From Lepidodermella squamata (Eukaryota > Animalia > Gastrotricha), in assembly GCA_047495785.1 (NCBI GenBank), contig JBLDXI010000019.1, forward strand, positions 3,410,001-3,474,000: a stretch of DNA of 64,000 bases, in the 5' to 3' direction. A program made the position numbers and the translations under genes. Below, piece after piece: positions 1 through 64,000 of the stretch (position 1 is the first letter of the stretch; each line of letters opens with the position of its first letter). The notes under the pieces were generated by a model, which saw only the letters and a list, made by a program, of their open reading frames with translations, searched no databases and had not been told where the DNA came from.

Positions 1-1157
1 TGGCTGTATTGGACCTTTCTTGAGAAATTTGGATTCCAGCGATCAATACGTGATTCTTCACATTTTAATTTACTGCCTCGCTTTCTCAAAATTTCAGGGA
101 TTTGCTGATTGAGTTGAAAATTCAAGCAAACACCTCAGACCTCATCAGGCCACGTTCGCTCCCGGCGAGAACATAGATAAATTATTTATCTGCGGGAGAA
201 AAAATATTTGACGGCAGTTCTAGGGGTTTTAGAGGGCCCTGATCACGATTTTGAAAACCGCTGTACAAATGCTGTACAAAAACTGGCCGAAATCGTCCTA
301 TCCGCCCAGCTGATTTCAGCAGATTTTTCGAACACCCTAATTTCTGTGTCAGGTGCCTCCAGCTTTGGAATTTTAGATTATAAATTACTCCCATGAATGT
401 CCCCAAGATCCTCCCTCACTTAAATCGCCGAAAACATTCAGTATTCAGTTTAAAAAAGTTTCAGAGGCTCAGCATTCAGATCTGAATTCAGCTTTTCCAG
501 TTTTTGCTCGCGACAGTTTTTGCAGCACAAAAACCACGCACTCCGCCTGTACGAGTCCTGGCGGATAGGACGATTTCGGCAGCGCTGAAAGTAGTGCCAG
601 GTACGCGTACCTGGCAGGTTTGGGCTCCAGTTGTACCTGCCAGGGATTTCAATTTTCTGTGAATTTTCAAAGTCGAAATTCCGAAATCGTCCTTCCCGCC
701 GTGAAAGGGTTAAGCACCACGCAGCCATAGGTATGCGAACATTATGTACTTTTTTATTTTATGAAAACCTCGCTAGAATAGCCAGAAGCTAGCGAAAGTT
801 ACAGGCAACAGTGACTTGTGGAACTAAAGGGCAAGGTTAAGGTTCCAAATCAATATACAGGTACTACGCACTTAGGGATGAACATAATTATATCACATAT
901 TCAGATGTGGATTACAATGGCCAATAGGGCAATATGTGCCTACCCAGGCCGGAAAAATCGCAAACAGCCATATAGGTACGAAGCATGAAGTTGGAAATTA
1001 GCCTATGAAAAGATGAATAGAGAAGTGATCACAGTAATAGTCGGAAAGAAATCAGAGTACAGCACTTCACACAGTTCGTAGAGCTACTTTAGCTAGTAGG
1101 AGTTGTTATCTTTATAAAGGAGATAATAAGTTTAATTGTCCAAGACGTTTTCAATAT

Positions 1158-4100
1158 TCAAAAAACTCGAATATCTGAGAATATAACTGCTACTTGGCCT
1201 ATTTTCTCCACGCTTATGTATCGACCCGACATTTGCGGCGTGCAGTAAAGCTCGAAATTTTGACCCGAGATCAAGTTCGGGGCTCGGTAGCCATCGTGAA
1301 TGTCACAAATCGGATTCTGAGAGAATAGATCCGAATCACCAACACGTGCAACAAGTCTGAACCCAACAGGACTCGCATAGTTTATCCAGCCATTATTCCC
1401 TGAGAGAACTAGCACGATTTTCGAGATGCTAGGCATTGTTTGACCCATATCAACTTGGAAATACGATCCTGACGTAGCGGGCTGAGGGCCTTTCGGTTCA
1501 GTAATTGAACCATCTGTTAATCCAGTGTTAACCGTTTGATTAAAATGTGACGAATTAACTGTTTTCCAAGCAGCATAGTTGGTTGAAGCATCATAGTTGA
1601 CACTGACGTAGCACAGGAGGAGGTCCACGGAGGACCCTGAAACAACGACGTATCTTCCGGATTTCTTAGACTCGGATGACTGTAAGATTCGCGATCGAAA
1701 GGGAGCAGCTTCAACATCAGGTGAAAATCTAGGCAGAGCCAATACTTCAGTTGTCGAGCCAGGCGGAGTATCAGTCACTCGAACAGATAGCCCTTTAGCA
1801 GCGAAGCCGATGTCGTCCACATAACTACAGCCTTTGAAGCTGAATCTACCAACAGGCTGTATATTGGACTCATCGGCATACAGCCGAACTGCCACTGCAA
1901 CAAGAGCTGGGTTCAAATAGCTTTCGACCGACTGGGCATCAGACCCAGTAGGGCCTTCGAATATCCTGAGGGTCGATCCGTTTCGCCAGACATAGCCAAC
2001 CCATTTGCTGGCAGAATTTGCTAATCTTGACAGCAGATGGTACTTCGTGATTGAAGCCGCACTACTCATACTCGATTGAACTGACACGGTATTAATCAGT
2101 TTCGCCTCGTTGAATTCAATCTGAAAGTAAGGTTGCTTGTCTGCTAGAAGTGGTACCCAATCAACCCCGTACAGATCGTTTCGTGCGAGATCGGCAGGAG
2201 TTGTTGCGCTAGATGCGCTTACTAAAGCATCACCGTCATAGAGCTCAACATTGCACATCAGACCTTGGCATATTTAAATTCATGGCTGTGAATACGAGAA
2301 AATGCAGGTCTTACTTGGGCATCCACGAACAAGCCATCGCAGACAAACATTATTCGACCACGTGTCGGGGTACAGTCGAAGGTACCTAGCTGTTATGTGA
2401 GGTCTTATGAAGTTCCAAATCAACGTTCCAGGATCAGTATTAGCAGTAAATGATTTCACGACGTCGGCTCCAGCTCTGTCGTTGAATTTTGTGAAATAAA
2501 CACCAATGTTGCTGTATTCGAGGTGGAAAGTTTTAACGAAGCAATTTTTCAGTTCATCGCCCTGTGTGGCAACTTGAGTGATCGTCACCACCTCTCCGAA
2601 ATCGGCCTGAATGTACTCGGTTATCAACGAGGTCAGAGGACGCCAGCAGCAAGCGACTGAATTGCCAATCCACGTTCCCATAGTGACCCTTTTGTTGTAC
2701 GGGACGTTATCAGGGCTTGGGGATGTGTAAACCGAGCTGAATGTCACATTTGCACTTGCGGTTAGATCGCTCTCGCAAACATGACCTTGAAGCATAGTTG
2801 CTGTTGGGCATTGGGACCAAAGTTCCATAGCCAAATACTGCGTGACATTGCCCTGATAGACATAGTAGCAAGCAAGTGAGCCGTTGAATCTCGCGACGCT
2901 AACTATGAGCTAAGAAAAAATTCGGAATGTAGAAAATGACGAAGCTTTTCTTCAACTCACATTAGGTAAATAAACCGTGTCTGTATCGGGCATAGTTGGC
3001 TCGAGGTAAGCCGTCGTGCCAACGATGCTACCATCGACATATGCCACCAGGCTTTTGCTAGGTATATCTACAGTCATACTGTAGTGACTCCACTTACCGG
3101 AGGCCGTCGCATTTTCGAGCGTCACTGTATAAGGGCCACTGGAGGCCGGGGTCACGGCATATTCAACGTAATTTGGAAATAAGCGAATTGCATATCGCGA
3201 AACGGTGCCGTTAATGATAGAAACGATAGGCGTGCCATTTGTATAAGGAGTCGAAGAGCTATATGCAAAAACTCCCATGGAGAACGAAGTGGAATTGATT
3301 GTCGGTAATAATGTTGATGGGCAGGAAGGTACACATTTCAGGTAATTAGAAATATTGCTTGCAAAACGAAGTGCCGAAGAACCCGATCGCCACCACGGCA
3401 GCCCAAGTGTGGATGAAACAGCAAAATTTAGCACAGCGGCGTCATAATTTGGATATAGAAATAAATTATTCGCCCACGAATAAAAGTCGAACGGGAAGCT
3501 ATTTCCTGATTTACTTTGGAAATTGATGTCTAAGGGGGCCATCGCCGTCGCTATCATTGCAGGGCTTGATGTTAGTGGGCAGCGTTTAAGTGAGTACAAC
3601 TGACGCCGATTCATGGTCACATTCGCGTATATCTGAAGGCAAGCATAGTCCCCAACAACTGAGGCCGCACCTCCGATGCGGAAAATACTTGCATTTGTCG
3701 CCAGACCATCTGGGCAAGTGAACGGAAATCGCTCAATAACCTCACCTTCATAAACTAGGCCGACGAAGGAATTGATATAATCAACGGTCACGCCGACGAA
3801 AGCCCATCTATTTGTTTTCAGTTCTACTTTCGAGGAGATGAAATCCACTGCCGATGAGCCATCCCTGCACTTGTTTCGCCAAGCAAGAGAACCATTAGTG
3901 TGGATGAAAATACCAACTTCAGGACTAGATGATGTAGCAGTGGTGACCCAGCTGAAGATATAGCCGAATCCGGCTGGTCTTACATGAATCAAGACTGTGA
4001 ATGAATACTGAAGATCCATCGCTGTTTGTAAAAGGCTGAGGTAATCATTCGCTGTGGGCAAGTTCCATGCCCTGAAAAAATTTATTCCTCGACTCATATT

Positions 4101-6878
4101 AATAGTTTGTATTCTATTGCTTACGTTTTACTGAATGTCATAATCGATGAGCAGACGGGGTTTCCACTAGATGTCAGGGCCCAACCTTTACCAGTTGTTT
4201 CCGCGAGAGTGCAAGCCAAGGAAAAGATTGCCAGAGGAGGGGGTTCTGGGATGGATATGATATGAGAACTAGCAATCAAACTGTGTATTATTTTGTTACT
4301 TTTCCAGGGACATCGGCTCGCTTGGTCGATTTCTGAGCTGTCTAGTGAGCGGTAGTACAACTGAACACACGCAAATTTGGCTCTCCATTGGCCTCGAATT
4401 TGAAAGTAGGAACTAGAAATCCTGCCAGAAGTCGCAACTTGGCAAGGAACTGGGAAAATTCCTCGCTCCACCTTGTCGATATATATTCTGGCGGTGTCGC
4501 TTTTGCAGTCAATCGATAAAGCTAGAAAAGTCCATCTGTCCATCGGAAGGATTGCGGTCGAAGGGCCGTATGTTGAGTTGATCGGATAGGATTTGATCGT
4601 GGAGGCCGTCGCGCCCATCGAGTTTTCAACAACTACGTAACCACCGAGTCCTATTTTTAGTGACATGCCGATCAGCCAGTTGCTGAAAAGATATAACACC
4701 AACACACAATTTTATCGCAATAGTCGAGAAAAAGTATTCGCCCTATTTTATACCACTCAGAAGGCCGAGAAAATGATGACAGATGATTGCAAAGTCCATA
4801 ACTATCAGGATTTTAGAAGCTTGATTTTAAGCTTCAAACTGTTATAGAGGGTTTTGAAATTAATCAGCATAGCAGGAACAATTTGGCAATAATTTTAAAT
4901 CTTAAACAACGATCCTATTTCCTAACATTACCTGTCGAAGTACGATGTCATTAGATATACGTCTGAGTAGATTGGCGATGGATAGTACAGCCAAAGAGCG
5001 TAAGTAAAGCCATTCACGCGATCTATGAACGTCTGTGACGTTGGAATTAGGACAGCTCTTGTGATATTGGCAGTCCACTGCATGGCCCCGGCCGCCCTGC
5101 CATCAACCCCAGGACAGAACGCAATAGAGTTTGAAAGAACTGCATGATTCCCGTTTCCAGATATGTCATCTGACCCGTGGATCAAATCAAACAGCCAAAG
5201 CCCGTCAGGATTCAGCGTTGCGTAAGGCGGGTAGTCAGGCATGGTGAGTTCGATCTGGTTAAATGATTGATTCGAGCCTAGATCGATAACGGCGAACGGA
5301 AAGCCAGTTGCAGAAGTAGCAGTGAATCGACTGCAGTTTTGAATGTGCTGCGATCGAATTCGCCGTCTTTGCGTGATTGTTTTCAGCGCGTTGCTATAAC
5401 CGTTGTACTCCGTTGTAACTAAGGCAGGGGTGGGTAGAACGTTCGCATCATTTGCTATATTTTGGAGGATTCGTGGGTTTCCTATTTCAGAATAAATAAA
5501 AAGGTAACACCAGCATAGTCAGCTTACTTTTGCATCCCAGAAGCTCGAGTTTGAAACATTGAGTGCCTGAAAAGGTGATTGGGGCGATTCTGAAAAATCG
5601 CCCAACAACAGGGCTCGGGAAGGCAGCAGCTGCTATTGAAGTGGCATCAACATTCCCTTCCCAAGATTCAGATCTATCAGCCTTGAGTATTTTTCGCCAG
5701 TAGTCATTTTCGCTCGACCGGCTTTGAATTTGAAAGTATTTGACCCAAGCGTTCGGCGAGCTGCAGCCTTGAATCTGAACCGCTGTGACGATTGTTTGCT
5801 TCAGAAGATCGATAATCACAAAATCGTCCAAAATTGCTGAACCTGCCAGGCCCCAATTTAGCCGAACATATCGAGAGAGCGTGTAGTTGAGCTTTGTAAG
5901 GATTTGGGAATCATCTATTTCCGAAGTCTGGATGCCTAATGGCTCGTAACACAGCGCGGGAACGCCATTCACTTGAAACTTGGCACATCTGTAGAAGGAG
6001 GAGTTGGTGATCATCGAAAACTTGAAATGTTTGGCTATCACTGGCCGGTACAGATCGAATTTTAAAGTTTCAAGGTTTAGTAGAGGCTGTAGAATTTTAA
6101 CGGGTCCACCGACAGATCTGATCGGCGTGAGCTGATTGCTGGCAAGCCCAACTTCCAACATCATGTCTTGCATGCAGACTGTTGAAACGTGGCAAAAGTA
6201 GGAGAAACGAGCTAGCCAGACAACTCGCTGCAAATCCAAAGTCACCCAAGCTCCAGCTGGTGGGACATTGCCCATATTGAAGAACCAGTTGTGCAGAGCA
6301 CTGAGCCGCCCGAAATGAGCGAATTCCGATATGACATTTGGGACGACTAAGTTATCGATGTTACTGCTTATTGCCTTATAGCCAAGATCACTCACATAGC
6401 TGTTATCGATATCCAATTCTCCATTTGTGCAATTCAACGAAGGGTCCGTCAGCGAGCAAGGTGGCGTTGAAGCAGCCTTGGAAATTGCGTCGAAAATGCC
6501 AGACTTGCCCTGTGGTGTTTTACCAATCATGCTTTCGACAGTGACCACAAACGATTTGTAGGCTTGACTCGCAAGAAATGCCACTTGGGATGAGCCATTC
6601 GGCGAAGTTGAGTACAAGCTGCAAATCCTTTGACCCAGATCCAACTCCCCCGACTGGCATGCGGGCGATAGGTTGCATTTACTCATGCATTCAACGGGTA
6701 GCCTTGTCGAAGGATAGCTTCCGACTGTCAAAGTTGACATATCTGACAAGCCGCTTTCTGGCGTAGGTTGAATTCTGAAGCCATGGAATTCGTTATAGTA
6801 ACTACCACCACCGCCTTTCGATATCTCGAAAACGTTGCTTGATATCAGCAAGCAAAAAAGCTTCGTTGGTAGAAGCAT
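1158..6878 (-). CDS. Large secreted multidomain lectin-like protein A (~1738 aa, 7 exons): signal peptide, PAN/apple, F5/8 type C (discoidin) x4, LamG/pentraxin-like x3, F-type-lectin-like folds
   Basis: Hand-spliced exons 6878-5528, 5481-4932, 4682-4300, 4245-4125, 4071-2961, 2909-2315, 2263-1158 with GT-AG introns of 46, 249, 54, 53, 51 and 51 nt. The total of 5217 nt is in frame. Motifs: CMSKCNLSPACQSG (PAN), VTAVQIQG/CFKLELLGC and VTITQVATQG/ARYLRLYPDTWSNNVCLR (F5/8), WTFLALSID and FACVQLYYRSL (LamG), MSGRYISV (FTP-like). Confidence 0.9.
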
Positions 6879-7260
6879 CAGTTACTTTTAAAAGCAAGTA
6901 GTTCGCAAAAGCAGCAAAAACGATGAGCCTTTGGAGAAACTAGCGTCCTGTACGGAAAATAAAAGATTATTATTTGGCCTAGCTTTGGGATCCGCCAAAA
7001 TACACCTAGGGGCCTGTAGTTTTATTCTCGGATCAATTAATCGAAACTCCAGGTACATGTCGTTCAGACGACCGCCAAAACTTGATGTGAGAGATTTTCC
7101 TGTCATGGTGCGCAACCGTTCTGAATCGATTCTTATTATTGAAGAGAAAGGATAACTAGGTTTAAAGAGAAAATAAAGTTAATGCAACGGCGCTCCCCAC
7201 TTTATTCTGTGATGATTCAAAGTGGATTCAGTATTGGTTTTATTAATTTGCGAAATATAA

Positions 7261-9225
7261 TTAGATAAATTTTGCACAGACGTCATCTGTATCGTGAGGA
7301 GATTCTACAGCAAACGGCATGAAAGGATAGTCGAAAAGTTCAACAGCAGCCATGTCGAAATGCGCATCCGTTTCGTGGTCCAATTCGCGATAGTAATGCA
7401 ACTCTTTCATCGGCATTCGACGACCCAACCAAATTCCTCTCAGAGCATAATGATGCCACTGCACGAAACGAGGATCCTCCAGACGAGCTTCGTTATAAGA
7501 TACCTTTGCCGAGGTCGAATTCAGGGTTGAACAGTTGACTAAAGCTGTAAGGGTATAGACTCCGTTATCGCCGTGGAGACCTAACTTGTACCAAGTTCCT
7601 GGGACAAAGTCGTGGAGTAACAATCGATAAGCTTCACTGAGCTTGCTCATAAGATTCTCAACAGTCAACTGAAGCTTCGAGCAGTCGTTGACCAACTCAA
7701 CTTTGATGATGATTTGAGACGGGTGTTGAAATTCAATGGCTAGGACGACTGGTTTTATATCAGGCAAGCATTTTACGCCCTCGGGTAATCTGAACCAAAA
7801 AGCTAGGGTGAAGCTCCGTATAGAAGATTCGGGCAACATTGGTAAAAATATGTGATCGCCTCGAAATGCGAAGTAGCTCGAATTCTCAGCAGCATTTCGG
7901 TCGAATAAGTCGTAGCTGTTCAACGGGCTGAGTAGACCATGCATTCTGTTACCGGATGTATCGGGTATTTTCGGTAGAATTTCCTCCGTTAGATTGCGTA
8001 ACAACCATTGGCCGATAAAACCTTTCCTGCGATCATTTCCGTTGTCCATTGTTACAAGATTGCAATCTCTCCACGAGCTCTCCGTCCAATTTTTCGCCCC
8101 TTCTTCATCCGCAACCATATATCGTATTCTGCAAAATAAACTCGTGTCTAACGACCAGATTTTGTGGGCGGTTAAATTCCGCAAATATGGCATGGTTGTA
8201 GTTTCCCATAGATGAGTTACATAATTTTTCTCGTAGTCGTAATTTCGGAAGAAGAATGTGTCCATTATGCCGCTGTGCGTCCACATAGGCCACGCTGTAG
8301 CGAATTCGTTGAGTATTGTTATGTGTTCTGGGTATTGTTTAGCGAGGATAGCCGGCATTTGGCAGCAGTGGTAGTTCCATTGCGTTGCGCCGTCGAACGT
8401 CTTGTAAGATTCAATCCATTTTTGCAAGAAGAAAGCGCCAGGCTTTCCGACAGTGAATGACATCAGCAGTGTATTTCCATCTGGAAGAAAGTCAGATAAC
8501 TTTCAATAAATATCGCGTTATATAGAAAGAAATGATTTTTCTATACAGTCATATAAGTAAAATACAATTTTGAATGCCAAGCATGAAATTCGAAAATTGA
8601 AAATTTGTTTGATTAATCTGTTAGATTTATTGGGAATTAATTCCCTACCTGCTCCTTCCTTTCCGAGTACTACGTCGTGACTAAGGAGTGGCGTTAGCGA
8701 TTTCAGCGTTATCATGTCCAAATCGATGAAAATTCCACCCTCATCCCGCAACGTCAGCAACCGGAAAACATCAGACCTATGTGCAAAATGATCCAACGGC
8801 CTGCCGTAGATTTCCTTCGTCATCTGCCGTATTTTCCGCATATCATCCACATAGTGCAACGCCTTATCAAACCATTTACCAACAGGTTTGTGATAGTAGT
8901 GCAAAATCACGTAATCAGCTCCCGATCGTAGTTTTGCTGACTTGATTGATAGGTATTGATAGAATCGAAATTCAAGCGGGCGAGTTGCGCCTTTTTCATC
9001 GAGACCAATAACGAAATGAGCGATATTTGGAGCACTAGTCGGGGTTGAGATCAAATACTGGATAGACTGGTTGATTGCATTTACCGAGGCAGTGATCGGT
9101 TTCGGGCATTCGGTTCCGCGGTAAATGAGTAGTGAGACGGAAATCGAAAGCAAAATAAGGAGGAGGATGCACGTTTGGAACGCGCTGGCGCTCCCATACA
9201 GCTTCCGCATATTATCGCATAGCAT
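7261..9225 (-). CDS. Type II membrane GT32 (DXD-motif, alpha-1,4-glycosyltransferase-like) glycosyltransferase with C-terminal LamG/ConA-like domain, 2 exons
   Basis: N-terminal TM anchor (CILLLILLSISVSLLIY), PNIAHFV, AHRSDVFRL..GGIFIDLD (DXD) and HLW motifs. Intron 8481-8648 (GTAGGG..TTCCAG, phase 1) joins ORFs 8518-9231 and 7261-8463. The C-terminal part has DTSGNRMHG and SFTLAFWFR (LamG-like). The start could also be the ATG at 9210. Confidence 0.85.
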
Positions 9226-10176
9226 TGGCAAAAGCGATGTGATCTCAGGCTGGTGTCAATAGCAGTCGGGTTGCTAAATACTTGACAACAACGTCATTTG
9301 CCACATCGAGATTTCTTGCACATTATTATTTGTTTGCCCAGAAAGCAGATGCTTTTTAGGTGACTGGTAAATGCCGCAATATCAAATGGCATATGGCATA
9401 TATACATAATATCTACACGCTGTATATCGCATAGCGGTGTGAAGGTGGGAATAAGGAATACATTGGTTGAATAGCTAATTAGATGGCAATTTCACACTGA
9501 CCGCCTTGTGAGTAATACAACAAAAATGAGCAGCGAAATCGCATGTTTAGAGGAATACTACGGATAGTAGTATTAATTAGAACATTTCTCACTGCTAACT
9601 TATTTCTTTGGTCATTCTTCATGTCAATCAATGTATTTACTGTCCGCATGTCCAGCTGCGTCCAGCTTTCGATTTTTCACCCTCAGGCAACACCTGATAA
9701 TGGATAAGCAAGGATAAATGGGTTATCAAGCAAGTTCGGAAAAATAATCCTTACTGTGCTGCACCTAACCATTTTGTTCGACTTCGGCTCTCGCTAATTA
9801 GTCGACATTAATCGACTTCGGTTCTAGTAAAAGGAAACCTGAATAGTTAGCCTGATTAGAGTGAGACATTGCTATGCTATGACCATTCCATACATTTTGA
9901 TGTTCAGTGTCTCACAGCGTAATTAGTAATTACCTACTGTTTTACCTGAGCTGTGATTTCTTATACCTTAATACCGTAATACCTATTACGAATTACTAGA
10001 CTGAGTTTTCGACTTGGTAAAATTAGATAATCCAATTGCGCAGCACATTCTTTCTCGCCTCACTAACCGCCAAATTTGCGACTATAATTCTTCCAGCTTC
10101 CAGCTTTCAACTTTAAAAGCTCAAATCAGGCCTGGCAGTACCGTGTAGTTCAAATCAGGTCTTCACAAAGATTTTT

Positions 10177-10574
10177 TTAATGCAAAACGTTTTCGAGGTA
10201 TAAAATCAATATGGTATAGCCAGTCAATGCGAGAAGAATCGCAACGCAGGATACAACCATCGACTTGATGATCCTATAACAAAATTTAGTCGCTTTATGC
10301 TTTATTAACCCTGATGATTCATAACTTACAAAGATTTATCCATGGGTTGGAAACTGAGCAGAGCACAGGCAACGCAACCCAATGGGCAGATACAGGCGCA
10401 GGCTATTGACGCAAAGATGTAGGCTAGTCCTTTTCGCCTGTCGAGGGAGTCGTCCGCTTCCTTACTGTCGTCGATCAAAACCACGCTTCCATAATTCATC
10501 GGTCCAGAAATTTGAACAGGTCCAGTCTCAGCCCATGATGCAGTTTTGGATTCGTTTCCTGAAGCAATTTCCAT
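10177..10574 (-). CDS. Small two-hydrophobic-segment membrane protein, CD225/dispanin (IFITM/PRRT)-like, 2 exons, 113 aa
   Basis: Exons 10574-10330 and 10273-10177 flank a 56-nt GTAAG..TATAG intron. Segment 1 is IFASIACACICPLGCVACALLS (CD225-like C..PLG motif); segment 2 is VVSCVAILLALTGYTILILYL. Confidence 0.65.
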
Positions 10575-10876
10575 TTTTTCAATGGGATGTCCCCATTCCT
10601 CGGTCTGGTGAAAGAAAACGTGTAGAGATAGCACCTCAGTGTGAAACGTCGTAGGAATAATCAAGATAGCTTATCGCTTCTCGCTGTTATCAAGCAGGTA
10701 GTGAAATTTGGGAAATTATCACAGAAAATAAACGGTATGTTATATTAGGCTTCATGTAAAACAAGCCTCAACAATAATTTCATCATCTTTCTGCGTATTT
10801 TAATATTACCAAGTCACAAAATATATCCGTATATCATTAAAACGTATGTGAAGCAAATGAATTGTTCCAGTTCCAG

Positions 10877-12493
10877 TTAGTCACAGTCGCAAGATTTCGC
10901 GTTGAATGTTGTACCGCTCGGGCAGTTTATTTTGTTGGAAGTATCCGGGCAGTTATTCTCGTCATAACGATAATACCCGGACAAATCAGATGTGCCAACG
11001 CGGTATCCCTCAGTTGCGAGGTCTCTGCATTTAGGCAGGGTGTTTTGAGGGGTTTCACATTCGTATTTACATGAATCAGAATCTGGGTTGAAATACTGCA
11101 ACGAAGGACACTTCACCGGGTCCTTCTGTACAAGACACCCTGCGTTGTCGATGATGTAATACAAAATTGAATTGCCTTGATTGTAGCTAATCCGTGTTTC
11201 GTTGTTGCCAGATCTGCAAGATGGAGCAAGGGGGTCTCTAGGTAGCTTGCAGCATCGGCATTTCTCAGCAGAGAAAAATTCACCGATTTGTATCGCGCAA
11301 AGATTGAACGTTTCCGGGCAACCATTTTTGTCCAAGTCGTAGTAACCCTTCGCTAGGGCCATCCGGTTGCGTCCTGATACAGGTTCTACGCATTTTTTCG
11401 TGGCTCCAGCTCGCTGTTCGCAAACACAGTCGCAGGTTTCAACTGCACTGTCAAAATACTGATTTTCCGGGCATTTTATCGGTTCGTTGTTGCCTAAGCA
11501 ACCGTCTGCATCGATAACGCTGTAAACACTGCTATTTGCTACGTTGCCAATTCGTTTTTGACCATTGAATTCGCACATCAAAGCGGCTGAATCAACTGGT
11601 TTCTTGCAACATTGGCAAGATTCTTCCAAGAATGGCCCACCATCAGGACATACTGTGCTTAGATCACATTTACAGCCGCAAATATCGAGTTGGAATTTCT
11701 GGTTGTTAGGGCATCTTGTCAACTTGCAAGGCCCATTCTCCGTTACTTCCTCGAACGATTGCGGGTCGTTTGATCGGGCGAATCGAAATGATGCGCCGTA
11801 GTCGCACCATGCCTTGAAGTTTGAACCATCATAAGTGCTTGAAGAGCACGAGTCGACATCGGGCCAAGTCTGTGAGATCTTCGATTTTGTTCGTGCAAAC
11901 ACATCCATTACAATCGGGCTTCAAGCTGTAGCCAATATCGCACGTTAAAAGCGGATCGCACACGCATTGACACTTGTCGAGGTCGAAAACTTGAGTAGGA
12001 CTGTTAGGGCAAGGCCGTGCCTGGCAAGGAACACAGTCACATTTTCTATTGTCAAAAATTTGGCCAGATTGACATGATTTTTTCTCGGCACAAGTGACGC
12101 ATTCGCATGCGATTCGGCCGAGGAATTCGATCAGTGTACATCCAGGCCGACAGCCAGGGCGGCAGTCACATTCGTCTCGGTTGAATATTTGGTTCGTCGG
12201 GCAAGTAACTTTCTGGCACGGCCCACTTTCGGTCGTGTCGACGTAAGATTTCGCGTCTTTTCCCAATGCGAAACGGTACGTTGAGTTGAATTCACACCAT
12301 GACTTCGGATCAATGTCGCTGAACAGGCTTGACGAACATGAGGCATGTGTTAGTGGAACTGTAGTTAGAAAGGTACATATTAGTTCGCTATTGTTGTGTA
12401 AGCCAGTTCACTATTTGCTGAAAGGTATTTGGAAATAGTTTCAAATTATTTACCTTGAATTATGACGATTAGGAGTGCGTAGTAGTGCAGCAT
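10877..12493 (-). CDS. Secreted cysteine-rich repeat protein (CXCXC / Balbiani-ring-3-like and chitin-binding-like CP..F...C motifs) with an internal 1-nt frameshift near 11860
   Basis: Exon 1 (12493-12454, MLHYYALLIVIIQ) is followed by intron 12359-12453, then ORF 11829-12266 and ORF 10877-11908 in different frames. Both frames carry the same repeat (SCSSS..K.WC....RFA....SY....E.GPC....CP.NQ.F....C.C). Confidence 0.7.
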
Positions 12494-13791
12494 TTTTTTT
12501 GCTATTCATTAAAAGTTTGGTAAAAAAAAACCAACGTGTAAAAGTCATTGATTTGACTCAAGGGCACGTGCCTTGAGTAAGAAATAAATGGCCTTAAAAT
12601 TAGAAAAAAAATAATTCACTCACTGGTAACGAAAACCTTGCGTGACAATTTCAAGTTTATTTGTACCTTTTGCTTTATTATGCCATAGGGTACCAGCTAT
12701 GTAGTTGGAGAAGCATTTCACGGATATAATCGTCGACGGTTTTAGAACATGACTGCTAATCGATAGTAATATTGTGAAATCAGGCTCATCTCTCGTGAAT
12801 TTTATAATTTTATTCTGCAACAGAAGAGCCGAATTTTACGCTCATCCTGCTCTGCATCTGCCGTGCAGTTGACGAATTCAAAGTTGAACTGCGGCGGTTT
12901 GCACTCGCATTTGCATGTTGAATCCCCAGCAAAATATTGGTTGGCCGGTTAATTTTCAATATTTTTCGGACAGCCATTCTGGTACGCGAAGAATTCACTC
13001 GGGTTGTTCGTAACTGAAGCTCTCTTTAGGGTCGACGTTGTCACGGCATTGAACCCCGAAAAAACACCTGGCGTTGCCTCTCAGACACCCAAATTTCCGA
13101 CTTTGACGAATAGGTGGAGCTAGGTTTTATGTTCATGCTAAGATGGATTTCGGGAGCCTCATTGTGATGAAAGAACTCCACGTCGATCATTACATTTCAG
13201 CCTGTCCAGAAATAGTCAAGCTACAGGCTGCTCAAGAAATACTAGGCAGTTTGAGCACCTGATTTCGAATTTTCTAGCCAGAAAACAGCAGTTATTCAAT
13301 GAACGCGGCGCCAACTATGTTTTTCGGAGAATGCTTAGTTTCAAGAATGAGGCTTTGTGAATCATCATGACGCAAAGGCAGATAGGTACTCTTCGCGAAC
13401 AAAGCTCCATAGGCTGGAACTCGAAAGGAGAAATGTCCACTTAACGCTGCCTCCTGGGTGCTCCTGAAGCGATCAAGCAGAAATTCAACTTCTCCCCAAA
13501 CTTGATATCCAAGCCGGAAAGCTACTACGAATGACCCAAAAAATGCATCCCAGGCTGTTTTCAAAAGTCAGGAAAAGAACCTTACATGATTTTATTGTGT
13601 TTCGAAGTCATAAAATTTAAAAATTTAACATTCCATATTATCAATAATCACTTGACAGCAGTTCTAAGAAAGATGCGATTCATAAATCAGAGTTATTTCG
13701 TATCACATGCACGTTTTGTTATTACATTAAATTCTGTCCAATAAAATTTCAAAATTCGAAATAAAAAAGTCTCTAATATTCACAAAACTTG

Positions 13792-16700
13792 TTACAAATC
13801 ACTTCGGTCGACGACAATCGCACTTGGCGGCGAGGCGAACATCGTCTCGGCCAAATTCTTCGCCGAGTCGTAACTCTGGTTCGGCAAATCCGGCGACGAA
13901 CCAGCTCGTTGCAGGCTGCTGGCCACGGAGGAAGCGCTCAGCGCGGCCTGGTTAAGCGAAGGCTCACTGACAGCCGGCGCCAGTTGCTGCGGCATCTGAA
14001 GCGTGACGGCAATGTTGTTCGAAATGAACGTATCAGACGTCGACAACAGGGTCAGCGTGTCTGAACTAGCGCGATATGGCTCGAAGTGGTTGGTCATGCT
14101 TGAGTTGCGGCCATTCGTCACGGTTGACGTGGTGCGAGCCGGGTCGAGACTGGTCATCGGTTTCATCGAGCTCGAATCGCTAGGAAAGGAGAGATCGTCG
14201 AAAGTCGACCCGCTCGAGCCACTTCCTGACGAGCTGGTCGAGTCTTTGACGACCAGGTTCTGCGGCAACTCTTCCATTTCGTTCAGGTTCAGCGAGCACT
14301 GCGATAGCGATAGCATGTTCTGCATGGGCTTCGACACAACCGGGTTGCGGCAGCCCTCGGCCAGCGGGCGGGAATCGTCGTCGGTCGTGAAAATCGAGTC
14401 GTTGTTGTTGTTGTGGAAGCGCTGGAAGACATTGCGTGAGACGGAGCGGCGCATTGACGTGAAAGCTGAGCTTCCACTCGTCGCGTCATTGGAGCGAGCG
14501 GCGGTTAGGAAAGCGCCGACACGCTGGCTGATTCCGCTAAAAAACAGTAAAAACAAACATATGAAAGCAAAATTCGGAGTCACTACTAGCCTAATTTAGA
14601 GAATTACGATTGCAGAAACCGTAATCTAAAATATGTGACTATTAAAATGCCACCGTTGAAAAGAAGGGAAAATTGGAGCCCCGAACCCCTAATTGTTCCT
14701 TCGACGGAAAATTTTGTCGGCATCTTTCCGCCTAGCCTAATCAAGGAAATTTGGTCTGCTGCTGCAGCCGACTTCAGAAGCAAAGTGTGCACCGTCACGT
14801 AATCGTCATGGCCATTAGCGCCCGAAAGCGTTTTGAGCAGCCAGGCGATCGCCATTCGCTCAACTTTCACGACTTTCACCAAATTTCTCGGTTCGCGTTT
14901 GAAGTGATGGAAGTTAATGGCACTTACTACCCAGGCGAGACTGTTCTCGAACTCGTTGAGAGTCTGCAGCGCCATTTGCGAGAACACAACTGTGACTTCG
15001 ACTTTCGTCGCAACGCTCCATTTAAACGCACCAAATCTAAAGCTGCGGCAATTTTTGCGGTGTTTTTGCGTTTTTTACTAAATGTATTCCCTCTCATGTT
15101 ACGCACATAGGCTATCAACCCGGAGTTATTCGCCCGGGCTACGGATACCACAGCCTGGGTTCGAAATGCATGTCGGCCGAAACCAGACCAGTCGAAGAAT
15201 GGGTCAATGATAAAACATTCATGCCGGGCGACAAGTTCACAGTACGAGACAGCTATTTCGGCCAGTATCTCGTCATAGGTTTGTCTCGCAAAACGCTGTT
15301 GCGAGTGCCAAAGGCACCTGTTGACGCCCTTGTCGGCGTCGGTGGGGTGGGCGAGTTTGACTCGTGTGATGACGCGTCTCACTTCGGTTCTGATGAAGAA
15401 GCAGAGCAAGCGGCAGTCACTGGTTCAAGCGCAGGAAATGTGATCAATGACGATGAGTCGGAATTCAGGTCGTGTACTGCCACTCCTTGAAACGGGCGAT
15501 CTTGGAACGCCGTCGACTTCGCTACGTCGCATTTCGCTGCGATGCGCAAAGCCGCTAAGCAAGGTATTTTCTTCTACGTAACCTATCTATCTCCCCCATC
15601 AACGTTTCTCCTTTTACCTGAAATGGGCGCTCCGACTGATGCAAGGTAGGCCTGTCAGTCGGGATTGCTTGGGATAGACCACCCTATAGGTTCCTATATG
15701 TACTGCAGAATGCGAGCGATGATTTTCGGTCATGAACCTGATTCACACCGCCAAATATATTTATTTTAACAGCTCTCCTGTTTGTCTCTATTAATGGGTC
15801 AAGGTTGGCTGACTTCGAGCCAATAGGCTTTGTTAAAAGTTGGCTGCCCCTTTCAACAGGCGCGAAACCATCATAAACAAAATTGTCCACCCCACCAGAG
15901 GAATACGTAATCAATGCGAGCAGCGCAATTTTTCCCACTAGTCTTTTTGTCATGAGATGCTATCCGTACCTGGGAGCCAAATAAGGGGCCAAAATAGGTT
16001 GCACAAAAGGGGTATGCCTCTACAAAAAATCGAACTCAGAAAAATCGAGAAAAATCGATATTTCCATATCGGGTAATTTTAGTCACATTTTTGTTTGTCG
16101 GAGGAAATAAGACATTGCGTCGGTAAGGCGAATAAAAGGGCCAAGTGCGTTTATCAAAATTTTCCAGGAAACGAAAAAAAATAGATTACGCTTCAATAAA
16201 GCAGTATTTTCGGTCGCCTCTATAGACCTAGGGTTAGTTTTCGATGAGGATCACGAATATCAACTCAGATTTCCCTAAAAACACCTGTAACACCTGCTTG
16301 CTGCACTTGGCCCTTTTATTCGCGATGTTATTCGAAATGCACTTTTTTCGGCAAATGACTGCGTTTCTTCATGGATTTAATAGAAAATGATCAAGAAGCA
16401 TGCCTGTAATAAGATTGAACTTATTCTTGATCGCTATAATCCTTCATTCAATGTAAATGGTTCTTTTAAATTGGCATTGGTTTTAGAGCCTAATCAGCCG
16501 TTCGGTCTCCGATTAAAATGGCTCAAAATCTACCATTTTTCGACATGAAAATTCAGATAATTTGCGAGCAAAACCAAATACCATATTGAGAAACCGAATT
16601 TAACTGAAACAGAACCGAAATTCAAAACTTGGAGTCTTTGAAAAATTCTCGTAAGCAACCATAGAATCCCAATAGAAATCTGAAAACTAAGGTTCGCTGA

Positions 16701-19700
16701 AAAGTAGGTCCCTTTTTCATGAGACAAAGAAAGGCTCTAAAAACATTTCTAAAGCTTCTTCTTGGTAATAACTTTTTCCATACCTATTTCAACAAGTTTC
16801 CGATTCAACTAAAAATGAATAAATTTCCAACGGAAATGATTATAAATCTTTGCTAGATTCATAATTCTGACTAACTACTACCTATTTTGTTTTGAACTGG
16901 TCTATGGCGAATTTGAATAAACGGCAAAAGCCATTCGACGCGCCGGGTCTAATATAGGTGATATAGCTAATAAAACGATTTTCGAAAAACATGCTGCTTA
17001 GCCCTTTTATTCGCGATACCGACGATTGGTCGGATAAAAGAAAGACATTGGTCGGGTGAAAAACGGTTTCCCCATTAAAAAATACTTGGAATGGTTTACT
17101 TTTCATAGAGCCATGTGATCGAAAAGAATGTTTTCATGAAATCTTATTCTCAGTAAATTTATTAAATTAATATTTTTCCGGGTGTGATCGAAAGGAAATT
17201 TGCCCCAATTTTTATTAAATTTATCTGATTTTGAGAAAACCTGAAAATTATTGCTGTTGCGTAACAAGTGAAAATATTGCGAAACACAGATGTAGGTGTC
17301 AGGTGTCATTCTTAATTTCATTCTCAATATTCGTCGTTTTTAGACTAGCGGAGGGTTACGGAGGGGTTCGTTAATGCCATCAGTTGCCAGACGCTTTGTT
17401 TTGATTACGCAACTGCGCTCTCGCGAAAAAAGTGAATTTTAATTTTTAATGGGTTTTCAGAGTGAAAATGCCCTGAGAATTTTTTTTTACTGAAAAATGA
17501 GTTGTAGCTAAAGGAAATTAAGTTCAGGTTGGGCCGAAATCAAATTCAGCTACCGCAGCAAATTAATTTTCGTGGCTATGGCACTCAAAATGGAGGCTGG
17601 GCAAAATCATTTTGCTGCATTTCACTGCTGTGAAGAATATTTTGAATGTCGAATGTGACATCAAAATGTGTTGTATTTTATTATTATTTTATTATTTTTT
17701 ATACAACATGTCGTTCTTTAAAGCAAGGACCGCGACGATGTTTTTCATATTTTGTAGAGGTCGAAATGGGGGATGATTAAAAATTAAAAATTATTATAAA
17801 TCTGCTGTTATAGCGTGTAAAATAACCAAAATTACCGAAGCAGGAGTTTTCCGGGTTTTCCCCGTAAATTTTTAATTTCTACGGTAAATCGCGGATATAA
17901 GCTGGAAGATTCTTCCCATAGGTTTGATTTTGAAAAAATTCAGCTAAATTTCCTCCAAAAATTTGTAAAAATCAATAACGATAACTTATGGAACACGCTG
18001 AATTTCTTTCGGCTACTACTCTTATTCGTTAAATCGCGATTAAAAAGGATCAAATATTTTCCTCGATTTTTTTATTCCAAAAATTTGAAAATTTAAAAAA
18101 TGGTTGCGTAAATCATGGGACAAGTTTTATTTGTTGTAGGTCACGACTTTCATTAGAAAAATAGGGCGAAATTCTCAATCCGCGACCATCTAAATGGTGA
18201 ACCGATTTTAAAAAATTATCGACGTTAGGGTTGATAGTCAAATATTCTTTGCTCATCAAATTTCCGATTTGAATATGGCAAAATTAGTAAATTTAATCAG
18301 ATAATCAAATTATTGAAGAAATTCAACGTGCCGAAATATTCCACTAATTGAGGCTACAAGTAAAAATAACTTTCAAGTACCCATAAAGAAGAAATTATAC
18401 TTCTAAAATTAATTTTTGAAATTGCTTTCTTGACGCTTTGGAAAAAAATCGAGATTCAAATTTCCGAAATTCCTCAGTTGCGTAATCGAAATTTGTCTTA
18501 ACAGAGCCTCTAAATAGAGCATAGTAGCCGATGGCGTTAACGAACGCCTCCGTACCCCTCCGTCGTGTAAAAACGACGATTGAAAAACGAAAGCGACTTC
18601 AAGTTCCTTGACGAAACTTGAATTTTTCAGCCTTCTTATTCAACATTTCGAATATAATCGTAGTCACAATTTTCGCTTCGCGTTGATCGGTTGATCGGTT
18701 CGCGATGGGAAACAGAATGATAATAACGAGAAGAAGGGCAAGAGAGAAAGGGGCAAGAATTACACAAGAAATTAGAATTGTAATTCGATATCTTCGTATG
18801 AACCTCATCGTGGCGACTCCGGGAATCCATGTTTGGTGTCCCTCATAACGCATCTGAGTGATCCTTTGAGCGAAGTTCAGCGTCGATCCCAGGCCACGTT
18901 CGAATTGGCATCGAATGTCTTTTTGGTATACTCAAAGGTTGCTTCAGAGTCATTCGCGATGATGACAACAAATTTCGACTCCGCTACACATGTATTCTGT
19001 GTGCCCGTTGCGTGCTTCATAATATTGCAACATCGCGAAACGAGCGTGTTGATGAAAACTGGCTACCTCAAGAGAAAGAAGGCTCACATAGTTTTTCCCA
19101 CTTATCTAGCGCTTAAGGGTAGTGCAGTAGGCTTTTCTCGTCGGGGTCAACTAGTCGAAATTTTCGATGAAATTTTGACGAAATTGATAAAAATCAAGCT
19201 CGACTTCAATAAACTTGATATGAAGACGAACATTACAAGTGCCTGCTCAAACTTAGCGCGGTTCGAAGGAGAAAGTGTCTGGACAGGACTTGGCGATGTT
19301 TGTAGCCCTGTTGCGTAATCGATTTTGGGCAAAAATATATTAATTTTAAGGAATTTCGCCAATCTTAAAGGAATCTTAAATATTAAATAAAAATTTACCG
19401 AAAAACGGTAAAATTTAAATATTTTTTAGCTCAAAACGACAAAATTTATTTAATTTCAGCTTTTTATAAAAACATTTACTTCGATCACATGGCTCATACC
19501 CACACCAATAAATAATGAATAAATAATACCAATAAATAAATAAATATAGTTACAATTATTATTATTATTATATAATAATAGTAAATAACTCATAATTTTG
19601 AGTCTCGGTCTAAACGGGTTAAATAACAGTGAAGCTTACCGTTCGAGTGGATAAATGCCCTGTTGGCTGTTCCAGGACCAGACGGCGAACATGACCGCAC

Positions 19701-22700
19701 AAGCCGCCAGCATAGACAGCGCCGAAATAACAGCCGCGCGAATCACGTCGCCCTGGCGATCTTCGGCATGCAGCTGCCGGACTCCGAAAGACACGGCATC
19801 ACCCGCGTCCGGGATTTTCTCACTCTTCATCGCAACATCGGCACTGGCGACGTACTGGTTCACCGGGGTTCGGCGGATTCGCTCGAAAAACGCCCGCTGG
19901 TCGATGTAGCACAGCTCGGCGAGTTCGGGCAGCAGGTGCGTGGTCATGTTCACCGGGCGGCACTCTTCCAGTGTTTCGGGGTTGGCGCGACGTTCGAAAT
20001 CGGACGCCCAACGGTAGCCTCGGCGGCATTGGCACACGCCGTCGCGGCACTCCTGGTCGCGGAAAGAGTGGTAGCACAGGGCATCGGGTCCGCAAGGCTC
20101 GCCGTGTACTGAGTAGCGGAAGTCGGGGTTGGGCGAGACGGGTTTGCAGCGCTGGCCGTCGGCCGATGGTGTCCAGCCGGGGATGCAATCGCACGTTCCA
20201 GCATCTGTGCAGGTCATGACCTAACAGGAAAAATAAAATAAAATAAAGTTAGCTAAAAAGAGAAACGAAAGTAGTTGGATAGCACAAAATCCGTTTTTGA
20301 GCTATCCAATGGCGAAGGTCCAATGAGAATCTACATATCCCTGGCAAATGGTAAAATTCCATATCGGGACGAAATTTTGCTTGGGAATTCTCACAGCCTT
20401 AACCTTCAAGTGTCCAATTATCGTTATCGAAAAAAATGAAAACGATTGGTTAATGCAGGGCATTTAGGTGAAAATCAAATTAAACTCAGGTTAATTTTGG
20501 ACGCAAGCAGAAAAAAAATCTGAAAATCTTTGAAACATTTCGTAAATTTTTCGAATTAAAAGTCAAAGGACGATGCAAACTTATAACTCGAAACGACATT
20601 CTTTGAAACTTATTAGCGTTAAAAATAATCAACTAATTGTGATATAATTTGATATAACCAGGTAAAAACCAGAAATTACTGAACAGGAGATTTCAGGGTT
20701 TTTCCGGTAAATTTTCAATTTCTTCGGTAAATCGTGGATAAAGGATGGAATATTCCGCCAGTGGCCCTAATTTCAAAAATTAGTTCAAATTCCTAAAATA
20801 AATTTCTAAAATTAGAAATGGTTGCGCAATTCATGAGGCGCACTGTACTATAAAATTATTAATTATAAGACTGATTTTAAATATCTGAAAACATAGTTTT
20901 TCCAAAATGTAAAACCCGAAATTTTGGATCGAAGTACTGGTATTCATCTCAAATAATGATAAATTACAGCTAAGAACACGCTCAAAGTAACATACCTGAG
21001 ACTCGCAAGAAACCGATTCATCGCACGGCTCGCCGATACCAGCAGCCGGCAAGCAGCTCATGCCGTCAAAGCGAAGCCAGTAGCCACTCGAGCACATGCA
21101 CACCGAAGTCCTCGCATCGCGAACAACACACTCAGCATTTTTCGGACACGTCGTATCCGGCTCGCAGTGACCGTACGGCCGCGACTGATAATTCAGCACC
21201 TTGACGCTCATCGACGGCAACTTTGCCGCCTTGCGAATCTTGATCGGCGCCAACAGGAACATGGTACCCGGCTGAATCATGCCGTAATCCATCTCCTCCA
21301 ACACGTCGTAGAAATCACCCGGGTGATACGCAAAGTCGTCCGGCTCGGCCTCGGCAATAACAGCCGGTGTCATGATGTCGTAGTGGAAACCGATTACATC
21401 CCCCGCCTCGGCGTAAATCTGCTGTTCGACGCCGATTTCAACGGTCTGGAGGCCGTAGCCGAAGGACGTGACCCGGTTAGACCCGATCAATAGATACATT
21501 TGCTGCGTACCATTTCGCCGCCAGATGTCGAAGTAGACCGACGCGGGTTCATCTACAACGCTGAAAAACGACCACGATTTAACGAAGCCACGGCATTTCA
21601 GAGGTTTTGAGACAAAAATCGACAGGGTGTTCTTTTGGCTCTTGGTGTTGAATTCCTTTTCCGGGATAGCCTTGCCCCAAATGCAGCCGGTTACGCAGAG
21701 TGGAGGTTCAGTCCAGCGGCCTGAGACTCGGCACGTCACGTTCTCCTTGCCGACTAGGAAATACCCGCTGTCGCATTTGTAGGTCCGGGTGGCGCCTTGG
21801 GTGGTCTCGCGGCCCATGAGGGCGCTGTTCGGCACGACGGGCGGGTTGCCGCACGAGACGAGGGCGCGGCGGACGATGGGGTTGACGGCGGGGATGCGCC
21901 AGCGTTTTCGGAGGCCGGCACTGCGCTCGGCGAGCACGATGCGGCCGTTCATTTTGATGAGATCGTTGTGGCCGACATTGAACGCCCAGCCGTCGTACAT
22001 CTGCTCAGCCTAAAATAATAATAAAAAGATGTTATTAATCTGAATTTTTAAAATGTGCAATGTTCGCCGACTTTCAACTTCACTTGAACTTCATACTTTC
22101 GATAAATTTCATGTGTCGTCGGCACGTTAACTTCGAAAACTTGTTTTCGGCGAGGCAAAATGGTTTTCAAAACTTTCCGAAATTAAAAGCTGAACTAATC
22201 AAGCTATTTGCTTGCGACCCTGCATCGCCGATGAGCATTCTGCATGCTTAACCGGTAAGTATATTGCACATTTTTCCCCATATCTCATCGAGATGAAGGC
22301 GCGATGAAAGCACTTGAACTCGCCAAAGCATGCTCAACTCTCGAATGGGCTTCTGTTCTTGACCCGTCGAAATGGTCGAATGTTGAAGAACCTGAGCGAT
22401 CGATCTTCGGGGCTCATCAAGTTCGTAATATTGCTGATAAGCTGCAGCTAAAACCATTAATGCTGATTCTGTAACCGTCAAACCTCATCACCGCTCAAAT
22501 TAAGTTAAACAAATTGATAGAGCTAAGACGATCAACCCCAAGTTTGAGCGTCGACCTAAATACCGTATATATAGCTTCATATACCCGTTATTACCGCCCG
22601 TCCCGTTTACAACCCCCTTTTAAGGCCTTTGGAAAAATAAGGCCTCATACTCGCAATAGCAACCCGCGATCTAAATTTGAAACAAAACTTTGAAAATCGC

Positions 22701-25700
22701 ATTTAAAAATAATTGCGCATGCATTTTTGAAATTCCATTTCTGAGGCGTTTTTATGGGCATATTTAATAGAAAATGGCAAAAAATAGGTGTGTGAGAGAA
22801 TTTAAGCAACGAAAATAGCCAGAGTAGCAATGGTTTTCCTAGCATCCATCAACTTGAAAAATTTTCTAGCTCATTTGAAAAAAACTTGAATTTCAAATTT
22901 TCAAAAATTTGCATAAAATAGGCTGAAAACTCGCTATCGAACGATGAAGTTCTCGGTTTTGATGAAACGTTGTTGACTTTAGTTCAAGAATTGTCAATTT
23001 AATCTAATTTTCTCTCAATTTTAACACTTGAAAACTTGCTTTGAAACAATTAAGCCGCATGCTCGCAATTGTAGCACGCCCCGTTTACAACCCCCTCTTT
23101 CGAAGCTTTGAAATTACAATACCCCTGAAGCTATTACGGAAAATACGGTATGTCATGGACAAATGCAAGCCTTGAATTTGTCGGAATCCACGCTGCTACA
23201 AGCGATTGCTGGTAAAACACGCTGGCTAAGAGCAAGCCAACCGAATGCTAAATGAAATGAAATTGAAAGTCGCAGCGACTCTGATGTCACCGATCAATCA
23301 TCTTGAAGATTTGAAAATCCTGGATTCACTTATCAAACGCTTCCCCAATCTGTGAGTTGTTCTCTGCGGTCTCTTGGCATTCTCAAACCAAATTTTCACT
23401 CACTGATTGATTAATCGAAAATCAAATCAAACGTTAGTCACGAAACGGATTTGTTTCTAGTTCTAATTTCAGTCAACTAATTTCGGACTAGTTAGTTTAA
23501 AATTCAAACTTCAGACTAAAAATTAAAACTAGCTACGCCAGTTAGTTAGAAATGACATAGGAAACCAGATAAATTTGAATTATTTGTTCAATTGAAATAC
23601 GGCCCTTCAGTTTATCATACTACGTACCGCAGCGAGCGTTCCTACCAATCAAAAGCCAGTCAAAAGCCTGAAGAACATATTGGTATCGATCTCAAAATAC
23701 TCGGCTTTGTAAGCTTCTTCTTTCGTTAGAGCTGTTAAAACTTCAACAGCCAGCAGGTATGGATAATGAGCTTTTTCTCTAACTTTTTGAATATGTAGTA
23801 CTTTTGCAGACAGTTTGCACGCAAGCCTCTAGATATCGCAATAGGGTTTTGTCAAACAGAAACTTATCTTTACTAGAGTTCGAATACAGCGCCTCCCCCG
23901 TCATCCCCGTCATGACATTTTCTGTATCAAGGTACGAAATCTATTACGCAATTTTTCCAGTGCTCGCAACTGAAGAAAGCTCAAGTTCTAGATACTCTCA
24001 CATAATTCCCAAGTGGAGCTGTTAACAATGGGACCAATGCAGAGTTGTCCACGGGTCCGAAATAGTGGACCCGACCCGAACCGGACTTAGGAATCCCAAA
24101 CCCGGAACCGATTCGACCCGAACCGGGGTCTAAACTGGGCGCATTTTCCGAGGTTTTTCCTGATCGGAAAAGGACATATTCTAGGTTAAGTTCACCGAAA
24201 AATCGCTAAAATGGTTTTCCTACGATTTTACAGCTAATAAGTGACATTGAACACACTAATTTTTTCGGTATGGTGAGTTTCTAGCTATGTCTAGGTAACA
24301 GGCACCCAGTGACGGGTCCACGGGGCGGACCCGGACCCGAACCGAACCGAACCGAACCGGCTTAGAACCGACCCGTGGACAACTCTGGACCAATGCTCAT
24401 TAAATGACAAAATGACAAAATGAAGATTGGAAAAGTATCAATTTCATGGTTTCATTAGTTTCAGATGGTTAAACTCACCAAGTAAGGCAGCGGTTTGGTT
24501 TCGTCAGCGTGCGGCACAACCACGCGTTCCTGCGGCATGAACGGGTCGTCGTAGTGAATACCGACCAAATAGTCCTGCAGCACCGTGATGCGCTCATCGC
24601 CCGTGACGTAGTACGTCTGCAGACCCGTACCGTTAACCGGAACGCGATTCACCCCAACCAACTCAAAGGCCTTCTCGGAGATGTACCGCCAAACGCCGAA
24701 ATACACAACACCCTGCTGGGCGAGGCTGTAAAACTGCCATTCAGCGATTACGCCAGCGCATGGGAATCGCATATCGCGGAAAATGTTCAAAAAACTCGCA
24801 GCGTTCGCCAGCGATTCGTTGAACAAATTCGGCCCAGTTCGGCAGAGCTCGACCGGCAGACAAACCGGCGGGTTGGTCCACATGTTGGGCGAGCGGCAGA
24901 ACACGTCCTTCGAGCCGTGAATTGCGTAGCCCTTGTTGCATTCGTAGCTCGCAACTGCGCCTTGATTCGTGTCTTTCGCCACGTACTTCGCGTGGGGCAC
25001 TTCGGCGGGGAGACCGCAGCCGGGCAGGGCGTTGGCGTAGGCGATGACTGGGGGTAGGCGGAGGGAGGTTCGCGACAACCGGCGCAGGTCGAGGTAGCCG
25101 TGGTTCGAGGAGGTTTGCTGGTCGAGGGCGGCGTCGTTGAGATCGACGATGAAGGTGTCGCCCAGAAGACGGGCCAATTCACCGGCTGTTCGGGTGTTGA
25201 AAACTGGAACTACAGGAGTAACCTACCAAAACAAAAGAGCATTCAGCTATAAAGGTCCGCAAATAATAAGTGAATGTAAATGAATCTTTTGATTCATAGC
25301 TAACAATGATTCACAGACATAGCAAACCTTGGCCGCCTTCAAGCAGGCCATCGGGGCATTGGTTGGCTTCACTCTTCCCATGAAAGTTATACAACGACAC
25401 GATTCTACGAAAGAAACTCTAAATCGTCCACTTTTCCCCGTAGGAAGTGACGGAATTGAGGAATTGAGAATTCTGATTTGAACAAACAAATTCATCTCTA
25501 TTTTGCCATTCCTATTGGGGAGGCACAGTGGCTCAGTTGGGTCGTTGAGCTACTGTGTATCTGAGGGGATATCGCTCGGGACTGGGTTCAAGTCCTAGTG
25601 ACGGAACCAGGATCGAGTCCCCCCTCGGCCCCGCGGTGGTTTACCAATCCATCGCGTTACAAAATAGAAAATTGGGAGGCTGGGAGTGTCAGCTAGACTG

Positions 25701-28700
25701 CACCAGTCGAACTCCGTCATACGGAAATGTTCATCTCACTCACGCTAAGACCTAGGGTTAGAGTAAGTGGCATGCCCTTCTAGTCCTCAAAGTTCGCTTT
25801 GAAAAAGAAATTATTATTATTATATTATTATTCTTTTCAAAATAATGATCAAAATGGGGCTTGAAGCTAGTCACCGTAGGGGTCTCCAGGCCATATATAA
25901 AAAGCCAGAATTGTTTCCGATTCTTACCTTGGTAGTAACGTAATGAATGCCAATGAAGTCACCAGCTGCAACTCGGATGCGATCGTTGACTTCGACAGGT
26001 TGAATAATGCGGCCGACTCTAAGCGCTGGGAATGAGTTCGACCCAACCAGACGATAGTGACCGTTGTCGATCTTGCGCCAGACATCAAAGTAGACAACCT
26101 CGCCCTCGCTCGAGTTCGAATAGAATTCCCACGTGTGAACCTCGCCCGAGCACGTGAATCGCATCTTGGTGAAAGCCATGAGGTGGGCCGGCTCCAAAGA
26201 GCCACCGGCCTGAACAACTTTACCAGCCTTGCAAGCGTTTTGGATCTCTAAAATAGAAATTCATCAATGATGTTGGTAACGGAGAATGCTTTGATAAAAT
26301 GAAGGTAACGGACTATAACTATAGGTTTAATTCTTTTAATTTGAATTTCAATTACGCCCTCGTTTTCGAATTTCTACACATGCTGTTTTGTCCGAATGGT
26401 CTTGACCATTCATTGGGACGATTTTCAATTCAATGTTGAGATGCGTCGGTTCATAAACACTCTTCTCTCAAATTTCAGAACCAGCTGTTTCAGAACCTCA
26501 TCAGAACTCGTTATTGCCTCAGCCTTTGAGCCCGCTCCAAGAAACCAGAAGCATCTTTCCTGGCCGGAAGTTGGTCAAATACGGACCCAAGTATTAGGAG
26601 AAAGTCTTCAAGTTACCTGGGATTCACCGCGACTTGATGATCCATAGTTACACATTTCCTCCAGGGGAAAAATTTCCCTGTCATCCTTTAGCAGAGGGTC
26701 GCAGCCATTCCAGAAATGGGTAGCGCGTTATAATCTCCTGACCCAACAATTAGGAAATAACTTCCCATCTGAACTACAACCGAATGCCATTGAGCCTCAA
26801 ACGCATTTCGGCGAAAACTCGGGGGTATTTGCAAGAGTGAGTTAGTCTCATCTCTAACTTTGGAACCCGCCATCGTCGAATCTTCCATGAAACCGTCCCG
26901 GTCTCCATTCCCCTCTCAAATTTCAGAACAAACCTTTTCAGAACCTCCTGGCTGGAAGTTGGTCAAATATGGACCCGGGTATAAGGAGAAAGTCTTCAAG
27001 TTACCAGAGATTGACCGTGATTTAACGATTCATTGTTGGACATATCGTCCTCGAGATATCGATATTAGGTTTCCGCGGATCATCCTCGCAGAACAAAATT
27101 CAGCCTGAACTATCTATTTACCAAGAATGTTTCATGTTTTAGGACCAACTGCGCCAAGTGGCCTGGCTTACAGTCTTGCCTAAGGCAGTGCGTCACCCTA
27201 TGGGATGATAGTGCGCATAAGTTCAGCCGCCAACAACAGCTCATGACTATCGCTTTAAAATGCTGCACCTTGGAATCGAGCCAAAATAATGGTTTCTCCG
27301 TTACGCGGTATCACAAAGCTATGTTTAACGCAGACATGCCCGAGGCCCGAGGGCGAAATACCGGAGATGGACGGCATATAAGCGAAAATCAGGCGTATCT
27401 GAGTTTACATTTTTCAATTTGTTGATGTCTATTCTGATGTGTTCATCTAGACTTACTTCAAGACGCAAGGCCTCGCGGCCAGCGGTGATGTAACTCTGAT
27501 GCAGAAAACACCAGATTTGAATTGTTGCTCCAAAGTGTCTTACAAATGGCTATTGCGAATGCGAAAGCGGAAGCGATTGCGTAATCAAACCAAGCCGAAC
27601 GTAAAATGAGCCTACGGGATATCTCGGATACTGTTAATACTATGAAGGTTAAGTCTCGCTACTCGAAATGATTGTAACTCACGAATTCAAATCGGCACTG
27701 CTGGTAACGGACCTCCCTTAACAAGTTCAGAAGCTTCGCCACATGTTGGCGTCATTGCGAATCAACGTTATAGCGAAAAAATTTGATCTACAGGTCAGCA
27801 AGTTCAGTTACCTACCCGACGACGGCACCACCAGCGAGGAGGAGAATGATGAATAGTTTTCTTTCTCAATTTTTGATTGACTGATGAAATTTCGAATAAA
27901 TATTTTTGGTTTTTGCCAAAATGATAAATGATAACCTCATTTTTTTGCCACAATCAATACAAAAAAGCTTCTAGGTACATAGTCAAAATGTGCAATGGCG
28001 ATTAATCCATATCTAGATTTTCAAAATGTGTTTGCTACAATAATCGCCTCCTAGATTTTGAGCTCATTTTACTGAAAAACTGAAGCTAATCGAGCTTACA
28101 AGATCTCAAAATTGACGAACAAAATCTGTCCCTAGTCCTGTTCTCAACAGTTTCAGTAGCCAAAAAAATCAGAATTTCCCGAATGACTCACCATTGCATT
28201 TCGGCAGTTCGCCCCAAATACCCGGCGGCTTGCATTCCACCTCCGGCTTGCCAACCATGATGTAGCCAGTTTTGCAGGAATAGGTCGCGAAAACCGACTC
28301 TGTCAGAATCATCGACACGCCCACTTCAGTTTCGTTGGTCGTCGGCCGTTCCCGCCGAATCGTGTTCACCTTGGCGTTGGCATTCGCCAGCGGCGGCGGG
28401 TAGAAACACGGCGAGACGCCAGATTTCTCCCACGATTCGATGCAGTCTGGCGGGCGGGACCACAGGCCGTTCGACATGCACACCACGTTGGGATCGCCGA
28501 CGAGAATGTAGCCGTCGTTGCACTGGTAAGACACGACCGACGTTTCGTGGGATGCATTGCCGATTTGAACCGAATTGTCCACATTTGGCGCCATGCCGCA
28601 ATCAGTCAGAGTGAAATCCTGGGAAGGAAAAACAACATTTATCAATTATTCAAGAAGGACTAATAATTATTTTAAGAGCCTTATTCGATTTTTAGCGGAA

Positions 28701-31700
28701 CCGAATTCGACCGGAAGCAGCACAAAATGTTGAGAAATTGAAAATGATTTTCTGAATTTGTCTGAAATTTCTCCGAAATTTGCTGTAGTATAACGCCTGG
28801 CTGTCAATTTCAGAACGCGAGTTAATCATGGCGAAAATAATGAGTCGAAAAATGAAAATTTCAAATTATTCATCTACCTATAACTTCTATTCTATTGCTC
28901 ATTCCTATCTTCCAAAGTAGGAGAAATTTGGTCCGCTAAAAGACATTCAGATTTGGGGCCTTGCGATTTTTGCCCACTATGTTAACCTTACTCTCATTGG
29001 TTAAGTATCTTTCTTCTGAACTGGCTTTAGCTCGCATAGTCGTATGCAGACGATTCTTCCCCAAAGCGCTCGATGTAACACCAAAATTCGTTCGTTACAC
29101 TTTGGAAAATAAAATTTCCAATTCAAACATGACGGTTGAGCAGAAGGAGAACGTCGTCAACTGGGCTATTTCCTATTTTTCGGCTGGGGCTTACCGAAGT
29201 CTCGCCTGCTGGAGATTTATCGATGAAACAAAGGGGAGAGTTACTTCCCCAATTCATTGGAATAATTTAATTAAATTCCCAATTTTTTTAATTTCCTAAA
29301 GCAAGTTTTCACACGTTACGCACATCGACCCTTTATCGACCATTTTAATGTCGAAGGGGACATCATGGTCTTTCTAGATCGTATAGAAGGCATAGGTCAG
29401 GGATATCAACCCTTCATTGGTGCCGAGACCCGTTCGATCAACGAACCATCAACCCCACCAACCAGGTACGTTTCAGATGGTTCGCGACATTTCAGATCAA
29501 AATTTCTGTCGTTACACGGTACAAACGGGTACAAAAATAAATTTCGTCTGGAAAATACTCAATCACCTTAGTTTCAGGTGTATTAGCCTGCTAAAATCCA
29601 AAGCTGGATTCAAATTTCAGACGATGGCCCAAACAAAAAATAGGCAATAAGTAGTACTTTCGAAACATGTTTATCACAGCAGCGTCGTGTTCTAAAAGTG
29701 AGGAGAATAAATAACTCAATATTTGACACCACTATACGCAAGATCCCTCCAAGTTATCTTTGATTTTCTGCCCTTGTCAAGTTTCATCCTTTGATGGCAA
29801 TTGCCGTATTTGTCCACTTAGCAGCCCGGGGTATAAACATTTCAATCACAAATTTTGAAAAATTGGAAAATCAATTTTTGGTAAATCGATTATTTTCAAT
29901 GTTTTCGAATCGACTTGACCAGTCAACCCTGGGCTGCTACTAGAAAAATACAGCCATCTTTGAGACTTTGACTCCAAAACCGATCATACATGCGATCTCT
30001 ACGATTACTTCAAAAATTAATGACGCCTATGTAAATTATTTCCTATTTTCCAGCTTTGAGAAAAGCCAAACAACTTCTCTCAAAATGAAGATTCAAAAAT
30101 TGCGGATTTTTCGCGAGAAATTAAAAATGCTCACCTTGAGATAAGCCCGCATAGCCACTGCGCATTTGCGAACGCGGAAATCGTACAGCGTCAGCGTGCC
30201 AATGTCCATGGCCGTGTCGATTTTCTCGCGGTACGTCTTCGACAACAGGCACCAGTCGAGCTGCGGCGAGCCCTTCACCGACCCGGGCGACACCATGATG
30301 CCCGACAGACCCGCGTCCGCCGCCGACAGTGTCGCAGCGTCGGCTGCTTTTTCAGTCGGGAAGAAGTCGGTTCCGGGCGTGGTCGGGCCAGTTGCGGTGT
30401 CTGGAAACGCGGCTTCGGTTTCAAGGACCAAACTGCTCGGTGTAGCTCCGTCGTCCGTGAATTCCGGCATGGTTTTCATGTCGGTCATGATCGGAACGCC
30501 GCTGTCCGCATTCGGCGCGTCGAAGTAGATGCCGAGAAAATCGCCCTTTTGCACGTAGATGTCGTACAAATCTTCGCCTAAAAAAAACAGAAAATAATTA
30601 TTGATGTCAAATTTTCATCAAAAATTCATAGCTTAAACAGAAATTTCGGGCAATTGAAACTCTGAAATAAAATAAAAAATTAAATTAATTTCGCCGCAAA
30701 TTTGGCTCAAATAAAACATTTTCTAGATAATTTTTATATTTTATGGTCAACGGTCTAATATTGAAGAGAATCACTGAAAAAGTATAATTAGAAATAATCC
30801 GAGCTGTGGCGTCGATATTAAATTCGACAGTGAAAAACATTAACCCGAACGTCGATAATTCTTTAAAATTGGTTCAGCTGATTTAGATGGCCACCGATTG
30901 AAAATTGCGTCATATTTTCTAAAAAGATTCGTAATCTACAAAAATACGCGACCCACATTTTACGCAAACATTTTTTTAATTTTGCAAGTTTTTGGAGGTA
31001 GGTAAATTTGAAAAATTATAAATTAAAAATTTAGTGAAGAAAACCCGGAAAACTCCGATTGTAACTGCATCGGTAATTTTGACTAAGGTATTTTACCCGT
31101 TTGGACCCTTTCATCTAAATTATTTTCAACTCATTGACAAGTGGAATACTTGCTTACTATTCTCGTGGCATTTTGAATTTTTTAAGATATTTCTGGCCAT
31201 GAGATATGGCAATCTTTAATCGTTGCTCCCGTACAGTTTTTCGCTTCTCATCGTAACGATTTATACGAATTGCGAATTACGTAATTACGTAAAGTAACGA
31301 TTTTGCTTTTACTTTTTTCCAGGGTTACAGAAATCACGGTTTAATCGATAAAAATTGAAGGTAATTTTCATTTTAATAAAGCGAAAAATCAAAATGAAAA
31401 ATCGTACCTTCAAGTGACATGAAACCGTTACGGTCGACCAGGACTTGTTGGTAAGCAATTCGCTGCAAAATCTGGCGCTTCGTCGACGGGCTCGTCCACG
31501 TCATGTTGGTCGCAAACCGCCAAACAGACAGGTAAACTGAGATCGTGTGAATAGCGGCGGCGACTGACAGTAATTCCCAGCGGATGATACGACCGGCGCA
31601 CGGGAAAGACGCGGCCGGCATGAGAGCGAGCCACGTTGGTGATCGCATCGTCGAAAACGAGCGGGGATCAGGGCCAGCATAACAGCTAAACAACGGATGA

Positions 31701-33118
31701 CCTAGAAAAATCGAAAAAAATAATTTAAACATTTCAATCTAAAATTCAAGATTACTTATTTCCATTAGCAAAAAATGGATGAAAATAAAAATAAGAATTA
31801 AATATTTTTTCAGAAAATCGGGAAAAATCGATAATTCTTGAGATGATCGGAATTATCGAATTTATTTGGTAAATGCCAAGTGCTTGTAAAACGAAGGCTT
31901 GTATAGTTCTTGGTAATAAAAACTGAGCCTTTCCTGCTATTTAATATAGGTCAGGTCATCGCTGTTTTATTGCCTCGATTAATGAATGGCGCACTTACGA
32001 TCGACAACGGCCTGTAGGCTGATGAGCGTTGGCTCGGCGTCCAGGTCATCGAAACTGGCAATACGGCCGTGGAGGCGCATGATGTCGCCGTACGTGTAGT
32101 TGGTCGCGTAACAAGACTGCAGTTTCTTGTTCCTCGCCGCAGTGAATGTCCGGGCGTAACGCTGGTAGGCAACCACCGAGTAATCCGACATGATTTGGTC
32201 GTAAAATACACCTGAAATGAAGAAAGAAAATAATAAAATAAATTAGACAAAATGGCAATCAAATTTTATAATTGATCAGAACTATGCTAATAAAAAAATA
32301 AAAATTACTGAAAAAGATCTAATCGCGGGGAAATAATTTTCCAATGGAGAAATGAAATTCCGGAAATTCTGGAAAAAAATCAGTGCTCCAAAAAATCCAA
32401 AACCCTAAATAAAATTGAACGTAATTTGGGTAAAATGAACTCGTAAAAATGGCCATAATTTTTTTAAATTGATAAATAACGAGGAAAAAATCCTAGTTTA
32501 TCACAAAAGGGAAGAATTTTATCACGAAAAATCGGGTGAATTTTGAGAAAGAATCTGAAGAGGGAATTCGTACTTCAATAAATACAAGATCTTTAACAGT
32601 GACTCGAATCTAGAAAATTCTAAAAAAAATTTAAAATTATTCTCACCGATAAAGTCGTTTTTCAAGACATTAATGCGGTTGCCCTCGCGAATTTGAATGC
32701 TGTGCCGGCCGAGCTGCGATCCACGAACGCGGTTGTAGCCAACCAACTGCAGCGTGTCATTGGACGAGCGGCGGAAAAAGCCGAGGTAGGCCGGCGTGTT
32801 GTCATCGGCGCCCGAGTGGAAAATCCACTCGCGAACCGTGCCGTCGCAAACGGAAACGAGCGACGGGCAAAGCAGCAGAAAAGCGCCGTTTCGATTGTTC
32901 AAATTATCATCGGCAATTTCCGAGCCGACGAAACACATTTCTTGCGGCTTAGTCGCGGCTGTTCCGAAGACTTCAAAAGGGTTGTCGACCCGCGAGTACG
33001 ACTGGTAGCCCTGCGGGTTAATAGCGCCGCCAACTCCGATTTGCTGGCCATCGACCGGCGATGATTTGATGAATAATAGTAGTAACAACGCGTTGATTAA
33101 CTTCAACGGTAAAATCAT
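13792..33118 (-). CDS. ~1750 aa type I transmembrane receptor/adhesion protein, 10 exons: SP, five copies of an unassigned ~150 aa domain, four sushi/CCP domains, EGF/EB-like Cys repeats, TM, Ser-rich tail ending SDL
   Basis: Exons 33118-32647, 32211-31999, 31701-31408, 30577-30135, 28618-28192, 26247-25928, 25222-24479, 22009-20996, 20220-19640 and 14536-13792. All junctions are GT-AG and phase-compatible, giving 5253 nt. CCP motifs include YQCNDGYILVG..C..NG.WS.PP.C; the TM is AVISALSMLAACAVMFAVW. Confidence 0.88.
14808..15560 (+). pseudogene. Degenerate DUF3504/Crypton (tyrosine-recombinase-derived, ZMYM/QRICH1-like) fragment inside the last intron of the receptor gene
   Basis: ISRFAFEVMEVNGTYYPGETVLELVESLQRHLREH resembles the DUF3504/Crypton N-terminal pattern L.RF..EVR..NG..YPP.TL..L...LQR.LRE. 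Downstream frames are broken. Confidence 0.5.
16128..16323. mobile_element. Small MITE-like element with 21-bp terminal inverted repeats
   Basis: GCGAATAAAAGGGCCAAGTGC (16128-16148) is the exact reverse complement of 16303-16323. A related end (CCCTTTTATTCGCGAT) recurs near 17002. No clear TSD. Confidence 0.65.
17331..18579. mobile_element. ~1.25 kb non-autonomous DNA transposon/foldback element with ~50-bp imperfect TIRs
   Basis: TCGTCGTTTTTAGAC..GGAGGG.TACGGAGG.GTTCGTTAA.GCCATC (17331-17381) matches its reverse complement at 18530-18579. The interior is AT-rich and non-coding. Confidence 0.75.
20655..20835 (+). repeat. Dispersed intronic repeat also present at ~17825-17915 (plus a short match at ~18100) and in reverse near 31040-31085
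   Basis: Shared AAATTAC.GAA.CAGGAG.TTTC.GGGTTTT.CC.GTAAATTTT.AATTTCT.CGGTAAATCG.GGATA and AAATGGTTGCG.AA.TCATG. Confidence 0.6.
24040..24387. mobile_element. hAT-family MITE, 348 bp, 8-bp TSD GACCAATG
   Basis: TIR CAGAGTTGTCCACGGGTC pairs with GACCCGTGGACAACTCTG. Perfect TSD at 24032-24039 and 24388-24395; subterminal ACCG(A/G)A repeats. Confidence 0.92.
25517..25831 (+). mobile_element. tRNA-derived SINE
   Basis: Pol III A box TGGCTCAGTTGG (~25528), B box GGTTCAAGTCC (~25586), ~200 nt body and (ATT)n tail at ~25810-25831. Confidence 0.7.
26463..27020 (+). repeat. Imperfect direct repeat pair (~26463-26640 and ~26912-27020) in an intron
   Basis: Both carry CTCTCAAATTTCAGAAC...TTTCAGAACCTC and CCTGGC.GGAAGTTGGTCAAATA.GGACCC..GTAT.AGGAGAAAGTCTTCAAGTTACC. 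Confidence 0.7.
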
Positions 33119-34740
33119 GGTTAAAATCAATTGATTGTGTGTGTGTTTGCGTGTACAAAATTAACAGGTCATGTTTTTATGTGTGAGATAAAATTTATTG
33201 CTGTTATAAATTTATTGCTGAGAAATGTTTGGAATGAGTGCAGGCTTCAAATCGCGGCGCGTGCTGTTGCGGCACGCGATTCGGGACGCATTACGCAACA
33301 TCATCTCGACGTTTTTCATTCTAAATTTTCATTCATTTTCTTTGCCTTATAGTGAACTGATGAATAAACCATAAAATTTCAACGTTGCGGATTCAACTAA
33401 CCTGATAAAAAAAGAATATCGAGGAATATGACCTATTTCACGCAGGTTATTAAAAAATTCCAAAATAACATGATCGAGCGAAACCAGTGCTCCGCAAACT
33501 TTTTTCCCAACTGGCATTTTTGGCGGCCGGAAAGCCTTTGCTTCGGCCGCCGATACAATCCCTTCTCCGGCCGCACCAACATTGGCAATGCTCTTTCATC
33601 GGCCGCAAGTTGTGTTTTTAGCTCCAAGCAAACTTTTTTCCATGACAAATTTTCTTTCGCGAGAGTTCTATTGCGCTTAGCGAAGGGGGTTAATTAAAGA
33701 GGCTTTTATAAACAGGTCGATTCCAGAGGCCTTAAAAGCAAACTTCAACTACCTAAACCGAAGTTCACTACTTTTGAATACATCAGTAGCGCAAATATCA
33801 AGAGATCAAATAGTGTGAAACTATCTCGGAAACTTGTTGCTAGGTCAGGACAATGACTTCTGTTAATCCCCTGAAAAGGCTCTATTGCCGTCTGATTTTG
33901 AATGGAAAAGTTCTGTCTAGAGAGCTAACAAAAAATCCTCAAGTCGACTTGGGTTTTAAAATGAATCCTGTTGAAACAGGAAATGAACAGGATTTTAAAA
34001 TGAATCCTGTTTTAAAAACTTGGCAGATAATGACGCGATCAACGTTGATTTTCAATGTTCAAGGTTCTAGCGGTGGAAACTAATTTGGGGCCGGAAATAT
34101 GCACGTCCGAGTTCCTATCTGACTGAGAATCTGAGAAATATCAGGTTCAAGTGCAGCAGCACTATTTTTAATCTACAAGCATGAATGCGAACTTATGCGC
34201 ATACTTTTTTGCCCGGATATAAAATTAGTATGGAGGCTAATTTCTTCACCCGATAGTCACCACTTTCAATTTGCCAAGTGAGAACAATGAAAAATAATTC
34301 ATCTCTGAGATGTTGGCGTGGAACTATTGACGCTTGACTACTTGACGCTCTTCCCGATTCGGCCTATGGTGGCGACATTACCTTGATCTGTGGTTTAATA
34401 GTTTTGTGATAGTGGTTAAAAAGACATGAACATTTTCGAATCATCGAAATTGCAGATAAATTGGTAATCACCTTTTTTAAGAAAACTCATCAATTTTTCA
34501 ACTAAAGCACCATTGCCAATACCAATATCATCGTAAGTAATAACTGGTAAAATTATTAGTAAACAGGTTCAAATGCCGTGGTAGTAACTATGGTTCGGAA
34601 AGTCTCTGCGATTTGACGAGGACTTATTTAATACCTTTCGCGCCAAATTTTCAATAAAATTGTTAAATTCTTTCGCTCAGTGCTCCGCAAACTCGGTTTT
34701 TTCTGCCGGCCGGCAGGGCAGTTCACCGCGGCCGGGAAGG

Positions 34741-35094
34741 GTGCGAACAGGGGTGCTATGATATCGCGACACACCAGCTCCGGGACTCCGACCAGAGGAA
34801 TATCACACAAGTGGGTACAATTCAGGGATAAACTTTGAAATGAATAAAGTGATTGAAGTTGCATCATATTATATACACAGGGTGTTTCAAATGCGGCGCA
34901 CACTAAATAATCATGTGTGCCAGAATGCTCCCCGCCAGTGTGCGAAGTAGGATCCGGGAACTGAGGTGTTTTCTACTTGTTTTTAGGACCCGGCCGAAGA
35001 AACCAAAGGATCCCCCTGTGGTTTTTTCAGCCTTTCTCTGGTTGGAGTCCTGGAGCTGGGGGTCGCGACACTCCAGCAGCCCTGTACTTCGCAC
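34741..35094. mobile_element. Foldback/MITE-like element with ~60-bp imperfect inverted ends
   Basis: GTGCGAACAGGGGTGCT..TCGCGAC..CCAGCTCCGGGACTCCGACCAGAG pairs with CTCTGGTTGGAGTCCTGGAGCTGG..GTCGCGA..AGCAGCCCTGTACTTCGCAC. Confidence 0.6.
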
Positions 35095-35132
35095 CATGCA
35101 CCAACCTCAAATGCGTTGTGAGCGCAGAAAAG

Positions 35133-35295
35133 CGTTAGCCTCGCGCCAAAAGGGCAGTTTAGTTGACGTCACTTGCCCGTAGAACGTGATAACATTATTC
35201 GCCGGTTGTATTCCCCAACACGTTATGAACCGGCCGTACTTTTCATACGTGGGGGCTATTTTTAGTAAAGCCGCCCTTTTGGCGCGAAGCTAACG
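35133..35295. mobile_element. 163-bp MITE with ~23-bp TIRs and apparent 4-bp TSD AAAG
   Basis: CGTTAGCCTCGCGCCAAAAGGGC pairs with GCCCTTTTGGCGCGAAGCTAACG; AAAG lies on both flanks. Confidence 0.7.
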
Positions 35296-35613
35296 AAAGC
35301 AAGGAAAACTGCGCCAAAAATTGCAGAGAATACCGCTTCGATAGGACAGGTTTCTGCTAAAGTTTTCTTTTGATGTTAAGAATAAATTGAACGTGAAAAT
35401 TGTAGCCTAATGCGAACAAAATATTTCTTAAGTCTGTTAAAGTTGAACCTTTATTCGTACTGTCTATCGTATTGTCTATTTGCTTAGATCGCTTATGCGA
35501 TAATTGCATAATAAGACACTTTAAAATAAATAAATAAATCAATAGGATATTTGTGTCAAAGACCAACACTGACCATCTTCGTGTTAGGGTGATATTCTGT
35601 TCTTTGATCAGAG

Positions 35614-38600
35614 TTAATAAACGAGAATTTCAGCGAAGGCAAGTTGCATGTCACCAGTCTTCTCAGCGGTGACATATCGACCGTTCAATGGGGGAGTGCA
35701 GTGGAAAGCGAGACCCTGGCCTGCGACTATGTTCGGCATCTGGTAACCGTTCCAGAAATCACAGACATCGTTCATCAGCAGATTCGCCCCAGCAACATTG
35801 TCACCAACTCTTATGGTGAGGCCAAAGCTGGACGATGTAGAGTAGTCAATCCAATCTGTGCCACTAGCCATGACGAGGACGACTTTCGAGACCGAAGAGC
35901 GAATGCCTAGATCCACCTGGAACCAAATAGGCCCACTGATGGCCTGAGATCCAGTTGGAGTAATAAAAGACCCATCTGTTAGCCCGGTATTGGTATCAGC
36001 TGAGAAGTTGGACGAAGTGACCGTTTGCAGCCAGGCGATGTTGGACGAGTTGTCGCTGTTGCTCACCTCAACTTTGCAAACCACCATATCGTAGCCGTTT
36101 GTTTTAGATAGCAGCGTAACATAACGACCTGACTTCGGCGGATAGCAAGGTACAGAGATCCTGGCATCGTAAGGCACGCTCTTGATATCATTTCCATCAT
36201 TGCATTTGGGTAAAGCATCAGCATCCGTTGCTCCACCGGCTGGAACTGTGTCGGACACAGCAACCTGAAGACCCTTAGTCGGGAAATCAGCCTCGTCGTA
36301 GCTGCAGCCCTTGAAACTGAACTTGCCAGCTGGTTGCGTGTTGAAATCGTCAACGTACAGCCGGACAGCACCGGCGACGAGATACGGCTTCAAATAGTTG
36401 GTGACAGGCGAGGTGTTTGGACCAGTTGAGGGTCCATCGAATATTCGAATTCGAGATCCGTTGTGGCCAAAGGTATACGCCACCCATTTGCTGGACGAGC
36501 CTCCCAATCGGCTGGTCAAGTGGTACTTGGTGATGGCAGCTGTTGTCGTTGAATGAGCCTGAACCATGACGATGTTGATGATTTTATTCTCGTTGAAATC
36601 GAGTTGAAAATATGGTTGCGAATCGCTTGGGAGTGCCATCCAGTCATTGGTGTTTCCAATATTAGCTTGTTGTAAACTGACGCTCGAGGTGTTCCAGCTC
36701 GAAGCAGAAGCAACGGCACTCCCGTCAAAGAGCTCGATGTTGCAGAATTGCTCTGCTCAAAACTAAGCTACGCATGGACATGGCAAGAGAAGAATTCTTA
36801 CGTGCGCAACCTCTGACCAGAAACTTCAAACAGATGTTGTTGCTCCATGTTTGAGGATAAATTTGCAAATATCGCGCAACAATGTAAGGCCTAAGAAAAT
36901 TCCACTGTAGACTCGTCGCATCGCTGTTTCCAGTAAATATCTGTCAAATAAGCTTCAAGTCACGTTTTATCAGGGTATAGCTTTCAGGCTTACTTTGATT
37001 ACCCCGGGTTGAGCCCGACTGGAGTAACTTCTGGAGCTGAAACCTTGAGTGCCCATTGCCAAACGGAAACTAGAAACATAACAACTCCCCACAGAGTCCC
37101 CGGCGGTAGCTATTGAATGAATGATCATCTGCTCGCCAAAGTCTAGCTGAATGTACTGAGCAGTCGACTGAGTAGAAGGAGTCCAACTGCAGGCGAGAGA
37201 GCCTCTAATATCAGTAGCATTTGGGCAGGCGGTCATGGCTGAGCTGTTTGAGCTGTATGACCACACTGCATTCGACGTCAAGTCATTCTCGCAAACGTGG
37301 CCTTCAACTGATGAATCGTAAGTAAATAATTACGAATCTCACGAAAGTTCGAAGTACTCACGAATGTTGGGTGTTGGAATAGACGTTGATAGCTCCATTG
37401 CAAGGTATTGATCGATAACTGCCCTGTACACAAAAAACCAAGCCATCGGGCCTTCAAAACGCATGCCATGGAATGGGTCCTGTCGAGAATAAATCAAATC
37501 TCCAGCATTTCACCCTTGGAATCTCTTGTATCCTTACCACTCCGAGGTACATTGAATCCGTGGCATCAGGAATGCAGTCTGGCATACTGCTTACAGCGTT
37601 TCGGGTCCCGTCACGATACGTCGTCAGTTTGCTGTTTCCTGCCGTGAAATCAGCGGCCATCAAAAAGTGCTCCCATACATTGTATTTCAGGCCCATCTGA
37701 TACATAATGTTCCATCCAGAACAAGCTAGCGAGTACTCAGTTTGGTTGCTGGACGGCAACAAACGAATAGTGTGTTTGGGCTGGCTGGATGTTTAGGCGC
37801 ACCTTTGTTCCGAAGGAACGAAAGTTCCCACCCAATTGCCATTTTCCGCGCCCTTTCCCCTTTTGAACGTGATTTAAATGGCGACCCCCCCAAATCTCAG
37901 AAGGGCAAGGATATAGATCGCACAACCTTGCAAGTTATATCAATCGATAGCCCTTGACGAGGAGAGCTTAACAAAACTATTCCAGCCATTTTCGCCGGAC
38001 CATCTCGAAGAAATCGTTAAAAAACTGAATTTGACCTACTTTTTCTGGGGGTATGCCCAATTTAAACTAGGTCAATTTGGTGCTATTTTTAGCTGCGCAA
38101 TCACTAATATAGGGCCAGTACTGCGCACGTCACTAATAATAGAAATATACTGATCGCGATTTGGCCTTATGGCCAGTGTTACTCGAGCTTTCATACAATT
38201 TAGCCTCCCTCCTCGGGGAGGGAGGCTTTCAACAGTTCATTGCTGACTATCATTTTATTGAAGATGTATCCTCGTGAAGAAATGGCTTATTTTAGGTCAT
38301 GTGACTGGGGCAAAATGCAAAGCTAATTGAAAATCACACGATAGATTAATTGATAATTTGACATCGGGCATGGATTATTCGTCATTCGATCGGCATAATT
38401 GCTACTAAGATTACAGTTTTTCGCTCTATTCAAGTCATAGAGGCAGCTTATTTCCTCCACTGTATTCGAGAACGCGATTGATCGCGTTGATTGATAGCTA
38501 CCAAAGGCTTGCCCAGAGCATTGTCGAAAGCTATTAGCTCTGCGGTTATACATTGAACATTTCAATTGCTCTGTTAGGTGGACACGAGATGGCAGTTGCT

Positions 38601-41600
38601 CTTCAGTGAAAAATGGCAACTGAGCACCATATTCTTATCTCATTTAAATTTACGGCGTTCGCTTCTGCAGGAATCGATGTGTACTAATAAAGTAAAATGG
38701 CATACAAGAAGGTTTGGGTTTAATCGGAAGGTGTTAAATCGTATTGCAAAAGCAAGGTAAACGACGAGTCAAGCCAGCGAAAGTATACAAGATTAGGCGG
38801 TGCGCATGAAACCATTGTCTCGTTATACAAAAGCATAGGAAATTTTTAACAAGCTTCGAAGGCTCGCACCAGCTGATTATTGCACTCGCACATTGAACCA
38901 TGCAAAGGTGTCGTTTTCTGCTTGTACACTGGCCGGGAGGCTTACTGTAGGTCTCATGACACTGGCATAAAATGAACACCCTTGCGTAACTTCACTTTTT
39001 AAGAGGTACCCTGCATAATTGAAGCCCAGGGATCGAAGAAAGACGACATATTGAGTATCGCTTTAGTCCGACTGGGTTAATTAAACCCCTGTATAAAGTC
39101 TAAGAAACCAGAGAAGTTCTATGGGCCCCTTCAACAGACATCGAAATCAATCGACATTCAATTAAACGACTCCTGTCTACACAATTTTCACGGTAAGGTA
39201 TCGCAAGATTTACAATACTTAGGTATTGCTACCGATGTATACTAATTCAGACTGAATTCAGGACATACAACAAGAATTACAACATACAACTATCAAATCA
39301 CAGAAGCGTCTCCTGTCTCCTCGACGTACTACGCCCGTGGTTGAACCAGCGGTGAGCCGGCGTTGGTCGGCCGTTTTATGGAGGGTGGGGCTCAGGCCCT
39401 TCCTTATAAAGGGAGGGCGTTTTGGGAGAGTTGGTTAGCCCATAAAATCCCATTATCTCCTACAATCCACTTTTTTTAATTTGAGCTAGCATTTCACTAG
39501 CACAAACAGCTGGATCCGTACATGGTAACAAGAGCACTTCCAGTACTTGTTGATATATTCGGGAAGGTAAGAGCAAATATACCGACGGCGTAAGGTGGAA
39601 TAGGAGCCGTAGTGCGGTTTGCTGAAGGGTTGACCGATGATGTGTAATTGATCGCCTGGAGATTTGACGAGGTACCAGTGTAGGAAAAGCGATAGTTATT
39701 GGTCTCGCCCGATGCCCAAAAGAAGGTTGCACCAGCGGTTGAGGGACCGTTTAATGAGAACCACGGTGTCATATCGTCGACTGAGCCGAGACCAAAGTTG
39801 AAATCGAGCGGAGCAACCACTGAGGCTTTCATGTCGCTGGCCGATGTTAGAGGACATCTCCCGACTGAATGAAGCTGCCTCCTGGTCAAAGCGGTTTGGT
39901 AAAACTGCAAACAAGCATAAGATGCTCCGGCGCTTCCTGGACCTCCAACTCTAAAATAGTTTTGAACAGTGTCCAAACCAACATCTGGACAGCTCACAGT
40001 GAAGGTATCGATTTTCTCTCCTTCTTGGACCAACGAAATTGTCGAGCTTGGGTAATCGTAGACAAAGCCAATGTAGCTCCAACGGTTCAGCGGGAATCTT
40101 CGCGTTGATGTGTAAGTTCTTGACGTAGAGTTGCCACGGCAAGCAAAGTATAGGACCAAAGTTTGCTGTGGAGCGATTCCCAAGGCGACTTTCGGGCTAC
40201 CCGATGATGAATCATCATACCAACCAAGCAGCCACTGACCGAGCCCAGTTGGTTTTATATGAACCAACATGGTCATTGACCAGGGATACGCAAAGCCAGC
40301 TGCTGAAGCGTTCATGTACAAGTAGTCTGATTGCGTCGACATGCGCCACGCCCTTGAAAAGATAAGCGGGTGCTTAAATGCAAAATATTGAACGTACAAG
40401 ACTCACGAGCTAGAATAGCTTAAGATTTTGTCACAAACAGGTGAACCAGCTGAGACTAGGCTCGTGGATGAGATTAGTCCTCCCAGCTTGCAATCGAGAG
40501 GATACAAGCCAGTTGGTGTCGGAGCTAAAAAATAGGAGAAAATTTCGATTAAGAGCGATGCTTTTCTGTCGGTAATTTTACTTCTCCATGGGCATAAACT
40601 CGCTTGTTCCGCCTCCGCACTGTCAAGTACTCTTCGGTAAATTTGCATGCACGAAAGCTTACCAGTCCAAGGGCCTCGAACAGTAATGTATGAGTTTACT
40701 TTTATCGCCGTTGGTGCGTTTATTTGGCAGTCGAGGCGACCAATGTAGCGCTCAACTCGATCGATGTAGACCCTAGCTGTAGTAGAGCGGCAGTCCAACG
40801 TGACCACCATGAAGAACCACTTGTTGACCGGAACGTTATAACTTGACGATAATGCAGCTAAGGTGGCATGGGGAAAACCATACGAATCCGTGTCATCCGA
40901 TAAGCTACCAACTCTCAACTGCGAGTTGCTCTGAATCCTGATATTGAAACCTCTTTTTGGGCTATAAGGTGTGGATTGCATCTAAAAATGATCATCTTCC
41001 GATAGAGACTCACCTCCCCAGTGAATATGAAACGAATAGGAAGAAATCCCCAGTAGCTTGAGTGTGATATATCCAAGCTGCATACGTATAGCCGTAGCTC
41101 AAATCCGAGCCTAGATTGTCCATTGGAATGAATAGCCCATTGTCAGCCCCAGTCCACTGAAGAGCTGAGAGTGGCTCATTATTAGGTCCAGTGCCATACG
41201 AAAGGCCGTTGGAGAAAATTCCATTATTACCATTTCCGCTCAGATCATCAGCTCGGTGGAGTATATCGAGCAGCCAGAGGCCATTGGGAACTAGAGTGAC
41301 CGAAGGCGGCAGCTGCGGCGTTACTACCTCGACCGAAGTTATAGTTTGTTTTGAGCCGAGGTCGATCGTCACATATGGCCTGTCCAAGTAGTTCAAAGTT
41401 CCAGTTTTCAGTCTTGTACAATTGAAATAACTCTTCTGCCGTATTACTCGGCCTTGAGTCAGTGCTGTAGCTGCTGCTGTTTTGTAGCTACTCGTTTCAG
41501 CAGTGTAGGCCTTGGCTATGGAAGCCTTGTTCGCGAGATTCGGGGAATATCTTGGGGTAGTTTTGCATCCCAGAAGCTCCAGTTTGAAGCAGATCGAACC

Positions 41601-42830
41601 AGAAAAGGTGACTGGCTCAATCTTGAAAAATCGGCCTACTATCGGCTTTGGGAAAACAAACATCGCAAGTCTAGTTGCATCTACGTTCCCGTTTATCAAG
41701 GATAAACCATTATTGTCATTAACAGCCGACCAATCGCTGCTACCCTTGGCTTTTGACGACAATCGGAACATTGTAACCCAAGAGCTGAGTCGACTGCAAC
41801 CTTGGAATTGAACTGCTGTAACGATTGAAGCTTTTCGTAGGTCGATTATGAGAGGGGATTGAGATTGTGCGCCTGTCATTGCCCAATTGAGACGAGCGGT
41901 CTGATTTGCAGAAAGCTGCCAATCTTCGATTTCTCCATTTTCCAGACCAAGTGGCTCCATGCAGTACGCTGGGCATCCTCGGAAACCAAATCGGCCCTGT
42001 CGGCTGCTAGTATCCAGGGCACTAGGCGATGCTGTTATAATTTTGATGTACTGCAAAAGAATAGGTCGAAATAATTCATAGACGATTGGCTGATCAACGC
42101 CCCCAGCAACTGGAATAATAACTGTTCCACCGCGACCTTTTTCTACCGGGTAAAAAGAAACCCCATCAAAACTATATTCGAGACGAACTCCAGCTTGATA
42201 TGATAGCCAAAAGAAATGGAAATGAGTCAACCAAACAAAGCGCTGCAGGTCAGTTCTAATCCACCCGCCGAGTGCAGTGTTCGAACCCAAGCCAAAATAC
42301 CAGTTCGAGGTCGCAAAAAATCTGCCCCAATTCGGCTTTTCGCCATTTGATGACGATGTCGAAAACGCTGAATCGCTGACGTAGGAAGTGTCGAGATCAA
42401 GCACCTCAATGTCGCAATGGTTCCGCTTGGTGCAAGGTAATGACCTTGCAGCTTTGAGAATCGCTTGGAAATACGCAGTCCTAACGCCAGTTTTGTTGTT
42501 AACGCTATTCGGAGTAGCGCTGAATGAAACTGCGTCCGTATTCGCAGCCAATTTGACTATTTGTGACCCGGCAATTGAGAATTCCCAGAGCAAACATGTT
42601 TTAGTCGATTTTGTGTATTGTCCAGATTCGCAATTGATCATGGTGTTGCAGGCTGCCATGCATGCGGCCTGAGAGCTAACGGATGTGAGTGTCGCTAGCA
42701 AATGAGGGCTCAAATCCATGCTTGAAACCACAGAATCGATGGAGCTATCCTTGTACATTTGGTAATGAACTCCGCTGAATGAAACGGAGTTCATCGAATA
42801 AAGGATCATGAGAGCAAACACAGCTCTCAT
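35614..42830 (-). CDS. Paralog B of the secreted PAN/F5-8/LamG/F-type-lectin-like protein; exon 4 interrupted by a 1.7 kb insertion (possibly a disrupted allele or pseudogene)
   Basis: Exons 42830-41014, 40961-40582, 40524-40407, 40352-(insertion 37790-39508)-37538, 37479-37362, 37307-36994, 36940-36802 and 36752-35614, with introns of 49-58 nt. It is colinear with protein A throughout. Removing the insertion plus one TSD restores ...TMYGSSQPKHTIRLLP... Confidence 0.85.
37790..39508. mobile_element. 1719-bp TG...CA element (solo-LTR-like) with 6-bp TSD GCTGGA inserted in a coding exon
   Basis: Ends are TGTTT...AAACA, with a perfect TSD at 37784-37789 and 39509-39514. There is no long ORF. 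TATAAA occurs near 39405 and a GC hairpin at 38202-38227. Confidence 0.85.
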
Positions 42831-44459
42831 TTTCAAAATATGCGTTATAAAAAATAATTGTGTCTTTGACGTTTTTGCGCTAGTTCATTATGATCAATGT
42901 CAGAAGGTGCGAAAGTCTGTCGTCATTTCGTAAATAATTGATGACAAAAAACACCACAACGGTAAATTATAAATTACCCGTTCCAATTACACACTTGATC
43001 TTAGCGGTGAAAGAATTCAAGGCATCTAAGATACGGTAGACAGCAACATCTACAAGCCATTGTCTTTGGGTGGCTTGCCCTTTAGGTTTTCTCCCGTCAT
43101 GCAAGATAAGAGGTGAATTTTGCAACTTTTCTGTACGCGAATTGTCTTTATTTGCATCAGACAAATTATGTCTTATTTAACCGACAACCGATAAGTGACT
43201 AATAAACTCCGACATGCACTTGTTCGATCGTGCTGTCTGTCCTCACGCGGAGTCATTTACGGGCGCTATACACCGTCGTCCGTCGTCACATCATCAATAA
43301 GGTGCGCAAATTAAAACAATAGGGTAAAGTTTCCTAAACACGCAAAGACGTTTTCGGCTTTTTTCGTACAATTGGCGTACAGTTGGCCACGGTCTTCGCC
43401 GTTTTTAAAGGTACTATTACTCGAAACGGTAGCCCGGAATCGCTTAAATTAAGTGAGTATGCATTACCTATAGGTTCGGAATAAGGCCTTTATTCTCGTT
43501 ATCCGGTGGAACTTCTTTGCTATTGGATATCGATTTTTGAAAGTAGCAACGAAAATCGTGACGATCGAAATTTGCGATGATTTCCAAGGGATTCCTTTAT
43601 GCAAAAATGGTCGCAAAATTTCGGTGAAAATATCCCTATCATCAGGATGACCTAAGCTATCGATCCATATACAAGTGTTCATATTTTGCGATTTTTTTGG
43701 TAATTTTTCAAGTTTAGCGCTGGCATGACCAAATAAAAATGGCGGGTTTCACAATTTGAAAATCCGGAAACATTCCCTCGATAAAGCTGTCGATCATGTT
43801 GGCATTGAAGATTTGTGCTCATATTCGTACTACGATCCATCGAAAGAGTGGATAAATATCACCGGCATGAATCAGCTGACCGCAGAGACGTCGTTGTTGA
43901 CTGGACGCCATTCGACTCACGCCATGAACGTACGTTAACCGGGGTCACTGCTAACTCTGTACCATCGATGTCCCACTGACCGAGGCGCTTGACCCGAAAT
44001 GGGGCGTTGGTTATTCATATTATTTTACATTCACTTAGCTAATGCGCGCATATTCATAAAGGCACATAGAGAGGCTTTGCACACGAGTGACCCTTGCCCC
44101 CTCAACTTTTGACACTATGACACGATGGTAAGCGCCCGATCTTCACTATCTATGCATTTTCAGCATAATATCCTTGGAGCCGTAGTCATAGGAAACGACT
44201 TTGTAAACATGGAAATAAGTTCGGGAGCCGCTGAAATCAAGTGATTCAAGTTTCATCGTAAGCTGGGTATACACAGAGCCAAAGTCCCGTACGCCATAAT
44301 TTGTTTTTCTCACAAACGTCAAAGACAAATTAAGCGACAAAGTAGTCCCAAATCCATAACCATGCCGGCAACTTTTCGAAGAGCCTAATATCAAGCAAAA
44401 CGAGTAGATTTGGGTCATTGTCAGGCTTTTAGCACGAGTCGAAGCGGTGATCTGATCAA

Positions 44460-44517
44460 TCTGACCTATTTTTACTGGAAGCTATTTTAACTCGTTTCAA
44501 GAACGGAGGAGTCACTT
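44460..44517 (+). promoter_or_regulatory. Upstream motifs conserved between the two GPCR paralogs (includes an AGGTCA half-site)
   Basis: TCTGACCTATTTT (44460-44472) and AACGGAGGAGTCACTT (44502-44517) are exact reverse complements of 50429-50441 and 50376-50391. Confidence 0.5.
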
Positions 44518-44705
44518 TCGCTGCTAATGACGTCGCTTGCTTTGCACTTCTCTTTTTTATAACACGCCGACATTCGGTAGAATGACCCTGCTGCCAGGGT
44601 ACAAATTGTACACATTTGAAATTAGCTGTCTTCTGTAGCCATATCACACACATATAGCATCGCGATTTTTCTGATCAGATGTCATAAGACTTTTTATCTA
44701 CTGAA

Positions 44706-47048
44706 ATGTTCTTCAAAAATTTCATCTGTACACTTTTGCCCCTGCTAAGTCACCAGCAATCAGTCGGCAGAACGACTGATTTGCATGTATTCACCCTGGT
44801 ACCCCTGACCGGCCGCGAGCCTTCAGACGGACGGGTTTGCGTTACAGCTTTGAAGATTCTCGTTGAAAGCTTGATGAACCAAACCAACTTCCTGCCGGGC
44901 TTCAACATTGTACTCAGAATCGAAGACGAAGCAAGAGCCGCAGCACAGTCTTCACGAACCTATTTCAAATTCATCGACAACTTCAAGCCAAACAATTTCT
45001 CAATCATAGCTCCAGTCATATTTGGACCTTATTTAAACTGCCAAATCTTCAATTACATCCCGAAGTTCTACAATCAAGTTTCATTCTCAAATGGGTGCAC
45101 TGGGCCGCTTGTTGTAGCGAAGAAAGCGAATGTTTTGAATTCATTATACCGTTCGCTCGGTCCATCTGAGCTGAACATACCCTTTCGGCTTCATTTTATA
45201 AAAGAGTACGGTAAGTGGAACCAGATTGGGGTAGTAACCTTTTCTGGGAATAGCAACGACCAAGTCTTAGCTAGAATGATGATTGATTCGAATGTTACCA
45301 ATGTTCATTTCGATGTTGGCCCCGATTTCAACCGAGTGATGGCTGAGAGGATCAGAGATAGTGACGCTCGTGTTATTTCAATAGATACTACCGACTTGAA
45401 CTTTTGCATGCAATTTCTATGCGAAACCTACGCAGCAGGAGTTAGGGCTCCTACTTACGTATTCATTTTCCACTTCCCATGCTACACTCCCCCAGATAAT
45501 CCCAGCCTTGTGCTACCGAAAGGATGCGGGCGGGAAGCGATATTGGAGCAAATGAAAGCTTCTTTCTTCATTGGGGTGTATCAAAGAGCTGTTCAACCAA
45601 CTTGGACATCTTCAATTGGGTATAATGTGCCCCAATTCGACGCGATGCTGGACTCAGCTCTGAATTACAGAATTTTAGGGGATAACGAACTGCGTCATAC
45701 GTGTCACGACGCGATGGCAGCAGCCTTGATCGGATTGAACACATCTGAGGTGATTTTGAAGACTCAATTCAACTCTTCGTTGAAAGACTTCACAAAGAAC
45801 CCTGAATTAGCTTTTCAAGTAATGAATCGAACTGCAGCGACAACGGATTTCTTCGGTCTGAGGATTGGTAGGATAAAATACTCAGCACGCGGAGAGATAG
45901 ACGATGACCAAGTCTTTGTATCTCAGTGGTACAACTCATCTCTGAGGCACATTTATCGAATCAATAGGAACGGTGGCTCGCGGACTAATTTCACAGTTTT
46001 CAGTTTCAACGAACCGATTTGGCATACAAAGACAGGAAAGCCGCCGAAAGACCTATCAAACATTGACATCAGAAACGTTGGCAAAATGTCGGCGTCAACA
46101 TTCTCAGGAACTGTTGCGTTCACTGTGATTAGTGAAGTTATTGTTATTCTGCTGCCATTCTTTGCGAGGATGAAGTTAGAAATTGAATCTGCAATCACAA
46201 TTTTCAGTCTACTCATTATTGGGTCGTCAGCCGTTTTGCATTCATTTGAAGGATCGGAACCGGTGCTATCGGTGTGCAATGCTCGGGTTGTTACCACTGT
46301 AGTTGGGGCATCGTTACTTAGCCAGCACATTTTCTTCAATATTTGGTCTTACAAGCGACTAATATCCCAATCGAAGAAGAAATGTATCAGTGGCCGGAAG
46401 AGCTTAGCCCGTATGGCATCTTACAGATCTGTCGGAGCTTTAAACAAAGTACCTCTTGGTAAAACGTTCAGCTCAATGTCTCAGAACCTTCAACGAGCTG
46501 CAATTCCGGAACTGATTCAATCCCATGACCCAGATTGGAAGGGCGCATTGGGGTGTCAAATCACTGTCGCCCTGATTTTGATGATTTTCTTGCTTGCCAT
46601 CGATCCATTGAAGATCATATCGTCATCTTCGAAAGTTCAATTCGATTCAACCGCAGATGCCTATTTCATTGAGCGAGAGTTGTTTTGTCACGGAGAATAC
46701 TTCTTAATTTGGACTGGTGCTCTACTTTCTATTCATTTCACGATGCTGTTAATGGCTTCCTTTATCGCATACTCCGCTCGTCACGCTGCGTTTGCACCTG
46801 CTCTTGAAGTTGAATTCAAATCTTTCGCGTTAGGTGCATTGAATGCAGCAACAGTTATAGCAGCGATGGTTCTTATTATGGTTATAATGTCGTCTAACCG
46901 CGTCGGGGATCAAATGATGGCTATGTCTGTTGGTTTGACTATCTTGTCTACTTCAAGCGGAATGCTGCTTCTGGCACGTCCTGCTATTTTGAAATTGAGA
47001 GCTGATAGAAGTGTTGTCGACCTGGGTAGGCTGTCTGCGCTGAACTGA
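44706..47048 (+). CDS. Intronless class C GPCR, GABA-B-receptor-like (Venus flytrap + 7TM, no Cys-rich domain), 780 aa
   Basis: Signal peptide; ANF-receptor-like domain (FLPGFNIVL, KWNQIGVV, HDAMAAALIGLN, DFFGLRIGRIKY); W..GKPPKD linker; seven hydrophobic segments with VCNAR before TM3 and IDPL after TM4. Confidence 0.88.
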   Translation: MFFKNFICTLLPLLSHQQSVGRTTDLHVFTLVPLTGREPSDGRVCVTALKILVESLMNQTNFLPGFNIVLRIEDEARAAAQSSRTYFKFIDNFKPNNFSIIAPVIFGPYLNCQIFNYIPKFYNQVSFSNGCTGPLVVAKKANVLNSLYRSLGPSELNIPFRLHFIKEYGKWNQIGVVTFSGNSNDQVLARMMIDSNVTNVHFDVGPDFNRVMAERIRDSDARVISIDTTDLNFCMQFLCETYAAGVRAPTYVFIFHFPCYTPPDNPSLVLPKGCGREAILEQMKASFFIGVYQRAVQPTWTSSIGYNVPQFDAMLDSALNYRILGDNELRHTCHDAMAAALIGLNTSEVILKTQFNSSLKDFTKNPELAFQVMNRTAATTDFFGLRIGRIKYSARGEIDDDQVFVSQWYNSSLRHIYRINRNGGSRTNFTVFSFNEPIWHTKTGKPPKDLSNIDIRNVGKMSASTFSGTVAFTVISEVIVILLPFFARMKLEIESAITIFSLLIIGSSAVLHSFEGSEPVLSVCNARVVTTVVGASLLSQHIFFNIWSYKRLISQSKKKCISGRKSLARMASYRSVGALNKVPLGKTFSSMSQNLQRAAIPELIQSHDPDWKGALGCQITVALILMIFLLAIDPLKIISSSSKVQFDSTADAYFIERELFCHGEYFLIWTGALLSIHFTMLLMASFIAYSARHAAFAPALEVEFKSFALGALNAATVIAAMVLIMVIMSSNRVGDQMMAMSVGLTILSTSSGMLLLARPAILKLRADRSVVDLGRLSALN

Positions 47049-47791
47049 AGCAAGGATCTGGAACTGTGAATATGTAGCATTATTAATGGCAGACTTGCTA
47101 GCTTTTTTACGACAGAAACTAACATTTTCATAATTTTTCTTGTGCACTGGATTAGCTGGAAAATCATTGACAAATAATGTCTTAGGTATTCGACTTTTAG
47201 GACATTTAGGGGATGGAAATAGTTTTCACAGCGAAATCTTCAGCTTCACCTTGAATCAGTGAAGTTCAGCTTCAGAGTTTCTTGAACTCACCTCGCAAGT
47301 GGCGATTTGAGCAGCATTCGTAGAAAGTCGGATGCAGGTCAGCGAAATCTCAAAAGAAAAGACAACAAGTTTCGAAAAAAATGCGATATCATTCGAAAAT
47401 GAACATTGGCAGTAATGCATGATAATATAGATAATTTACTCGCAGGTTCAATCTTTTTAATTACCAGCTGTATCAGGGGCAGAAAATATATATTATTCAA
47501 CTCCTAGATTATATAGTAAACATTACGTAAAGCATTATATATCCTAATAGTGAACTATTGGCAGCATTCAAATCAGCATAAGACGTGAGGGAATAATATG
47601 TTGATGCTATATTATATAATCGATCGAATTGGTCGGAAGTCGGAAGATTCGCGAGTCATATGTATTCCTACAACATACGGGCAACAACACAAAACAATGT
47701 GCGTTTCAGTCAAATTGTGTTCCCGAAGAAGTTGAGGTATTCAGGTTTCTCTTGATTCTTATGCCTAACCATCAGATCCCAAGTTCGGGCC

Positions 47792-50137
47792 TCAGTTCAT
47801 TGCGGACACTCTACCCATGTCATAAACGCCTCTGCCGGCTCTAAACTTTAAATACGCAGGGCGTGCCAGAAGCAGCATTCCGCTCGTTGAAGATAGGATT
47901 GACAAACCAACTGACATCGCTGTCATTTGATCCCCCACGCGGTAAGATGCCATTATAACCATGATTAGCGATATCGCCGCAATAACCGTCGCAGCATTCA
48001 CTGCACCAAGTGCCAAAGATTTGAATTCATTTTCAAGGGCAGGTGCATAGACTGCAGCATCGTGCCGAGCGGAGTAAGCGACAAAGCAAGCTATTAATAG
48101 CATCGTGAAATGAATCGCAAGAAGAGCCCCACCCCAGTACAAGAGATAATTTGCTTGGCAGAAAATTTCCCGTTCAATGAAATAGGCATCGGCGATCGAA
48201 TCGAACTGAACCTTCGAAGATGATGATTCAATCTTTAATGGGTTGATGACAAGCAAGAAAAGTATCAAAATTAGGGCCACAGCAATTTGACAGCCTAATA
48301 CCGCTTTCCATTCTATATTGGGAGCTTCGATAAAATCAGGCAAAGCAGACTGACGACTGTTTCGAGACATTGAACTGAAAGTTTGCCCCAGTGGTATTTT
48401 GTTCAAACCTACTCCCGATCTAGACTTACGAGCCATTCTCCTTCTCTGGGCTTTTAGTCCTTTCAGTATTAGTGTTGATAGAAGTCGTTTGTATGACCAC
48501 AGGCTGAAAAGGAGATGTTGGCAAAGTAGAGAAGTTCCAACTACAGTGGTCACAATCCGAGCGTTGCATATAGACAACTCAGGTTCTGAACCATCAAATG
48601 AGTTCAAAACTGCAGATGCCCCAATAATGAGTAGACTGAACAGGATCATCGCAGATTCAACGCGGAGTTTTAGCTTCAACAAGATGGGCATTCCTATGTT
48701 AAAAACTGCTGATACAGCAGCGAATCCAACAGTGCCCCAGAGCGTGGACGCCTTTATCCTGCCAACAATTCTGACTTCAATGTTTGATAGGTCTTTAGGC
48801 GGCTTCCCAGTCTTTGTATGCCAAATTGGAGGGTTGAAATTCAATACCGTGAAATTAGTCCTCGAGCCACCATTTCTATTGATTCGAAAGATGTGCCTCA
48901 AAGACGAGTTGTACCACTGTGATACAAGGACTTGGTCATCGTCTATCTCTCCGCGTGCCGAATATTTGATCCTACCAATCCTCAGCCCGAAGTAATCCGT
49001 CGTTACTGCGGTTTCATTCATTATTCTAAACACCAAATCAGGGTTCTTTGTGTAATCCTTCAAAGATAATTTATACTGTGTTTTCAAAATTTCCTCAGTT
49101 CTGTTCAGTCCGAGCAGGGCTGCAGCAATAGCATCATGACATGTGTGTCTCATTTCGTTATCTCCAAAAATTTTATAGTTCAGAGCCGAGTCCAGCAATG
49201 CGTCAAATTGAGGGACGTTGTACCCTATTGAAGATGTCCAAGACGGTTGAACAGCTCGTTGATACACTCCGAGGTAGAAAGAAGCTTTCATTTGCTCCAA
49301 AATCGCCTCCCTAGCGCATCCTTTCGGTAGAACCAGGTTCGGATTGTCAGGTGGGGTGTAGCCGCCAAAGTGAAACAGGAACACGTAATTCGGCGCTCTA
49401 ACACCCACGGCATAGGTTTCACAAAGAAACTGCATGCAAAAGTTCAAGTCGACAGAATCGACAGAAATAACACGAGCGTCACTGTCTCTGATTCGTTCAG
49501 CCATCAATCGGTTGAAATCTGGGCCAATATCGAAATGAACAACGGTGACATTCGAATCAATCATCAGCCTTGCAAGTATTTGGTCGTTGCCGTTCCCGGA
49601 GAAGGTGACTACGCCAATCTGGTTCCACTTGCCGTACTCTTTTATGAAATAATGTCGGAAAGGAACACTCAATTCAGATGGCCCAAGCGAACTATACAAC
49701 GAACGTAGTACATTCGCTTTCTTCGCAACGACAAGCGGCCCATTACATCCGCTTGAGAAGGAAACTTGCTTCAGGAACTGAGGAATGTAGCTGAAGGTCT
49801 GACAATTAACCAATGGTCCAAAGATGAGCGGTGCTAAGATTGAGGAATTGTTTGGCTTGAAGTTGTCGATGAATTTGAAATAGGTTCGTGAAGACTGTGT
49901 TGCGGCTCTTGCTTCGTCTTCGATTCTGAGTACAATGTTGTAGCCCGGCAGGAAGTTGGTTTGGTTCATCAAGCTTTCAACGAGAATTTTCAGGGTTGTA
50001 ACGCAAACCCTTCCGTCAGAAGGCTCACGGCCTGTTAGCGGTATCAGGGTGAATAAATGCAAGTCCGTCGTTCGGTTAGCTGATTGTTGGTGACTTAGCA
50101 GGGGCAATAATGTAAAGATCAAACCTCTGAGGAACAT
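47792..50137 (-). CDS. Intronless class C GPCR, GABA-B-receptor-like, inverted paralog of 44706-47048, 781 aa
   Basis: Colinear and highly similar to the + strand copy over the full length; convergent orientation. Confidence 0.88.
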   Translation of the reverse strand: MFLRGLIFTLLPLLSHQQSANRTTDLHLFTLIPLTGREPSDGRVCVTTLKILVESLMNQTNFLPGYNIVLRIEDEARAATQSSRTYFKFIDNFKPNNSSILAPLIFGPLVNCQTFSYIPQFLKQVSFSSGCNGPLVVAKKANVLRSLYSSLGPSELSVPFRHYFIKEYGKWNQIGVVTFSGNGNDQILARLMIDSNVTVVHFDIGPDFNRLMAERIRDSDARVISVDSVDLNFCMQFLCETYAVGVRAPNYVFLFHFGGYTPPDNPNLVLPKGCAREAILEQMKASFYLGVYQRAVQPSWTSSIGYNVPQFDALLDSALNYKIFGDNEMRHTCHDAIAAALLGLNRTEEILKTQYKLSLKDYTKNPDLVFRIMNETAVTTDYFGLRIGRIKYSARGEIDDDQVLVSQWYNSSLRHIFRINRNGGSRTNFTVLNFNPPIWHTKTGKPPKDLSNIEVRIVGRIKASTLWGTVGFAAVSAVFNIGMPILLKLKLRVESAMILFSLLIIGASAVLNSFDGSEPELSICNARIVTTVVGTSLLCQHLLFSLWSYKRLLSTLILKGLKAQRRRMARKSRSGVGLNKIPLGQTFSSMSRNSRQSALPDFIEAPNIEWKAVLGCQIAVALILILFLLVINPLKIESSSSKVQFDSIADAYFIEREIFCQANYLLYWGGALLAIHFTMLLIACFVAYSARHDAAVYAPALENEFKSLALGAVNAATVIAAISLIMVIMASYRVGDQMTAMSVGLSILSSTSGMLLLARPAYLKFRAGRGVYDMGRVSAMN

Positions 50138-50615
50138 TTTAATGATTATTATGTCATATACGGAAGCTCATCAGAAAAATCTCCCTGATATATACTTGCT
50201 GAATGGATACAGGATACAGCCAATTGCGAATGTTCATAAGCAAAATCGTGATTGACATTATTTGATACAGCCAATAGCTAACAGCGAAATGCGCATGAGT
50301 AGATTTGGCAGGGTCACACTACCGATAGTTATGTTATAATACAGAGACGTGCAAATCAAGCCTTATGAGGAGCATAAGTGACTCCTCCGTTTTCAGTTCT
50401 CAAATCCGTGAAATCAGCGGTCATCAATAAAATAGGTCAGAATTTATTTAAATGAATTTTAGTGTAGAGGATATACATCAGGTACTTGAAACACTGCGAT
50501 CGTTATAGCAGCACCAAAGCTCACTAAGAGGTCCTACCCCGCCACTAGTGCCACTAAGTATATGATTCTTGCTTCGTGGCAGCGATCCAATGACGGCAAT
50601 TTCAATCGGTTAGAC

Positions 50616-51262
50616 CAGGGGTTCTCAAACTTTTTCGCGGCGGTGCCCCCATTTGGGGCACGCGACCAAGGCCGCGTGCCCCACTATTAAATCCATCTAA
50701 AAACGCAGATATATCTTTTTCCTCATTGTGGAAAAACATGTAATCGGCTTCCCACTTTGGATTGAAGTGATAGATCTTCTTCTTTGGGGCTTACTTAGAT
50801 TTTTTCGTGACAGGAGTTCCAACTTCAGACTCGGAAGCAGAATCATCGCCGTCATCTTCCGAGTCATCTTGACCAGAACCCGGTGCGACTGGTTTAAAAT
50901 AGAGCGTAATGTTGACTGAGGCGTAGCCAGGATTCATTTTTGGGGGTGATAATTTTTTTACCTGTGGCTTCGAAATTTTCCGGGTCGAAAAAACACTTAT
51001 TAAGCCCATTTGCGAGCGAAGCGAGCTTTAGCTGACGCTTTTTCGGGCATTTTTTAGCTGAAAATAGCCTCAGAATGCGTTAAAAGTTGCACGGTTAACA
51101 GAAAATTTGTTACTGGAGACCACTTTCAGGATTTCTTTGGTGGGTGTTTAAGAAAACTGGAAACGGACAAAAATGGGCCGGCGTGCCCCAAGTCGCACGC
51201 ATTCCCCGTCGGCCCTTCAAAATGCCCCAAGTCGCACGCGTGCCCCAGTTTGAGAACCCCTG
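50616..51262. mobile_element. Non-autonomous hAT (Charlie/Buster-like) element, 647 bp, 8-bp TSD GGTTAGAC
   Basis: TIR CAGGGGTTCTCAAACT pairs with AGTTTGAGAACCCCTG. Perfect TSD at 50608-50615 and 51263-51270; subterminal GTGCCCC repeats. Confidence 0.93.
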
Positions 51263-51801
51263 GGTTAGACTATCTTAGTTTCATCTATGGAATAGCTATT
51301 TCTGGCGAGTCTGGCTTATTGGAAGAATCTATCTATTTAGATTGAAGCATTTGTCATATTGTTGCATGAATTCGCCCCCGCATTCACTTTTCATATTTTA
51401 AACTGTGTTTTTTCCAATTTTGTTTTTATAAATTACATACTCGATACTTAATCAGATAGAAAGTTGACGAAAAACAACTTGAAGAGTGGCGGAATCCAAC
51501 CAAAGGATGGATTGTGACTGCGCACATAGATGTCGACGAATTATTCTATAGTTCTTGCATGTGACCGTACATCAGGTGCAATACTTGGATTCGAGTGATC
51601 TGTCACCAACTCGACAATTTCCATTCCAATGTCAACTGATGTATCACGCATTTGTAAGGTGGTAATGTTTCCACGTTAACCCAGCCGCCCAATTTGAAGG
51701 TGCTAGAACAATTACATACGTATCAATATAATTGTCGCTCTACGTGATGACGCAAATGAGCCCTTTTAGCAGCGTGCCGTTGTTACCTCGTGCCAGTAAG
51801 A

Positions 51802-52755
51802 ATGTTTTTCAAACTCGCGATATTTTTGGGGTTTAACCTTGCTCAATCAACATTAGCCACCACATTAAGTAAACGAAATCCCATTCATTTAGTTGTCCTG
51901 ATTTCCTCAGCCGACGTCGATCCTAACAATGCCAAAGTTTCACTATTATACAGCCCATCGCCGGATATTTTCTCGAGAGTTTCAACAAATCTATCTCTAT
52001 TCGAATCAAGCCATAAATTCGAGCTGAAATTCACGTTACCGAAGCTAAAGCGCCAATCAAATAATTCCTTTTCAGTGGTATGCAGCACCCTCCGTAATGC
52101 TACAGCAATATCGCCAATGGACCTTTTCAGAAGATCTGATCCAGTGGTTCAGACATCGAACGACGACAAAATTGGAGACGCAGAGGATGATTTACATTCC
52201 GTTCTATATGAAAGAATGGTTCTTAACGATATGGGGTCTCAAGCAGATCGATTTCTTGTGACGCAACGAGATTTGGCAACGAGCCAAGTTTCTTCGCTCG
52301 ATGCTGGGATCGTTGTTCAGGAGACATTTGGAACCCTGGCGGTTGAAAGATTTCTTGAATCTCATCACGCGGCGAAAGTTCTCTCCAGTTGTCACGGAAC
52401 CTTACAATCGGCGTTAATAGCTCAATCAAATTCAACAATTACTGATGAAGTTGAACTCAAAGTATGGCACATAGTCGTGCCAATTGTGGTTATAGCCCTC
52501 GCCGCAGCCATTGCGATAAACATCTGGCAGAAGTGTTGTAAATCTCAACAGCCTCAAACCCTGAACAACGAAGAAAACCAATCTTCGAACGTGGAGCTGG
52601 TCACTAGAGTCGCGCATGCCGTCCGGCTGGATACTATAGCCGAGAATGAAGAGGAACATGGCCAGAGCGATGCAACTGTGGTGAGACTAGAGCGACCCGG
52701 TGAAAAACTGCCGACTTACGATGAGGTGATAAAGCATTGGACACGGTATGGCTAG
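51802..52755 (+). CDS. Intronless orphan type I membrane protein F (LPxY-tail family)
   Basis: Signal peptide, ~200 aa ectodomain, TM (WHIVVPIVVIALAAAIAINIW), tail EKLPTYDEVI; paralog of 53259-54203. Confidence 0.8.
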   Translation: MFFKLAIFLGFNLAQSTLATTLSKRNPIHLVVLISSADVDPNNAKVSLLYSPSPDIFSRVSTNLSLFESSHKFELKFTLPKLKRQSNNSFSVVCSTLRNATAISPMDLFRRSDPVVQTSNDDKIGDAEDDLHSVLYERMVLNDMGSQADRFLVTQRDLATSQVSSLDAGIVVQETFGTLAVERFLESHHAAKVLSSCHGTLQSALIAQSNSTITDEVELKVWHIVVPIVVIALAAAIAINIWQKCCKSQQPQTLNNEENQSSNVELVTRVAHAVRLDTIAENEEEHGQSDATVVRLERPGEKLPTYDEVIKHWTRYG

Positions 52756-53258
52756 TAAGCTGTGGTGATAGGAAATTTTGAACTAAACGTAGTCGTTTGC
52801 TCCGGTTTTACTAGCAATTTTTTCAATAAAATGAACACGATTTCAAGTTTTTGTTTTTCTGCAATGACTGCATTCTGCTGGGAATACTGGCTTTCGGATT
52901 GCCGTAGTCCATGACTACAGCGGCATTCCAAGCTAAGCTGAGTGAGTTCATTCGATCCATACTTCAGCGAGTTTCAAAGCTGTTTTCAAGGCATTATTGA
53001 TAGAAATAACCGCAATTGCGGTTTCCAGACTTCATTCGCATTGTAGGTTATCATGCGTATTCTATACAATAACATAATGACTAAGCGTAAACTTCAACCA
53101 TGCTTTATACCAAAATACTACGGAGTTGTGCGCTGTTTAAGATTACCATCAGTGCATTCAAGCCGTGAAAATATATAAAGCCTTCTCTCGTTGTATGCTT
53201 ATGCACTGACCATTTATGTTTATTCATACATTTCAAAGAAACCCATGTGAAAATTAAA

Positions 53259-54203
53259 ATGAGACTAGTTATATTCGTTTTCTCGCTGATATCGGTTGCG
53301 CGCAACACTTCAGCAACGACTAACAACAAGCAAAATCCGATTCAACTCGTTGCTCTCATTTCAACCTCTCAGACAGATGCGAAGGATGCTCAATTTTCGC
53401 TACTCTACAGCCTATCGCCAGATCTCTACGTTAGAATCGCCTCAAACCTGTCGCTAACCTCAAACTCGCCAGATTTCGGTTTACAACGCCGCTACTTGCT
53501 CACGATGACCTTATCAAAACTGCAGCGCCATTCAAACAACTCGTTTCAAGTTCAATGCCGAGATAGGCTCAATCTGCCAAGCGACTCGACTTACTCGCCC
53601 TTTACTGCTCTTTCCAATGTTGAAGAGCCAACAGCTAGCCAAGTAAGTAATCGACAAATCGGAGATGCCGAGGACGATTTGCACTCAATTTTCTATGAAC
53701 GAATGGTATCGGACGATAACGGTGCGCAAATGGACCGGTTTGACTTTGTCCAGCTTGATATGACTACGAAAGAGAACCACGTTATCGACGGCGGAATCGT
53801 TGTCAGGGAAACTTTCGGAGCTCTAGCAGTTGAGCGTTTTCTTGAATCCCATCACAACAGCAAGAGAAAGATTTTATTCAGCTGCCACGGTGCCTTGGAG
53901 CCACTTAGCTTGCCACGGCCAAAAGAATCTCTGTCCCTCGATCAGGAGAGGGAGCTTGAAGTTTGGCATTACGTCACGCCTATTGTTATCGTGGGCTTGG
54001 TCGTTGCTTTAGGATGCAACATCTGGTTGAGGATTCGAACGCGGACGAATGAAGTTTCTACAATTGAGCCGCAATCTGGTGGAATGGAAATGATCGTCAC
54101 TGGCTCTCAGCCTCGGTCGTCGGTTGTAGCGATTCCTGAGGATAAGCTGCCATCTTACGAGGAGGTTATCGCCAATTGGAAGCGGAACACATACCAAACG
54201 TAA
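53259..54203 (+). CDS. Intronless orphan type I membrane protein G (LPxY-tail family)
   Basis: Shares IGDAEDDLHS..YERMV and ETFG.LAVERFLESHH with F; TM WHYVTPIVIVGLVVALGCNIW; tail DKLPSYEEVI. Confidence 0.8.
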   Translation: MRLVIFVFSLISVARNTSATTNNKQNPIQLVALISTSQTDAKDAQFSLLYSLSPDLYVRIASNLSLTSNSPDFGLQRRYLLTMTLSKLQRHSNNSFQVQCRDRLNLPSDSTYSPFTALSNVEEPTASQVSNRQIGDAEDDLHSIFYERMVSDDNGAQMDRFDFVQLDMTTKENHVIDGGIVVRETFGALAVERFLESHHNSKRKILFSCHGALEPLSLPRPKESLSLDQERELEVWHYVTPIVIVGLVVALGCNIWLRIRTRTNEVSTIEPQSGGMEMIVTGSQPRSSVVAIPEDKLPSYEEVIANWKRNTYQT

Positions 54204-54347
54204 CAACATTCGATCCAGGAAGTGATATCGACAAAATTCAAAATTTAATCACGAAATAAATTAAATTTCTGTAACAGACTGTGGAAGGATGAGCAAAAAA
54301 TTAGAACCGGGAATAATAAATTGAAAGGCAATCGCTTTATTTGGAAG

Positions 54348-55679
54348 TTATCGCCTGAGGGACGTTGTGTTAAGTTTTGCGGCTCGCATAGCAGCAACCA
54401 CTTCCGCGTATTCTGGCAACCGTCCATTAAGGTCAGTTATTGGCACAACAATTTCTGTTTGCGCAGGTGGTGCTTGCGTAACATCGTCGCGGAATAACTT
54501 CCGTCTTAGTATAATAATAAGGAAAGCAATAAGGATTGTAAAGCATAGAACTGTCGCAAGCACGATTGTGGCTTTCTTAAACGCATCGCCTTCTTTGTTT
54601 TTCTCGCTATAGTTCTCATCGGATTCAGTAGGATCTAGAGAAAGCTCAGGCGCCAACTGGCGTCCAGTAGTCATCACGTCTGTCGGTGACTTTGTATATA
54701 ACCAGGTTGACGAAGCGGTGGTGTACGACACGGTGGGTATCCGGGTTGACGAGGCGGTGGTGTACGACACGGTGGGTATCCGGGTTGACGAAGCGGTGGT
54801 GTACGACACGGTGGGTATCCGGGTTGACGAGGCGGTGGTGTACGACACGGTGGGTATCCGGGTTGAAGAGGCGGTGGTGTACGACACGGTGGGTATCCGG
54901 GTTGATGTCGAAGTCGTAGTAATTCTAGAAGGAATGTGCTGCCATATCCTTGTGGTAGTTGTGGTCGTAGTCGGGGTTGTAGTTGTGGCTGATGTTTGCC
55001 TTGAAGTTACAACAGATTTACCAGTGCTGATACGGGAAGTTGCGTTCGCGTTGACTGTCTGCCATTTCAAACCACCCCTCAATGTTACTGGACTAAGCTC
55101 TCCGTTGCAAATTGCATATAAATTGTTTGTTTCGCTTCGAAGGAAGTTAAACAAGAAGGCTGAACTCATTCGCAATTTCGCAACAACTGGCTTCTCGTAC
55201 CAAACGTAGTTCGAATCGCCTGGCTTCATAATGAAATCTCCAGATTTCTCATCAAGGTCCATAGCAGCGTCGTAAAAGTAGGAGTATAATGAATCGTAAT
55301 CAGCTGCAGAAGAAGTGGGGTTTGCTGATGTGTTACAATAGCCCAGGACTGAGAAGAAACTGATTTCAGGCCAGCCATTTCTCCGAACCAGAGAGCATCG
55401 CATCTGCAAAAAGTCCGGTCGATCGAGCATCGCCGACGATATTGAAAGTCGATAGTCAGCATTTCCAACTGATAAGGCCCGCTGCAGAGCTGAAACAATT
55501 TTATCATAAATTCGAGGATCATTCTGCGAGACAATGATGTCGAAATCAGTGACGGCTGTTGCTTGAATAGAAGTTCCTTTTTGCGTAAAAGTTGCAACAA
55601 AGTGGAGTGGTTGCAGGGTCCACGCGTTTGCCAATACGTAAAAGGAGGAAGCAATCGCTATCGTGAGGCTAAACATCAT
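54348..55679 (-). CDS. Intronless type I membrane protein H with mucin-like repeat stalk (LPxY-tail family)
   Basis: Signal peptide, ectodomain, Thr/Ser stalk, TM ATIVLATVLCFTILIAFLIIIL, tail GRLPEYAEVV. Confidence 0.85.
   Translation of the reverse strand: MMFSLTIAIASSFYVLANAWTLQPLHFVATFTQKGTSIQATAVTDFDIIVSQNDPRIYDKIVSALQRALSVGNADYRLSISSAMLDRPDFLQMRCSLVRRNGWPEISFFSVLGYCNTSANPTSSAADYDSLYSYFYDAAMDLDEKSGDFIMKPGDSNYVWYEKPVVAKLRMSSAFLFNFLRSETNNLYAICNGELSPVTLRGGLKWQTVNANATSRISTGKSVVTSRQTSATTTTPTTTTTTTRIWQHIPSRITTTSTSTRIPTVSYTTASSTRIPTVSYTTASSTRIPTVSYTTASSTRIPTVSYTTASSTRIPTVSYTTASSTWLYTKSPTDVMTTGRQLAPELSLDPTESDENYSEKNKEGDAFKKATIVLATVLCFTILIAFLIIILRRKLFRDDVTQAPPAQTEIVVPITDLNGRLPEYAEVVAAMRAAKLNTTSLRR
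54705..54905. repeat. Coding minisatellite, 5 x 39 bp (TRIPTVSYTTASS)
   Basis: Near-perfect units GGTTGACGA(A/G)GCGGTGGTGTACGACACGGTGGGTATCCG. Confidence 0.95.
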
Positions 55680-56071
55680 CCACTTTCATTGAGGGAAATT
55701 AACGTAGAACAGAGAAGTTATCACTGCAATTGTAAGTAGTTTTCTTAACATGTTTATTTGTGTCGGCAAAGATCATGCGAAACACCTACACCCCAGTTGA
55801 CATTATAAAGCAATTTACAAAGTTTTTATTCATCAGCCGTGTTGTTACCAGAAATAAGCCTAATGTCGTTTGATAGCAAACATCACAACCGTACCGCTTA
55901 CCATGAATTTATTAAAGCTGCAGCAATTCCAACATCTGCTCATCTTATGATCTCTGATGACTACTTAGCTCTGTAAAATACCTCTCACCGGCTTTGTTTC
56001 CAGCCCCTAGTGAGTTGAGTATCTCTAATTTAAGCTTCATTTCCAAGCCATCAAAACTCAAAATGATCACT

Positions 56072-56400
56072 TTTAAAGAAGTTGACGAAGTTGAACTTGA
56101 AGTATAGCACAATGTCGTGCCGATTGTTGTTATAGCCCTTGCAGCAGCCATTATAGCGATTAACATCTGACAGGAGGGCTTCAAATCTCAACAGCCTCAA
56201 ACTTATTTGAACAACGAAGGAAACCAATCTTCGAATGTGGGGCTGGTCTCTAGAGTTGCACATGTCATCCGGTTGGATACCATAGCCGAGAATGAGGAGG
56301 AACATGGTCGAGGTGTGACAACTGTGGTTAGACTGAGAAGCCACTAAGAAGCTGCCGACTCACGATGAGGTCATAAGGCATTGGACACGTTATGGGTAGT
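56072..56400 (+). pseudogene. 5'-truncated pseudogene copy of F
   Basis: Aligns to 52440-52755, with TGG>TAG and TGG>TGA nonsense changes and a frameshift near the tail. Confidence 0.85.
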
Positions 56401-57100
56401 GAGCTGTGGTGAAGGGAAACTTTTATTTCGATGTAACCATTTGCTCCGATTTTACTTGCGGATTTTCGTCAATAAAATGTTGTCGATTACATGGGCTATG
56501 TCTTCTACTTTTCAAGACTGTATTCCATCGGGAGCAATGGCCTTCGGATGCTCAATTCCGGACCCCCTCAGTGTCGTACAGGCCTCAACATTAATCAGAG
56601 GGTAAAAATGGATTTGTGCGCGAACGCCAAGTCGAAAGTTTGAAAAATTTCAGGGCCCATGGCGCTCATGTCAAAACCGTAGTTTTGACTATTTGGGCGT
56701 CTTTTATTCATTTATAAATTTTGGAAGGGGGTTCTCGCGTGATGTAACATGTAACTAATGGCTTCAGTTGAGTGAGTTCATTCGATCTATATATCTACGA
56801 GTTGCAGAGCAGTTTTCAAGGTATTTTTGGAAGAAATAACCGCAATCACGTTGTCTAAAGCTTAAGACTTCATTCATATTACAGCATGGGGCATAAATAT
56901 TGAGCCGACTTCAATTATTCATAGGTCAGTCATTTCGCCTCCGATTCTCTCATATTATATACCGATGCCGCCATCCATCATTTGCATTCATCTTTAAAGA
57001 TGCATCTCATCTCGGAAATCGCGCCAAAAACACTACTTTTTGCGATCTTTAGAACTTCAACTAATAAATTTTATATTTTGAAATGTTAACTATTAAACGA

Positions 57101-57583
57101 ATGAAGCCTCGTCATTCTAATTTTCACGCTGCAAATTATTCGGAATATTCATGACCTGAAAAGCGAAACCGTCTTTTGGTCAACCGGCGTGCTCTGATTG
57201 CGGCTTCCTATCTACGTCACATGACTAATCTGAGATACAGATGACGATTTGCACTCAATTTTCTGTGAACGAATTTTTTCGGACTATAACGGTGCGCAAA
57301 TGGACGGGATGTTTCGCCCAGCTTGATATGGCTACGAAAGAGAACCACGTTATCGATGGTGGAATTGTTGCTCAGGAGCTTCGGAGCTCTAGCAGTTGAA
57401 CTTTTCCTTGAATCACATCACAACAGCAAGGTGAGGATTCTATTCAGCTGCCACTTGGCCTTGGAGCTTGTTACTGGCACTAAACCTCGACTGCCAGTTT
57501 TAGCAATTCCTGAAGATAAGCCGCCATCTTACGGGCAGGTTATGGTTATGACCAATTGGAAGCGGAACACATCTCAAACGTAA
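57101..57583 (+). pseudogene. Deleted/frameshifted pseudogene copy of G
   Basis: Start remnant at ~57101. GATTTGCACTCAATTTTC, FGALAVE.FLESHHNSK and IPEDK.PSY..V..NWKRNT align to G; the TM is deleted. Confidence 0.85.
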
Positions 57584-57792
57584 CAGCATTCGGTCGTTAA
57601 AATCGTAGCATCAACATTTTACTATGAAATGTATTAACAATAAATAAGAATTGAGCAGCTCTGATTATTTGACCAACTTTTTAAGCACGCTAACTTCTAT
57701 TAAAGTGACTTGCGCCAATGAAAAATATTAGCTAAAATATGAGAAACTAGGAATTAGAAATGAAGATGTAATAGTTTTATTTAATATTTAAG

Positions 57793-59040
57793 TTATCGTC
57801 TGTGAACGAATGCTTTCAGTTTTTCAGCTCGCATAGCAGCTACCACATCCGCGTATTCTGGCAACCGTCCATCCAGCTCAGTTAATGGCACAGCGATTTC
57901 TATTTGCGCAGCTGCTGGTTCTTCCGCAACAGAGCCGAATAATGATTCATCAGTTTTCTTTACTTTCAGTTTAAATAAAATACTAAGGCAAACAATGCAA
58001 ATGATTGCTATGCCTAGAACTGCCGAGAGCACGATCGTGGCTATCTTATACATCGAGCATTCGTTGCTTTCTTTGCAGGAGGTGACTGATTTTTCGGGAT
58101 TCGGAGACTGTCGTCCGGTAGTCATTAGAACTGTTGTTGTATTTGCTGACACCCGAGGTGACGAGGCGGTGCTGTTCGACACGGTGGACATCTGTGATGT
58201 TGTAGCAGGAGTAGTTGTAGTAGTAGTAGTTGTTGTTGTAGAAGAAGTAGTAGTGGTAGTAGCAGTGGTAGTAGCTGTAGTTGTGGTAGTAGTAGTAGTG
58301 TCAGTAGTGGTAGCAGCAGGAGTAATAGTAGAGATAATAGTAGGATATCGCGGCGATGTCCTAGGGGTTGTAGTTGACGACTTAGCAGTGGTGATACGAG
58401 AAGTTGCGGTCGAGCTTAAAGTCTGCCATTTCAAACCAGCCTTGGGCGTTACTGGACTAAGCTCTCCGTTGCAGATGGCATACAAGTTGTTTGTTTCGCT
58501 TCGAAGGAAGTTAAACAAGAAGGCTGAACTCATTCGCAATTTCGCAACAACTGGCTTCTCGTACCAAACGTAGTTCGAATCGCCTGGCTTCATAATGAAA
58601 TCTCCAGATATTTCAGAAAGGTCCATAGCAGCGTCGTAGAAGTAGGAGTATAATGAATCGTAATCAGCTGCGGAAGAAGTGGGATTTGCTGATGTGTTAC
58701 AATAGCCTAGGACTGAGAAGAAACTGATTTCAGGCCAGTCATCTCTCCGAGCCAGTGAGCATCGCATTTGCAAAATGTCCGGTCGATCAACCAACGCCGA
58801 CGATATTGAAAGTCGATGGTCAGCATTTCCAACTGATAAGGCCCGCGGCAGAGCTGAAACAATTTTATCATAAATTCGAGGATCATTCTGCGAGACAATG
58901 ACGTCGAAATCAGTGACGGCTGTTGCTTGAATAGAAGTTCCTTTTTGCGTAAAAGTTGCAACAAAGTGGAGTGGTTGCAGGGTCCACGCGTTTGCCAATA
59001 CGTAAAAGGAGGAAGCAATCGCTAACTTGAGGTTGAACAT
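57793..59040 (-). CDS. Intronless type I membrane protein H', paralog of H, with poly-Thr stalk
   Basis: Ectodomain is nearly identical to H; Thr-rich trinucleotide stalk at ~58200-58330; TM; tail GRLPEYADVV. Confidence 0.85.
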   Translation of the reverse strand: MFNLKLAIASSFYVLANAWTLQPLHFVATFTQKGTSIQATAVTDFDVIVSQNDPRIYDKIVSALPRALSVGNADHRLSISSALVDRPDILQMRCSLARRDDWPEISFFSVLGYCNTSANPTSSAADYDSLYSYFYDAAMDLSEISGDFIMKPGDSNYVWYEKPVVAKLRMSSAFLFNFLRSETNNLYAICNGELSPVTPKAGLKWQTLSSTATSRITTAKSSTTTPRTSPRYPTIISTITPAATTTDTTTTTTTTATTTATTTTTSSTTTTTTTTTTPATTSQMSTVSNSTASSPRVSANTTTVLMTTGRQSPNPEKSVTSCKESNECSMYKIATIVLSAVLGIAIICIVCLSILFKLKVKKTDESLFGSVAEEPAAAQIEIAVPLTELDGRLPEYADVVAAMRAEKLKAFVHRR

Positions 59041-59696
59041 CCTTATTTCATTGAGAAATTGACATAGAACAGTATTCATCACTTTTTATATACTAGCAAA
59101 CGTAAGAGGTTTTTAAACGTCTTGAATGACTCCAACGAAGATCCTGCGATACGCCCTCACACGAGCTGCCATTGTAAAACAAGTTAAAACGTGTTCGTCA
59201 CCTAGTCGTCAAATGTTCGTCATCAGTTGAGTTGCCGCCAGAAATAAGTGAACATCACATTTGTAACTCTTTAGTAAGGTAGGTATATCATTCTAGTTCT
59301 AGTCATTTATGTATATGCTAGTGATCTATCTATGACCTAGGCATCCAGATAGGAACTGATAGCTCGCATTATCTTTTCTAGCCCCAGCGAATCGATTTAA
59401 GTGGATCCCAGTTTCACCTAACCCCTCAACAGGTTTCCAGTAAAAAAAAGGAATCGAAAATCGGAGATACGCATTAATTCACAAGACGTGTAATAAACCC
59501 GAAAGCATAGATTGTTTTGTGTTTTACTCATCGAACGAATTCGTTCCGTATTTTGCATCAAAGTAAGGATTGCTAGCGCTTCTTCGCTTTAAAAATAGTT
59601 GCATCATTAGATCTTCATAATATCGCTTATGAAAGTAACATATAAGGAATGCTAATTCTTTCTCGTTCGCCTGAAATACGGAGTCTTAATCGCCGA

Positions 59697-62454
59697 TCAG
59701 AAGTTACCGAGCAGGCAGTAACTCCGAAGACTGGCCAGTACGACGAAAATGACCCATAGGAGGACGAAAAACATTGTAGAAAGGATTTTCGGCACCAAAG
59801 GTCCACCCAGCTCGCCGCCAATCGGAGGGAGACGTCTCAGTACGAGGACCACAACGCCCGCGAACGCGAAGCAACAGTAAATGGTGACGATGAAGCGAAA
59901 ATTGCCGGCCGGGACCTACAAAATTAATGAAAATGTGTATAAGATAAAAACACCAAAGCTCACTGCTCACCTTGTAGTAATCTCCGTGATATGAGTGATA
60001 AGCTGCCCCAACTGTCCATGCCATTCCAATCCCGAGGAATACATTAACAGCACTCGAACCGGTGATATGGCCGATAGCAGCATCCGCCTCTCTTTCATGT
60101 ATAGCCGCATGTCTGCTTGCAAAAGTGTCTGGAAGACCCATTCCGAAGGCAATGAGCGTAACAGCAGTTACGTCATCCTCCATACCAATCGTACAACCGA
60201 AACCGGTTGCTAAATCACCGATTAAAGCCGAGTTGAGGGCCATCACCCCGAGGAGAAGTATAAAAGCCAACCACCCGTGAAGGTAACGAGCGGGAGGAAT
60301 TGCCGCTGCTAGCAACTTCCAGGGCAAGGATATCACGTAGATGAAAACTATCCAGACCTTCTTACCAAGGGACATGGTTTTGTTGTCAGAGGGTGAGGGA
60401 GAATGGCCTCGTTCTGCCGAGTCGCTGTGATCTTCATGCTCGTCAGACTTCTCCTCAAATGATATGTCAACAGCTTGCTTGAACTGGTCGCTCCACGTCG
60501 TCAGACGAAACATTTCAGCCATGTCACTGACCCGTAGCAAGCGGTCTAAAGCTTGGCTCAACTCTTCATCCTCACAGATGCCTAGTTTGATGGACGAAGG
60601 ACTGCCTAACAAAGGTCGCCCTAATGGGTTCGTTGGGGGTCTTGACAGGACAATAGGTTCGAGAAGTTCGATCGAAAAAGTGAAGATCTCCCCTGTTCGT
60701 TCCGTGTCGACGATTTCTAGCTCGATATGACCCTTTGGGTCGTCGTTTTCGAACCTCACAATTAACTCTTTCGGCAAGATAAAGTCCTTCCCGGATATCG
60801 CTGATCCAGACATCACTTTGAAGGGTATGGCGACCTGGCCTCTAGCCCCTCGGGATCTCACCACCTTTATTTGGACCTTACCAATGTTGTCAGGTATCGC
60901 CATTTCAGTACTTTCGAAATGAAACACCCCGCAGTGATCGTCGTCCAAAATCACGACAGTTGCCTCCTTGTTACTAAGAAGAGTGCTCACAACATGGCTA
61001 CCGTCACCAAGACCTCCAAACAACTTCGGATGGGAGAGGCGCACGTAAAATTCTTCATCCTCCTCGAACTCGTCATCGTCAATAATTTCAATCGCGATCT
61101 CAGCTGTTTTCTGGCCTGGTTCAAAGGTAAGGATGCCCTTAACTGCTACGAAGTCTGACCCAGCTGTAGCAGTTCCGTCGAATGTCTCGTAGTTTACTGT
61201 TAGTCCTAATTCGTCGACACCAGGGCCAGCTCTTTCGACAGTAAGCTTCATGGTGCCGCAATTTTCCATACAAGTTTCCCAGGTATCGACAAAACCAACG
61301 AATTGAACGTTGTTAAGTTGGATATCATCTTTTGGCGGCTCTTTGCCATGGGTTTGGCGGTATTGTGAAAGTCTTTTCTTAACCATGGCCTTCGAAATCA
61401 CAGACCCGCTAGCAGCACTAGATCTCGCGGTTTGAATCCTGTAGAAAGCTGCCGATTTCGGGGTGACTTTCAATAGTTCCAACTCAGCCATTTCTTCCAT
61501 TTCCGCCTGGCTAAGCTGAGGGTTAGTTTCCCGAATTTCGCGTAGGATTTTCGCCAGTTTCTTCCTCCGCTGAGTTTGAACGTAAGCCCCAGTGTCCATC
61601 GATTCCTCGATTTCCTCGCCATGATGGTCAGCCGGGGTCAAAATCCCGATTTTGTACGCTAAGGCGTAACTTAAATCACGAATCCAGCCTTTTTCGACCA
61701 CCCAACATATCACAACAACGCATGGGAATAGGAGTAAGGTCACAATGGCCTCCCACAGCTCGATAATCCCGGGTGAAATTTGATCGACGAGTAAGTAGAG
61801 CCAGATGTAGGAGCATATCGCTAGGAATGAAGACACGAAAAATAACGCCTGGTCTTCGATCCGCTTAGTTTTCGGGCTTTTCACGCTTCCCAGACATATG
61901 CCGGTGATTAGTAGGAAGTGATACGCCCCGCTTCCGACAATTAACGAAGGGCCGAGCTCATCGGTCTCAAAATGATGCTTTATCACCTCGAGGAATGGTA
62001 GGAAAATCTCTGCGGCGGAGGCTCCGATGCAGAAAACTGTGAGGGTTGCTACAACCGGGTGCCAAATGGGGACTTCAACTTCCTTAACAGTTCCATTCTG
62101 TAGCACGACCTTCTTCTTCCGTTTTTGTGATATGATGACTTCGATAGTGGATAACAACCGGTCTGTGAGAATGTTGATGCCATACAGTAAGTAGGCCAAG
62201 GCGAGGAGGTAGATAATGGCTCGGTAGGCCCGGACGCCGGGTGATGTTTCGTAGGGCTGAGGCAGCCATGCTGGTAGCAACAGGCCGTGGCCACACCCGT
62301 CGACGTGTGAGCCTTCGAGGGAACAACTTCCGAATTCGTGGTGACCACCGTGGTCGTCGTGGCTGGCTTCTACTTCGTGTTCGCTAGACGTGAGGCCAGA
62401 TGATCCGTGGCCGGACTCGCCAGCCTCGAGGCCGTGGCCTGAGGCGGGCAACAA
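59697..62454 (-). CDS. NCX/SLC8-family cation/Ca2+ exchanger with two Calx-beta domains; divergent alpha repeats; true start unresolved
   Basis: Alpha-1 region LTVFCIGASAAEI, ELGPSLIVGS, Calx-beta (ETFDGTATAGSDF, IIDDDEFEEDEEFYVRLS), TWSDQF and alpha-2 region GLPDTFAS. Intron 59916-59970 restores the C-terminus ...GGELGGP..LLGNF*. An in-frame stop lies 16 codons upstream of 62454 and no ATG is present, so a 5' exon is missing from my model. Confidence 0.9.
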
Positions 62455-64000
62455 GGGCTCAGATTCCGAACCCGTGATGGCTTCGATTCCAGTTTCGAAT
62501 TAACATTGAAAAATAAACAACTAAGATTCGAATGATTCAGTAAAGAATATATAGGACAGAATTCAACATTCTCGCAGTGCAACAGCGCAGTGCAGGCCAA
62601 TCCTGTATTCATGTCGCTACATCACCCAGTTTTTTGCGTTATTCAAGTATTCATGCAGCATTAATACATCTTCCATTCACTTAGCTTTCATGCATCTTCG
62701 CCATCTTGAGAAATTGTGAACAGTGCAATCTGTGTCAATCAAAACTGGGTGATCAATATATTGTGAAAAAAATATGTTCATGCAGGGCTCAAAAAAAGGA
62801 AGGTCCTGTGACCTAATACAATGGGCCTGGCATGTTAACCTTAATTTGTTCATGTATGTTATGAACTGGGCTGCTAAGCGCGAAGGGCCATATAAATAAA
62901 TTGGTTTCTATTCCATTATTTGCATTAAGTGATTCGTTCGGTGGATGATATGCATATGAAGCAAGATGATCGTTGAAGTCGCATGCATTAGATTTTCCCT
63001 CGACGCTACTGCAAGGACGCGGATGAGGCGCCGGTGCAAAAATAAGTAAAATTCACCACTTCACTTCTGAGCCTCTTGAAAGTGACACAATTCTCAGTGG
63101 CGGGAGAGGAGAAAGCGTTTCTTAAAAGAGGTTAAAAAGATGTCAAGGACAAAATTAGGATAAAACTAGAACTAGAACTAGAGAATATATTTTTCTCCCG
63201 CAATATATTTCTCTATAAAAAATATAAATCAGCATCCGCAGACTTCTATCAAGATTTTTTCAAGACAGAAAACTGTTCGCGCGTAACCCCGTTATTTTGC
63301 TGACTTGTTAACTGAAATAATCACATGAAAAGAATGTTCACACAATGAGGTGGGATAAAAAATTGAAATCCTAGCGACAATGGGGCAAATATTTTATTTG
63401 AACAACCTATTTTTTTCCTGGGAACATTCAGTAAAAAGCCTAGTTGCTCACGAAAAACGAGGCGTAACAAAGTTAGTTGGCAGCACAAACAAACTGTAAT
63501 AGTGAAAGAATCGTGTGAAGAATGCCATTATCACCATGTACAGCTATAAAAGCTTTAGGAGTAAAATACGCATCACGTATGCCGCAAACTTGTAAATGAT
63601 CATGAAGATGATGAGTTGATTATGATCACGCGAGCAATAAAACCCGTGTATACTACATCATATAATGTTGAGGTCTTGCGGTAAAATTATCACCGAAGCG
63701 TAACGATTAGCACGGTCATTTGGGGCGAGACGTCTGGGGATTATTGGTCTAGCGTTAACGTGGCGGAAAATACTCGTTGTCGATGAGACTATGGTAGTAA
63801 GGTGCGATGCATTTTTTGCTTACGCATATCTCGGTATAATATTTTTTGTATTTCCGCAATATATACGCGTGCTTATAGCGGAGTGAGTGGTGTTGCGTGA
63901 GTACTGCATGATTTACATTATGCCATGATATGAATATATGTATATTTATGCTTAAAAGCCACATCATACTACTTATGTATTGTGCAATTCAGCCGCACAG

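Follow-up and report, generated by a model that had tools for sequence, protein, structure and literature searches.

Domain insertion is frequent, and the inserts are mostly single domains of lesser size than the host. In complement C3 and alpha-2-macroglobulin, a CUB domain is split by an inserted thioester domain, and integrin beta nests PSI, hybrid and beta-I domains. In these proteins a small extracellular beta-sandwich is split by a larger insert and still folds; what is inserted is one domain, or one nested pair, of ~240-300 residues, and the systems are unrelated to lectin folds. A survey of ECOD puts numbers on the usual size relation, the insert being smaller than the host in 77% of events and medians of 115 versus 199 residues (PMC13114784). 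Larger modules are described for the SI3 region of cyanobacterial RpoC2, in which an A1-B-A2 order places a multi-domain module of 630+ residues, comprising 8-10 domains, in a host loop (PMC13114784), and for Bacteroidetes GH10 xylanases, in which tandem CBM4 modules are reported to lie inside the catalytic domain (PMC7848910). For F-type lectins, the fucose-binding motif is HX24RXDX4(R/K), and the Cys50-Cys146 disulfide is known to clamp the fold (PMC5712786).

In the stretch of DNA analysed here, 64 kb from Lepidodermella squamata (the window), two neighbouring genes, A and B, each encode a split domain resembling the F-type lectin domain (FTLD). This split domain is confirmed as a real and unusual variant of domain insertion. 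Like the RpoC2 SI3 region, it has the A1-B-A2 order with a large multi-domain module in a host loop, but the host is a 150-residue beta-sandwich lectin-like domain, and the inserted module strings together, in linear order, five extracellular domains that are unrelated to one another instead of recursive motif copies. Whereas a typical ECOD insert is smaller than its host, this one is ~6.5 times the host size, and where C3 and integrin beta have a single domain or nested pair, A and B have five domains and ~1000 residues. More than one complete carbohydrate-binding-type module sits inside the host domain, as in the GH10 xylanases, although the xylanase host is reported to be a bacterial TIM-barrel enzyme that stays active and contains two modules, not five.

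The closest relatives of the host itself are the tandem F-type lectins, represented by MsaFBP32 (PDB 3cqo) and the eel agglutinin AAA (PDB 1k12). The terminal domain and both halves share profile-level homology with them, and two FTLD-like units likewise stand in tandem at the C-terminus of A and B. Equivalents of Cys108-Cys124 are found in most copies from A, B and a metagenomic homologue, L001, and those of Cys50-Cys146 in the split domains of A and B. The differences are that the first unit is broken by ~1000 residues at CDR4, that the fucose motif is missing in both units, and that the cation motif is present in the terminal unit only; the fold is here read from sequence.

Gene models and domain order

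Genes A and B lie ~35 kb apart. Both are multi-exon, with GT..AG gene models and intact open reading frames in their spliced translations, and their products are predicted to be large secreted mosaic proteins. The two proteins are 39.4% identical overall and share one domain order: PAN, two F5/8C domains, a piece of ~80 aa, three LamG domains, two further F5/8C domains, a second piece of ~80 aa and a terminal F-type-lectin-like domain. The features are as follows, with their basis in brackets.

1158..6878, minus strand: gene A, whole coding sequence, 1756 aa plus stop (ORF segments, junction sequences, spliced translation without internal stop)
6878-5528, 5481-4932, 4682-4125, 4071-2961, 2909-2315, 2263-1158, minus strand: gene A exons (introns 46-249 nt, GT..AG)
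5529..6878, minus strand: gene A N-terminal part, with signal-peptide-like start, PAN/apple-like region, F5/8C-1 and F5/8C-2 (Pfam)
5243..5528, minus strand: gene A split domain, first half, aa 451-530 (motifs, FTLD HMM, shuffles, language-model neighbours)
1827..5242, minus strand: gene A cassette, aa 531-1534 (Pfam: Laminin_G_3 three times, F5_F8_type_C twice)
5242-4259, 4258-3561, 3560-2805, minus strand: gene A LamG1, LamG2 and LamG3 (approximate limits, introns included)
2804-2235, 2234-1827, minus strand: gene A F5/8C-3 and F5/8C-4 (approximate limits, introns included)
1599..1826, minus strand: gene A split domain, second half, aa 1535-1610 (motifs, hhalign, FBP32 PDB match)
1161..1598, minus strand: gene A terminal uninterrupted FTLD-like domain, aa 1611-1756 (FTLD HMM, phmmer, alignment)
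35614..42830, minus strand: gene B, whole coding sequence, 1725 aa plus stop (junction inspection, spliced translation without stop)
42830-41014, 40961-40407, 40352-39504, 37784-37538, 37479-37362, 37307-36994, 36940-36802, 36752-35614, minus strand: gene B, eight exons
41322..41561, minus strand: gene B split domain, first half, aa 424-503 (FTLD HMM, shuffles, language-model neighbours)
36304..41321, minus strand: gene B cassette, aa 504-1496, domain order as in A (tblastn collinearity with A, gene model)
36064..36303, minus strand: gene B split domain, second half, aa 1497-1576 (FTLD HMM, shuffles)
35617..36063, minus strand: gene B terminal FTLD-like domain, aa 1577-1725 (Pfam PF22633, FTLD HMM)

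In the N-terminal part of A, Pfam recognizes F5_F8_type_C at E 1.5e-12 and, weakly, PAN_1 at E 0.0085, and Kyte-Doolittle analysis found no transmembrane window. An Rfam scan of the window gave 0 matches. The first half in A is interrupted by a 46-nt intron (5482-5527). The least certain junction in B belongs to a 1719-nt intron with a weak donor, GTGCTA. A look through RNA runs turned up none that covers the locus.

The sequence-only reading had placed a first half-domain after the second F5/8 domain and its matching second half ~980 aa later, with three LamG and two F5/8 domains nested between them and an intact FTP-like domain following. Each element of this order is recovered. The motifs quoted for the halves are all present on the minus strand in both genes, at 5444-5461, 5324-5338 and 5267-5290 (first half) and 1770-1796, 1641-1664 and 1599-1622 (second half) in A, and at 41523-41540, 41409-41423 and 41346-41369 and, for the second half, 36250-36276, 36112-36135 and 36064-36087 in B. 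The insert of A is 1004 aa long and that of B 993 aa, and Pfam run on exon pieces finds three Laminin_G_3 and two F5_F8_type_C domains between the two halves. At both ends of the cassette the reading frame crosses the boundary within a single exon, from the first half into LamG1 and from the last F5/8C domain into the second half, in A, B and L001 alike, and the flanking linkers are short (~10-12 residues). The intact domain at the C-terminus scores 33.6 bits in A (E 1.3e-12 at Z=1) and 35.8 bits in B against an FTLD HMM; in A it also gives phmmer matches to the genuine FTLD proteins P0015/P0016/P0021, in B it matches PF22633 over positions 3-89 of 91 (E 4.6e-4), and the profile of the terminal domain aligns to the FTLD at hhalign 98.4%.

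Homology of the two pieces to the F-type lectin domain

The reference FTLD HMM was built from 7 genuine FTLDs and has 143 positions. Of these, the first halves cover 20-68 and the second halves 81-142, so that in one ORF model the two parts of the domain stand in order before and after five foreign Pfam domains, with complementary breakpoints at ~68 and 81-90. Taken singly, the first half covers positions 22-65 in A and 20-68 in B (E 2e-4), and the second half of B covers positions 90-142 at 21.4 bits, a score reached by 0 of 2000 shuffles. When the halves are joined, as the sequence-only reading had proposed, they give one domain match (31.4 bits in B, 29.7 in L001 and 8.4 in A), which in B runs collinearly across the junction from position 21 to 142 (HMMER). 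The joined family profile aligns to the FTLD over 103 columns in its natural order (hhalign 96.3%, E 1.6e-9) and over 63 columns in reversed order.

The two halves contribute unequally to this signal. The second-half profile aligns to template columns 84-150 of 154 in the FTLD alignment (hhalign 96.7%, E 3.9e-10), and its sole significant match across the PDB is FBP32 (3cqo; E 3.4e-4), at the second halves of both FBP32 FTLDs; from these profiles it is clearly the second half of an FTLD. The first half, on its own, is weakly significant as an FTLD piece. Tested against shuffled sequences, it reaches P = 0.011 in A, 0.001 in B and 0.048 in L001, and hhalign gives P = 0.0027 on the PWW-VDLG strand region; hhalign probabilities are 2-11%, and against the PDB, the first-half profile returned no meaningful match. 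Placed before the second half, a shuffled first half equals or exceeds the true one in 1, 1 and 0 of 2000 trials (A, B, L001). For all three first halves, the nearest language-model neighbours are PF22633/PF00754 clusters (PF22633/PF00754 for A, PF22633 for B).

We also considered whether the halves are discoidin (F5/8C) pieces. PF00754 matches neither of them at E up to 1, an FTLD is all that the second-half profile finds in the PDB, and this assignment was rejected. A hint of the discoidin clan comes only from the language-model neighbours, for the first halves.

Between A and B, the first halves are 39% and the second halves 40% identical, compared to 29-66% for the other domains in local alignments, some covering part of a domain. 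The FTLD homology of the joined halves and of the terminal domain is evident, but all scores lie below the Pfam curated cutoff. Taken together, these matches show that the two pieces are homologous to complementary parts of an FTLD-like jelly roll, one to its first half and the other to its second.

The ligand loop and the family

The junction of the joined halves aligns to the fucose-loop motif NRGDCCGER. This supports a break in the loop that would be equivalent to CDR4 of eel agglutinin and bears the RxDxxxxR part of the fucose site, which is where the sequence-only reading had put it. In the split domain the insert and its linkers replace the RxDxxxxR segment, and A, B and L001 all have Arg in place of His52. 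The same reading had held that the terminal domain lacks RxDxxxxR, and the alignment agrees: no His and no Arg-x-Asp occur at the aligned columns, so that the fucose motif is missing from split and terminal domains alike. The cation motif h2DGx is found in the terminal domains, with D34 and G35 invariant, and is missing from the corresponding position of the split domain. As for the expectation that domain scanners would overlook the nesting, Pfam matched neither half.

Equivalents of Asp64 (VDLG) and Arg131 (GRY) are retained in A, B and L001. Cysteine counts for first plus second half are 1+1 (A), 1+3 (B) and 0+2 (L001), that is, odd with odd or even with even; the lone cysteines are at aa 500 (first half) and aa 1606 (second half) in A and at aa 471 in the first half of B. 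By alignment, A and B each have the Cys50 equivalent in the first half and the Cys146 equivalent in the second, and L001 has neither. The B split domain has all four cysteines of the Cys50-Cys146 and Cys108-Cys124 pairs, that of A has the Cys50-Cys146 equivalents alone, and the L001 split domain and all terminal domains have the Cys108-Cys124 equivalents alone. The cross-half cysteine co-variation amounts to one joint change among three sequences.

L001, encoded on a metagenome contig, is split in the same way. In A and B nothing interrupts the terminal FTLD-like domain; that of L001 matches PF22633 at positions 2-45 of 91 and then gives way to a complete SUEL lectin domain (1-80 of 80); the second half of the terminal domain follows after SUEL and a 59-nt intron. 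The same loop has therefore taken up a domain a second time. Because this independent insertion occurred at the same loop, in the terminal domain of L001, it is plausible that the five-domain cassette also arrived by an insertion event. We also asked whether the architecture arose from a duplicated F5/8C-F5/8C-FTLD block; no two of the four F5/8C domains in A exceed 28% identity, and they show no pairwise pattern and give no support either way.

An exhaustive HMMER search of 1.84 billion representatives for further family members returned a single one, P0001, and no self match. When the first-half region was the query, a word-indexed search recovered the product of L001 itself and nothing more, and a JGI metagenome scan for the family found nothing. 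Over this range of searches the family appears small and lineage-restricted, comprising the genome of the window and one metagenome contig.

How the halves may fold, and what this would mean

We hypothesize that the two halves pack post-translationally into one beta-sandwich within the same chain. A disulfide equivalent to Cys50-Cys146 would pin the halves where the cysteines are present, joining Cys500 to Cys1606 in A and Cys471 to Cys1572 in B, and an Asp64-Arg131 salt bridge could do so in all three genes. Because the halves would pack as one sandwich, the start of LamG1 would be tied to the end of F5/8C-4, and the five-domain cassette would project as a closed loop from the would-be ligand face. 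The split domain would then act as a structural hub, not as a fucose binder, and the LamG, discoidin, PAN and terminal domains would account for glycan or matrix binding, if any. We consider this intra-chain, co-folded arrangement probable and the best explanation of the sequence data. A clasp that closes a ring, as first proposed, follows from the topology only if the halves co-fold. Several points count against this explanation: both AlphaFold models have low confidence, the first half is weak alone, the cysteine co-variation comes down to one joint change, the gene models are predicted from genomic DNA, the family is tiny, and a ~1000-residue insert in a 150-residue host is unlike the usual size relation.

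A doubtful alternative is that the halves are relics, derived from an FTLD and no longer folding together, that persist between the real domains as linkers or as small sheets of their own. Profile methods barely find the first half, the joined halves of A score only 8.4 bits, and the split domain has lost both cation and fucose motifs. AlphaFold, too, gave no confident fold for either single-exon piece, with 3-sequence alignments (mean pLDDT 41.8 for the last exon of B, spanning F5/8C-4, the second half and the terminal domain, and 32.3 for the L001 ORF, spanning F5/8C-2, the first half and LamG1), values too low for the models to be informative. However, A and B conserve the halves to the same degree as the flanking domains, a second species retains them, and their breakpoints are exactly complementary. 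The fold-clamping residues are also kept, with cysteine counts matched in parity, and half a jelly roll would expose core strands and is unlikely to persist as a linker.

Alternatively, the first half of one molecule could pair with the second half of another, giving domain-swapped dimers, rings or head-to-tail polymers. The data fit intra- and inter-chain pairing alike, and during translation the first half would be exposed ~1000 residues ahead of the synthesis of its partner. Matrix building is frequent among secreted proteins that carry discoidin, LamG and PAN domains. Yet effective concentration would favour the partner in the same chain, both linkers are short, as for a compact insertion, and no oligomerization motif was seen; we regard pairing between chains as quite unlikely. 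A long shot, in our estimate, is the combined proposal that such pairing builds secreted rings or head-to-tail polymers and that the CDR4 loop, which shows two independent insertions, is a recurrent docking site for whole domains; if pairing between chains were true, it would be a way of assembling a matrix that has not been described for jelly rolls of the lectin type. Finally, an artefact (an assembly error, a pseudogene, or one protein misread from two genes or from alternative transcripts) is very improbable: the gene models are predicted from genomic DNA and one B intron is long with a weak donor, but the two paralogs, 35 kb from each other, and an independent metagenome contig share the same order and in-exon junctions, each of the two ORFs stays intact across >5 kb of coding sequence, and neither junction has a start or stop nearby.

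Under the preferred reading, in which the halves co-fold within one chain, a 150-residue lectin-type beta-sandwich would host a ~1000-residue, five-domain insert at its ligand loop. The arrangement is found in paralogs and in a second species, a further, independent insertion (SUEL) has occurred at the same loop, and the uninterrupted state can be compared with it. Should the halves co-fold, the family would provide a natural test of how much sequence separation the parts of a jelly roll tolerate in the secretory pathway, as well as a test case of loop permissiveness for protein engineering and one for annotation pipelines, which overlook such split domains entirely.

Gene models and domain order

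Short GT..AG introns mark the window as eukaryotic. In gene A, minus-strand open segments running from 6881 to 1161 are joined via five introns of 46-249 nt, and the spliced translation is a 1756-aa protein without interruption. Its neighbouring paralog, gene B, occupies 42830 to 35614, with eight exons that encode an intact 1725-aa protein; one intron is 1719 nt long and the others measure 49-58 nt. Both models were built from continuous ORFs, consensus splice sites and comparison of the paralogs; among the RNA runs searched, none contains this locus. The two proteins are 39.4% identical, and tblastn detected no further copy in the window. Both are probably secreted, since each begins with a short hydrophobic leader and has no hydrophobic TM-like window.

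Public protein libraries contain a single member of the family, P0001 (35% identity), which comes from a 30-kb eukaryotic metagenome contig, L001; the genome's own proteins have no self match in protein libraries of 15 billion sequences. The L001 gene has the identical domain order.

Pfam matches on the exon pieces
PAN: weak match
F5/8 type C: first exon
Laminin_G_3: three stretches
F5/8 type C: two more stretches

Pfam has no match to three parts of protein A, namely the 80 residues after the second F5/8C domain (aa 451-530, the first piece), the 76 residues after the fourth (aa 1535-1610, the second piece) and the terminal 146 residues. The sequence-only reading had proposed that the two pieces are halves of one F-type lectin domain (FTLD)-like fold, split in both paralogs by about 980 aa comprising three LamG and two F5/8 domains, and that domain scanners would probably miss this architecture. 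Pfam is indeed blank on both pieces, the motifs quoted all lie where they were said to lie, and the order is confirmed, with an insert that measures 1004 aa (A) and 993 aa (B). In A, B and the L001 homologue, the first piece and LamG1 are contiguous in one exon (in L001 they share one ORF), as are F5/8C-4 and the second piece. The gaps, about 12 residues from the first piece to LamG1 and about 10 from the closing Cys of F5/8C-4 to the second piece, are too short to conceal a missing half at either junction. The four F5/8C domains of A are too diverged to reveal whether a block was duplicated.

Several other features of the locus were observed. Precisely at the boundary of F5/8C-2 and the first piece, gene A has a 46-nt phase-1 intron (5482-5527, minus), whereas B and L001 are continuous there, a sign that an intron was gained or lost between the paralogs. 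The 1719-nt intron of B (37785-39503, minus) lies within LamG3, has a weak donor, GTGCTA, and could contain an element that was inserted or a small exon that the model misses; of all the domains, LamG3 differs most between A and B. An Rfam scan of the whole 64 kb gave no family at threshold. Two further regions are:

7261-9231, minus strand: gene directly upstream of A, with a DXD glycosyltransferase region (Gly_transf_sug, E 8e-10) and then a 400-aa part without Pfam match, LamG/pentraxin-like by eye
10877-12266, minus strand: Cys-rich repeat ORFs with a weak CXCXC repeat match and repeated C-x-C-x-C plus 'CPxxQxF' style units

Homology of the two pieces and the terminal domain

By profile comparison, the second piece is clearly assigned as an FTLD second half. 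The three-sequence family profile aligns to columns 84-150 of 154 in the FTLD alignment (hhalign 96.7%, E 3.9e-10), and the single significant match among all PDB sequences is the tandem F-type lectin FBP32 (3cqo, E 3.4e-4), where it falls on the second half of each of the two domains. Assignment of the first piece as the FTLD first half is weaker. It has no match among PDB sequences, and its hhalign alignment spans 23 columns (P = 0.0027), a strand pair with the PWW-VDLG motif. As a single comparison against FTLD HMM positions 20-68, E is 2e-4 (B), 4e-3 (A) and 0.03 (L001), with empirical P values from 2000 shuffles of 0.001, 0.011 and 0.048, respectively. A language-model feature search places all three first pieces nearest short PF22633/PF00754 protein clusters, with scores of 0.92-0.94; for each piece, the best ten matches are all from one clan. 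This line of evidence is independent but soft, as scores of this size can at times arise by chance.

Collinearity is, at this level, the decisive test of whether the halves are complementary. Joined in natural order, they give a single domain match that crosses the junction, with HMMER scores of 31.4 bits for B (HMM positions 21-142), 29.7 bits for L001 and 8.4 bits for A. The joined family profile aligns over 103 columns in natural order (hhalign 96.3%, E 1.6e-9), whereas in reversed order the second half alone aligns, over 63 columns. Placed before the second half, the true first half was matched or outscored by a shuffled one in 1, 1 and 0 of 2000 trials. The FTP-type match anticipated for the concatenated halves is thus obtained. 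The split had also been placed at the fucose-binding loop, and the junction does align to the NRGDCCGER segment, the CDR4 loop, which in eel agglutinin contains Arg79, Asp81 and Arg86 (PMC5712786). These comparisons support FTLD homology of the pieces and the loop assignment.

The terminal domain, read earlier as FTP-like and lacking RxDxxxxR, is F-type-lectin-like at the profile level. Exhaustive phmmer of the last exon of A against 1.84 billion proteins matched genuine FTLD proteins (E 3e-5 to 6e-4) that have the NRGDCCGERL motif and PF22633 matches; the aligned region is the second half of the terminal domain. That of B matches PF22633 positions 3-89 of 91 with E 4.6e-4, which falls short of the Pfam curated cutoff. 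The terminal domains score 33.6 and 35.8 bits with a custom HMM built from seven genuine FTLDs, and as a family align to FTLDs at 98.4% (hhalign). In the alignment, the fucose motif HX24RXDX4(R/K) is absent and the DG of the cation motif is present (motif definitions from PMC5712786). Since the defining fucose motif is missing, A and B are FTLD-like by homology and not fucolectins by motif.

Proposed pairing of the separated halves

The eel agglutinin fold has two sheets, beta5-8-11 and beta2-3-10-6-7, and is clamped by Cys50-Cys146, Cys108-Cys124, Arg41-Glu149 and Asp64-Arg131 (PMC5712786). Because this strand order interleaves early and late strands, we infer that half an FTLD could not close the sandwich. 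A and B share 39% identity across their first halves and 40% across their second halves, not below other domains, and all three genes retain the VDLG Asp and the GRY Arg. Equivalents of Cys50 in the first half and Cys146 in the second are both present in A and B, and neither is present in L001. The first and second halves contain 1+1 cysteines in A, 1+3 in B and 0+2 in L001; an odd number in one half occurs only together with an odd number in the other. This pattern matches the prediction of a disulfide across the halves, but it reflects a single joint change among three sequences. AlphaFold models of two single-exon pieces, with three-sequence alignments, have mean pLDDT of 41.8 and 32.3, too low to be informative. 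A single fold acting as a clasp is the likeliest mechanism, and we consider it reasonably probable.

Interruptions at the CDR4-equivalent loop

About 20% of multidomain proteins show domain insertion, with the insert smaller than the host in 77% of events (medians 115 vs 199 residues) and the SI3 region of cyanobacterial RpoC2 as an example of a large multi-domain insert (PMC13114784). A GH10 xylanase with inserted CBM4 modules is a further example (PMC7848910). FTLD reviews describe CDR loops with small indels only, and the literature searched contained no account of an F-type lectin domain that is interrupted.

The terminal FTLD-like domain of L001 is likewise interrupted (L001:5765-6588, plus strand). 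Residues 206-249 of P0001 match PF22633 positions 2-45 of 91 and are followed by a complete SUEL/rhamnose-binding lectin domain (positions 1-80 of 80) with 8 Cys, a 59-nt intron (6291-6349) and then the second half, at FTLD HMM positions 105-133. Because this interruption is at the same loop, and the terminal domain is uninterrupted in A and B, the CDR4-equivalent loop appears to have taken up entire domains on two or more occasions within the family. The terminal domain can be compared in its split form (L001) and its unsplit form (A and B).

What the first reader, a model, noticed from the sequence alone, without database searches (positions are those of the whole stretch)
20996..33118. Receptor built from five copies of an unassigned ~150 aa domain alternating with sushi domains
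The consensus C..G....(F).C.G.(I/V)..W.F.S.....VYF.VWR.....L.G.N.V......(Q/R)I.V..GD.IG.(H/Y)YD occurs five times (exons 1-2, 3-4, 6-7, 7-8, 8) in the order SP-X-X-CCP-CCP-X-CCP-X-CCP-X-EGF/EB-TM. I cannot assign X to a named family; it looks beta-rich and could be a lectin-like sandwich. The tail ends in -SDL, a class I PDZ-binding motif. This is a candidate undescribed receptor family.
Basis: partly seen in the sequence, partly recalled or inferred. Interest (0 to 1): 0.75.

Follow-up and report, generated by a model that had tools for sequence, protein, structure and literature searches.

The report
Sushi receptor with five unnamed lectin-like domains
A ten-exon gene of a small invertebrate (probably a gastrotrich) encodes a membrane receptor in which five copies of an unnamed sugar-binding-module-like domain alternate with sushi domains; the domain is real, occurs from bacteria to sea stars, has no Pfam family, and is greatly multiplied in this genome.

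Summary
On the minus strand a gene of 10 GT-AG exons (33118 to 13792, about 1750 codons) reads: signal peptide, X1, X2, CCP1, CCP2, X3, CCP3, X4, CCP4, X5, EB, EB, TM, tail. A profile built only from copies elsewhere in the genome finds all five X copies (E 1e-12 to 1e-39).

X is not private to this gene. There are at least 147 copies in this 121-Mb genome. A profile search found 1426 protein clusters, in molluscs, annelids, nemerteans, echinoderms, hemichordates, a choanoflagellate and two bacteria. The 13 eukaryotic proteins that carry a source name are called uncharacterized or named after other domains.

My reading is a multivalent surface-recognition or adhesion receptor, probably binding glycans. 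The -SDL tail exon is inferred only.

The parts
32647..33118 (-). Exon 1: ATG at 33118, signal peptide (MILPLKLINALLLLLFIKSS...), a linker of about 45 aa, and the N-terminal two thirds of X1 (to ...NDFIG). The donor is G|GTGAGA.
   Evidence: Open frame and start; X1 E 2.6e-23 with the independent HMM; donor seen. The signal peptide is judged by eye.
31999..32211 (-). Exon 2: C-terminal third of X1 (VFYDQ...SLQAVVD).
   Evidence: Acceptor TTTCAG|GT completes the Gly codon begun in exon 1; donor C|GTAAGT. The frame continues the GD.IG.(H/Y)YD motif across the junction.
31408..31701 (-). Exon 3: N-terminal part of X2 (CYAG...FPCAGRIIRWELLS...VYLSVWR...).
   Evidence: HMM E 1.8e-12, profile positions 2-81. 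The acceptor CTAG|GT is the only one that fits the phase-1 donor of exon 2.
30135..30577 (-). Exon 4: rest of X2 (DLYDIYVQKGDFLGIYFD...), with a Thr/Pro/Ala/Ser-rich insert of about 85 aa in the loop after the HYD strand, then the last strands of X2.
   Evidence: HMM E 9.2e-5 at profile positions 88-120; sequence; junctions. The insert sits at the indel hot spot of the family (after X5 residues 105-127).
28192..28618 (-). Exon 5: CCP1 and CCP2 (two sushi domains).
   Evidence: Pfam Sushi E 2.3e-13, two stretches; phase-0 acceptor CCCAG|GAT and donor G|GTGAGT.
25928..26247 (-). Exon 6: N-terminal two thirds of X3 (...NACKAGKVV...FTCSGEVHTWEFYS...VYFDVWR...GDFIGIHY...).
   Evidence: HMM E 4.4e-33. 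The acceptor TTTTAG|AG fits the phase-1 donor of exon 5 and restores the C.aG start of the domain.
24479..25222 (-). Exon 7: C-terminal third of X3, CCP3 (24854-25021), and the N-terminal two thirds of X4.
   Evidence: Pfam Sushi E 3e-7; X4 E 1.4e-39; junctions.
20996..22009 (-). Exon 8: C-terminal third of X4, CCP4 (21692-21856), the whole of X5 (21167-21694), and the first EB/EGF-like module.
   Evidence: Pfam Sushi 2.2e-7 and EB 3.9e-5; X5 E 3.2e-31. X5 was modelled at pLDDT 89.9. P0001, 80% identical over this exon and 72% over exon 9, covers X5 to TM in one reading frame.
19640..20220 (-). Exon 9: end of EB1, EB2, a juxtamembrane stretch of about 75 aa, the TM helix (AAVISALSMLAACAVMFAVWSW), and the start of the cytoplasmic tail. 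An in-frame TAA directly follows the proposed donor (CG|GTAAGC).
   Evidence: Pfam EB 2.3e-4. P0001 reads straight across the exon 8/9 junction (CESQ-VM.CTD). The TM helix is judged by eye. Junctions.
13792..14536 (-). Exon 10 (inferred): Ser-rich, probably disordered cytoplasmic tail of 247 aa ending ...VVDRSDL-stop.
   Evidence: Open frame ending SDL*. The acceptor TTTTTTAG|C fits the phase-2 donor of exon 9. There is no paralog in the genome, no homolog in the word search and no Pfam hit, so its membership in this gene is unproven.

Best explanation
The locus encodes a type I membrane protein of about 1750 aa. The order of its parts is signal peptide, X1, X2, CCP1, CCP2, X3, CCP3, X4, CCP4, X5, EB, EB, TM helix, Ser-rich tail.

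X is a jelly-roll beta-sandwich of about 165 aa in the galactose-binding-domain/CBM fold class. It forms a sequence family that Pfam does not hold. X is an old, mobile extracellular module found in bacteria, a choanoflagellate and many animal phyla. It is strongly multiplied in this genome, which is very probably that of the gastrotrich Lepidodermella squamata.

Most likely mechanism, inferred: the five X modules are the ligand-binding units, and the short, rigid CCP and EB modules hold them out from the membrane. Their conserved residues form the strands and turns of the scaffold, while the loops vary in sequence and length, so different copies would bind different surface ligands. The ligands are most probably glycans or glycoproteins of matrix, other cells or microbes. 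Five weak sites in one chain would give avidity. The tail may tie the receptor to cytoplasmic scaffold proteins.

Shown here: the domain order, the repeat, the fold prediction, the family's spread and the lack of a named family. Inferred: ligand class, multivalency, the role of the tail, and the exon 9 to exon 10 join.
For: Gene model: GT-AG at all nine junctions, with phases that fit and a total of 5253 nt.

Domains: four Sushi and two EB matches. The five X copies are found by a profile that excludes the window.

Spread: 1426 representatives at E<=1e-3 and 269 at E<=1e-10. Named hits come from Ptychodera, Glandiceps, Patiria, Amphiura, Haliotis, Babylonia, Bulinus, Tubulanus, Lineus, Owenia, Capitella, a choanoflagellate, Candidatus Entotheonella and a deltaproteobacterial MAG.

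Company: in those proteins X sits beside C-type lectin, SUEL lectin, PAN, LamG, CUB, kringle, SRCR, WSC, VWA and PKD/REJ modules, or in the N-terminal part of a choanoflagellate protein that also has tyrosine-phosphatase, SAM and WW domains.

Expansion: at least 147 six-frame matches on 17 contigs of the genome.

Architecture conserved: P0009, 30% identical, has X/sushi alternation, two EB modules and a TM. Paralogs L012 and L014 end in X-CCP-X-EB-EB.

Conservation pattern: mean column entropy is 2.03 in strands and 2.50 outside them. The indels cluster in loops after residues 10, 61, 105-127 and 138.
Against: No ligand, expression or localisation data exist.

A shared jelly roll does not show sugar binding. 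PHR domains and phage capsid decoration modules with this fold bind proteins.

The residues conserved in X look structural (Cys4, Cys34, Gly, Trp41, Trp58, Tyr105), so no conserved binding site can be pointed to.

The tail exon has no support beyond frame and splice signals.

The structure model rests on 21 paralogous sequences from one genome.
Confidence: 0.8

Rival explanations
1. X is simply a very divergent member of Pfam DUF4082 (PF13313), the module common in bacterial surface proteins. The Atlas's DUF4082 cluster is 84% viral. On this reading the domain is 'already named' and only the model's reach is short.
For: One of 21 copies (L014:1342-1854) hits DUF4082 at E 0.0012 over profile positions 22-101. 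The Atlas's nearest named cluster is DUF4082, at 0.88. The best Foldseek hits are phage tail proteins. The motif C.G.I..W.FYS...VYL.VWR lines up by eye and in hhalign with V.G.I.GIRFYK...HVGNLWS of DUF4082.
Against: That hit scores 19.2 bits against a cut-off of 28.4, and none of the five window copies hits at E<=1. The DUF4082 model finds only that one place in the whole 121-Mb genome (E 0.077). hhalign of 21 X copies against 13 bacterial DUF4082 copies gives probability 0.55%, E 0.11, over 32 columns. The bacterial X-like proteins P0048 and P0073 match X at 1e-27 and 1e-21 but give no DUF4082 hit. The top PDB neighbour, Bxb1, has no DUF4082 in its gp25 or gp29.
Confidence: 0.3
2. X is a protein-protein adhesion or spacer module with no lectin activity. 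The receptor would then work by homophilic or heterophilic protein contacts, like the CUB-sushi proteins CSMD and SEZ6.
For: The conserved positions are core residues only. PHR domains and phage capsid decoration proteins with the same fold bind proteins. CUB-sushi alternation in known neuronal receptors serves protein binding (general knowledge, not tested here).
Against: Among the closest solved neighbours are the lectin-like domain of Cwp84 and the N-terminal module of acetylxylan esterases; a 7tog-related entry is a complex with MeGlcA-Xylp. X often sits beside true lectin modules such as C-type and SUEL. Neither point is decisive.
Confidence: 0.3
3. The locus is not one gene. Exons 1-9 form a receptor with a tail of only 13 aa (...GIYPLER-stop), and the Ser-rich -SDL frame at 13792-14536 belongs to another transcript or is non-coding.
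For: An in-frame TAA follows exon 9 at once. The intron would be 5.1 kb, the longest in the gene, and it holds other open frames. The tail frame has no paralog and no homolog.
Against: The donor CG|GTAAGC is good and its phase fits an acceptor after a pyrimidine run that opens exactly into the 247-aa frame. The distant homolog P0009 has a tail of about 95 aa, not a stub.
Confidence: 0.35

Closest known systems
CUB-sushi receptors (CSMD1-3, SEZ6 family)
   Same: They are type I membrane proteins in which a beta-sandwich module of 110-170 aa alternates with CCP/sushi modules ahead of a single TM helix.
   Different: The alternating module here is not CUB: no Pfam CUB hit in any copy. It is about 50 aa longer, with a different motif and a jelly-roll (CBM-like) predicted fold. 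EB modules precede the TM.
Selectins (C-type lectin, EGF, CCP repeats, TM)
   Same: The same parts list (a lectin-type head, EGF-like modules, CCP spacers, TM and a short tail) and the same proposed logic of a glycan-binding module held out on CCP rods.
   Different: There is one C-type lectin head in selectins against five interleaved X modules here. X is unrelated to C-type lectins. The EGF/EB modules are next to the membrane rather than next to the head.
Pfam DUF4082 (PF13313) and phage minor-tail / decoration jelly rolls
   Same: Nearest named sequence family (one sub-threshold hit; Atlas 0.88) and nearest predicted structures (BFVD E 2.6e-6, TM 0.62). A similar G.I..(W/R)FY...(V/L)W motif sits in the same strands.
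   Different: It fails the family's score cut-off, and hhalign is not significant. X has two invariant cysteines and a C-terminal third of about 60 aa that DUF4082 (143 positions) does not cover. In 15 of the 16 animal, choanoflagellate and other eukaryotic proteins examined X sits beside extracellular-type modules.
Cwp84 lectin-like domain (PF18560; PDB 4ci7) and the N-terminal module of acetylxylan esterases (7tog; isolated CBM domain 7tok)
   Different: Sequence identity is 8-10% with no Pfam hit. The similarity is at fold level only, and those domains are bacterial.
Sponge aggregation-factor Wreath domain
   Same: An unnamed-at-first beta-sandwich of extracellular recognition proteins. The Atlas's nearest clusters for X include sponge proteins.
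   Different: The paper describes Wreath as vWFD-like, as found only in demosponges by its HMM, and as having an Asp-Pro cleavage hairpin; its trimmed model spans about 285 residues (PMC11670116). X is about 165 aa, occurs in many phyla and lacks that motif. Rejected.

Membership tests
Sushi/CCP (PF00084) | Profile match above the Pfam gathering score (20.7 bits) | tested here: met
   The scores are 50.8 bits (two stretches, exon 5), 31.2 bits (exon 7) and 31.6 bits (exon 8).
EB module (PF01683) | Profile match above the Pfam gathering score (24.3 bits) | tested here: inconclusive
   The window scores 24.1 bits (exon 8) and 21.6 bits (exon 9), both just under the cut-off. The homolog P0009 scores 31.9 bits, and PF01683 is precomputed for P0001.
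DUF4082 (PF13313) | Profile match above the gathering score (28.4 bits) | tested here: not met
   None of the 5 window copies hits at E<=1. One of 21 copies scores 19.2 bits. The genome-wide best is E 0.077.
DUF4082 (PF13313) | Significant profile-profile similarity to bona fide members | tested here: not met
   hhalign of A3 against A4 (13 bacterial DUF4082 copies) gives probability 0.55%, E 0.11, over 32 columns. A4 has low diversity (Neff 2.3), so a distant link is not excluded.
CUB (PF00431), as in CSMD/SEZ6 | Profile match to CUB in the module that alternates with sushi | tested here: not met
   No CUB hit in any of the 21 X copies, even at E<=10.
Galactose-binding-domain-like / CBM jelly-roll fold class | Predicted structure superposes on solved members over most of the domain | tested here: met
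Lectin_like (PF18560, Cwp84) | Profile match to the family | tested here: not met
Class I PDZ ligand | C-terminal S/T-x-hydrophobic motif on a cytoplasmic tail | tested here: inconclusive
   The frame ends ...R-S-D-L-stop, which fits the motif. The exon's link to the gene is inferred, and the tail of the distant homolog P0009 ends ...LKLTK. Binding is not testable here.
Wreath domain (sponge aggregation factor) | vWFD-like sandwich with an Asp-Pro hairpin, restricted to demosponges (trimmed model about 285 residues) | tested here: not met
   Size, motif and taxonomic range differ (PMC11670116).

The most novel reading that the evidence does not exclude
X is a pre-metazoan binding module that has never been named. 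It shares ancestry with the receptor-binding jelly rolls of phage tails and bacterial surface proteins. Gastrotrichs have multiplied it (at least 147 copies, some in arrays of about 25-30 modules) into a diversified repertoire of surface-recognition receptors, an innate-immune or adhesion system built on a scaffold different from Ig, LRR, C-type lectin or fibrinogen domains.
Probability: 0.2. Interest if true: 0.7.

Novelty: new variant of a known kind. Interest (0 to 1): 0.45.

Why it matters
A sequence family with more than 1400 clusters at 50% identity still lacks a Pfam model and a name. It is present in bacteria, a choanoflagellate and at least six animal phyla. It sits in proteins annotated 'polycystin-1-like' or 'perlecan', or with no descriptive name at all. 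Defining the family would improve the annotation of many invertebrate extracellular proteins.

The match to phage tail and bacterial CBM-type modules gives a testable idea of what it binds.

The very large expansion in a gastrotrich, a phylum with almost no molecular biology, points to a lineage-specific recognition or adhesion system that could be studied. It is not a new kind of biology: mosaic receptors made of a binding sandwich plus sushi and EGF modules are well known.

Tried and rejected
1. Word-index protein search. With exon 8 it found only P0001. With alignment A3 and with the tail exon it found nothing. The tool's length window and its need for shared 5-mers limit it.

I could therefore not fetch the relatives' contigs or any RNA contigs.

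3. A metagenome scan with P0001 found no relative.

4. MAFFT alignment of the exon-split C-terminal fragments together with the N-terminal halves misaligned them (A2). I used single-exon paralog copies instead (A3).

5. The Wreath domain of sponge aggregation factors was considered because the nearest Atlas clusters are from sponges. It was rejected after reading PMC11670116.

6. I tried to reach DUF4082 through the top PDB neighbour. Bxb1 gp25 is Sipho_Gp37 and gp29 has no Pfam family. This was a dead end.

7. DUF4082 was sought in 41 relatives of a myxobacterial genome and none was found. It was then found in 6 of 251 genomes drawn from the class of G002 (Salinisphaera japonica) and aligned. 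hhalign against X was not significant.

8. Foldseek against PDB gave nothing at E<=1e-3.

9. The joined (spliced) protein was deliberately not built, searched or folded. All searches were exon by exon, by reference.

10. The contig is not human-like, and no toxin or virus issue arose.
Full report
**What is there**

I placed every exon boundary by eye on the sequence.

| Exon | Coordinates |
|---|---|
| 1 | 33118-32647 |
| 2 | 32211-31999 |
| 3 | 31701-31408 |
| 4 | 30577-30135 |
| 5 | 28618-28192 |
| 6 | 26247-25928 |
| 7 | 25222-24479 |
| 8 | 22009-20996 |
| 9 | 20220-19640 |
| 10 | 14536-13792 |

All nine introns are GT...AG and all phases fit. The exons sum to 5253 nt, which is 1750 codons plus the stop.

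Nothing was searched or folded as a spliced model, and every query was one exon or part of one, given by reference.

The contig is not human-like. Genome size, contig number and G+C (121.2 Mb, 151 contigs) fit the published Lepidodermella squamata assembly (122 Mb, 157 contigs, 43% GC; PMC11660948). Earlier notes of this scan name the same species. I did not test that identification further.

**Domain order**

- Pfam finds four sushi domains: two in exon 5, one in exon 7 and one in exon 8.
- Pfam finds two EB modules, at the end of exon 8 and in exon 9. They are borderline here, but EB passes its cut-off in the homolog P0009 and is listed for P0001.
- An N-terminal signal peptide and a 22-residue hydrophobic helix in exon 9 are plain to the eye.
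- P0001 comes from an unnamed ENA assembly and is 80% identical over exon 8 and 72% over exon 9. It reads straight through the exon 8/9 junction, which supports that join.

**Is the repeat real?**

Yes. I built a profile from 20 full-length X copies taken from other loci of the same genome, leaving the window out. It finds the five copies at E 2.6e-23, 1.8e-12, 4.4e-33, 1.4e-39 and 3.2e-31, and nothing else in the 64 kb. Identity of the other copies to X5 is 19-36%.

The invariant or nearly invariant positions, in X5 numbering, are Cys4, Gly7, Cys34, Gly36, Trp41, Ser45, Trp58, Gly71, Gly81, Gly102 and Tyr105.

X2 carries a Thr/Pro/Ala/Ser-rich insert of about 85 aa. It sits in the loop after the HYD strand, where the family has most of its indels.

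**What X is not**

- No Pfam-A model (copy with models up to 2025) hits any window copy at E<=1.
- Among 21 full copies scanned at E<=10, the only notable hit is one to DUF4082 at E 0.0012, 19.2 bits against a cut-off of 28.4.
- NCBIfam gives nothing.
- A profile search of all PDB sequences gives only chance-level Rab/YPT1 GTPase rows at E 0.5-1.
- The DUF4082 model finds just that one place in the whole genome.
- I collected 13 true DUF4082 domains from bacterial genomes of the class of G002 and compared the profiles. hhalign gives probability 0.55% and E 0.11 over 32 columns. Those columns are the stretch that also looks alike by eye: C.G.I..W.FYS...VWR against V.G.I.GIRFYK...LWS.
- X is therefore not a member of DUF4082 by any score I could compute. 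A very distant common origin remains possible.

**What X looks like**

AlphaFold2 with the 21-sequence alignment gives a confident model of X5: mean pLDDT 89.9, pTM 0.87, eleven strands and no long helix.

- Foldseek against PDB gives nothing at E<=1e-3.
- Foldseek against predicted viral structures gives ten hits at E<=1e-3. They include phage minor tail and neck-passage proteins. The best is E 2.6e-6, TM 0.62, rmsd 3.8 A over 167 columns.
- The language-model search, which does not use the model, names DUF4082, Lectin_like (the Cwp84 domain) and PHR as the nearest named clusters.

**How widespread it is**

A profile search of 1.84 billion representatives finds 1426 proteins at E<=1e-3, 269 at E<=1e-10 and 41 at E<=1e-30. 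Of 30 hits looked up, the named ones are listed below.

| Group | Organisms |
|---|---|
| Hemichordates | Ptychodera, Glandiceps ('polycystin-1-like') |
| Echinoderms | Patiria, Amphiura |
| Molluscs | Haliotis (three species), Babylonia, Bulinus (one called 'perlecan') |
| Nemerteans | Tubulanus, Lineus |
| Annelids | Owenia, Capitella |
| Choanoflagellate | sp. UC4, in a protein that also has tyrosine-phosphatase, SAM and WW domains |
| Other EukProt protist | one protein, taxon unknown |
| Bacteria | Candidatus Entotheonella (on an 8-Mb contig); a deltaproteobacterial MAG |

- In the 14 named or IMG proteins and two unnamed ENA relatives that I scanned, the X stretches lie outside every significant Pfam match. 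The one overlap is a stretch-less DHHW match in P0073. The neighbouring modules are C-type and SUEL lectins, PAN, LamG, CUB, kringle, SRCR, WSC, VWA, PKD/REJ and sushi.
- Many non-gastrotrich hits match only profile positions of about 5-115. The conserved core is therefore the first 100 residues or so, and the last third is more lineage-specific.
- Within this genome the five-copy profile finds at least 147 places on 17 contigs.
- These include dense arrays at C19:0.853-0.876 Mb, C15:4.98-5.04 Mb, C19:3.24-3.25 Mb and several on C55.
- There are intronless frames with three X copies followed by sushi repeats.
- There are paralogs with the same X-CCP-X-EB-EB end as this gene.
- P0009 (1442 aa on a 5.7-kb contig, so probably a transcript) is only about 30% identical. 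It nevertheless keeps sushi/X alternation, two EB modules, a TM and a tail of about 95 aa. The receptor layout is therefore conserved beyond this species.

**How it probably works**

This part is inferred. The protein is a single-pass surface receptor whose ectodomain strings five jelly-roll modules on short, rigid CCP and EB modules.

- The conserved residues of X lie in the strands and turns. The loops vary in sequence and length: mean entropy is 2.03 in strands and 2.50 outside them, and the indels cluster in loops.
- That pattern suits a stable scaffold with variable binding loops.
- I think the most likely ligands are glycans or glycoproteins on matrix, other cells or microbes, bound weakly by each module and strongly by five together. 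The grounds are the nearest folds (bacterial CBM-like and lectin-like modules, phage tail and capsid modules) and the company X keeps in other proteins. I put this at about 0.4.
- Protein-protein adhesion, as in CUB-sushi receptors, is the main rival (0.3).

**The tail**

Exon 9 is followed at once by an in-frame TAA, but also has a good donor (CG|GTAAGC). The phase of that donor fits an acceptor 5.1 kb downstream, which opens into a 247-aa Ser-rich frame ending RSDL.

That frame has no paralog, no homolog in the word search and no Pfam family. The tail of P0009 does not end in a PDZ-type motif. The -SDL/PDZ idea is therefore possible but unsupported.

**Novelty**

The kind of protein is known: a mosaic receptor of binding sandwiches, sushi and EGF-like modules. 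The fold class of X is also known.

What is new is the sequence family. It is large and old, absent from Pfam and NCBIfam, unnamed in every record I could see, and very strongly expanded in this gastrotrich-like genome. I found no paper on it: the two papers that mention DUF4082 concern bacteria, and the L. squamata genome paper does not mention sushi, lectin or gene families.

Noticed in passing
G000:C19:853389-876413 (outside the window): About 25-30 X-domain matches lie every 700-800 bp over 23 kb, in open frames of 300-770 aa. This looks like one or a few giant genes made almost only of tandem X modules.
   Followed up: no
L010:199-3075 (G000:C15:5038147-5041461), minus strand: An intronless 959-aa frame holds three complete X domains followed by at least five sushi domains and Thr/Pro-rich linkers. 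It shows that X also occurs as head-to-tail repeats without sushi between them.
   Followed up: partly
L012:139-1905 and L014:1-2085 (G000:C15 4.983-4.987 Mb; C55 0.514-0.517 Mb): These paralogs have the same C-terminal layout as the window gene (X-CCP-X-EB-EB), so the receptor type is a small gene family within the larger X expansion.
   Followed up: partly
P0073 (Candidatus Entotheonella, 913 aa) and P0048 / L022 (deltaproteobacterial MAG, 920 aa): These bacterial proteins have two or three X-like modules (E 1.6e-21 and 1.4e-27) next to LamG or thrombospondin type 3 repeats. Entotheonella is a sponge symbiont. The direction of any transfer between bacteria and animals is open.
   Followed up: partly
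P0105 (choanoflagellate sp. UC4, 1640 aa): X modules (best stretch 602-722) lie N-terminal to the tyrosine-phosphatase domain (849-1098) of a protein that also has SAM and WW domains. No TM helix was checked. X was therefore already part of a multidomain phosphatase protein in a close unicellular relative of animals.
   Followed up: no
window 14600-15500, both strands (inside the proposed intron 9): This stretch is 50% G+C and has open frames of 106-160 aa on both strands with no significant Pfam match (one weak QRICH1 hit, E 0.0068). It may be a separate small gene or a transposon remnant nested in the intron.
   Followed up: partly
P0001 against window 20996-20220: The 80%-identical relative's predicted protein runs without a break across the site of the window's 775-bp intron 8. 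Either the predictor spliced it or that species lacks the intron.
   Followed up: no
P0003 (1166 aa, ENA): This relative combines a hormone-receptor (HRM) domain, seven sushi domains and three X modules. That is another X/sushi architecture in what is probably a related animal.
   Followed up: no

What the first reader, a model, noticed from the sequence alone, without database searches (positions are those of the whole stretch)
51802..59040. Birth-and-death cluster of intronless orphan receptors sharing an unrecognised ectodomain and an LPxYxxV tail
F, G, H and H' all have SP, then an ectodomain starting (N/Q)P(I/L)(H/Q)(L/F)V, with SP/DP..Y/F..I/V.S.L, F...C, D.D.L.S..Y, FL.S and C.G.L, then a TM and a tail LP(T/S/E)Y..V(I/V)...(W/M). 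F/G and H are remote but share this skeleton, including two Cys. LPxY is a known WW-domain (Nedd4-family) ligand variant and YxxV an endocytic motif. Two decayed copies lie between the intact genes. I recognise no family, so this is a candidate new fast-evolving surface, immune or recognition receptor family.
Basis: partly seen in the sequence, partly recalled or inferred. Interest (0 to 1): 0.75.

Follow-up and report, generated by a model that had tools for sequence, protein, structure and literature searches.

The report
Orphan membrane glycoproteins with ligase-docking tails
A small invertebrate genome holds one local cluster of four intact and two broken single-exon genes for surface-type membrane glycoproteins that match no known family and end in a short tail motif which elsewhere docks Nedd4-type ubiquitin ligases. 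It is a real but fairly ordinary lineage-specific family, and nothing shows an immune role.

Summary
F (51802-52755 +), G (53259-54203 +), H (54348-55679 -) and H' (57793-59040 -) are uninterrupted ORFs. Each has a signal peptide, a ~200-aa ectodomain, one TM helix and a tail ending [KR]LPxYx[ED]V[IV]. H and H' add a 130-145-aa Ser/Thr/Pro stalk.

F/G are 45% identical and H/H' about 62-70% overall (ectodomain DNA 94%). The F/G-to-H link is weaker. G-H aligns end to end at ~23% identity (Smith-Waterman 64, z about 6), but F-H and profile-profile tests are not significant.

The "birth-and-death" layout is one ~3.6-kb tandem duplication of [F 3' end-G-H]. It left a truncated psiF, a broken psiG and an intact H'.

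No relative turned up in Pfam, PDB, 5.8-15 billion proteins, metagenomes or the rest of this genome. The neighbouring NCX exchanger is only 35-37% identical to any named species, so orphan status is expected.

The tail matches the LPSY-type PY motif of Commissureless. The genome has at least three WW-HECT ligase genes, and the motif recurs in an apparently unrelated Cys-rich array on contig C32. The H/H' ectodomain is the most conserved part (dN/dS 0.3-0.4), which argues against rapid ectodomain diversification.

AlphaFold models failed (pLDDT 34-37), so the fold is unknown. Expression is untested. Earlier notes of this scan report other orphan PPxY-tailed membrane families in this genome.

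The parts
51802..52755 (+). Gene F: 317 aa from the first ATG. Signal peptide, ~200-aa ectodomain (Cys 94, 197), TM ~residues 223-245, CC after the TM, 70-aa tail with KLPTYDEVI at 52708-52731.
53259..54203 (+). Gene G: 314 aa, 45% identical to F, same architecture. Tail KLPSYEEVI at 54147-54170.
54348..55679 (-). Gene H: 443 aa. Signal peptide, ~195-aa N-terminal domain (Cys 95, 115, 191), Ser/Thr/Pro stalk at residues 202-347, TM ~368-392, tail RLPEYAEVV at 54396-54419.
54705..54905 (-). 39-bp tandem repeat, 5.2 copies, 97% matches. It encodes the 13-aa unit TASSTRIPTVSYT of H's mucin-like stalk. H' has a Thr run ((ACN)n, 58202-58343) instead.
56083..56399 (+). psiF: copy of only the last third of F (residues ~227-321, 85% nt identity). 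It has TGG>TAG, TGG>TGA, a 2-bp deletion and LPTY>LPTH. Similarity to F stops abruptly at the equivalent of 52443, the duplication breakpoint.
57223..57583 (+). psiG: pieces of G residues ~146-226 and 283-318 in three frames with one TGA. The 5' half and the TM segment are missing. The motif reads KPPSYGQV.
57793..59040 (-). Gene H': 415 aa from the ATG homologous to H's start (an in-frame ATG also lies at 59079). The ectodomain DNA is 93.6% identical to H, while stalk, TM and tail are much more diverged. Tail RLPEYADVV at 57841-57864.
52443..55826 (.). Duplication unit, copy 1 (F 3' end - G - H with H's upstream region).
   Evidence: collinear blastn segments
56083..59195 (.). Duplication unit, copy 2 (psiF - psiG - H'), collinear with copy 1 in the same order and orientation, 70-88% nt identity.

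Best explanation
F, G, H and H' form a small, lineage-restricted family of single-exon type I membrane glycoproteins. A ~200-aa domain of unknown fold faces outward or into the lumen. In F/G it sits directly on the membrane. In H/H' it sits on a 130-145-residue mucin-like stalk that is probably O-glycosylated.

The short cytoplasmic tail ends in [KR]-L-P-x-Y-x-[ED]-V-[IV]. I read this as an 'LPxY' PY motif that docks the WW domains of Nedd4-family HECT ubiquitin ligases. On that reading, the proteins themselves, or partners held by the ectodomain, are ubiquitinated and routed from the surface to endosomes or lysosomes, in the manner of Commissureless, PRRG4 and NDFIP-type adaptors.

The present gene order came from an old F/G/H diversification followed by one ~3.6-kb tandem duplication of [F 3' end-G-H]. 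That duplication left psiF (probably truncated at birth), psiG (decayed) and a second working H gene.

Shown: the architecture, the duplication history, purifying selection, the absence of detectable relatives, and the presence of the motif and of WW-HECT ligases. Inferred: membrane topology, glycosylation, ligase docking, the sorting role, and homology of F/G with H.
For: - Architecture and motif.
- Selection: F vs G has pN 0.34-0.43 against pS 0.74-0.78 (saturated). The H vs H' ectodomain has dN/dS 0.29-0.40, and its DNA is 93.6% identical against 75-88% for neighbouring non-coding or pseudogene DNA.
- One collinear duplication. Breakpoint and disabling changes in psiF.
- Only these copies in the genome.
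- G-H ectodomain similarity: SW 64, z about 6, end to end. Tail similarity: G-H z 6.0, BLASTP E 0.001 over TM plus tail.
- PY reading: LPSY of Commissureless is a PY motif needed for Nedd4-dependent Robo1 ubiquitination. The mutagenesis primer printed in that paper reads ...LPSYDEAL..., nearly the same as KLPSYEEVI and KLPTYDEVI here (PMC12101832). L/PPxY motifs of LAPTM5 bind Nedd4 WW domains (PMC2064599).
- Ligases: the genome encodes at least three WW-HECT genes, at C1:640821-642794, C13:1135666-1137672 and C38:474837-477280.
- Recurrence of the motif: the same tail is found on the C32 array, whose ectodomain looks unrelated. One member's TM plus tail hits Pfam WBP-1 (WW domain-binding protein 1) at 1.2e-5, 26.4 bits against a cut-off of 28.1. 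PP[ST]Y[DE]E[VA] occurs 15 times in the genome against 0 in the reversed-pattern control.
Against: - No binding, localisation or expression data exist.
- The H/H' TM and tail evolve at about the neutral rate (dN/dS ~0.8-1.2), although the LPEYA[ED]VV core is kept.
- There is a single PY motif per tail. Many proven adaptors have two or three.
- The motif also fits YxxPhi (AP-2) and a pYEEI-like SH2 site, so ligase docking is not the only reading.
- F/G-H ectodomain homology is not seen by hhalign, by my profile-profile test or for the F-H pair with BLOSUM62.
Confidence: 0.55

Rival explanations
1. There are two unrelated orphan families, F/G and H/H', that happen to be neighbours. They share only a generic PY tail module acquired independently, as the C32 family shows is possible.
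For: hhalign of the F/G profile against the H/H' profile aligns only the tail (probability 1.3%). The profile-profile permutation test has z 0.7-1.1. F-H Smith-Waterman has z about 0 with BLOSUM62. The same tail occurs on the C32 array, whose Cys-rich ectodomain looks quite different.
Against: G-H aligns over the whole ectodomain (residues 5-197 vs 4-181). The score of 64 was reached by 0-1 of 2000 shuffles and exceeds every real-sequence control (maximum 43). G-H' has z 3.8 and F-H has z 3.9 with BLOSUM45. The order of predicted secondary-structure elements is similar in the two low-confidence models. Domain length, adjacency and extended tail similarity beyond LPxY (V-x-hydrophobic-P upstream, W/M-[KR] downstream) also agree.
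Confidence: 0.22
2. The tail tyrosine is a phosphorylation switch. LPxY-[ED]-[ED]-V-[IV] (YEEVI in G) acts as a Src-family-type SH2 docking site, or simply as a YxxPhi endocytic signal read by AP-2, so the proteins signal or cycle without Nedd4.
For: Y-x-x-V fits YxxPhi. YEEV(I) resembles the pYEEI optimum of Src-family SH2 domains (established knowledge, not tested here). The motif is present in all four proteins.
Against: The invariant L-P two and three residues before the Tyr is the hallmark of PY motifs and is not needed for SH2 or AP-2 binding. Genome-wide, the same Y-[DE]-E-[VA] flank follows PP[ST] (15 sites against 0 in the control), the canonical WW ligand. The ITIM rule (S/I/V/L at Y-2) is not met, because Y-2 is Pro.
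Confidence: 0.13
3. This is the first reader's reading: a fast-evolving immune or self/non-self recognition receptor family that diversifies by birth and death.
For: Surface-type architecture, tandem copies with relics, a rapidly changing repeat stalk, and no detectable relatives.
Against: There are only four genes at one locus, from one duplication event. The ectodomain is the most conserved part between H and H' (dN/dS 0.29-0.40; 93.6% nt identity against a 75-88% neutral background). No immune-type domain or signalling motif is present. Orphan status is expected from the poor sampling of the lineage.
Confidence: 0.07
4. These are not functional genes: chance ORFs or dead relics.
For: No transcript or protein record was found.
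Against: Four ORFs of 314-443 codons each keep signal peptide, TM and tail motif. F/G keep 45% identity with saturated synonymous sites. The true relics next to them are riddled with stops and frameshifts at similar age.
Confidence: 0.03

Closest known systems
Commissureless (Drosophila) and PRRG4: single-pass proteins whose LPSY/PPxY motifs recruit Nedd4-family ligases to sort a partner receptor
   Same: Single TM and a short cytoplasmic region carrying an LPxY motif followed by acidic residues. Comm reads LPSYDEAL (primer in PMC12101832); G has KLPSYEEVI and F has KLPTYDEVI. The inferred working is the same: WW-domain docking followed by endosomal sorting.
   Different: No sequence homology outside the motif, and no Pfam hit. 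Here there is a cleavable signal peptide and a large ~200-aa folded ectodomain (plus a mucin stalk in H), with one PY motif rather than two. No partner is known.
WBP1 / VOPP1 family (Pfam PF11669, WW domain-binding protein 1)
   Same: Type I membrane proteins with PY-motif tails. The C32 protein carrying the same KLPTYEEV tail scores 26.4 bits on this model.
   Different: F, G, H and H' give no PF11669 hit at E up to 1. The ectodomain is much larger and Cys-poor.
NDFIP1/2, LAPTM4/5: Nedd4 adaptors with L/PPxY motifs
   Same: Use of the Leu variant of the PY motif to bind Nedd4 WW domains (PMC2064599).
   Different: Those are multi-pass proteins with several PY motifs and no ectodomain.
Membrane-tethered mucins and dystroglycan-type proteins (globular domain + Ser/Thr/Pro stalk + TM + short tail; dystroglycan ends in PPxY)
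   Same: H and H' have a Ser/Thr/Pro stalk (50% or more) with a 13-aa tandem repeat, N-glycan sequons, one TM and a PY-type tail.
   Different: No SEA, cadherin-like or other known domain. The globular domain is distal to the stalk. F/G lack a stalk altogether.
Other orphan PPxY-tailed membrane-protein arrays reported by this scan in the same genome (s1-411486, s1-401950, s1-379708, s1-374178)
   Same: Lineage-specific, tandemly duplicated membrane proteins whose main conserved cytosolic feature is a PY motif.
   Different: Those have other topologies (tail-anchored, 4-TM, 8-TM, 2-TM). This one is type I with a sizeable ectodomain. I did not re-test those notes.

Membership tests
PY-motif (L/PPxY) ligands of Nedd4-family WW domains | Core [LP]-P-x-Y in a cytosolic segment | tested here: met
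   LPTY, LPSY, LPEY and LPEY lie 50-70 residues after the single TM and 7-15 residues from the C-terminus. The cytosolic side is inferred from signal peptide plus one TM.
PY-motif (L/PPxY) ligands of Nedd4-family WW domains | WW-HECT ligases present in the same organism | tested here: met
   WW (PF00397) matches lie directly upstream of HECT (PF00632) matches on the same strand at three loci: C1, C13 and C38.
PY-motif (L/PPxY) ligands of Nedd4-family WW domains | Physical binding to a WW domain and ubiquitin-dependent sorting | not testable with these tools
   Needs pull-down or ITC with tail peptides, and cell assays.
Commissureless / PRRG4 | Sequence homology to the family beyond the PY motif | tested here: not met
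   No Pfam family other than two sub-threshold TM-region hits at E up to 1 on the whole proteins. No hits in the word search or the exhaustive HMMER search.
WBP1/VOPP1 (PF11669) | Match to the Pfam model at or above 28.1 bits | tested here: not met
   No hit for F, G, H or H'. Only the C32 protein reaches 26.4 bits.
SEA domain (PF01390) | Match to the SEA profile | tested here: not met
   A lead came from the ESM Atlas at 0.80, inside the noise range. Pfam gives no hit at E up to 10 on the ectodomains. The genome-wide SEA search finds 23 loci but none here. hhalign against eight SEA domains of this genome gives probability 0.1-0.2%. The profiles are shallow, so a very remote relationship is not excluded.
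SEA domain (PF01390) | G|S(V/I)(V/I) autoproteolysis site | tested here: not met
   The genome's own SEA domains have FRKG-S-I/V-I. F/G have AG-IVV and GG-IVV with no Ser/Thr/Cys nucleophile, and H has KP-VVA.
Mucin-like stalk (H and H' only) | Long Ser/Thr/Pro-rich, repeat-containing segment between the globular domain and the TM | tested here: met
   Ser/Thr/Pro is 50% or more over residues 202-347 (H) and 190-325 (H'), peaking at 0.68 and 0.88 per 40 aa. A 39-bp repeat of 5.2 copies lies in H. O-glycosylation itself was not tested.
ITIM / ITSM immune tyrosine motifs | (S/I/V/L)xYxx(I/V/L) or TxYxx(V/I) | tested here: not met
   The residue at Y-2 is Pro in all four proteins.
   G-H has z 5.8-6.5 and G-H' z 3.6-3.8. 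F-H has z about 0 with BLOSUM62 and 3.9 with BLOSUM45. hhalign and the profile-profile test are negative. Fold comparison was impossible (pLDDT 34 and 37).

The most novel reading that the evidence does not exclude
The ~200-aa ectodomain is a new fold that defines a phylum-restricted surface system. A membrane-hugging form (F/G) and a stalk-elevated form (H/H') of the same domain would act as a matched pair, for instance cis/trans partners or a receptor and its decoy, with surface levels set through Nedd4 docking at the shared tail.
Probability: 0.08. Interest if true: 0.5.

Novelty: new member of a known kind. Interest (0 to 1): 0.27.

Why it matters
If the reading is right, this locus adds one more case to a pattern that earlier notes of this scan report for this genome: many unrelated, lineage-specific membrane-protein families that share little beyond a Nedd4-docking PY motif. 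That pattern would suggest heavy use of ubiquitin-ligase adaptors or substrates to control the cell surface in a poorly studied animal group. The locus itself is small, and its ectodomain cannot yet be classified. Its value lies in being a clean, datable example of a [three-gene] block duplication with differential survival, and in offering a candidate for structure determination. It does not bear on a major open question.

Tried and rejected
- **Pfam.** I scanned the whole proteins (E up to 1) and the ectodomains alone (E up to 10). Nothing appeared beyond two sub-threshold hits over F's TM helix.
- **Word-index search of 5.8 bn proteins.** G and H residues 1-225 gave no hits.
- **Exhaustive HMMER search of 1.84 bn representatives with the F+G profile.** It gave two hits (E 3e-9 and 4e-7). 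Both are HEAT-repeat proteins (HEAT_2 1e-53) that scored by summing four repeats, so I rejected them as spurious.
- **PDB sequence search with both profiles.** Nothing came up except a membrane cofactor protein TM-region hit at E 7.8.
- **ESM Atlas.** The H ectodomain's best scores were 0.84 (unnamed) and 0.80 (SEA), both inside the stated noise range. G had no usable hit.
- **SEA lead.** I followed it up and it was not supported.
- **AlphaFold2.** H with a 2-sequence alignment gave pLDDT 33.9. The G ectodomain with a 4-sequence alignment gave pLDDT 37.4. I did not run fold search, because models this poor give meaningless matches.
- **Metagenome and viral contig scans with the ectodomain alignment.** No relatives were found.
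- **Exact-product look-ups for H and G.** They are not on record, so there is no expression evidence either way.
- **Rfam and inverted repeats in the region.** Nothing was found.
- **Motif-trimmed similarity test.** That inflates global scores, so I repeated it with boundaries not chosen on motifs and report those figures.
- **Organism identity.** I did not establish it. Other notes of this scan say 'probably the gastrotrich Lepidodermella squamata', which I did not test.

Full report
**What is there**

The window is part of contig C19 of a 121-Mb eukaryotic genome. It is an invertebrate, not human. Between 51.8 and 59.1 kb lie four uninterrupted ORFs:

| Gene | Coordinates | Strand | Length |
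|---|---|---|---|
| F | 51802-52755 | + | 317 aa from the first ATG |
| G | 53259-54203 | + | 314 aa |
| H | 54348-55679 | - | 443 aa |
| H' | 57793-59040 | - | 415 aa |

Each protein starts with a hydrophobic leader ending in a small-x-small site. A ~200-aa hydrophilic region with 3-5 N-x-S/T sequons and two or three Cys follows. Then come exactly one Kyte-Doolittle transmembrane segment and a 50-70-aa tail.

H and H' insert a Ser/Thr/Pro-rich region between the globular part and the TM helix (residues 202-347 and 190-325). In H this region contains a 39-bp repeat of 5.2 copies at 97% matches, encoding TASSTRIPTVSYT. In H' it contains a long Thr run.

All four tails carry LPxYx[ED]V[IV] 7-15 residues from the end. 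The small inaccuracies are listed under the observation check.

**How the copies are related**

F and G are 45% identical over their full length. H and H' are 62-70% identical overall, with 93.6% DNA identity in the ectodomain.

The link between the two pairs is weaker:
- BLASTP finds only TM plus tail (E 0.001) and one ectodomain stretch (E 0.04).
- hhalign of the two 2-sequence profiles aligns only the tail.
- A profile-profile permutation test is not significant.
- With ectodomain boundaries not chosen on the motifs, G against H gives a Smith-Waterman score of 64 covering almost the whole domain at ~23% identity.
- That score has z 6.5 against uniform shuffles and 5.8-6.0 against window-restricted shuffles, and 0-1 of 2000 shuffles reach it.
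- The best score of G against 90 real unrelated 200-aa pieces from this genome is 43.
- G-H' scores 51 (z 3.6-3.8).
- F-H has z about 0 with BLOSUM62 and 3.9 with BLOSUM45.

Other points agree with one family: equal domain length, a similar order of predicted secondary-structure elements in the two (poor) models, adjacency, and tail similarity that extends beyond LPxY. I put the single-family reading at roughly three in four.

**History of the locus**

blastn of the first half of the region against the second gives a strictly collinear series:

| Copy 1 | Copy 2 | Identity |
|---|---|---|
| F 3' end, 52443-52833 | 56083-56479 | 81% |
| Intergenic, 52936-53016 | 56766-56846 | 84% |
| G middle, 53653-53901 | 57223-57467 | 84% |
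| G 3' end, 54096-54215 | 57470-57595 | 79% |
| H with 150 bp upstream, 54295-55826 | 57734-59195 | 70-87.5% |

This is one ~3.6-kb tandem duplication of [F 3' end-G-H].

Similarity between F and psiF begins abruptly at 52443, so psiF most likely never had a promoter, signal peptide or ectodomain. It now carries two Trp-to-stop changes, a 2-bp deletion and Y-to-H in the motif. psiG survives as pieces in three frames, lacks the 5' half and the TM segment, and its motif reads KPPSYGQV.

Non-coding and pseudogene DNA of the two copies differs by K = 0.14-0.30. The whole-genome six-frame searches with G, H and the four-sequence profile find nothing outside this locus. "Birth and death" is thus literally true but amounts to a single event.

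**Selection**

Between F and G, synonymous sites are saturated (pS 0.74-0.78) while pN is 0.34-0.43.

Between H and H', the regions behave differently:

| Region | dN | dS | dN/dS | DNA divergence K |
|---|---|---|---|---|
| Ectodomain | 0.035-0.05 | 0.12 | 0.29-0.40 | 0.067, well below the neutral background |
| TM plus tail | not listed | 0.27-0.29 | ~0.8-1.2 | 0.19, about the neutral background |

The genes are therefore maintained. The outer domain is the constrained part, which is the opposite of what a diversifying recognition receptor would show. Gene conversion of the 5' part cannot be excluded with two sequences.

**Relatives elsewhere**

I found none in:
- Pfam, on whole proteins and on ectodomains.
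- The word-index search of 5.8 bn proteins.
- PDB sequences.
- JGI metagenome contigs and viral contigs.
- The exhaustive HMMER search of 1.84 bn cluster representatives with the F+G profile. Its two hits are HEAT-repeat proteins scored by repeat summation.

The control matters here. The Na/Ca exchanger immediately next to H' (59704-62454, Calx-beta and Na_Ca_ex domains) is only 35-37% identical to the best named homologues (nemertean, molluscs, a bryozoan, vertebrates). It is 49% identical to one unnamed ENA metagenome contig. The lineage is so thinly sampled that a 200-aa extracellular domain without detectable relatives is expected. It is weak evidence of a new kind of protein.

**Fold**

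AlphaFold2 gave pLDDT 33.9 for H and 37.4 for the G ectodomain, so I did not run fold searches. The ESM Atlas offered SEA at 0.80, inside its stated noise range.

I tested that lead. Pfam SEA does not match. A genome-wide SEA search finds 23 loci with the canonical G|S(I/V)I site, none of them here. hhalign against eight of those SEA domains gives probabilities of 0.1-0.2%. F/G have G-IVV with no nucleophile. The fold remains unknown.

**The tail and the likely mechanism**

A 33-position profile of the tails, searched over the whole genome, picked up a second locus on contig C32. It lies at C32:1070-1087 kb. There at least 11 same-strand single-ORF type I proteins share a different, Cys-rich ectodomain with the pattern FLGC...LFDS...SC.PGY...ACFDD...CP. 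Six of them end in one of these sequences:
- KLPTYEEVM
- RLPTYAEVI
- KLPTYEEVI
- KPPSYEEVM
- KLPSYDEAL
- KPPSYAEAL

One of these proteins hits Pfam WBP-1 (WW domain-binding protein 1) at 1.2e-5, just under the cut-off.

Back-translated patterns show PP[ST]Y[DE]E[VA] at 15 sites on 11 contigs, against 0 for the reversed control. The CTN-Leu version occurs only in F, G and one C32 gene. The tail is thus one instance of an extended PY motif that this genome uses repeatedly.

In the literature, the LPSY of Commissureless is a PY motif required for Nedd4-dependent ubiquitination and endosomal routing of Robo1. The mutagenesis primer printed there spells LPSYDEAL (PMC12101832). L/PPxY motifs of LAPTM5 bind Nedd4 WW domains (PMC2064599).

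The genome encodes at least three ligases with WW domains directly upstream of a HECT domain. I therefore take ligase docking and ubiquitin-dependent sorting, of the proteins themselves or of partners, as the most likely working (about 0.55). YxxPhi/AP-2 or phosphotyrosine/SH2 use of the same tyrosine are alternatives or additions. None of this is shown experimentally.

**Comparison with known families and verdict**

The proteins work most like PY-tailed single-pass proteins (Commissureless/PRRG4, WBP1/VOPP1). In H/H' they look like small membrane mucins. They fail every sequence-based membership test I could run, so I file them as an orphan family, not as members of any of those families.

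Earlier notes of this scan describe several other orphan PPxY-bearing membrane-protein arrays in the same genome (s1-411486, s1-401950, s1-379708, s1-374178). I did not re-test them. They make this locus one more example of a genome-wide theme rather than something singular.

The finding is real and cleanly resolved, but moderate to low in surprise. Immune or recognition function, rapid ectodomain evolution and a new fold all remain unsupported.

Noticed in passing
L032-L034 (G000:C32:1070001-1096000), ORFs e.g. L033:2206-3360, 3613-4602, 4997-6115, 6373-7623: A same-strand tandem array of at least 11 single-ORF type I membrane proteins with a Cys-rich ectodomain (FLGC...LFDS...SC.PGY...ACFDD...CP). 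Some end in (L/P)P[ST]Y[EDA]E[VA] PY tails. Others end in a Cys-cluster after the TM plus RADPE[IL]AA. One hits Pfam WBP-1 at 26.4 bits. It may be the '8-Cys ectodomain, Cys cluster, Pro/Tyr tail' array of note s1-430021, but I could not confirm that.
   Followed up: partly
window 44706-47048 (+) and 47792-50137 (-): Two convergent single-ORF class-C-GPCR-like genes (780 and 781 aa) are visibly close paralogues in translation, so this looks like another recent local duplication next to the cluster.
   Followed up: no
window 1158-6878 vs 35614-42836 (all - strand): Three consecutive ORFs (1158-2258, 2952-4097, 5487-6878) each have a recognisable paralogue in the same order ~34 kb away (35614-36639, 39497-40399, 41010-42836). 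This suggests a larger three-gene block duplication of secreted, discoidin/LamG-like proteins.
   Followed up: no
G000:C1:640821-642794, C13:1135666-1137672, C38:474837-477280: Three loci have 2-4 WW domains directly upstream of a HECT domain on the same strand. They are the Nedd4-family ligase candidates of this genome.
   Followed up: partly
G000 contigs C30 (135-387 kb), C50 (197-252 kb), C60 (16-43 kb); loci L035-L046: Large tandem arrays of SEA-domain proteins have a nearly invariant FRKG|S(I/V)I(A/S)DYIVALRSLTQLTE core. There are at least 23 matches over the Pfam cut-off.
   Followed up: no
L009 (ENA ERZ27332993 contig k141_1015652, 5353 bp): An unnamed metagenome contig carries two tandem NCX genes. 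One is 49% identical to the window's NCX, far closer than any named species (35-37%). It probably comes from an unsampled relative of this animal.
   Followed up: partly
window 54204-54347 and 57584-57792: G and H (and psiG and H') are convergent, with only 144 bp (213 bp) between their stop codons, so their 3' UTRs must be very short or overlap.
   Followed up: no
P0121, P0122: The exhaustive profile search returned HEAT-repeat proteins at E 3e-9 and 4e-7 purely by summing four weak repeat matches to '...AVERF..S.D.DP...'. Repeat proteins can produce apparently significant hits for shallow profiles, so such hits need checking.
   Followed up: yes
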